From assembly GCF_001458695.1 (NCBI RefSeq), contig NZ_LN885086.1:2670001-2702000 (forward strand): DNA of 32,000 nucleotides, given 5' to 3'. The notes below the pieces were generated by a model that made no database searches, was not told the origin of the DNA, and saw nothing but the letters and a program-made list of their open reading frames with translations. This stretch comes from Candidatus Nitrospira inopinata (GTDB lineage Bacteria; Nitrospirota; Nitrospiria; Nitrospirales; Nitrospiraceae). Below are positions 1 to 32,000 of this stretch, in pieces (within the stretch, counting starts at the first letter, position 1; every line of letters begins with the position of its first letter). The position numbers and the translations under genes are program-made.

Positions 1-315
1 GCTGCTTCCGCCGAACCGTCGGCGAAACCGATCATCGTCGAGGCGGAATCCCTTTCCCAGGTCCGACAGGCCCTTGCCGGAAAGACCGATATCATCCTGT
101 TGGACAATATGTCGCCCTCCCTTGTCCGTCGAGCGGTGCGCCTCATCAACGGACGGGCGATCGTGGAAGTGTCGGGAGGCGTCACCCTCAAAAACGTCCG
201 CGCCATGGCCGCAGCGGGAGCAGATCGTATCTCCATCGGCGCCTTGACCCACTCCGCTCCGGCGGCGTCGTTCAGTCTGATCCTCGCGCCGTTACGGAGC
301 CGTCGTTCTTCGTAA
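1..315 (+). CDS. nadC: nicotinate-nucleotide diphosphorylase (quinolinate phosphoribosyltransferase), C-terminal fragment; 5' end outside window
   Basis: Frame 1 is open from base 1: ...KPIIVEAESLSQVRQALAGKTDIILLDNMSP...GRAIVEVSGGVTLKNVRAMAAAGADRISIGALTHSAP. LLDNM, E.SGG and D.IS.G.LTHS are conserved C-terminal NadC motifs. Stop TAA 313-315, 3 nt before the birA ATG. Confidence 0.85.
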   Translation, partial: AASAEPSAKPIIVEAESLSQVRQALAGKTDIILLDNMSPSLVRRAVRLINGRAIVEVSGGVTLKNVRAMAAAGADRISIGALTHSAPAASFSLILAPLRSRRSS

Positions 316-318
316 ATC

Positions 319-1158
319 ATGACGTCCTCTGCACCGCTGACGCTCGATGACATTCGCAGCACCTTGGCGACCGTTCAGTTCGGACAACGGCTCTACGTGC
401 ATCACGAAGTGCCGTCGACGAACTCCGAAGCGATGGCTCTTGCCCAAGCCGGAGCGGAGCATGGCACGGTCGTGGTGGCAGAGAGTCAATCGGCCGGCAG
501 AGGGCGCCTGAGCCGTCAATGGCACTCCCCGGCGGGCGCAAACCTTTATTGCTCGGTGATCGTCAAAGACGAGGGGCGGACCGTCGGGGACTCGGAATGG
601 CTGTCTTGGATGCCGCTCGCGAGCGCATTGGCGGCGGCGGAAGCCGTGCAAGTCACCACATCAATCCCACTGTCTGTAAAGTGGCCGAATGATCTTCTGT
701 ATCAAGACCGGAAAGTCGGCGGCATTCTTTGCGAAAGTCTCCGCACACCGATTCAGGGTTCCATCGTCGTCATAGGGATCGGTCTCAATGTCAACTTGCC
801 TCAGAAGTCATTCCCCGAAGAGTTGCGACAGACGGCAACCTCTCTGTTTGAAATCTCAAAGAACTCCATCGATCGGAACCGGTTGCTCGCGCAACTCTTG
901 TATGAGTTGGAACAGGTGGTTCGTGAGTTGACAATCCATGGATCAAGCCATTTGCGGCCGGCCTACCTGAATCGCTGCTGCACGATCGGCAAACGGGTCC
1001 GCGTGATCTTGAGGGCTGAGCAAGAGATCATCGGAACGGCCGAGTCCATTTCATCGGACGGCGCGCTGCAAGTCCGTCCCCATTTCACCGCGCCGACGGG
1101 ATCGCCACATGAATTGATCGACGTCCACGCCGCGGACATCGTTCACCTCCGGGAGTAA
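319..1158 (+). CDS. birA: biotin--[acetyl-CoA-carboxylase] ligase, class I (no N-terminal HTH)
   Basis: 279 aa. GRGRLSRQWHSPAGANLY matches the biotin-protein-ligase GRGRxGRxW motif, and KWPNDLL...KVGGIL matches the core motif. Starts directly in the catalytic domain with no DNA-binding wing. ATG 319 lies 3 nt after the nadC stop. Confidence 0.9.
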   Translation: MTSSAPLTLDDIRSTLATVQFGQRLYVHHEVPSTNSEAMALAQAGAEHGTVVVAESQSAGRGRLSRQWHSPAGANLYCSVIVKDEGRTVGDSEWLSWMPLASALAAAEAVQVTTSIPLSVKWPNDLLYQDRKVGGILCESLRTPIQGSIVVIGIGLNVNLPQKSFPEELRQTATSLFEISKNSIDRNRLLAQLLYELEQVVRELTIHGSSHLRPAYLNRCCTIGKRVRVILRAEQEIIGTAESISSDGALQVRPHFTAPTGSPHELIDVHAADIVHLRE

Positions 1159-1180
1159 AACTCCGCACCGGTTTGCGGGG
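1156..1180 (-). terminator. candidate intrinsic terminator for the minus-strand reductase gene
   Basis: Read on the minus strand: CCCCGCA-AACCGG-TGCGGAG, a 7-bp stem including one G.U and a 6-nt loop, followed by TTTTA. It lies 72 nt downstream of the stop at 1253 and abuts the birA stop. There is no U-tract on the plus strand. Confidence 0.4.
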
Positions 1181-1252
1181 GAATGACGATCGCTCCCCTT
1201 TCGCGCCCGCTTTTCTTAAGCCCGCTACCGGAAAAAGCTTGGGCCTTCGCCG

Positions 1253-2437
1253 TCAACCTTGTCGAGCCTGCGAAGACCGTCCCATCCATCGGCTCAGCCG
1301 ACGAGCTGTGAAAAAACGAAACACTGATCCAGGTCGCACCAGATCACGATACTGCCTGGTTCCCGCCATCACGTCCGTGACCGTTTCACAGAGCCACTGT
1401 CCTTGTCTTGAGAAGACCCATGTCCTGACACGCGGACAGTCGTACAGGAGACGGGCCAGAATGCGGCCGACGCGGAGGTCTGGGAGAATGGCTTGGGCAA
1501 CGAGGCGACGGTAGGCGTCTTCGACGGTTTCCTCCTGCGAACGTTCGCCGATCAGGGATTCGGCCGCCAGAAGACCGCTCCTTACGGCATACGAGATTCC
1601 TTCCCCGGTGATGGGGTCGGCGAAACCGGCGGCGTCCCCGACCAGCAGGACGCGATTTTTGGCGAAGGGCCCTTTTCGCGGACGAACGGGAATGACAAAA
1701 CCGTGCCGCTCGACCGACAAAGGAGAGGTGCAGCCCAGCAGGTCCATGTAGCGAGTGATCGCAGCATGAAGCCCGTGCCGCTGCTTATCCATCGACAGGA
1801 CTCCGATCGACAGATGCCGCCGTTTGGGAAAGACCCACCCATATCCTCGTGAGATAACGTCGAAGTCGAACCGCGCCGTGCCTTCAAAACGGCGCACCCG
1901 GTCGAACGGTACAGTCACTTCGTACTCCAGCGCCGGAATGAGAACACGGCCGTCCTCCCACCCCATGGATCGCGCGACCGGACTCAGCGCTCCATCGGCG
2001 GCGACGACGAACCCCGCTCGCATCGGGCCCTTTGCGGTCATGACCGTCACGGAATCGTCATGCCGTGACAGGCTCTCGACGACGCACGACTCGTGTATCG
2101 CCGCTCCTTCCGCTTGAGCGGCAGAAAGGAGGGCCCGATCAAACTCCGACCTCATGACCATGGAGACGACCGGAACGGTTCGTTGCGTGACAAAAGACAG
2201 GCCGGAAGATACAAAATCGAGCCTCGCTCGATGACACTCTTGCTCAACAACGTGGCGGACGTCGATCGGCAATGATCGCATCGTCCGACCGACCAGTCCG
2301 CCGCCGCAGACCTTGTATCGAGGCAACGCGGCTTTTTCCAGGACGGCGACTGTCATGCCGGCCCGAGCCAACTTCCAGGCGGCGCAGGCGCCCGCCGGAC
2401 CACCGCCGATTACGATGACATCATAAAGAGGACTCAT
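1253..2437 (-). CDS. geranylgeranyl reductase family FAD-dependent oxidoreductase
   Basis: 394 aa. N-terminal Rossmann dinucleotide motif YDVIVIGGGPAGACAA..LA..G..V.VLEK, then KVCGGGL, then the GDAAGFADPITGEGI motif typical of the GGR / p-hydroxybenzoate-hydroxylase-fold family. Confidence 0.8.
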   Translation of the reverse strand: MSPLYDVIVIGGGPAGACAAWKLARAGMTVAVLEKAALPRYKVCGGGLVGRTMRSLPIDVRHVVEQECHRARLDFVSSGLSFVTQRTVPVVSMVMRSEFDRALLSAAQAEGAAIHESCVVESLSRHDDSVTVMTAKGPMRAGFVVAADGALSPVARSMGWEDGRVLIPALEYEVTVPFDRVRRFEGTARFDFDVISRGYGWVFPKRRHLSIGVLSMDKQRHGLHAAITRYMDLLGCTSPLSVERHGFVIPVRPRKGPFAKNRVLLVGDAAGFADPITGEGISYAVRSGLLAAESLIGERSQEETVEDAYRRLVAQAILPDLRVGRILARLLYDCPRVRTWVFSRQGQWLCETVTDVMAGTRQYRDLVRPGSVFRFFTARRLSRWMGRSSQARQG

Positions 2438-2510
2438 CGTCTTATTTTAGAAGAAGCCCTGTCTCAAGGCGTCACGCGACGAACGCCGCCATTTTCCACG
2501 AGCCTTGCCG

Positions 2511-2536
2511 AAAATTATGGGAAAGCGCGTTCCCCA
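2511..2536 (-). terminator. candidate intrinsic terminator after the SDR gene
   Basis: Read on the minus strand: TGGGGAA-CGCGC-TTTCCCA, a 7-bp stem with one G.U and a 5-nt loop, followed by TAATTTT. It starts about 25 nt downstream of the SDR stop (2561-2563). Confidence 0.45.
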
Positions 2537-2560
2537 TGAATCGATGAGGGAGATGGCCCT

Positions 2561-3430
2561 CTATCGCGGGAGGTTGAGCGCCCAGGTAAGCACCTTGTCG
2601 GACAGGCGATCGGGCAGGAGTTTCACCATGAGCGCGCGAAGTTTGGCGTCGGTTCCGACCAGATACCGAGTTTTAGGCCTGGCCGCCGTCAGCGCTTTTT
2701 CGACGACGCGCGCCACGATCTCGGCGGGAATCGCCCGTTCCGCCGCTCGCTCAACTACAGTTCTGACTCCCGTCACCACTTCTCGATAGAGTTCCCGCAA
2801 CTCCGGTGTCGTGTTGGCTTCCAGCTCAGCCGCCCATTTCCCGGACTTTTCCCAAATGGGGGTGGCAATGGCGCCCGGCTCGATGATAGAGACCTGAATC
2901 CCCCACTGTTGGACTTCCAAACGCAGCGCGTCGGTGATGGCCTCCAACGCAAACTTCGAGGCCGCATAGGGTCCCATGAGCGGCATGGCCCCGCGTCCCG
3001 CGATGGACCCCATGTTGATGATCCGTCCCTTGGCCCGTCGGATCAAGGGAAGAAACGTCTGAATCACCGCCACCTGGCCGATAACATTGACCTCCAATTG
3101 ACGACGCAGATCGGGAATCGGCACCGCTTCCAATGGCCCGGCGACCGCTATGCCAGCGTTATTGATAACTCCATATAATCCTTTGTTTCCGACAAACTTC
3201 TCAACCATGACATGAGCTTTCATGATCGAGGATTGGTCCATCACATCCAGAGAGATTGGAATGAGGCGCTCGGTCCCTCCTTCCTTCAAAACTTCTCCGT
3301 CCCGTTCTTTTCGCACTCCCGCAAAAACCACGAATCCGAGTCTGTCTAGGTGAAGGGCGCAGGCTGCTCCGATGCCGGTGGATGCACCCGTGATAAGGAT
3401 GGTGTTGCCTTCGTTGATCGGCTGTTTCAT
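2561..3430 (-). CDS. short-chain dehydrogenase/reductase (classical SDR)
   Basis: 289 aa. TGASTGIG cofactor motif near the N-terminus, NNAG, and the catalytic YAASK (YxxxK) with an upstream Ser (MGSIAG). Confidence 0.85.
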   Translation of the reverse strand: MKQPINEGNTILITGASTGIGAACALHLDRLGFVVFAGVRKERDGEVLKEGGTERLIPISLDVMDQSSIMKAHVMVEKFVGNKGLYGVINNAGIAVAGPLEAVPIPDLRRQLEVNVIGQVAVIQTFLPLIRRAKGRIINMGSIAGRGAMPLMGPYAASKFALEAITDALRLEVQQWGIQVSIIEPGAIATPIWEKSGKWAAELEANTTPELRELYREVVTGVRTVVERAAERAIPAEIVARVVEKALTAARPKTRYLVGTDAKLRALMVKLLPDRLSDKVLTWALNLPR

Positions 3431-3490
3431 ATCTGACTCATCAGGCCGTGGAGGGCGTTCGATGGTTTGTTCACGTCAGTCAAACTTTGT

Positions 3491-3511
3491 AAAAATTCCC
3501 GTCGTTGGGAA
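3491..3511 (-). terminator. candidate short intrinsic terminator ending the treZ-treY-small-protein unit
   Basis: Read on the minus strand: TTCCC-AACGAC-GGGAA followed by TTTTT, beginning 7 nt after the stop at 3518. The stem is only 5 bp, so this is weak. Confidence 0.3.
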
Positions 3512-3517
3512 CCACGT

Positions 3518-3940
3518 TCAATGTCTTCTCCCCGCTTCCACAGGCCGGTCGAATTCATCGGAGACCCTGCCGATAGGTCTTTTCAATCGGGTACGAATAG
3601 AATCGCCCGCTTCGGCGGCCGCCAACAACGTGGTCACGGCTCCAACCACCATGCCGACCCCCAAAGCGGCTCCTATCGCCATCGTGCTCGCCGCATCCAC
3701 ACATTGCTTCGAGGCCCATGTCTTGGCCTGGTCGGTCCGACCAAGCTGTCGTGGCGACTCACGCACCTGCTTCCTGACATCGCCTCTCATAAGACGTCCA
3801 AATCCGACGCCGGCCAGAAGGACGATACCCCCGGCAATGACGCCTCTCAGAAGCGAAACTCTCGGCTCATTGGGATGAGGACGGACAAGGGTTTCTCCGC
3901 CAAGCCATTCCGTTTCCTCTCGATTTCGTGATCGAGGCAT
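3518..3940 (-). CDS. hypothetical small membrane protein with glycine-zipper-like helices, coupled to treY
   Basis: Internal ATG at 3938-3940 lies 1 nt downstream of the treY stop (3942-3944), so I trimmed the 209-aa track ORF to 140 aa. Two hydrophobic segments: GVIAGGIVLLAGVGFG and MAIGAALGVGMVVGAVTTLLAAA (GxxxG-type). The plus-strand ORFs over the same DNA are Arg/Ser/His-rich and not protein-like. Confidence 0.45.
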   Translation of the reverse strand: MPRSRNREETEWLGGETLVRPHPNEPRVSLLRGVIAGGIVLLAGVGFGRLMRGDVRKQVRESPRQLGRTDQAKTWASKQCVDAASTMAIGAALGVGMVVGAVTTLLAAAEAGDSIRTRLKRPIGRVSDEFDRPVEAGRRH

Positions 3941-3941
3941 C

Positions 3942-6932
3942 CTACCCCTCCTTTTCCAAACAGGCGACGGGACAGTGCAAGAATACTTCCCCGGCTGAGA
4001 GCACCTGGCGCTCGCCCTGCGTGATGGTCTTGAGCCGTTCACCGGTAAACACGTTTCGGAACTTCGTGCCTTCACGCCACGCCGGTACGACCACCCAGGT
4101 CTCGCCCCAGACAGTCTCTCCCAAAGGGGGTATCCGCGGATCGGCAATCAACCCCGCCAGCAACCGGGGGATGACGGTCAACACGGTCCCTTCCGGATGG
4201 AGACGCGCAAAGGCGAACAGACGATTCGCATGAACACCCAGACACTCGAGCTTGACATACTCCCCTTCTTGAAAGATCGGAGCATGGGCGATGCGATACC
4301 GCAGGGCTTGCGCCGTCAGATAGAACTTGATGCGGCCGTCCGCTCGGTGCGTCACCAAATCTCGAACCAGCGCAAGACGATCGGCCTCCCTGTCGGCGCG
4401 CTGATCCAACTCGGCCAGCAGATCAATTCGTTTGGCAAAATCCACCGGCTTCCGATTGTCTGGATCAACGAGACTGAGGTCCCATAGTTCCGTTCCTTGA
4501 TAAAAATCCGGCACGCCGGGCGCCGTGACCTTCACTAACAATTGGGACAACGAATTGTAAACGCCGTAGCCGGCCACGACGGATTGAAACGGTAAAAAAT
4601 CGTCCAGAAAGGGATTGGACGTCGCACGATCCAACACCCGTGCGACGAACTCTTGAACCGCCTCCTCATATTCGACGTCGGGACTGATCCAACTGGTATA
4701 TTGCTTGGCTTCCTTGACGGCCTTGTTCATGTACCGTTGGATGCGCTCGACGAAGGCGCGGTATCCATCCTCGTCCATCGGCTCGAACGGCCAGGCTCCC
4801 ACCAACGTCTGATAAAACAAATATTCCTCGTTCCGCCCGGGGACCGATTCCCCTCCCACCTTTCGCTTGAACCCTCGATTCAGCTTGTGCCATCGAAGCA
4901 CATGGTCCTTCCACTGTTTTGGCATCTCCGACAACACATGCAACCTGGCTCTTACGTCCTCGCCTCGTTTGGTATCGTGCGTCGCGGTGGCGGAGAGGGA
5001 ACCCGACCAACGGTGCTGCCGCACCTTCAGATGATCGTGCATCAGCCCCGGCGTGATGCCGAACTGCCGGGGATCGCTGCCTACTTCATTGAGAGCAATA
5101 AATCGGTGAAATCGATAAAACGCCGTGTCCTCGATTCCCTTGGCCGCTACGGGGCTCGTCGTCTGCTGGAATTTCGTCACGAACCTGAGTCGCTCTTCTC
5201 CGACGACTTGGTCACGGTCGCGCGGCGCCAGCAGGAGATCACGCACAAAGTCAAAAACCAGACCGCTCATGGTGGGATTGCGCCGCTTGGCTTTGCTGAC
5301 GGCCTCCCAAATAAAGCTTCGATCCCGCGCCGGCACCTCGCCTGTCCCGCCCGTGATATAAGTCCGATAGACGGGAAAACAGGCGATAATCTCCTGAATG
5401 GCGTGGGTCAGGCTGTTGAGCGTGAAGTCTCGCGAACGGCGGTTTCGCTCTGACAGGCGATTCAATTGATAGCCGAGAACGTTCAATTCACCGGCCATGG
5501 CGGCCTGCATGATCACCTGTTTACAGTGACACGTTATTTCTTCAAACGATTCGTGTTTGCCGGTGAAACGCCTATAGATTGTGTCGAACGCCCGTTCGTT
5601 CGAACGGTCGATAAAAAGCTGATTGATCCAGCTCAAAAAATCATAGCCGGTCGTTCCATAAACCGGCCAGTTCGCCGGCAACTCCTCGCTTACCCCCAAA
5701 ATTTTTTCAACGACGACGTACAACGGACGTTCGACCTCCGGCGAACCGATTCGTAGTTCGGCATTGGCCCATCGCTGCAATTTATTCAAGTAATCGGCCG
5801 GATCGTACAATCCGTCCACGTGATCGATGCGAAGTCCCGTGACGGCGCCTTCCTTCATCAATCGAAACAGCAATCGATGCGTCTCATGGAACACGGCCGG
5901 ATCTTCCATGCGAATGGCGGCCAGCTCGTTAATGTCGAAGAATCGACGATAATTGATCTCCTCGGACGCCACCCGCCAATAGGCCACTCGATAAGCCTGA
6001 TCGTTCAAAATCGCGTCCAACGTGTCGAAGCTTCGAGGATCATCCTTGTCGCCGTTGATCAGGCGCACGTTTCCCTCGACGAACACGCGAATCGTCGAGC
6101 TGGACTCCATCAGTGTCGCAAGCCGACGCGCGATAATGCCCTTTTCACGGTACCGTTCGGCGACCAGTTCGGGATCTTGCTCAAGGCGGGACGGCAAGTG
6201 CTTCAGCGCCGTCATGATGCTCTGAAGCTCCATGAGGGCCGGATCCTCCGTCCCCAATTCTTGAATCAAAGACGGCAACCGATATCCCAAAATCAACGCC
6301 CACGTCTTGGGGGCGACCGGTAATCGATGGTCGTAATAGCGGATGCTGAAGGCCCCGGACTCATAACAAAGCCGCAACTCCTGATTCTCCAAGACCGTCC
6401 CGTACTGGTCCCCCAAGATCGGGAGCAGCACCTTGTTCCGCAACTCGGGCTTGAGCGGATTCCAATCGATGTCGAAGAACGAGGCGTATCGCGAGCTGGG
6501 ACCGTTCTCCAGCACGTCCCGCCACCAGCCGTTGATCTGTCTGGCGACGCCCATGTGATTCGACACGACGTCCAACAACTGCCCCATGCCGTGGCGGCGC
6601 AGGGCCTCGACCAACGTCCGGTAGTCTTCTTCCGTCCCAAGCTCGGGATTCAACGCCGTCGGATCGACGACGTCGTACCCGTGGGGACTCCCCGGCACGG
6701 CGGTGAAATAGGGTGAACAGTAGAGATCCGTGATCCCGAGACCGTGCAAATACGGCACGATGCGGGCCGCGTCCAGAAAGGTGCACCGTTGATTCAGTTG
6801 AACCCGATACGTGGAGACGGGAACACGCGGATGAGAAACGGATGGCGGAGCATGATCAAGCCGTCGGCCGTTCGGCTCACCGGCCTGATGGTTCCCCGAG
6901 TCATCACGTTGACTTTGCAGTGGCGCCGTCAC
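3942..6932 (-). CDS. treY: malto-oligosyltrehalose synthase
   Basis: 996 aa. [42 protein letters not shown] is the characteristic TreY N-terminus, and the length fits the family. GTG start at 6932 is the only in-frame start upstream of the conserved block, giving a ~40-aa leader. Confidence 0.92.
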
Positions 6933-7037
6933 GATATCGACTATGTCAGACTCGGCGGGCTTCGATCAATGGAAGAAACTGGCGGCAGGGCGAGAGCGGC
7001 GTCGATTCCCCGTCGCTCACGATGGACCGAGACCGCC

Positions 7038-8924
7038 TCACCGTACCGGAAACGACGTTTCATCTGCAAACACAGCCGCCGCGTAGGGCGGGATCGTCAA
7101 CGAGAATCCTCGCCCGTCGATCGTCAGTTCCGGCGGCAACGGATCTTCTTCTCGTCCCCCAAAGTCAGCCGATCCCGCATCGAGTCGTTTGTACCAACGT
7201 CCCACTGGAGCCGTCAGTGTCAGCTTCACCGGCGCACGGTTAAAGCCGCACACGAGCAACGTTTCGCCTCGGTCCTTCGACCGACGATGCAGCAGCAAGA
7301 CCCGATCGGCTTCAAATTCTTGGACCTCGTGGCGCAGACTTTCGTTATCGCCGGCTCCCAACGACGGAACGGTCCTACGCAGTTCGATCAATGCCTTGGT
7401 CCATCGAAGCAGGTCTTTCTGCCGTTCGGTATGCCGTTCCCAATCAAGCTTGGACCGTTCAAACGTCTCAACCGCCTGCGGATCGGCGATCTCCTCGGGT
7501 TTCCATCCGAAGTGGGCGAATTCCCGACGTCGGCCTTGCCGCACCGCTTCGACCAGCACGGAATCCCCATGTTCGATGAAATAGTGAAACGGGGTTGTTT
7601 CGCCGTATTCTTCCCCCATAAACAACAGCGGGATATTCGGAGCCAGGAGCACCAAGGCGCGGGTGACGAACAAGGCTTCCATGGGAAGAAGGGCGCTCAG
7701 CCGATCCCCCACGGCGCGGTTTCCGATCTGATCGTGATTCTGAGCAAACACGATGAATTGCGACGGGCGGCAATGGCGGGAAGAGCTCCCGTGCCGGCGC
7801 CGGCGATAGAGTGAATAGCCTCCCTGATGGACGAACCCCTCCCGCACGGTGTTCGCGAGATCCTTCAGATCATGAAAATCTTGATAGTAGCCGGTTCGTT
7901 CTCCCGTCAAAACCACGTGAAGCGCATGGTGAAAATCGTCGTTCCATTGTCCGTCCAGACCAAAACCCCCGACAGTCGGTGGATCAATGAGCCTGGTATC
8001 ATTTGAATCACTCTCAGCCATGACGAGCACGCGCCGATCGAGCCGCTCGGCTTGGGCATGAACGGCCGCCGCCATGTCTTTCAGAATGTGACTCGGGCTG
8101 AAATCATAGATACCGTGCACGGCGTCCAGCCGAAGACCGTCGATGTGATATTCCGTCACCCAGTAGAGCGCGTTGCTGATGAAATAGTGTCGTACTGGAT
8201 CACTGTCCGGCCCGTCGTAATTGATGGCGGCTCCCCAGGGAGTTTTATACCGATCGGTAAAGTACGGGCCGAAATCGGCCAGGTAGTTACCTTCCGGCCC
8301 AAGATGGTTGTACACCACGTCGAGCATGACGGCCATTCCCATTGCGTGGCAGGCATCCACAAGCCGTTTCAATCCTCCCGGCCCTCCGTAACTTGCCTGG
8401 ACGGCGAACGGATAGGTCCCGTCATAGCCCCAATTCCGACGACCGGGAAACTGCGCCACCGGCATCAGCTCAATGGCCGTCACCCCCACCGTCTCCTTGA
8501 GATAGGGCAAACGAGGGATGATCGCCTCGAATGTGCCTTCAGAGGTGAAGGTTCCGACATGGAGTTCATAGATGATCAAGTCTTCCATGGGAAGTCCGCG
8601 CCATGTGCGGTCCGTCCATGGAAACGCGTCGGGATCCACCACGGCGGACAGCCCATGCACTCCGTCCGGTTGAAAGCGAGAGGCCGGATCGGGACGCTCC
8701 ATCGTGCCGTCAAGGAGATAGCGATAGCGGGTCCCTGCGGCGACACCGGCTACGGCGGCCTGAAAGTAGCCGTCTCCTTCGGACTGCATCGGCACCGTGT
8801 TCGGATCTCCGTCCAGGAATCGAATTGCCACGGACGAGGCGCGTGGGGCCCACACACGAAACCGCGTCAAGTCCAGGCCCGTCCGATTCGCGCCGATATC
8901 AAGCGACCAATCATGTCTCGACAT
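7038..8924 (-). CDS. treZ: malto-oligosyltrehalose trehalohydrolase
   Basis: GH13 enzyme with an N-terminal E-set domain ([17 protein letters not shown]). Conserved regions: [36 protein letters not shown] placed the start at ATG 8922-8924 (MSRHDW...). A TTG at 8954 would add 10 aa. Confidence 0.9.
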
Positions 8925-9036
8925 GAGCGGCTCACGTTTTTGCACGGCAAGCAATAGTGACCCGGCGTCTTGTGGGCGACGGCGGCGGCATATTATACAT
9001 ACAACAAACCATGAATCGCCGTTTTCAGAAAAAACA

Positions 9037-11169
9037 ATGAGAGTGTGGCCAGGAAAACCCTACCCGCTCGGCGCCACGTGGGACGGGCAAGGAGTCAACT
9101 TCGCGTTGTTTTCCGAACACGCCACGGCCGTCGACCTTTGCTTATTCGACGGCCCCAAGCATGCGAAGGAATCTCTGCGTATTCGGTTGGAAGAACGCAC
9201 CGACCAAATTTGGCACGTCTATATTCCGGGGCTCTGGCCTGGCCAACATTACGGCTATCGAGTCCACGGCCCGTACGCGCCGGAAGAAGGCCATCGTTTC
9301 AATCCGGCGAAGCTGTTGATCGATCCCTACGCCAAATCCATCGCCGGAACGATCGAGTGGTCCGACGCGATGTTCGGCTACCGGATCGGCGATCCCCAAG
9401 CCGACCTGTCGATCGACCAGCGGGACAACGCCGCGAATGTTCCCAAATGCGTCGTCATCGACCCGGCCTTTTCATGGGGCGGCGATACACAACTGAAGAC
9501 GCCCTGGGACAAGACCATCATTTATGAGCTGCACGTGAAAGGCTTCACGGCGCGGCATCCGAACGTGCCGGAATCCATGCGCGGCACCTACGCGGCATTG
9601 ACGACTCCGGCCGTGTTGGATTATTTGCTCGATCTCGGTATTACGGCCGTCGAACTGTTGCCGGTCCATCATTTCGTCCGCGATCGACACCTGGCGGAAC
9701 GCGGACTGACGAACTATTGGGGGTACAACACGATCGGTTTCTTCGCGCCGGACATTCGCTACGCGGTTTCTCCCGTCGACGCCCACCATGTGCGTGAATT
9801 CAAAACCATGGTCAAGACGCTGCACAGCGCCGGGATCGAAGTCATTTTGGACGTCGTGTACAACCACACCGCGGAAGGCAATCACTTGGGCCCCACGTTG
9901 TCGTTTCGCGGGATCGACAACCTGTCCTATTACCGTCTTGTCGCCGACAACCGGCGGTTCTATATGGACTATACTGGTTGCGGGAACACCCTCAACGTCA
10001 CGCATCCTCGGACGCTGCAACTCATCATGGACAGTTTGCGCTATTGGGTGGTAGATATGCATGTGGACGGGTTTCGCTTTGACCTCGCGTCCGCCCTTGC
10101 GCGCGAGCTGCACGCCGTCGATCGGTTGAGCGCCTTTTTCGACATTCTGCATCAAGATCCCATTCTCTCCCAGGTCAAACTCATCGCCGAACCATGGGAC
10201 GTCGGCGAAGGCGGGTATCAAGTGGGCAACTTTCCGGTCGGCTGGGCCGAATGGAACGGCAAATACCGCGATACCATTCGACGGTACCTCAAAGGAGACG
10301 GAGGGCAGGTCGGGGAATTGGCCTATCGCCTCACCGGCAGCAGCGATCTGTACGAGGCCAGCGGCCGTCGGCCGTTCGCCAGCATCAATTTCGTGACGGC
10401 GCACGATGGATTCACGCTGCACGATCTGGTGTCCTACAACCACAAGCACAATGACGCCAACGGCGAGGACAACCGCGACGGCACCGACGACAACCTCAGT
10501 TGGAACTGCGGAGCGGAAGGGCCGACGAACGATCCGGCCATCAAGGAGCTGCGCGAGCGGCAAAAGCGGAACTTCCTCGCCCTCCTCCTGCTCTCCCAGG
10601 GAGTTCCGATGCTTTGCGGGGGCGACGAAATCGGCCGCACCCAGCACGGCAACAACAACGCGTATTGTCAAGACAACGACGTCAGTTGGTACGATTGGAA
10701 ACTGGACGCGACGAAGCGGGACCTCCTGTCCTTCGTGCGCAACCTGATCGCTTTCCGCAAACGACATCCGGTCTTGCGGCGGCGACGTTTTTTTCAGGGA
10801 CGTCGGCTCCGTGGTTCCGAAGTCAAAGACCTCTCCTGGTTCAGGCCGGACGGTAAAGAAATGACCGACGAGGATTGGAACGCCGGCTATGTGAAATCGC
10901 TCGCGCTTCGACTGGCCGGAGACGCGATCAGCGAAACCGACGAAAAAGGACGTCCCATTGTCGACGATACCATCCTGGTCCTGTTAAACGCCCATCATGA
11001 ACCGCTCGCGTTCACGCTTCCCGCTCACAAACGGGGGGTCCGTTGGCGCCCCGTCTTCGACACGTCCGCTCAGCCGAACGCCAAAAATTCCGTCGTCGTG
11101 TTCAAGGGAGGGGAGCGGTACGATCTGCAAGGCCGATCGATCGCCGTCCTGCGACTCGGCGATCAATAG
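9037..11169 (+). CDS. glgX: glycogen debranching enzyme GlgX/TreX (isoamylase-type GH13)
   Basis: [29 protein letters not shown] is the canonical GlgX N-terminus. Also [22 protein letters not shown] and [11 protein letters not shown] trimmed the track ORF start (8797), because that extension is antisense to treZ and not GlgX-like. Confidence 0.9.
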
Positions 11170-11191
11170 CAATCCGCGTTTCTTGCCGCTC

Positions 11192-12388
11192 CTACTTGGC
11201 GATCGTGATAGGCAGCCCCTGCACCTTCGCCACGTCCGTGACGGTCATTTGGTAGAGCTGACTCATCAACTCGAAGGCTTCCCGGTTCCACCGCCTCACT
11301 TCTTCTTGACCTTCCGCTTGATTGTCGATGGCGTACCATCGCCCTTCGAGTTCGGCGACAAACGCAACGTCGGCCGGTCGCGTATCCGACTCCGTGATCG
11401 CCAGAGTCTTGACCGGATTGCGAAAGACGGCTCCGCTGCGCGGATCCGGTTGGACGTCGAATTCCGGCTCCGCCTCGATCCCCCTGGCCAAAAATTCAAG
11501 CATGGCGTTGAAGCTGCGGAGCTTGATTTGGCCATGCCAGGGATAGTCTCCTCCCGGATAGTTCGGACGGATATCGACCAGGACGTAATTGCGGGGATAC
11601 CGTTCCGCCTTGAGATGAAGGCCTCGTCGCTCTTCGTTCGTCAGCGACATCGGATCGTAATTCGTGATCGCCAATCGGCCGACGATGCGTTTCGAGAGAC
11701 GCAGGCGCCTGTCACCGTCTTGGCCCCATTGATAACCCTTGTCGATCGCTTGGGCGGTCATCTGATGATCAAGCGGAAGCGGCCACACTTCCTCAAACGT
11801 CAGAAAGCCCACGTGAAGATGGCGGGCCAGATTCAAGGCCGACAAATGCAGCACCCGCTTTCGGAATTCCCGGTATTCGTCCGCCCGGTGCGGCATGTTC
11901 AAATAAAACGTCCGCTTTCCTCCTTCCTCGACGGCCAACCCCCGTCCCATCAGCCTGAGCACGATCGCCGGCTCGACGCCTTGCGCCAACAAAAAATCCA
12001 GTTGCGTTTCGTCCATGGGCGTCAAGATCCGTTTCGTAAAGTCCTCGCCTTGAACGGGAACGATGCTTACGGTCGGATTTTCCGCCACGGTGGCGCCGAA
12101 ATTGAACAGAAAGAAATTTCTGGCGAACACCGGTCCGCTCGGCGCAAACAACTGAGAACCGAACCCCGCATTCGATCGAAAGTCAAAGGTCGCCGCCACG
12201 CTCGAAATCGCCGTGAAGTGGCGCGGTTGCCCCTGTTTGGCCCGCCCGATGTTCAGCAGGAGCATCTCGGCTTCGACCTCGTTGACCGTGCGGTCGTATT
12301 CGATCACCGCCCGGTGCATCGCCATCGGCGACAAGCAGCCGGTGAGACTCATCGTTGCAACCATTCCATACAGCAGGTGCCGAAGCAT
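11192..12388 (-). CDS. hypothetical lipoprotein, last gene of the ABC operon
   Basis: ATG 12386-12388 is preceded by GAGAGGAGGATT (strong SD), 10 nt after the ATPase stop. N-terminus MLRHLLYGMVATMSLTGC has a lipobox (LTGC). 398 aa with no catalytic motif I recognise. I rejected the 42-aa upstream extension in the track ORF. Confidence 0.7.
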   Translation of the reverse strand: MLRHLLYGMVATMSLTGCLSPMAMHRAVIEYDRTVNEVEAEMLLLNIGRAKQGQPRHFTAISSVAATFDFRSNAGFGSQLFAPSGPVFARNFFLFNFGATVAENPTVSIVPVQGEDFTKRILTPMDETQLDFLLAQGVEPAIVLRLMGRGLAVEEGGKRTFYLNMPHRADEYREFRKRVLHLSALNLARHLHVGFLTFEEVWPLPLDHQMTAQAIDKGYQWGQDGDRRLRLSKRIVGRLAITNYDPMSLTNEERRGLHLKAERYPRNYVLVDIRPNYPGGDYPWHGQIKLRSFNAMLEFLARGIEAEPEFDVQPDPRSGAVFRNPVKTLAITESDTRPADVAFVAELEGRWYAIDNQAEGQEEVRRWNREAFELMSQLYQMTVTDVAKVQGLPITIAK

Positions 12389-12398
12389 AATCCTCCTC

Positions 12399-13523
12399 TC
12401 ATGTTGTGATGCGCCGTTGCGGACGGTCGTATCGCCGACCGGTCGCCTGGTCGAACAGATGCAACGCCTCCCGCCCCGTTTCCACGACGGCGGCTTCTCC
12501 GATCTTGGGAACATATCCCGGGATGGTAGCGCCGACGATCGTAACGACCTCGTCCGAATCGGACAGTTCCACCGTGACCCACGCTATAGGCCAGGCCGGC
12601 TCCACCAACCTGACGATCCCTTGCACGGCCCGTCTCGTTTTCTCCTCGGTTGCCGGACCGACGGTGACGTCTTCCGGTCTGACTCCGACGGTCACCATTT
12701 GCCCCGGCGCAATCGTCGACGCCTCAGCCGGCAACGGAAAGCGCAACGGTCCGGCCGTAATCGTCCCATCCTCCATCCGCGCGTCGAACAGATTCATCGG
12801 CGGATACCCCACGAAACCGGCGACAAAGACGTCGGCCGGTCCGTCATAGACCTCCCGAGGATTGCCGACTTGTCGGAGCGACCCTCCATGAAGCACTCCG
12901 AGCCGATCGCCCATCGTCAGGGCCTCGCTTTGATCGTGCGTCACGTAAACGGTCGTCACCTTGAACTCTTCATGAAGACGTCGCAGTTCGGCCCGCATGG
13001 CGGCCCGCAACTGAGTGTCGAGGTTGGACAAGGGTTCATCCAGCAAGAACAGTCTGGGCTTTCTGATTAACGCCCTTCCAAGGGCCACCCGTTGCCGCTG
13101 CCCGCCGGACAGCTCTTGCGGCCGCCGATCCAACAGTGTGTCGAGCCCCAAAACTCCGGCCATCCGCCGTACTTCGTCTTCGATCATGGCCCGGTCGAGT
13201 CGCCTTGCTTTTTTCCGAACGCGAAGCGGGAACGACAGATTGTCCCGGACCGTCATGTGGGGGTAGAGCGCGTAGGTCTGAAACACCAACGCCACGTCCC
13301 GCTCCCGCGGATCCAGATCGGTGACGTCCCTCCCGTCGAACAAGATGCGGCCGGACGTCGGCCGATCCAACCCCGCCAGCAGATGCAAGAGGGTCGATTT
13401 TCCGCAGCCGGACGGCCCGACCAAAACGAAAAATTCCCCATCCTTCACCGTCAGATCCAGCGAATGGAGGATCGCCGTGGTCCCGATCAGCTTCTCCAGC
13501 CCTTCGATCCGCATCTCGGTCAT
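12399..13523 (-). CDS. sugar ABC transporter ATP-binding protein (MalK/SugC/UgpC type with C-terminal TOBE-like domain)
   Basis: 374 aa. Walker A GPSGCGKST, Q-loop, signature LSGGQRQRVALGRAL, Walker B LFLLDEPLSNLD, H-loop VTHDQ. The ~130-aa C-terminal regulatory domain is typical of CUT1 ATPases. Confidence 0.92.
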   Translation of the reverse strand: MTEMRIEGLEKLIGTTAILHSLDLTVKDGEFFVLVGPSGCGKSTLLHLLAGLDRPTSGRILFDGRDVTDLDPRERDVALVFQTYALYPHMTVRDNLSFPLRVRKKARRLDRAMIEDEVRRMAGVLGLDTLLDRRPQELSGGQRQRVALGRALIRKPRLFLLDEPLSNLDTQLRAAMRAELRRLHEEFKVTTVYVTHDQSEALTMGDRLGVLHGGSLRQVGNPREVYDGPADVFVAGFVGYPPMNLFDARMEDGTITAGPLRFPLPAEASTIAPGQMVTVGVRPEDVTVGPATEEKTRRAVQGIVRLVEPAWPIAWVTVELSDSDEVVTIVGATIPGYVPKIGEAAVVETGREALHLFDQATGRRYDRPQRRITT

Positions 13524-13527
13524 CCCG

Positions 13528-14391
13528 TCATCCCTTCACGCTTCCGGCCGTCAGTCCTCCGATAAGATGCCGGCTGAAGAAGGCCGCGAGTCCCGCGACC
13601 GGCAGCGTCACGATGATCGACGCCGCGGCGAGGTCTCCCCAGGGAATGTCATGGAGCCCCGGAAACAATGCGATCGCCACCGGGGCGGTTCGCGCCGCGT
13701 CGCTCGCCGTCAGCGTCAAGGCGAACATGAACTCGTTCCATGAGTGGATGAACGTCAACAATCCCGCCACCGCCAATCCGGGTCTCGCCGGCGGAAGTAT
13801 CACGGTCAGCAGGGCCTTGAGCGGCGTGCAGCCGTCGATGCGCGCGGCATGATACAGCTCGCGGGGCAACTGTCGGAACGCGACCGTCAGAAGCCAAATC
13901 GTCAACGGAAGCGCATGAACCGTGTGCGCGAGACCCAGGGCAATCAAGCTGTCCCGCAACCCCATCTCCCGCATCGTCAAATACAGAGGACTGATGATCG
14001 CGATCGGCGGGAACATCGAAGCCATGAGTATCGCTCCCAGAATCATCGGCCGTCCCGTTATCGGCAACCGGGCCAAAGCGAACGCGCAACACGAACCGAG
14101 CACAAGGGCGACGACGGTCGTACCCGTCGCGACCACCGTGCTGTTGATCAAGGCCTGAACCAGCGGCGAGTGGAACAACACCCGTTCGTAATGCGCCGCG
14201 GTCAACCGCGTCGGGAAAAGAGGGGGCAATCGCACCAATTCCTCGTCCGGCTTCACGGACGCGACGACCTGCCAGCCGAGCGGGCCGAGACAGAACATCG
14301 CGACGACCGCCAACAGGCAAACGTTCCGTCCGGCGGAAGCAACGTCCCAATCCGCCCCGTGATCGCGGCATGCGCGTTTCCGATCCGTCAC
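13528..14391 (-). CDS. sugar ABC transporter permease (MalG/SugB-like)
   Basis: GTG 14389-14391 overlaps the TGA (14388-14390) of the upstream permease (GTGA). Six hydrophobic segments. EAA loop LPRELYHAARIDGCTPLKALLTVILPPARPGL. The 607-aa track ORF extension is Arg/Gly-rich and lies in the alternate frame of the upstream permease. Confidence 0.85.
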   Translation of the reverse strand: MTDRKRACRDHGADWDVASAGRNVCLLAVVAMFCLGPLGWQVVASVKPDEELVRLPPLFPTRLTAAHYERVLFHSPLVQALINSTVVATGTTVVALVLGSCCAFALARLPITGRPMILGAILMASMFPPIAIISPLYLTMREMGLRDSLIALGLAHTVHALPLTIWLLTVAFRQLPRELYHAARIDGCTPLKALLTVILPPARPGLAVAGLLTFIHSWNEFMFALTLTASDAARTAPVAIALFPGLHDIPWGDLAAASIIVTLPVAGLAAFFSRHLIGGLTAGSVKG

Positions 14392-15323
14392 GTTGCGTCC
14401 CGCACCTGTCGCCGCAGCAACGTCATGTAGAAAAAAGACAGCGTCGCTGAAATCAGGAACATCGCCGTCGCCAGCGCGGATCCGTACCCCAGTTGCAGGG
14501 ACTGAAAGAGCGTTTTGTAGGCGTAGATCGAGAGTGTTTCCGTGGCGTTGCCCGGCCCTCCGCCGGTCAACACATAGACCGCGTCGAATACCCGCACGGC
14601 GTCCATGGTCCGAAACACCAGCGTGATCAGGATGACGGGAGTCAGCAGCGGCAGCGTGACCGACCGAAATCCATCCCACCATCCCGCGCCGTCGATCCGC
14701 GCGGCGGCGCGCAGTTCCCTCGGCAAGGCCTTTAGTCCGGCCAGCAACATCAAGGCGGCGAAGGGAGTGGTCTTCCACACGTCCATGAGGACGGCCGCAT
14801 GGATGGCCCAACGGGGATCGGCCAGCCAATCGATCGGCGCGTCGACGCCGATGCGAGCCAACACGTAATTGAGAAGGCCGTAATCGGGTTGATACAGCCA
14901 AAGCCAGATCTGGGCCGACACGACCGTCGGAACGGCCCAGGGCACGATGGCGACGGTTTGGGCCAGACGACCGAATCGCGTCCGTTCGTCGGTCAGGCCG
15001 TCCAGGAGCAACGCGAGCCCCAATCCGATCGGCAATTCCAGTCCCACCGAGAGACAAGTGAAATAGAGGGTCGTCCCGACGGCGGCCCGGAATCGTTCGT
15101 CGCCGAGCAGGTCCAGATAGTTTGCGAGCCCGACGAATTCGTCCACGTCGAAAATCGGCAGGCGATGTCGCAGGCTCAGCCAGAGCGCGGCCATGATCGG
15201 AGCAAGCGCCATGAGCGCGACCAGCGTCATCGCCGGAGTGGCGAGCACATAGCCCCAAATCCGTTCGGAGAGGTTCCATCGACGTCCGTCGGCTTTTTGA
15301 CCGTTGAAAGCGGCCGTCTTCAT
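14388..15323 (-). CDS. sugar ABC transporter permease (MalF/SugA-like)
   Basis: ATG 15321-15323 overlaps the SBP stop TGA 15320-15322 (ATGA). 311 aa. EAA loop LPRELRAAARIDGAGWWDGFRSVTLPLL. Multiple TM segments. Confidence 0.85.
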   Translation of the reverse strand: MKTAAFNGQKADGRRWNLSERIWGYVLATPAMTLVALMALAPIMAALWLSLRHRLPIFDVDEFVGLANYLDLLGDERFRAAVGTTLYFTCLSVGLELPIGLGLALLLDGLTDERTRFGRLAQTVAIVPWAVPTVVSAQIWLWLYQPDYGLLNYVLARIGVDAPIDWLADPRWAIHAAVLMDVWKTTPFAALMLLAGLKALPRELRAAARIDGAGWWDGFRSVTLPLLTPVILITLVFRTMDAVRVFDAVYVLTGGGPGNATETLSIYAYKTLFQSLQLGYGSALATAMFLISATLSFFYMTLLRRQVRDAT

Positions 15324-16600
15324 GGTTCGCGCTCCGTCGACGCCGTCGCAAGTCTCGGCAAGAGCCAATCTCTCTGACGGCGAACCGTCCGGAGCACGTC
15401 GCGGGGCTCCTTCGTCCCGACCACCAGCGCGCTCAATTCTGGCTGCGCCGCTTGAGACAGCAAGAGGTAATAGGGCGTGATCGGCCTGGGCCTTGCGCTC
15501 AAAAAGATGGGAAACAGATCCTTGAAGATCGGCTTCGCGTCCGACAACGTTTGCTCGGCGTACAGAGCGATTCTCGTCGGATTGTAGCCGAGTTCCATGG
15601 CCATCCGGCGCTGGACGTCCGGGGATGTGAGAAACCCAACAAGGTCGCGCGCCTCCTTTTGATGAGGCGAGTGTTTGGCGACCGCCAGCAACCACCCGCC
15701 TAAGACCGAGACGCCGGGAAAACCTGAAAAAGCGGGAACGGGGGCGATGCCGACCTTTCCTCGGACCGGCGATCCCTCTCGTTGCAGCAACGACCAGGCG
15801 TACGGCCAGTTCCGCATAAACAGGGCTCGCCCCTCGCCGAACAGCAGACGGGTCGAATCCTCATCGGCCATGCCGATCGAGAGGGGCGTGATCTTGTGTG
15901 TCCAGACGAGATCCCGCAGGAGTTGCAATCCCTCCTCGGCTCGATCGCGATCTCCCACCCACAGATCGCTCCCGTTGCTCCTGAGCACTTCAAGGGCGAC
16001 GCAGACCAGCCCTTCGTATTGCTTTCCTTGCCACACAAAACCGGCCAATTTGGGGTCCCGTTCCGCATCCAGGACCAGACGAGCCGCGCGGAGCAGCTCC
16101 GGCCACGTTCTTGGAGGATCGAGCGCGTACCGCTCCAACAGATCTTTCCGGTAATAGAGGACTCCGGCGTCGATGTACCACGGCACGGCGTAGAGTCCGC
16201 CGTCCCGTGTCGCCGCCTCGATCGGCCCAGGGAAAAAGTCCTCCCGCCGTATCGTCGGCGGCAAATCATCCAGAGGCGCAATCCACCCCGCCTTGGCGAA
16301 TTCCTGAACCCAAATCACGTCCAGACTCAGCACGTCGAACGGAGCGCGTCCCCCGTCGAGACTCATGGTGTAATACTGGTGCTGTTGATCCGAAGAAGAA
16401 GGCAGCACCTCTTCCCGCACGGTCACACCTGGATGCCGTCGCTCGAATTCCCTCAGCAGGCCGCTCAACGTGCGTTCGTCGCCGGAGAGTCGCCCGTGCT
16501 TAAAGATCAAGACCGTCGAGGCGGCCCGAGATGCGTCGTCCCTCTGCGTGCAGCCGAGGATCGACACCAGAGACAACAGGATCCATGCTCGCGTCATCAC
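15320..16600 (-). CDS. ABC transporter substrate-binding lipoprotein, CUT1 family (trehalose/maltose or glycoside-solute binding type; LpqY-like organisation)
   Basis: Signal peptide plus lipobox M(M)TRAWILLSLVSILGCTQ. SBP family-1 features: DVLSLDVIWVQEFAKAGWIAPLDD, WYIDAGVLYYRKDLL. Start is GTG 16600 or the adjacent ATG 16597; both overlap the upstream stop TGA 16597-16599. Confidence 0.85.
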   Translation of the reverse strand: MMTRAWILLSLVSILGCTQRDDASRAASTVLIFKHGRLSGDERTLSGLLREFERRHPGVTVREEVLPSSSDQQHQYYTMSLDGGRAPFDVLSLDVIWVQEFAKAGWIAPLDDLPPTIRREDFFPGPIEAATRDGGLYAVPWYIDAGVLYYRKDLLERYALDPPRTWPELLRAARLVLDAERDPKLAGFVWQGKQYEGLVCVALEVLRSNGSDLWVGDRDRAEEGLQLLRDLVWTHKITPLSIGMADEDSTRLLFGEGRALFMRNWPYAWSLLQREGSPVRGKVGIAPVPAFSGFPGVSVLGGWLLAVAKHSPHQKEARDLVGFLTSPDVQRRMAMELGYNPTRIALYAEQTLSDAKPIFKDLFPIFLSARPRPITPYYLLLSQAAQPELSALVVGTKEPRDVLRTVRRQRDWLLPRLATASTEREP

Positions 16601-17304
16601 ATGTGCCGCAAATCGTCGGGCGATCGGTCGCGCCCACGGCCGGACAACGTTCGTTCAAGGTAGTCCTTGGCCAAATCCTTGGCGCCGAGCCCGAACGCCA
16701 AACAGGCGGCGAACACGATCCCGCCGAACGTAATGCCGAACCCGACGATCACCACGCTGGCCGCAATACCCAATTCTTCCAGCGCCATGGCGAGCGCGAA
16801 CAACCGCACGCCCCACCGCGACAGGCTGGCGATGAGTCGGGCCGGAGGAAGGCCGGCGTTGACCGCCGCGATCAAGACCCCCTGGGAAATAAAATTCGAT
16901 AGCAGGTAGCCGGCGATCAGAATCACGGCGGCGATCAACACGTGGGGAATATAGGCCAAGAGCGATTGGGCGAATTGATTGATCGGTTTGAGATTGAGCG
17001 CGCCCAGTCCGGCAATCACCGCGAAGAGGGCAATGACCCAATAGGTCATGCGTCCCACGATCTGCGAGGGATCCGACTTGACCCCTCCGCGGCCCAGCGC
17101 CGCGTTGACGCCGAGCCGGTCGCACAAATGGTCCAATCTCACGACCCGCAGCAATCGCTCGACGGCGTACCCCAGCGCCCAGGCCATGGCGAATCCGACT
17201 CCGATAATGATGGCCATCGCCAAGACGTTCGGCAAAATCGCCAGGACTTGCCGGCCCAAGTGCTCCAACGGCGCAAGCAACGCCTTGTCAAAGAAGTCCT
17301 GCAT
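16597..17304 (-). CDS. membrane protein with conserved TM-helix repeats (type found fused to or adjacent to MscS channels)
   Basis: 235 aa with four to five hydrophobic helices in repeated blocks (LPNVLAMAIIIGVGFAMAWALGYAV; IPHVLIAAVILIAGYLLSNFIS; ...VIVGFGITFGGIVFAACLAFGLGAKDLAKDYLE). SD AAGGGAGG lies 5 nt upstream of ATG 17304. The family call is from memory of the TM_helix repeat pattern. Confidence 0.65.
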   Translation of the reverse strand: MQDFFDKALLAPLEHLGRQVLAILPNVLAMAIIIGVGFAMAWALGYAVERLLRVVRLDHLCDRLGVNAALGRGGVKSDPSQIVGRMTYWVIALFAVIAGLGALNLKPINQFAQSLLAYIPHVLIAAVILIAGYLLSNFISQGVLIAAVNAGLPPARLIASLSRWGVRLFALAMALEELGIAASVVIVGFGITFGGIVFAACLAFGLGAKDLAKDYLERTLSGRGRDRSPDDLRHM

Positions 17305-17340
17305 GTCCGCCTCCCTTCTTGCCGTCCACGCCGCCGGCGT

Positions 17341-18639
17341 TTATGAGCGCGGCCGGCCGCTCCAACGATCGACGAGATAGGATTTTCGTTCCTCGAACGC
17401 CAGGCACAATTGTTCGACTCTCCGCTCCGCTTCGGCGGATGTGAGTCCCTGGGTCTCCAGCACAAAGGTCGCCGTCCGTCCCAGATACAACGGCGTGAGG
17501 GCCTTCAACAGGTGCTCGCGGGGCATCACGCGGCCGTGATAGGCCACGGCCGCCTCATAAATGACGCGGACCCAGAGATCGTCCGGAATGCGAAACTCGA
17601 CGGGAGAAGCCGCTCGGAGCGGCGACAGTTCCGCGACGATCTCCCGCCCCAACATTTGTTCCCAAATGGGAGCCAGATCCTCCATGCCCTGCCGAAACGC
17701 GTGAATCATTCGATCCACGTTCACGTGAACCGGCTCGACGCCCACTTCATATTGAAACCCGAAGATCTTGACCGGCACCGAGCCGTTTTGCGCCAACCAG
17801 ACCTCATGATGTTCCTCCATCAACGCGAACAAGGCCCCCAGGACCTGCATCAGCATGGCGGCCAAATCGGCGGACGGGTCCTTGGGATTGTGAATTTTGG
17901 CGCCGAGAAAACTCTGGCAGACGCGGGCGCCGCTCGCGATGGCCTCCGTCGTCATCCAAATATCGATACCGAATCGCGCCACGTCCGACTCCCAGACGTG
18001 CTGATCCAAATAATGCTCGGCCAGCCGGCCGGAAAACCCGAAATCGCCTCCGATCGGTTGTCTGATCCGCTGGCCGTACAGCGCCCTCGTGAGCGGATAG
18101 ACGATGCTGTTTGTAATGGTCCCGTCGTACTTGTGGCGCAGATAGTAGGGGGCGACGTAGTCGTAGTGCTCGTCAAGAACGGGTCGCAAGAGCAGTTCGA
18201 TCCATTCGGGCGTGATGCTCCGCAAATCGGAATCCACCACCGCGCAGGCCTTCGCGTCAAGCCGGCGCGCAATCTCAAAAATCGTCCGGAACGCGCTTCC
18301 CTTCCCGGGAATCCCGTGATAGGGCGTAATGATCTTTTGAAGCCGGCTCTGTTGATCGCTGATGAGCAGGGCGCCGTAGTCGACGATCGACCGTGCGACG
18401 ACCTCGGTCGTGCCGTCGGACGATCCTCCGTCGGAATTCACGAGCACGGCCCGTCGCTCGGGAAAGTATTTCGCCAGGCCCGCGCTGACGGCCCGCACCA
18501 CGTGGCCGATCGTGTCGGCGTTGTTGTAGCTGGGAATGCCGACCAGGAGATCGGCCTGGCGGATGTCGGACAACCTGGCTTCCGTCTCTTCGGCGAGAGA
18601 GACCGAAGGCTTGGCTGATTGCATGTCCTGCGTTTTCAT
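17341..18639 (-). CDS. GT-A fold glycosyltransferase of unassigned specificity, translationally coupled to the GpgS-like gene
   Basis: ATG 18637-18639 overlaps the upstream stop TGA 18636-18638 (ATGA), so I trimmed the track ORF by 29 aa. LLVGIPSYNNADTIGHVV and NSDGGSSDGT are GT2-like nucleotide-binding motifs. AVVDSDL is a DxD motif. The C-terminal ~200 aa carry no motif I recognise. Confidence 0.75.
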   Translation of the reverse strand: MKTQDMQSAKPSVSLAEETEARLSDIRQADLLVGIPSYNNADTIGHVVRAVSAGLAKYFPERRAVLVNSDGGSSDGTTEVVARSIVDYGALLISDQQSRLQKIITPYHGIPGKGSAFRTIFEIARRLDAKACAVVDSDLRSITPEWIELLLRPVLDEHYDYVAPYYLRHKYDGTITNSIVYPLTRALYGQRIRQPIGGDFGFSGRLAEHYLDQHVWESDVARFGIDIWMTTEAIASGARVCQSFLGAKIHNPKDPSADLAAMLMQVLGALFALMEEHHEVWLAQNGSVPVKIFGFQYEVGVEPVHVNVDRMIHAFRQGMEDLAPIWEQMLGREIVAELSPLRAASPVEFRIPDDLWVRVIYEAAVAYHGRVMPREHLLKALTPLYLGRTATFVLETQGLTSAEAERRVEQLCLAFEERKSYLVDRWSGRPRS

Positions 18640-19859
18640 TTGGTGGGATCCCATCGATGGTCCTCTTCCACTGCATTCATCAGGCGTTCGAAAATATCGG
18701 GAACCGCCGCCGCCACTCGGCTCCAATTGGAAATCATCGGGACTCCCAACGGGTCCTTTTGGAACACGTCCGAGGCCAGTTTGATTCCTTTGAGGAACGT
18801 CTCGACGGCGGTTCTCTCGGCGTGTCGGTCGAACTTCAAACTGTTGATGGCCGCGCTGTCTTCGTACCGGCGAATGGCCTCCTCGGCCAATCGGAGATAG
18901 GTGGCCCGCAACGTCTTCAGCTCCGCGTCGCCGAGCACCACTCCCAGGCTGGACAAATGGCGGAACAACGACTTCGAAATATCCACCGTCATCTTGAGGA
19001 GGCCCTTTTCGGGATCATCGGAGGACAGCATCTGATGCTTGTGCTCGTAGGCGTCCGCGATGTCCGCCTGACAGACGCGCCGCAACGCGCAATTGCGAAA
19101 GACTTCGGCCAGAATCCCGATTTCCAACCCCCAATCGCCCGGAATCCGATTGACCCATGCCAGATCGCGCACCATGGCGAATTCCCCCGCAAGCGGATAG
19201 CGGAAACTGTCCAAAAACGTCAGCAACGGCTGGTCTCCCACCAGTTGCTGCAACGAGCGAATGACCGGCGTGAAAAACAGTCTGGTCACGCGCCCGTGCA
19301 ACCGATCCGTGACGCGACTGTAATAGCCTTTGCAGAACTCATAGCCTAAATTGGGATTGGCCACCGGATAACACAACCGCGCCAGGTATTCCCTCCTGTA
19401 GCTCACGATGTCGCAGTCGTGCAGGGCGATCACCTGGCTTTGACGGCGGGCCAGCACATACCCGAAGGCGAGCCAGCATGATTGCCCCTTCCCCGGCAAT
19501 CCGACGTCGATTTCCCGCTCAACCAACGTTTTCAGAAGATCTTGAATGCGCGCGCCGTCGATCCAAACGAGCCGAACGAATTGCGGGAGTGCCTTGAAGT
19601 AGTCCCTGGCGCGACGAAATTCAAGAGGCGAGGCGCGTCCCAGCGCGACCACGATCTCATTCAGATACGATACCCGCTTCAATTCCGCCACGATCCCGGA
19701 CAGCGCGGGCCCCTCAAGCTCGGAATAGAGACACGGCAACACCAACGCAATAGGGTTGACGGTACGATACTGTTCGAGCTCGTGTTCCAGCCGATCCACG
19801 TTGGGAGAACCCAGGCGATGGAGCACGCTGACCACTCCGTTTTGAAAGAAATCCGCCAT
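18636..19859 (-). CDS. glucosyl-3-phosphoglycerate synthase-like retaining glycosyltransferase (GT81-type; mannosyl-3-phosphoglycerate synthase not excluded)
   Basis: 407 aa. N-terminus MADFFQNGVVSVLHRL, GLPGKGQSCWLAFGY, ALHDCDI (DxD) and HGRVTRLFFTPVIRSL resemble GpgS-type motifs (GKG..W, D.D, GRVTEL..RPL). SD GAGAGG lies 8-13 nt upstream of ATG 19859. Assigned from memory, not a search. Confidence 0.6.
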   Translation of the reverse strand: MADFFQNGVVSVLHRLGSPNVDRLEHELEQYRTVNPIALVLPCLYSELEGPALSGIVAELKRVSYLNEIVVALGRASPLEFRRARDYFKALPQFVRLVWIDGARIQDLLKTLVEREIDVGLPGKGQSCWLAFGYVLARRQSQVIALHDCDIVSYRREYLARLCYPVANPNLGYEFCKGYYSRVTDRLHGRVTRLFFTPVIRSLQQLVGDQPLLTFLDSFRYPLAGEFAMVRDLAWVNRIPGDWGLEIGILAEVFRNCALRRVCQADIADAYEHKHQMLSSDDPEKGLLKMTVDISKSLFRHLSSLGVVLGDAELKTLRATYLRLAEEAIRRYEDSAAINSLKFDRHAERTAVETFLKGIKLASDVFQKDPLGVPMISNWSRVAAAVPDIFERLMNAVEEDHRWDPTK

Positions 19860-20132
19860 GTGATTTTCCTCTCAACTGTTTCAATCGCTTTTCCGTGAGA
19901 CCGAACGCCGCGGCTCATTCGCTCGGAGAGCCAGCATCGCATAATTATCGAGCCGATCCCAGTCTGATTTGTACCTCTCTCTCTAAGGACATTTCAAATT
20001 CATCCCGCCGTTCGAGAAGCGGAAACGTGAGCCCTCCCTTTTATCAATTCGTTCCGTCGTCTAAAATCACCAGGCACGCGCCGCTTTGCGCGTAGAATGG
20101 GTTGCAAGGCGACCCGACGATGATGAAGGGTG

Positions 20133-20972
20133 ATGAGTAAGAACGGAACATCTTCGTGGAGCATGGTCGTCTTTACGGACTTGGACGGCACTCTGTTGAA
20201 CAGCCGGACCTATCGATTCGACGAAGCGGGCGAGGCGTTGGATGCCCTGCATGCCCGCGGGATTCCGGTCGTTCTGGTTTCAAGCAAGACCAGGGCGGAG
20301 ATAGAGCCGATCCGCTCTCAACTGCGCAACGATCACCCCTTCATCGTGGAAAACGGAGGCGCCGTGTTTATTCCGGCAAAGTATTTCTCGTTCCCTCTTC
20401 CCGCCACCGGAGTTTCCGGTCCTTATCGCGTCGTCGAATTCGGTATGCCCTATCCTCTCCTCCGCAAAGCGTTGAAGGAGATCGAACGTGATGTCGGCCT
20501 GTCCCTCACTGGATACGGCGACTTGTCGGCTGATGACATTGCATCACGAACGGGCCTGTCCTCCAAGGAAGCGGCCTTGGCCAAACAACGAGAGTACGAC
20601 GAGCCGTTTTTCATCGAAGGAACCCACCGCGCCACCCCCGGGCTCGCGGCGGCCATCGAACGCCGCGGCCTGAACTGGACCACGGGGGATCGCTGCCATC
20701 ACTTAATGGGGTCTCAGGACAAGGGACGCGCCGTTCGCCGTCTCATTGAATACTACCGACAGGCCGCCGCGGACCATCACCATGGGCTCACGACGGTCGC
20801 CGTTGGAAACAGCCTCAATGATCTGCCGATGCTGGCTGCCGTGGACAAGCCCATCCTTGTCCGGCAAACGGACGGTTCCTATGCCGCCGGCGTCGATCTG
20901 CCCGGGCTTATTCACGCCCCCGCGCCTGGTCCGGTCGGGTGGAATCAGGCCATCCTTTCCTTGCTGCGTTGA
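20133..20972 (+). CDS. HAD-IIB phosphatase of the mannosyl-3-phosphoglycerate phosphatase (MPGP/YedP) family; candidate glucosyl/mannosyl-3-phosphoglycerate phosphatase
   Basis: VVFTDLDGTLL (HAD motif I), VVLVSSKT (motif II), ENGGAVFIP, GNSLNDLPML (motif IV). Length and layout resemble E. coli YedP and MpgP. Start is ATG 20133, or the GTG at 20130. Confidence 0.75.
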   Translation: MSKNGTSSWSMVVFTDLDGTLLNSRTYRFDEAGEALDALHARGIPVVLVSSKTRAEIEPIRSQLRNDHPFIVENGGAVFIPAKYFSFPLPATGVSGPYRVVEFGMPYPLLRKALKEIERDVGLSLTGYGDLSADDIASRTGLSSKEAALAKQREYDEPFFIEGTHRATPGLAAAIERRGLNWTTGDRCHHLMGSQDKGRAVRRLIEYYRQAAADHHHGLTTVAVGNSLNDLPMLAAVDKPILVRQTDGSYAAGVDLPGLIHAPAPGPVGWNQAILSLLR

Positions 20973-21128
20973 CGGGTTGTCCGATCGGCTTGCAAACCGG
21001 TTTGGAACACACCTGGGGGCGAGGCTCCCACGGTCCGTCCCTCTACCAGGCCTTTTCCCAAGGCAGAACAATTCGCCGAAGTCTTTCCTCCATTGCACCG
21101 ACGGCAGATCCAGGGAAAAGCGGGCGAC

Positions 21129-21917
21129 TTAGCGAAGTGTGCGCGTTGTTTCAGGCGTTCCGTCGAGACGGTGAACCAGAAACCGCAGCACGTCCTCCAC
21201 TTCGCTTTGATGCTTGACATAGTAGCGTGCCTGAGATTGGGGATGGTGCCCGACACGGACCCCCAGCGTCAGCCTGTCCCGCATGGCGAAGACCGTTTCG
21301 TCGGTCTCATCGTCTCCGATAAAAAACAGCCCCGTACAGTGGAGATGATTCATAAGGGCGAACGAAGCCTCTCCTTTTCCGGGGCTTCCGGGGGGAAGAA
21401 GGTTGATGGAAGCTTTGCCCGGTATCATTCGCGGAGAGGGAGTCAACCGCTCGGCTGCGTGAACCAACTCGCGTTCGACGGCGCCCGGCTCATCGACGCC
21501 TCGATAATGAAGAGTCAAACTATACCGTTTGTTTTCGATCACGACGCGGGCGTCGGCGAAAAACCGAGCCTTGGTTCCTTCCAGTTGTTTTACCCATCCC
21601 GAGCAGATGAGATCCATGTCGTTCAGCACGGCGGCCGGCGTCAGCGGACTTTCGGCTCCATGGTTTCCGATCAGATGGGGCACCGCTCCGTTGACGCGCG
21701 GCGCTAGGTCGTCGAGCGCCCTTCCCGACACCACGGCGCAGGGTACGCGCCGGGCCAGTTCCCGCAACCATTCGTGCATGGTCGGCGAAAGTTTGACGCT
21801 CCCGCGCTCGGAGGAGATTTTCGCCAGGGTCCCGTCAAAGTCGAACGCGTACAGTACGGACCGGTTGATCATCTTTCTGAGGGCGTCGCGCCCTTCGTCC
21901 GACAAGAGATAGGTCAT
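21129..21917 (-). CDS. otsB: trehalose-6-phosphate phosphatase
   Basis: ATG 21915-21917 overlaps the otsA stop TGA 21914-21916 (ATGA). YAFDFDGTLA (DxDGT), VVSGR, IGNHGAE and FIGDDETDE are OtsB/HAD-IIB motifs. The 69-aa upstream extension of the track ORF lies inside otsA in another frame, so I rejected it. Confidence 0.85.
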   Translation of the reverse strand: MTYLLSDEGRDALRKMINRSVLYAFDFDGTLAKISSERGSVKLSPTMHEWLRELARRVPCAVVSGRALDDLAPRVNGAVPHLIGNHGAESPLTPAAVLNDMDLICSGWVKQLEGTKARFFADARVVIENKRYSLTLHYRGVDEPGAVERELVHAAERLTPSPRMIPGKASINLLPPGSPGKGEASFALMNHLHCTGLFFIGDDETDETVFAMRDRLTLGVRVGHHPQSQARYYVKHQSEVEDVLRFLVHRLDGTPETTRTLR

Positions 21918-24163
21918 GTCTGTCCTCCGACCGTCGTCTCGATGCTCCGGCCGCCCATTTCTCGCGCGAGACGGGCCCGCTGTCTCATGCGGGCCGCGTC
22001 CATCAGCATCCGGCCCGCCCAGCGATACACGTTGAATTCCTGGACGATCCCGCGAAGGCTGCGCATTCTGGCCCGTTGCTCGACTCCGGACATCGTCAAG
22101 GCAACGTGCATGGCGGCCGCGCATTGATCGATGTTGTAAGGATTGACGATCAGCGCTTCCACCAACTCAGCCGCCGCTCCGGTAAACTGGCTCAGAATCA
22201 ACACCCCCTGCTCGTCGTCCCTTGCGGCGACGAATTCCTTGGCGACCAGATTCATGCCGTCGTGCAGGCTGCTCACGATGCACAAGTCGGCAGCCCGATA
22301 ATACAGGGTGATCTGTTCCGGCTCATGGTGCTCGATCTTGAGAACGATCGGCCGATAGCCGTCACGGCCGAACCGTCGGTTGATGCGGTCCGCCGATGTC
22401 TGGACTTGCTGCTCCAGTTGTCGATACTCGTCGATCTTGGACCGGCTGGGAGCGGCCACTTGCAGGAACGAGAACCTGCCGATCCACTCCGGTTGAAGCT
22501 CGAGCAGCCGTTCGACCGCCAAGAATCGTTCGAGGATGCCCTTCGTATAATCCAACCGCTCGACGCCGACTCCCAATCGATGTCCATGAGGGAACCCATA
22601 CATCGCGCGGACGTGCGTTCGGCACGTCTCCACGGGCGGAGCCTGGGACAGCACTCGGCTCGGCCACTCAATGGAGATCGGATAGTGATTCACCGCCGTC
22701 AATTTGCCGCCGTATGAAACGGTGGCGCCGTCCCGGTCAATGCGGCTTTCCAACGATCTGTCTACCGTATCGATGAAATTGCTGCAATGAAATCGCGTGT
22801 GAAAACCGAGGATGCTGCTCCCCAACAGACCCTCCAGAATTTCACGATACCATGGACAGATCGCGTATCGCTCCGGATTGGGCCACGGAATGTGCCAAAA
22901 CGTAATGATCGTGGCGTTCGGCAGATGATCCCTCACGATTTTCGGTACGAGCGCGAGATGATAGTCCTGCACCAGGACGACGGGATTGTCCGTCTTGGCC
23001 TCCTCGACGATCGCCGCCGCAAACCGTTCGTTGATCTCTTTGTAGAGCCGCCAATCGGAAGAGCGGAAGATGGGCCGTACGTGAGCCAGATGGCACAGCG
23101 GCCAGAGCCCTTCGTTTGAAAACCCGTAGTAGTAGCCGTCTTCTTCCTCCGGCGTCATCCAGATCCGTCGAATCTCATAAGCCGGCGCCTCGGGCGGCAC
23201 CCGCACGTGATCCCGTTCATCGACGACCAGCCGGTCGGCACTCCCGCTGCCGTGCGCGATCCAAATTCCCGAACAGGCCCGCATGATCGGCTCCAAGGCC
23301 GTGACGAGCCCGCTGGCCGGCACCTGCACGCCGATGCGTTCTCCGTACCGAGTGTGAATGTACGGCTCCCTATTCGAAACGATCAGCACTTCGTCGCCGG
23401 CAAGATGATCGTGCAGGATGGACTTGAGCGTGGCCGGCTTCCAACTCAATTGGCTTTCGTCGCGCATGCGTTTGTCCGCCTGGAGTTCATGAATCATGGC
23501 ACGGAGATCCTGCGCCACGGGCTGCAGTTCCGGTGTTTGTCTCTGATCTTTGATCAAGCCGATCAACCCCTCGCCGCGCAGCATGCCCCGCACGCCTTCC
23601 ACCCATCCGCGCCAACTCAAATGCGCCACCACGACCGTCACGAGCGAAATCATGACCCCGATGCCCGCGAAGAGGTAGAACAGATACCACTTCGTGGCGC
23701 TGCTTCTCCGCTCGACCCAACTCATGTCATGAATGAGCAGAAGCCGCCCCAGCGAACGGCCCGCGTGGTCGATCCCCACGGCGGCCACATGCACGGGCCC
23801 CTGCGCCAGCCGCACGACGGCGGCGGGGCCGGACTTGAGCGCGACGGCCCGTTCGCACGTCATCGACGCTGGATAGGTTTGAGTTTTATAGATCAACTGA
23901 TTGTGCGGGTCGCAAAATCCGATGGCGAACAACCGTTCGTCTTGGATCACCCGCTGAAAGTAGGCCAGCAGCTTCGCCTTCGACTCCGACGTCAGCAGAT
24001 CGGTCAGCGGCCCCTCCATCGTGCCGGCAATCAATTGCGCCCGAATCTCTATATCGCGAACGAACCATTTCAACGTGAGGTTGTCGACCAACGGAATCAC
24101 GCCGTACGCGATGCCGGCCAGAACCACCATCAGGGGCAGAAGAAAACGAAGGGACAGGCGCAT
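21914..24163 (-). CDS. otsA: alpha,alpha-trehalose-phosphate synthase (GT20) with N-terminal two-TM extracytoplasmic module
   Basis: 749 aa. From about residue 258: [88 protein letters not shown], which are GT20 hallmarks. Residues 1-257 contain two hydrophobic helices (6-26, 159-183) flanking a ~130-aa hydrophilic segment. SD GAGAGGTG is upstream of ATG 24163. Confidence 0.9.
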
Positions 24164-24176
24164 GGATCACCTCTCA

Positions 24177-24205
24177 TTTACTTCCAACGAGAAATCGCCT
24201 ATGGT
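24177..24205 (+). promoter_or_regulatory. candidate sigma70-type promoter giving a leaderless or near-leaderless GH15 mRNA
   Basis: TTTACT (24177-24182, 4/6 to TTGACA), 17-nt spacer, TATGGT (24200-24205, 4/6 to TATAAT). The A of ATG 24212 lies 7 nt after the -10 hexamer. No SD is visible before the ATG. The element sits inside the 48-bp otsA/GH15 intergenic region. Confidence 0.3.
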
Positions 24206-24211
24206 ACCGGC

Positions 24212-25996
24212 ATGTACCCCTATGGATTGGTGGGCAACTGCCAGACCTCGGCGCTCATCGGATTGAACGGGGCCGTCGAATGGATGTGCGCGCCGCGTCC
24301 GGACAGTCCTCCTCTCTTCGGACGCCTCCTTGATCCGGACGGTGGACACTTTGAAATCGCCAGCGCCGCTCCGATCGAGAGTGTGACGACCCGACAACAT
24401 TATCTACCCAACACCAACGTCCTCGTGACGACGTTCACCACCTCCCGCGGCGACGCGTTTCAAATCACGGACTTCTGCCCCCGTTTTGAACAGTACGGCC
24501 GCGTCTATCGGCCGACGGCGCTGTTCAGACTCGCCGAGCCGCTCCAAGGCACCCCCACCGTTCGCGTCAGTTGCCGCCCGGTCTCAGGATGGGACAAAAC
24601 GCCGGTGCAACCCCTTCGAGGCAGCAACCATTTGCGGTACGAAATTCGAGGCGAGCCGCTCCGACTGTTGACCAACATGCCGCTCACCTATCTGTGCGAA
24701 GAAACACCGGTGGCCTTGACTCAAAAATTTTACTTCGGCTTGACCTGGGGGCTCGGCATTGAAAACGATTTGGTCGCCGTGACCCATGACTTTCTGGAAC
24801 AAACGATACGCTACTGGCGCACGTGGGTCAAACACTGCTCGGTTCCGCTGCTGTATCAAAAAGAACTGATCCGCTCCGCGTTGGCGTTGAAGCTCCACTG
24901 CTTCGAGGACACGGGCGCGATCTTGGCCGCTCTGACGACGAGTCTTCCCGAACAGCCGGGCGGAAGTCGAAATTGGGACTACCGGTACTGCTGGCTGCGG
25001 GACGCCTACTTCGCCCTGACGGCGTTTCATAATCTTGGACACTTTGAAGAAATGGAGGCGTTCCTCAAGTTTCTGCTGAACATCGCGCACGCGCAAGAAG
25101 ACTCCCGCGATCGCCTGCGCCCCGTCTATACGTTGAGCCAAGGACTGCCTCTTCCGGAAATCGAACATGCCAACTGGGCCGGCTATCGAGGCAGCGTTCC
25201 GGTGCGCAGCCACAATCAGGCGTCCGATCAAGTTCAGAACGACGCCTATGGAGAAATGATCCTCGCGTTCACCCCCATCTTTTTCGATGAGCGCTTTATC
25301 GATTTGCGCACCCGCGATCTTGACGGGTTGCTGGCTCACCTGGCCGGATTGTGTGAGCGGAGCATCGGGCAGCCGGACGCGGGCCTCTGGGAAATCCGCC
25401 ACGCCTGGCAGGAACATTCATTCACTAACCTGCTCTGTTGGGCTGGACTTGAACGGTTGGAGCGCATCAAGCGGACCGGCCACCTGTCTTCTCTTTCTCT
25501 CAACGTCACGGCGGCCAGAATTCAGGCGGCTGAAGCCCTGCTTCGCGCCGTGCAGGATGACGCGGTCAGAAACGGTCCGTTCGATGCGAGCTATGACGCG
25601 GCGCTTGCGCACCTGCCGATCCTCGGTTACCCGAATCGTCGGCTTTGCGAAACGACCACATTGCAAATCGTCAGAAACCTGGCGTTTCCGGCGAGCGACC
25701 AAAAAACGGGGTTTTTCTATCGTTACGTGCGTGAAGACGATTTTGGGAAACCGGAGGCGGCGTTCGTCATTTGTTCATTTTGGATCGCACAGGCCCTGGC
25801 TCGTCTCGATCGAACGGCCGAGGCGAGAGCCATTCTGGACCACGTTCTTTCCTCCGCCAACCACGTGGGCCTGTTCTCCGAACATTTCATCCCTTCCACA
25901 CGCACCCAGTGCGGAAATTTTCCTCAAGCCTATTCCCATATCGGCCTCATCAACGCCGCCTTCGCCGTCAGCCCTCCCTGGAGCGAAATCCTCTGA
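24212..25996 (+). CDS. glycoside hydrolase family 15 (glucoamylase / trehalase type)
   Basis: 594 aa from ATG 24212 (MYPYGLVGNCQTSALIG...). SLPEQPGGSRNWDYRYCWLRDA is the GH15 signature (E..GG.RNWDYRY.W.RD), followed by an (alpha/alpha)6-barrel-type C-terminal half and C-terminal FPQAYSHIGLINAA. The 335-aa upstream part of the track ORF is antisense to otsA, so I rejected it. Confidence 0.85.
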   Translation: MYPYGLVGNCQTSALIGLNGAVEWMCAPRPDSPPLFGRLLDPDGGHFEIASAAPIESVTTRQHYLPNTNVLVTTFTTSRGDAFQITDFCPRFEQYGRVYRPTALFRLAEPLQGTPTVRVSCRPVSGWDKTPVQPLRGSNHLRYEIRGEPLRLLTNMPLTYLCEETPVALTQKFYFGLTWGLGIENDLVAVTHDFLEQTIRYWRTWVKHCSVPLLYQKELIRSALALKLHCFEDTGAILAALTTSLPEQPGGSRNWDYRYCWLRDAYFALTAFHNLGHFEEMEAFLKFLLNIAHAQEDSRDRLRPVYTLSQGLPLPEIEHANWAGYRGSVPVRSHNQASDQVQNDAYGEMILAFTPIFFDERFIDLRTRDLDGLLAHLAGLCERSIGQPDAGLWEIRHAWQEHSFTNLLCWAGLERLERIKRTGHLSSLSLNVTAARIQAAEALLRAVQDDAVRNGPFDASYDAALAHLPILGYPNRRLCETTTLQIVRNLAFPASDQKTGFFYRYVREDDFGKPEAAFVICSFWIAQALARLDRTAEARAILDHVLSSANHVGLFSEHFIPSTRTQCGNFPQAYSHIGLINAAFAVSPPWSEIL

Positions 25997-26121
25997 CCAC
26001 GCCGAATGTTCAGGAGCCCGATCCTGAAAGGCGAGGCGTCGTCGTACGACGGACGGCAGGGATCGCGTCATGGATGAGGACAGAATCTGCTTGAGAGCTG
26101 CGTTTCTCCATCGGCAGTCGA

Positions 26122-26667
26122 TCAGCCCTTCCCTTTGGACTGTGTTTTTTTCTCCGGCCCTTGCCATGTCACCCGCGCCAGCACGTCTTGATGCGCCCAA
26201 CTGGTGGTCACCCGACCTTTGTAGGCCTTGACCACTTCGCGCCCCAGCCGTTGCGCCAGTCGATCGCTCGTGGTCTGCACTTCCAAATCGTGCCCCACCC
26301 GTATGATTTTCATCACGCGCTCGAGCGGATTGACGGAAAGGGCTCGCTCTTCGACGTTGGCGATCAAGTTTCTGATTTCGGCTTCATGCTCTCGGAGGGC
26401 CGACCATTTCAGTGTCACGATGCCTTCCGGATAGTCGTCCCGGATTTTCTGGCAAGCAGGGCAAAGCACCGTGCGAGTGGAATGGGACGTCCACAACTCG
26501 CCGGCCTCGACACGATCAAGATACCACCGTTTGTTGGCGTAGATGGCATGACAGGAGCGGCAGATCACGGTTCCTTTTGGCGCCTTCAGCATTGCATAGG
26601 GATCTTGCTTGGGATGCGGCTTTTCTTTGTACGAGACCGTGTAGGACTTTCCTTTTCGAGTACTCAT
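26122..26667 (-). CDS. conserved hypothetical Zn-ribbon protein (two CxxC pairs), basic termini
   Basis: 181 aa. CRSC...(35 aa)...CPAC suggests a four-Cys zinc ribbon, followed by a ~110-aa alpha/beta-like domain. Lys-rich N- and C-termini. Layout is vaguely NMD3-N-terminal-like, but I cannot assign a family with certainty. Confidence 0.6.
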   Translation of the reverse strand: MSTRKGKSYTVSYKEKPHPKQDPYAMLKAPKGTVICRSCHAIYANKRWYLDRVEAGELWTSHSTRTVLCPACQKIRDDYPEGIVTLKWSALREHEAEIRNLIANVEERALSVNPLERVMKIIRVGHDLEVQTTSDRLAQRLGREVVKAYKGRVTTSWAHQDVLARVTWQGPEKKTQSKGKG

Positions 26668-26719
26668 GGGGGTTTTCTTCCTTTCTTTTTCTCTTTCTCC
26701 TCATCGGACGCGCGGCGTC

Positions 26720-26751
26720 AGCTTGCCCGATGAAAGAACCTTGGGCAAGCT
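26720..26751. promoter_or_regulatory. 9-bp perfect inverted repeat (AGCTTGCCC-N14-GGGCAAGCT) in the Zn-ribbon / M50 divergent region
   Basis: Arms at 26720-26728 and 26743-26751 are exact reverse complements. It lies 53-84 nt upstream of the Zn-ribbon ATG (minus strand) and ~230 nt upstream of the M50 ATG. Candidate operator or 5'-UTR hairpin. Confidence 0.3.
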
Positions 26752-26977
26752 TTATGCCGTGAAGCAAGCGGATTCGTTCCTCCATCGCCCTTCGTCTTTG
26801 CTCACAGATAAAACGACCAATAAAACTCCGCCCGAGCCACCAAGGCAAAAGACCACAGGCCGGCTCAGCGAGCTGTTGCAGGATGCTACAAAGACGAACG
26901 CGCCGATGATTGATATGGATCGGCCGTCGCACAATATGGTAAGCCTGACGTCTCACTATATCATCAAGGCGTCGCGC

Positions 26978-28093
26978 ATGACGTTGACCGTCGCCGGGCT
27001 GAAGGTTCGACTGGGATTCAGTTGGATCCTTCTTACCCTTTTCCTTATTTGGTCGCTGGCCCAGAGCTACTTTCCAACCTCCTATTTGGGATTGGAGAAT
27101 CGGACGTATTGGTGGATGGGGTTTATCGGCGCCGGGGGGTTCTTGGGCTCGCTTCTCTTTCATGAATGGGCTCACGCCGCCGTCGCACGGCGCCGTCGAT
27201 TTCCCACCGCCGCCTCGACGCTCTTCCTCTTTGGAGGAGTCGCCGACACGAAGACGGAACCGCCGGACCCCAAAACGGAATCTTTGATTGCAATCGCGGG
27301 CCCCCTCTCAAGCTTCGGTCTTGGCGTCGTGTGGTACGCGGCTTTTGAAGTCGGCTATCGCGCCAATTTCCCCCTGGCCGTCTTGGGAATATTCGATTTT
27401 TTGGCCTTCGCGAACGCTCTTCTTGGAGCAGTCAACCTTGTCCCCGCTTTCCCTCTTGACGGAGGATCGATTCTCAGGGCCTGGCTACGGCGCCGCAACA
27501 ACGACCTCCGGCAGGCGACCCGCCTGGCCTGTTTGGCCGGCTCACTGTGCGGTTTCGTATTGATGATGACGGGATTCGTTCAAGTCATCACCGGCCATAT
27601 CCTGGCCGGAGTATGGTGGTTCGTCCTCGGATTTTTCCTTCGAGAAACGGCCGGCGCTTCCTATTACCGAATGGTGACCCAGACGACGCTGGCAAGCATG
27701 GCGATCCGACGAATCATGACGCCCAATCCCGTAACCGTTGCATCCGACACGTCCGTTCAACGGTTGGTCGAAGACTATTTCCACCGGTCCTTTCACAATA
27801 TGTATCCCGTGATGGAGGACGCCCGTCTGATCGGCTGCGTCGGCCCCAAACAAATCTCCGCGGTTCCTCGTGATCGATGGGCTGAACTGACGGCCCGTGA
27901 CCTTACGATTCCCTGCTCCAAGGACAACACTATCGACGTTGACAGCGACACGGAAGCGGCTCTGTCCTTGATGAACAAAACCGGCAACAGCCGACTGCTC
28001 GTCGTGGACGACGGTCAATTGGCCGGTATCGTCACGCTGAAAGACCTCTCGAAATTTCTGACGTTGAAATTGAACGTCAAACCGGCCTCCTGA
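26978..28093 (+). CDS. site-2 protease family (M50) zinc metalloprotease with C-terminal CBS pair
   Basis: HEWAHA (HExxH) in a TM helix. NLVPAFPLDGG is the second metal-ligand motif (xDG). Two CBS-like repeats at the C-terminus (IMTPNPVTV...YPVMED.RLIGCV; ...LLVVDDGQLAGIVTLKDL). I chose start ATG 26978 (MTLTVAGLKVRLGFSW...) because family members begin just before the first TM. In-frame ATGs at 26936 and upstream are possible. Confidence 0.85.
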   Translation: MTLTVAGLKVRLGFSWILLTLFLIWSLAQSYFPTSYLGLENRTYWWMGFIGAGGFLGSLLFHEWAHAAVARRRRFPTAASTLFLFGGVADTKTEPPDPKTESLIAIAGPLSSFGLGVVWYAAFEVGYRANFPLAVLGIFDFLAFANALLGAVNLVPAFPLDGGSILRAWLRRRNNDLRQATRLACLAGSLCGFVLMMTGFVQVITGHILAGVWWFVLGFFLRETAGASYYRMVTQTTLASMAIRRIMTPNPVTVASDTSVQRLVEDYFHRSFHNMYPVMEDARLIGCVGPKQISAVPRDRWAELTARDLTIPCSKDNTIDVDSDTEAALSLMNKTGNSRLLVVDDGQLAGIVTLKDLSKFLTLKLNVKPAS

Positions 28094-28108
28094 CGAGGCC
28101 GGGCTTGT
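28082..28108 (+). terminator. candidate terminator hairpin enclosing the M50 stop codon
   Basis: CCGGCCTC (28082-28089) and GAGGCCGG (28095-28102) form a perfect 8-bp GC-rich stem. The 5-nt loop CTGAC contains the TGA stop. The following GCTTGTC is only a weak U-tract. Confidence 0.4.
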
Positions 28109-28198
28109 CGGAAATCTCCCCGTTGCGTCATTGCCAAAGTTTGTTGCGGCTCAATCGCGTCACGACCGACGGCGATCGTGAGGAGACGAAACTGCCGC

Positions 28199-28396
28199 CT
28201 AGTCGATGGATTGCAAGATGAGCGTCACAGTGCGTGGAGTTCCTTCGCGTTCGACTTCAATGGTCACAAGATCGCCGATCAGCCGTCCGGCTCCGTTGAC
28301 GATAGACACGACCGACCGAGAAGCCCGTTCAAACACCGAGATGGTTGTCAGTTCGTTGTTCCCGAGCGCGGAAGGACGGTCGGATCGTCGCGGCAA
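28199..28396 (-). pseudogene. possible relic of an HtrA/DegP-type serine protease (N-terminal strand fused to PDZ C-terminus, catalytic domain missing)
   Basis: 65-aa TTG-start ORF. NELTTISVFERASRSVVSIVN resembles the segment preceding the trypsin fold in HtrA-family proteases (..TI.VF..ASPSVV.I.N). GDLVTIEVEREGTPRTVTLIL resembles the last PDZ strands (GD.V.L.V.R.G....V.V.L). The His/Asp/Ser catalytic region is absent. Confidence 0.3.
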
Positions 28397-28434
28397 GTCC
28401 GCGACGTCTCAGATGATCGCGGCTGCTCTGTCGT

Positions 28435-28734
28435 TCATTTCTTTAGATGGTAATGAAAGAGCTGTGCGAACACGCCGCCAAACACCGTGGAAGGAGCAAA
28501 CCCCACCGGGCCAGAAGAGATATGGCGATACGAACACAGCCTGACCTCCGCCCACCCCCACACCGTGTATTCCTGTTCGGCCGCACACGACTGGAGCAGC
28601 AACAGCAGACCGAAAAAGAGGGCAAAGATACCGGGCCAGATCATCAAGAGCGCGCCGAGAGCCACGGCCAACACGACCGATCTCACTATCCACCTGGCGA
28701 TCCAAAACCGGTTTCTGATCATGGGATAGGCCAT
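28435..28734 (-). CDS. doubtful small membrane protein ORF (99 aa)
   Basis: MAYPMIRNRFWIARWIVRSVVLAVALGALLMIWPGIFALFFGLLLLLQ gives two plausible TM helices. There is no convincing SD (GAGGA is 19 nt upstream), and several overlapping ORFs of similar size exist on both strands. Confidence 0.2.
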   Translation of the reverse strand: MAYPMIRNRFWIARWIVRSVVLAVALGALLMIWPGIFALFFGLLLLLQSCAAEQEYTVWGWAEVRLCSYRHISSGPVGFAPSTVFGGVFAQLFHYHLKK

Positions 28735-28939
28735 ATTGCCGTTCGACGGTTATCCTCGTCACGCGAGAGCCTGCACGTGCTGAAATTCAAGGGCGCACGG
28801 TGACACATTCTCCCTCGGAAGGCATCTAGGGAATATACTAAAAAATGACGGAATGCTTACTAGTTGAGAATTTGTCGGAACGTTCTTCGATTTTCATCAT
28901 GGCATTTTTCGGTCACGCAGGCACTCTGTGGACATGAAC

Positions 28940-29048
28940 GACAGATCGATCGGCAGAGGCCAAAACCGCTTGCGACTTCCCTCCTTCTGGGGGCCTCAGC
29001 CCCCGGTGTTGACAGATCGATCGGCAGAGGCCAAAACCGCTTGCGACT
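28940..29048. repeat. two perfect 38-bp direct repeats separated by a 33-bp spacer containing an 8-bp-stem hairpin
   Basis: GACAGATCGATCGGCAGAGGCCAAAACCGCTTGCGACT occurs at 28940-28977 and 29011-29048 with 38/38 identity, and the flanking bases differ. The spacer 28978-29010 contains CTGGGGGC-CTCA-GCCCCCGG (28987-29006). Each repeat carries the GATCGATC palindrome. Confidence 0.95.
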
Positions 29049-29245
29049 GCAAATTCGACCAGCTCAGCGGCGAATCGGTTCGACAAAGCCTGGGCGGCAC
29101 GAATCCGCCAAGCAAGAGTGGCGTAAGACACAAGGCTATGGCACAATCTGCGATGACCGCTCAAGCCAAGGGAGACAGAATTCTTGTGCTGAACAAGAAC
29201 GGGCAACCATCGCCTCAAAGGAGTCTACGCGTTCGCCGCTTGTCC

Positions 29246-31282
29246 ATGACCTGGTACGTCTTGACGCTTGTGCTGACATTAACCGTGTCGGCGGGCGCCG
29301 ATCAGCCGTTCCTTGATTCGAGCGCTCCGGTTCGGTTCAAGGGGGAAACCCTCTTCGTCATTCATACCGGGCTGGCTGCTATCGATCCCGCAGCCAGAGC
29401 GGCTGCTATTGAGAAACGGCTTGAGCGGCTCGCTCATGTGGACCCTTCACTAATCGAAAGTCTTACGATCGAGGATCATGAGGAAACTTCTTATGTCGTC
29501 ACTCGTGAAGAAGTGCTCTTCGTTGTCACCGAGCAAGAGGCAAAATTGGTCGGAAAACCGCGTTATTTGCTTGCCCAGGAACGGGCGCGGCACATCCAAC
29601 AGGCGTTTCGGACGATCGCACCCCCTCCCCTGGAAACCGAGCCTCTGCCGTCTGCCTCAATTCATCTGAGGGATCTGTTATGGGCCGGCCTGGCGACGGC
29701 GCTCCTTATTTTCCTGGCCGTGGCCGCACACGTCGGATTCCCTTTGCTCTATGAGTTCATCGATACCTGGCATGAAACACGCCTGCGTCCTCTTTCGATT
29801 CGAGGCTTTGAACTGATCTCCGCCGACCATTTGGTGGATACACTTTTATTCTTGAGCAGATTCGTTCGGATTGTGCTCTCCGCGTTCGTCCTCTATGCCT
29901 ACTTTCACTTCATTTTGGACCTCTTTCCCCAAACCCGCGATTTCGAACAGAGGTTTCTGACGGCCCTCGCCGTTCCCTTGGATAGCATGCGCGGCATGCA
30001 CCCCAATTGGGCCGGCCTGATCGCCGGCTTATTGCTGACCGCGGTCACGACGGGATTATTTCTGGGAATTTTGAAACTCTTTCGTTCCCTCTTTCCACAA
30101 GTAATCGAAAAAGTTTCACAATGGGGTCGCACCACCAAATACTGCCTCAAGATCCAACGAGTGGAGCTCTTGTCCGGAACGCAGATCGCGGACGGCGCCT
30201 TGGGCGCCGTCCGCATCTTGCGCGTCGTGGCGTACGCTTCGTTGGTTTATCTCTACGTTACATCGATCCTTGGATTCTTTCCCGCCACTCAACAGTTGTC
30301 CCTCGAACTACTGGGATATCTTATCGAGCCGATCAAATTGATCGGTCTGACGTTCGTTTCCTCCCTTCCTGATTTTATCGCGATCGTCATCATCGCTCTT
30401 GTCACCAAATACATCATCAAGTTGATTCATTTGTTCTTCACCGGAATCGAGCGAGGAGCCATCACCTTCCAGGGGTTTCACCGCGATTGGGCCACGCCCA
30501 CGTACAAGATCGTTCGGTTCTTCGCCCTCGTCTTCGCGGCCGTGGCCATTGTTCCGTACATCCCCGGCTCCCATTCGGAAGCGTTCAAGGGCATTTCGGT
30601 TTTTCTTGGCGTGTTGGTGTCATTGGGAGCCGCCGGATCGTTCAGCAACATCGTGGCCGGCATCGTGTTGACGTACATGCGGCCGTTCAGCGTCGGAGAT
30701 CGCGTCAAGATCGCTGAAACGACGGGCGATATCACCGAAAAAACTCTCCTGGTGACGAGGGTTCGAACCAATAAGAACGTGGACGTGACCATTCCCAACG
30801 CATTGGTCTTGAGCTCCCATATCATCAATTTCAGTTCGTCGGCCACGAACCCGCCTCCGCTTATTCTGAACACCAGCGTAACGATCGGGTACGACGTTCC
30901 GTGGAGGAAAGTCCACGAATTGCTGCTCGCGGCTGCCAAACGCACGACGCACATTCTGGAGACGCCGGAGCCGTTCGTCTTGCAAACAAGTCTCAATGAC
31001 TTTTACGTCACGTACGAGATCAATGGATACACCAAACACCCCAACAAAATGGCGACCATCTACGCCGAGCTTCATCAACACATTCAAGACCAGTTCAACG
31101 AAGCGGGCGTGGAAATCATGTCGCCTCACTACACCCAAGTGCGCGACGGCAATAAAACGACAATCCCCGATGAATACTTGCCAAAAGGCTACCAGGTTCC
31201 CGGCATCCGCATTTGGCCGCTGCGCTCGTCCCGCGTGCGCTCCGAATCTCCATCCCCAGACGGAGATACCCGCCGACTATGA
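29246..31282 (+). CDS. large mechanosensitive ion channel, MscS family (MscK/YbiO-like multi-TM architecture)
   Basis: C-terminal MscS core: GAAGSFSNIVAGIVLTYMRPFSVGDRVKI...GDITEKTLLVTRVRTNKNVDVTIPNALVLSSHIINFS (pore-lining TM3 plus beta domain). It is preceded by about 7 further TM helices and a signal-peptide-like start MTWYVLTLVLTLTVSAGA (ATG 29246). ATG 29138 is an alternative. The track start 28928 runs through the repeat region, so I rejected it. Confidence 0.88.
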   Translation: MTWYVLTLVLTLTVSAGADQPFLDSSAPVRFKGETLFVIHTGLAAIDPAARAAAIEKRLERLAHVDPSLIESLTIEDHEETSYVVTREEVLFVVTEQEAKLVGKPRYLLAQERARHIQQAFRTIAPPPLETEPLPSASIHLRDLLWAGLATALLIFLAVAAHVGFPLLYEFIDTWHETRLRPLSIRGFELISADHLVDTLLFLSRFVRIVLSAFVLYAYFHFILDLFPQTRDFEQRFLTALAVPLDSMRGMHPNWAGLIAGLLLTAVTTGLFLGILKLFRSLFPQVIEKVSQWGRTTKYCLKIQRVELLSGTQIADGALGAVRILRVVAYASLVYLYVTSILGFFPATQQLSLELLGYLIEPIKLIGLTFVSSLPDFIAIVIIALVTKYIIKLIHLFFTGIERGAITFQGFHRDWATPTYKIVRFFALVFAAVAIVPYIPGSHSEAFKGISVFLGVLVSLGAAGSFSNIVAGIVLTYMRPFSVGDRVKIAETTGDITEKTLLVTRVRTNKNVDVTIPNALVLSSHIINFSSSATNPPPLILNTSVTIGYDVPWRKVHELLLAAAKRTTHILETPEPFVLQTSLNDFYVTYEINGYTKHPNKMATIYAELHQHIQDQFNEAGVEIMSPHYTQVRDGNKTTIPDEYLPKGYQVPGIRIWPLRSSRVRSESPSPDGDTRRL

Positions 31283-31507
31283 ACGCGCTTATCAATGTGC
31301 CGTATTACTCCACACGGGACCAACAGGGTCTTCTCCGGGAGAAACGGCAGGCCGGGGTCTGAAACCGCAGCAATCGCAAGCACGTGGACTTCCTTATCCA
31401 TCTTATCCATGAACATTTTTTCGCCCCGGCCTCGGCTCGATGATCTCTCGTCGGCGATGTCATGATGGATAGGGCTCACGAAAACGCTGTTTTCTTTTCC
31501 TCCTGCC

Positions 31508-31537
31508 TTGACTCACGCGGACGAACCGCGTTAATTT
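31508..31537 (+). promoter_or_regulatory. candidate promoter of the tRNA gene
   Basis: TTGACT (31508-31513, 5/6), 17-nt spacer, TTAATT (31531-36) or, with an 18-nt spacer, TAATTT (31532-37). The predicted TSS lies a few nt before the mature tRNA 5' end at 31547. Confidence 0.4.
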
Positions 31538-31546
31538 CCAAACCGT

Positions 31547-31622
31547 GGCGGTGTAGCTCAGTTGGCAGAGCAGCGGACTCATAAGCCGCGGGTCGGGGGT
31601 TCGATCCCCTCCACCGCCACCA
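31547..31622 (+). tRNA. tRNA with CAU anticodon (elongator tRNA-Met; tRNA-Ile2/lysidine type not excluded), CCA encoded
   Basis: Hand-folded cloverleaf, 76 nt. Acceptor GGCGGTG/CACCGCC. D arm GCTC-AGTTGGCA-GAGC. Anticodon arm GCGGA-CTCATAA-GCCGC. Variable loop GGGTC. T arm GGGGG-TTCGATC-CCCTC. Discriminator A plus CCA. G1-C72 is paired, so it is not an initiator. Confidence 0.95.
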
Positions 31623-31702
31623 TGTCGATGCCCGCTCCTTTCCTCGGTTTTTCATCATTCGGCTGACAAGTCACTCTGTCTCTGCTTGCGTTGCATGCGC
31701 GT

Positions 31703-32000
31703 CTAGTGCCCCATCATGCCCTTCATCTCGTTTTTCATGCCTTTCATCTCATCTCCCATGCCCTTGACGTCGTTCTTGACCTCCTCGCCAGCGTCTTTCA
31801 TCACATGCCCCTTGTGTTTCACCTCGTCGGCCTTGTCCTTCACGCCGGCTTTCATCTCTTCTTTCTTGCCGATCATCTCCGCGCGGGCTTTGTCTTTCTG
31901 ACCAAGCACGCCGGAAGTCATTTGGTCTTTCTTGCCCATTACATCGGCCTTCACCGCTTCTTTCTCGCTCCGGACATCGGCTTTGATCTTACCGATCTCG
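31703..32000 (-). CDS. Lys/Met/Asp/Glu/Gly-rich repeat protein (11-mer repeats, LEA-like hydrophilin or Met-rich metal-binding protein), C-terminal part; 5' end outside window
   Basis: The frame is open to the window edge: EIGKIKADVRS EKEAVKADVMG KKDQMTSGVLG QKDKARAEMIG KKEEMKAGVKD KADEVKHKGHV MKDAGEEVKND VKGMGDEMKGM KNEMKGMMGH*. Stop TAG 31703-31705. There are no aromatic, Pro or Cys residues. A 33-nt periodicity is visible in the DNA. Confidence 0.6.
   Translation of the reverse strand, partial: EIGKIKADVRSEKEAVKADVMGKKDQMTSGVLGQKDKARAEMIGKKEEMKAGVKDKADEVKHKGHVMKDAGEEVKNDVKGMGDEMKGMKNEMKGMMGH

What the first reader, a model, noticed from the sequence alone, without database searches (positions are those of the whole stretch)
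11192..19859. Eight-gene translationally coupled operon fusing glycoside-solute synthases to a CUT1 ABC importer and two unknown envelope proteins
Seen:
- Eight minus-strand genes run from 19859 down to 11192.
- Four junctions are start/stop overlaps: ATGA at 18636-18639 and 15320-15323, GTGA at 14388-14391, and GTGATGA at 16595-16600.
- The other three junctions are gaps of 36, 4 and 10 nt. Two of these carry a clear SD (AAGGGAGG, GAGGAGG) and one a weaker AAGGGA.
- I see no hairpin/T-tract inside the block.
- Gene order: GpgS-like GT81, second GT-A, TM-helix-repeat protein, lipoprotein SBP, permease, permease, ATPase, unknown lipoprotein.

Established:
- GpgS-type enzymes make glucosyl-3-phosphoglycerate.
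- CUT1 importers with lipoprotein SBPs recapture leaked solutes, for example LpqY-SugABC for trehalose in mycobacteria and GgtABCD for glucosylglycerol in Synechocystis.

Inference: a single transcript couples synthesis of a glycerate-type glycoside solute to a dedicated recapture importer and two uncharacterised envelope components. I do not know of a characterised operon with this make-and-recapture architecture. It is the best candidate in this window for an undescribed functional module.
Basis: partly seen in the sequence, partly recalled or inferred. Interest (0 to 1): 0.7.

Follow-up and report, generated by a model that had tools for sequence, protein, structure and literature searches.

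The report
Nitrospira glucosylglycerate operon with optional sugar importer
This is a real eight-gene operon in a comammox Nitrospira that joins genes for the stress-protectant sugar glucosylglycerate to a sugar importer, but the importer is an optional add-on most like trehalose/maltose importers. The widely conserved feature is a tight pairing of one synthase with a small membrane protein related to mechanosensitive channels.

Summary
Eight minus-strand genes (19859 to 11192) are packed with 1-4 nt overlaps or gaps of 4-36 nt, and promoter-like and terminator-like sites are no more frequent than chance. The source is Ca. Nitrospira inopinata or a near-identical strain.

- g1 is a Methanococcoides-type GpgS homologue and g2 is a glucosylglycerate-synthase-like GT. 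The matching phosphatase (GpgP/MpgP family, 20130-20972, +) sits divergently upstream and was missed.
- The block lies inside a trehalose/glycogen island: TreY, TreZ, GlgX, OtsA, OtsB, TreH and MscS.
- The ABC cassette is not a fixed partner of the synthases. It is absent from the otherwise identical operon in five close Nitrospira relatives. It is absent beside Ggs-like genes in 27 of 27 well-flanked metagenomic loci. In another Nitrospira it sits beside GlgX without any GG genes.
- The binding protein is most similar to the Thermococcus trehalose/maltose-binding protein (E 2e-86).
- g3, a protein carrying only PF05552, directly follows the Ggs-like gene in 67 of 68 loci, down to 35% identity. 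I found no paper describing this pair.
- g8 is a Nitrospirales-only lipoprotein with no Pfam, PDB-sequence or PDB-fold match.

Verdict: a new variant of a known kind (osmolyte synthesis, valve and uptake clusters), of moderate interest.

The parts
18636..19859 (-). g1: glucosyl-3-phosphoglycerate synthase homologue (Methanococcoides/Persephonella type), 407 aa
   Evidence: NF040724 GpgS_Meth, E 1.7e-104, residues 3-401 against model positions 2-399 of 402, 350 bits (cut-off 700). Weak matches to mycobacterial GpgS structures. A GAGAGGAAAA motif lies upstream of the ATG.
17341..18639 (-). g2: glucosylglycerate-synthase-like GT-A glycosyltransferase, 432 aa (alternative start at 18654)
   Evidence: Pfam GT2, 27 bits. 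Precomputed MGS_GT and GT2 domains in homologues, and the JGI name 'glucosylglycerate synthase' for P0034, P0057 and the P0252 cluster. The family has 757 representative clusters at E<1e-30.
16597..17304 (-). g3: 235-aa polytopic inner-membrane protein with two PF05552 repeats ('mechanosensitive channel, conserved TM helix') and no MscS beta or vestibule domains
   Evidence: PF05552 E 6.5e-14; NF033912 'msc' 85 bits, below the 100-bit cut-off. Four to five hydrophobic helices. Lies directly downstream of the Ggs-like gene in 67 of 68 metagenomic loci.
15320..16600 (-). g4: lipoprotein solute-binding protein of the CUT1 importer (lipobox ILGC), 426 aa
   Evidence: SBP_bac_1 E 2.3e-43. Best PDB matches: 1eu8 trehalose/maltose-binding protein 1.8e-86, 6dtq MalE3 1.1e-81, SmoF 1.6e-62, LpqY 2e-35.
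14388..15323 (-). g5: ABC permease (UgpA/MalF-like), 311 aa
   Evidence: BPD_transp_1 E 1.4e-19; UgpA model E 1.9e-40.
13528..14391 (-). g6: ABC permease (MalG-like), 287 aa (public annotations start at 14298)
   Evidence: BPD_transp_1 E 6.9e-13; MalG model E 5.6e-29. The N-terminus is conserved to residue 3 in L015 and L016.
12399..13523 (-). g7: MalK/UgpC-type ABC ATPase with C-terminal OB/TOBE regulatory domain, 374 aa
   Evidence: ABC_tran E 3.2e-36, OB_MalK, CysA_C, TOBE_2. UgpC model 394 bits.
11192..12388 (-). g8: Nitrospirales-restricted lipoprotein (lipobox LTGC), 398 aa, with no recognisable family or fold
   Evidence: No Pfam, NCBIfam or PDB sequence hit. The AF2 model (pLDDT 79) has no Foldseek match in the PDB at E<0.09. 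180 relatives in 185,579 species genomes; nearly all of the 80 listed are Nitrospirales. It is kept in the operons that lack the ABC genes.
20130..20972 (+). GpgP/MpgP-family HAD-IIB phosphatase, divergently transcribed from g1. This is the missing second step of the two-step GG pathway.
   Evidence: TIGR01486 239 bits (cut-off 165); TIGR02461 240 bits (cut-off 244). Its position next to GpgS is conserved in many other lineages.
19860..20129 (.). 270-nt divergent intergenic region between g1 and the phosphatase gene; presumed promoter and regulatory region
   Evidence: Sequence. No sigma-70 consensus hit, no Rfam hit and no inverted repeat.
3942..11169 (.). Flank: TreY (3942-6932, -), TreZ (7038-8954, -) and GlgX (9037-11169, +), the glycogen-to-trehalose route
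   Evidence: TIGR02401 964 bits, TIGR02402 757 bits, Isoamylase/CBM48. The GlgX-ABC adjacency is also seen in L019.
21129..25996 (.). Flank: OtsB (21129-21917, -), OtsA (21914-24163, -) and a GH15 trehalase-like TreH (24212-25996, +)
   Evidence: T6PP TIGR00685 87.5 bits (cut-off 68); GT20 E 3e-116; TreH1 model E 6e-76.
28928..31282 (+). Flank: large MscS-family mechanosensitive channel
   Evidence: MscK, MscM and MscS models E 1e-15 to 1e-18. MS_channel_2nd and MS_channel_3rd domains.

Best explanation
This is a lineage-specific composite osmoadaptation operon of Ca. Nitrospira inopinata, assembled from modules with different evolutionary histories.

Module 1, the widely conserved core, makes glucosylglycerate (GG).
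- g1 (GpgS) and the divergently encoded GpgP give the two-step route from NDP-glucose and 3-phosphoglycerate.
- g2 (Ggs-like) gives a one-step route from NDP-glucose and glycerate.
- g2 comes with its near-obligate partner g3, a small inner-membrane protein built only from the tension-sensing 'paddle' helices of MscS-like channels.
- I infer that g3 works with the synthase. It could be a tension-gated release valve for the solute, or a membrane-tension/osmotic sensor that tethers or regulates the enzyme.

Module 2 (g4-g7) is a facultative CUT1 ABC importer.
- Its lipoprotein binding protein belongs to the trehalose/maltose-binding (TMBP/MalE3) clade.
- It most likely imports or recaptures neutral alpha-glucoside disaccharides, above all trehalose. 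The flanking TreYZ and OtsAB genes make trehalose.
- GG, which is also an alpha-glucoside, may be a secondary ligand.

Module 3 (g8) is a Nitrospirales-only envelope lipoprotein of unknown fold. It travels with the GG genes rather than with the importer.

Status of each step:
- Shown: gene content, packing, family assignments, and the presence/absence and synteny patterns.
- Inferred: co-transcription, substrates, and the roles of g3 and g8.
For: - Operon anatomy.
- GpgS, GpgP and Ggs-like assignments.
- g2-g3 adjacency: 67 of 68 loci chosen only by g2 similarity, median gap 8 nt, g2 identity 35-83%. The partners are PF05552 proteins of about 235 aa.
- Ggs-like genes occur without a nearby GpgS in 11 of 27 well-flanked loci, as expected for a self-sufficient one-step synthase.
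- The ABC cassette is absent in L007-L010 and L012 but present in L011 and L013-L016. The presence/absence pattern does not follow the gene tree. No SBP or permease lies near Ggs-like genes elsewhere. ABC sits next to GlgX without GG genes in L019.
- SBP similarity to 1eu8 and 6dtq. The Trp corresponding to TMBP Trp295, which PMC13311272 places in the binding pocket, is conserved.
- Nitrospira genome papers already list trehalose synthesis and a trehalose transporter (PMC13032477).
- Natural fusions of Ggs-like GTs to TrkA_N and Usp domains fit an osmotic or K+ stress role.
- A trehalose/MscS island surrounds the operon.
Against: - No expression data, so co-transcription of all eight genes is inferred from spacing only.
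- g1 scores half the equivalog cut-off, and g2 could not be compared directly with the characterised Persephonella Ggs.
- At this level of similarity to TMBP (294 bits, near full length) ligand specificity cannot be read from sequence. The third-best PDB relative (SmoF) binds an anionic glycoside, so an anionic ligand such as GG is not excluded.
- g3 lacks the pore-lining and vestibule domains of MscS. Its AF2 model is poor (pLDDT 67) and has no significant structural match, so 'valve' versus 'sensor/anchor' is open.
- No natural g2-g3 fusion was found among the seven longer-than-usual family members examined (five of them 622-1179 aa).
- The function of g8 is unknown.
Confidence: 0.6

Rival explanations
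1. One reading: one dedicated machine that makes a glycerate-type glycoside and recaptures that same solute. The binding protein is specific for GG or a GG derivative, and g3 and g8 are accessories of that cycle.
For: The genes are contiguous, with overlaps, in this genome and in L011 and L013-L016. GG is an alpha-glucoside, and TMBP-clade and Thermus-type binders can be promiscuous. SmoF, a binder of an anionic glycoside, is the third-best PDB relative.
Against: The cassette is missing from five close relatives that keep g1-g2-g3-g8. It never accompanies Ggs-like genes in other lineages (0 of 27). It accompanies GlgX without GG genes in L019. Its best relatives bind trehalose or maltose.
Confidence: 0.2
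2. The importer is simply a nutritional or glycogen-linked maltose/trehalose/sucrose uptake system that has landed inside the operon. It has no role in solute recycling, and its co-location with the GG genes is historical accident.
For: The cassette is facultative and mobile between alleles. It is adjacent to GlgX, TreZ and TreY here and to GlgX in L019. It has a MalK-type ATPase with a regulatory domain.
Against: Nitrospira are chemolithoautotrophs with limited sugar use (own knowledge). The stop/start overlaps with g3 and the 10-nt spacing to g8 imply co-expression with the solute genes. The arrangement is kept down to 68% SBP identity (L014-L016).
Confidence: 0.13
3. The two glycosyltransferases do not make a free compatible solute. 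They prime a membrane or envelope glycoconjugate, as GG primes methylglucose lipopolysaccharide in mycobacteria, and g3 and g8 act in its membrane assembly or export.
For: A cytoplasmic GT is tightly paired with a polytopic membrane protein across phyla. A lipoprotein of unknown fold is present in the operon. GG is a known polysaccharide primer in mycobacteria (PMC3240985 and PMC2674218 abstracts).
Against: The GpgS plus MpgP-family phosphatase plus Ggs-like set is the compatible-solute gene set. The neighbours are trehalose genes, MscS and ion transporters, not polysaccharide or lipid genes. No flippase, polymerase or methyltransferase is present in the operon.
Confidence: 0.07

Closest known systems
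Persephonella marina glucosylglycerate genes (GpgS and GpgP two-step route plus Ggs single-step route; Costa 2007, Fernandes 2007; cited in PMC3736172, gene order from my own recollection)
   Same: Both routes to GG are encoded together. GpgS is of the Methanococcoides/Persephonella type, the phosphatase is of the MpgP family, and the second enzyme is a GT-A.
   Different: Here the phosphatase is divergent. The Ggs-like gene is followed by a PF05552 membrane protein, an ABC importer and a lipoprotein. Enzyme activities were not tested, and no direct sequence comparison with the P. marina proteins was possible.
Synechococcus sp. WH8102 predicted operon SYNW1279-1286 (ggpS with ggtCDA) and Synechocystis GgtABCD (PMC2874817)
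   Same: A glucoside-osmolyte synthase gene is predicted to share an operon with CUT1 ABC importer genes for that class of solute. This is the 'make and recapture' layout.
   Different: The solute there is glucosylglycerol, not GG. There is no PF05552 partner and no g8-type lipoprotein. The importer in Nitrospira is demonstrably optional.
Nitrosopumilus maritimus hyp-ectABCD-mscS operon (Widderich et al. 2016, ref. 92 of PMC5924519; operon content from my own knowledge)
   Same: Osmolyte biosynthesis genes are co-encoded with a mechanosensitive-channel-type membrane protein, read as a built-in release valve.
   Different: That gene is a full MscS with pore and vestibule. g3 has only PF05552 paddle helices. 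The GT-PF05552 pairing found here spans several lineages rather than a single organism.
Thermococcus litoralis trehalose/maltose ABC transporter (TMBP, PDB 1eu8) and Thermotoga MalE3 (6dtq)
   Same: They are the closest solved relatives of g4 (E 1.8e-86 and 1.1e-81, near full length). They have the same CUT1 subunit composition.
   Different: They come from hyperthermophiles that use them for nutrition. The ligand of g4 is untested.
Mycobacterial LpqY-SugABC trehalose recycling importer (PMC7949145)
   Same: A lipoprotein binding protein, two permeases and a MalK-like ATPase recapture a self-made alpha-glucoside.
   Different: The similarity is only distant (E 2e-35 over the N-terminal 230 residues). 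LpqY recycles cell-wall-derived trehalose, and it is not linked to synthase genes.

Membership tests
GpgS, glucosyl-3-phosphoglycerate synthase (NCBIfam NF040724, Methanococcoides type) | Score at or above the curated equivalog cut-off (700 bits) | tested here: not met
   350 bits, E 1.7e-104, but the alignment is end to end (3-401 against 2-399 of 402). It is a clear homologue, not a certified equivalog.
GpgS, glucosyl-3-phosphoglycerate synthase | Genomic pairing with an MpgP/GpgP-family HAD-IIB phosphatase | tested here: met
   The phosphatase at 20130-20972 scores 239 bits on TIGR01486 (cut-off 165) and is divergent from g1. GpgS-GpgP adjacency recurs in many other loci.
GpgS, glucosyl-3-phosphoglycerate synthase | NDP-glucose:3-phosphoglycerate glucosyltransferase activity; CAZy GT81 membership | not testable with these tools
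   No enzymology and no CAZy/dbCAN library available. There is only weak similarity to GT81 structures (E 6e-06).
Ggs, glucosylglycerate synthase (EC 2.4.1.268, Persephonella marina type) | Sequence similarity to the characterised enzyme | tested here: inconclusive
JGI names proteins 80-83% identical to g2 (P0034, P0057), and members of a 44%-identical Acidobacteria cluster, 'glucosylglycerate synthase'. Pfam gives GT2 and MGS_GT only.
Ggs, glucosylglycerate synthase | Can act without GpgS and GpgP (single-step route) | tested here: inconclusive
   11 of 27 well-flanked loci have the Ggs-like gene with no GpgS within 6.5 kb. This is consistent with the feature, but GpgS could be encoded elsewhere in those genomes.
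CUT1 (carbohydrate uptake transporter 1) ABC importer | Cluster-B/SBP_bac_1 binding protein, two BPD_transp_1 permeases (MalF/UgpA-like and MalG-like), and a MalK/UgpC-type ATPase with a C-terminal regulatory domain | tested here: met
   PF01547 E 2e-43; PF00528 twice; PF00005 with OB_MalK, TOBE_2 and CysA_C; UgpC model 394 bits.
Trehalose/maltose-binding protein clade (TMBP, 1eu8) | Near full-length similarity and conserved pocket tryptophan (TMBP Trp295) | tested here: met
   294 bits over residues 32-414. The LGGW tryptophan and the RNWPYAW and FVWQGKQYEGLVC blocks are conserved. Trp295 is placed in the pocket by PMC13311272.
Trehalose/maltose-binding protein clade (TMBP, 1eu8) | Binding of trehalose or maltose | not testable with these tools
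   Needs ITC or DSF with purified g4.
MscS-family mechanosensitive channel | Pore helix with beta-domain (PF00924) and C-terminal vestibule (PF21082) | tested here: not met
   g3 has only PF05552 (two repeats). NF033912 scores 85 bits, below the 100-bit cut-off. Foldseek gives only a non-significant partial match to MscS TM helices (5aji, E 4.7). g3 should not be filed as an MscS channel.
Bacterial lipoproteins (g4, g8) | Signal peptide ending in a lipobox [LVI][ASTVI][GAS]C | tested here: met
   g4 has ...LVSILGC and g8 has ...MSLTGC. The G-C of g8 is invariant in 30 homologues.

The most novel reading that the evidence does not exclude
The PF05552-only membrane protein (g3) is an obligate, previously undescribed partner of single-step glucosylglycerate synthases across several bacterial lineages. 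It would be either a minimal tension-gated conduit that vents the solute or a membrane-tension sensor that switches the synthase on and off. In the N. inopinata lineage this pair would then have been extended with an envelope lipoprotein of novel fold (g8) and an importer, giving a three-layer make, release and recapture device.
Probability: 0.3. Interest if true: 0.7.

Novelty: new variant of a known kind. Interest (0 to 1): 0.45.

Why it matters
- Glucosylglycerate has not been reported in Nitrospira in the literature I could search. Only one paper in the library contains both words, and only in passing. Comammox and nitrite-oxidising Nitrospira are key nitrifiers in wastewater, drinking-water and soil systems, where salt, drying and nitrogen limitation fluctuate. 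Their solute repertoire is therefore of practical interest.
- The near-universal pairing of a Ggs-like synthase with a PF05552 'paddle-only' membrane protein gives a testable handle on two open questions. One is what PF05552-only proteins do. The other is how cells couple osmolyte synthesis to membrane tension.
- The natural presence/absence polymorphism of the importer in otherwise identical operons is a ready-made experiment on the value of solute recapture.
- The headline claim of a new 'make-and-recapture' architecture is not new in kind.

Tried and rejected
1. Structure of g8. The AF2 model (pLDDT 79) searched against the PDB with Foldseek gave nothing below E 0.09. No function could be assigned.
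2. Structure of g3. The AF2 model is poor (pLDDT 67, pTM 0.45) and Foldseek gave only noise plus a non-significant MscS TM match.
3. Remnants of the ABC genes in the 117-nt g3-g8 spacer of the ABC-less relatives. Local alignments score no better than shuffles, so insertion versus deletion cannot be decided from the spacer. The tree suggests allele exchange.
4. Compositional signature of horizontal transfer for the cassette. GC3 is 0.73-0.79 against 0.72-0.80 for g1-g3 and g8, so there is no anomaly.
5. Idea that g8 is a partner of MscS channels. An MscS gene follows the N. defluvii paralogue, but this is not general across 68 loci. Rejected.
6. Natural Ggs-PF05552 fusions among the long family members. 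None found; instead there are TrkA_N, Usp and GT-GT fusions.
7. Internal promoters, terminators, riboswitches and inverted repeats. Nothing above chance.
8. The unknown 386-aa gene between GpgP and Ggs in another clade is unrelated to g8 or g1.
A six-sequence alignment worked.
10. The Persephonella papers (PMC1913396) are not held, so that gene order rests on my recollection.

Full report
SOURCE AND ANATOMY

The window matches NCBI assembly GCA_001458715.1, contig CZLC01000009. A protein 100% identical to g3 is named from Candidatus Nitrospira inopinata on a 3.295-Mb contig. The organism is therefore this comammox Nitrospira or a near-identical strain.

All eight minus-strand ORFs are present at the stated coordinates. 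The junctions, read from the sequence, are:
- ATGA at 18639-18636.
- A 36-nt gap with AAGGGAGG.
- GTGATGA at 16600-16594.
- ATGA at 15323-15320.
- GTGA at 14391-14388.
- A 4-nt gap.
- A 10-nt gap with GAGGAGG.

Start-codon alternatives exist for three genes: g2 (ATG 18654), g4 (ATG 16597) and g6 (ATG 14298, used in public annotation). For g6, homology at 68% identity reaches residue 3 of the long form, which favours the overlapping GTG.

A consensus scan of the block found 1 promoter-like site against 1.9 expected and 8 terminator-like sites against 9.0 expected. There is no Rfam element. Such packing is normal operon anatomy and not in itself unusual.

WHAT THE GENES ARE

- g1 aligns end to end with the Methanococcoides-type GpgS model (E 1.7e-104) but scores 350 bits against an equivalog cut-off of 700.
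- g2 is a GT-A/GT2 protein. Proteins 80-83% identical to it, and a 44%-identical cluster from Candidatus Acidoferrales, carry the JGI name 'glucosylglycerate synthase'. The family is large, with 757 clusters at 50% identity and E<1e-30.
- g3 has two PF05552 repeats and four to five hydrophobic helices. It has none of the MscS pore or vestibule domains.
- g4-g7 are a complete CUT1 importer. g4 has a lipobox.
- g8 also has a lipobox. It has no Pfam, NCBIfam or PDB sequence match.

A GpgP/MpgP-family HAD-IIB phosphatase lies divergently upstream at 20130-20972 (TIGR01486, 239 bits against a cut-off of 165). It completes the two-step GG route.

The operon also sits in an osmoadaptation island:
- TreY, TreZ and GlgX on one side.
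- OtsB, OtsA and a GH15 trehalase-like gene on the other.
- An M50/CBS protease and a large MscS channel further on.

THE IMPORTER IS OPTIONAL AND LINEAGE-SPECIFIC

A scan of 185,579 species genomes with g8 returned 80 loci, and tblastn with all window proteins mapped their gene orders.
- The full eight-gene order recurs in L011, L013, L014 and L016. L015 carries g2-g8, but its contig ends before g1.
- In five close relatives (L007-L010 and L012; g8 87-93% identical) the order is g1-g2-g3-g8-GlgX. The four ABC genes are cleanly absent and a spacer of about 117 nt joins g3 to g8.
- The spacer has no detectable remnant of the cassette.
- The ABC-less allele occurs in non-sister branches of a g2+g3+g8 tree. 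This points to exchange of alleles by recombination.
- In Nitrospira UBA6493 (L019) the same importer (66-70% identical) lies next to GlgX. There is no GpgS or Ggs within 10 kb, and the surrounding genes are ion transporters.

The binding protein's closest solved relatives are:
- The T. litoralis trehalose/maltose-binding protein (1eu8, E 1.8e-86, near full length).
- Thermotoga MalE3 (6dtq, E 1.1e-81).
- SmoF, followed by the Thermus alpha-glycoside binders.
- More distantly, LpqY.

The tryptophan equivalent to TMBP Trp295, which PMC13311272 places in the pocket, is conserved.

Published Nitrospira genome surveys already list trehalose synthesis and a trehalose transporter (PMC13032477). The most economical reading is a trehalose/maltose-type alpha-glucoside importer that belongs with the trehalose genes. 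In one Nitrospira sublineage it has become embedded in the GG operon. GG as an additional ligand cannot be excluded by sequence.

THE CONSERVED CORE IS g2 PLUS g3

I scanned metagenome contigs with an alignment of distant Ggs-like proteins, headed by an Acidobacteria-type sequence. This gave 80 loci in which g2 identity ranges from 35% to 83%. The loci were chosen by g2 similarity alone.
- In 67 of the 68 loci with at least 700 nt downstream, a g3-like gene follows directly on the same strand. The median gap is 8 nt.
- The partners are about 235-aa PF05552 proteins with shared motifs.
- Of the 27 loci with at least 5 kb on both sides, 16 have GpgS within 6.5 kb and 14 have GpgP. The orders seen are GpgS-GpgP-X-Ggs-g3 or GpgS-Ggs-g3-GpgP.
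- None of those 27 has an SBP or permease gene within 6.5 kb, and none has g8.
- The 11 loci without a nearby GpgS fit a self-sufficient single-step synthase.
- Some long family members are natural fusions of the GT to TrkA_N or Usp domains, or to a second GT. These fit an osmotic or K+ stress role. No GT-PF05552 fusion was seen.

I found no paper linking PF05552 proteins or mechanosensitive channels to GG synthases.

g8

- The family has 2,173 hits among 5.8 billion proteins. It has 180 relatives in genomes, and those listed are almost all Nitrospirales.
- The AF2 model (pLDDT 79, with a well-ordered core at residues 120-380 and a low-confidence long beta-hairpin at 59-111) has no Foldseek match in the PDB.
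- Orthologues at 63-66% identity, in N. moscoviensis and UBA6493, lie among Na+/H+, Na+/Ca2+, P-type ATPase, CNNM and MgtE genes.
- Paralogues at about 50% identity lie by MsrPQ-like, AhpC, ECF-sigma, TPR and cytochrome bd genes.
- It is an envelope lipoprotein of unknown function. It stays with g1-g3 when the importer is absent, so it is not an importer accessory.

MECHANISM, COMPARISON AND VERDICT

Best-supported mechanism (confidence about 0.6):
- Under osmotic, nitrogen or thermal stress the cell makes GG by two routes: g1 with GpgP, and g2.
- g3, in the inner membrane, acts with g2 as a tension-gated vent or as a sensor/anchor. This role is inferred.
- The optional importer recovers leaked alpha-glucoside solute, most likely trehalose.
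- g8 has an unknown envelope role.

Rival explanations:
- A purely nutritional sugar importer co-located by accident (0.13).
- A glycoconjugate-priming pathway (0.07).

The layout resembles known clusters that combine osmolyte synthesis with uptake or a valve. Examples are ggpS-ggtCDA in Synechococcus WH8102 (PMC2874817) and ectABCD-mscS in Nitrosopumilus (reference in PMC5924519; operon content from my own knowledge). I therefore rate it a new variant of a known kind, with interest 0.45.

The most novel reading still open is an obligate synthase-'paddle protein' module that couples GG synthesis or release to membrane tension. I put its probability at about 0.3 and its interest, if true, at about 0.7.

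Noticed in passing
window 21914-24163 (-): OtsA is 749 aa. The GT20 domain covers only residues 258-723. The N-terminal 255 or so residues contain two predicted hydrophobic segments (1-31 and 159-184), which suggests a membrane-anchored, possibly sensing, trehalose-6-phosphate synthase.
   Followed up: no
P0267, P0250, P0242, P0306, P0244 (representatives of the g2 family): There are natural fusions of Ggs-like glycosyltransferases to a TrkA_N (RCK) domain, to Usp domains, and to a second GT domain. These hint at regulation by K+ or stress signals and at two-sugar products in some lineages.
   Followed up: partly
L114:8811-9971 (+), and the same position in many loci: In another clade the cluster reads GpgS-GpgP-[386-aa protein]-Ggs-PF05552. 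The inserted protein has no Pfam or NCBIfam match and is unrelated to g8 or g1.
   Followed up: partly
L018 (N. moscoviensis NZ_CP011801, 2.34 Mb) 3851-12165; L019 (Nitrospira UBA6493): The 63-66% orthologues of g8 lie among ion-homeostasis genes. In N. moscoviensis they lie next to an MFS transporter and a GDE_N_bis/MGH1-like glycoside hydrolase (mannosylglycerate-hydrolase-like), a candidate solute-degrading enzyme.
   Followed up: partly
L020-L086 (g8 paralogues, 47-54% identity); N. moscoviensis has two copies (L018, L067): Paralogues of the g8 lipoprotein recur next to molybdopterin oxidoreductase/cytochrome b561 (MsrPQ-like), AhpC/TSA, ECF sigma factor, TPR and cytochrome bd genes. This suggests a Nitrospirales-specific envelope-stress lipoprotein family.
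   Followed up: partly
L007-L010, L012 versus window 12389-16596: The ABC-less operon allele carries a homologous spacer of about 117 nt in lineages that are not sisters in the g2+g3+g8 tree. The presence/absence polymorphism therefore appears to be exchanged by recombination among closely related Nitrospira.
   Followed up: yes
window 26666-28093 (+), 28928-31282 (+), 31547-31619 (+): An M50 peptidase with CBS domains, a 784-aa MscS-family channel and a tRNA gene close the island on the right-hand side.
   Followed up: no
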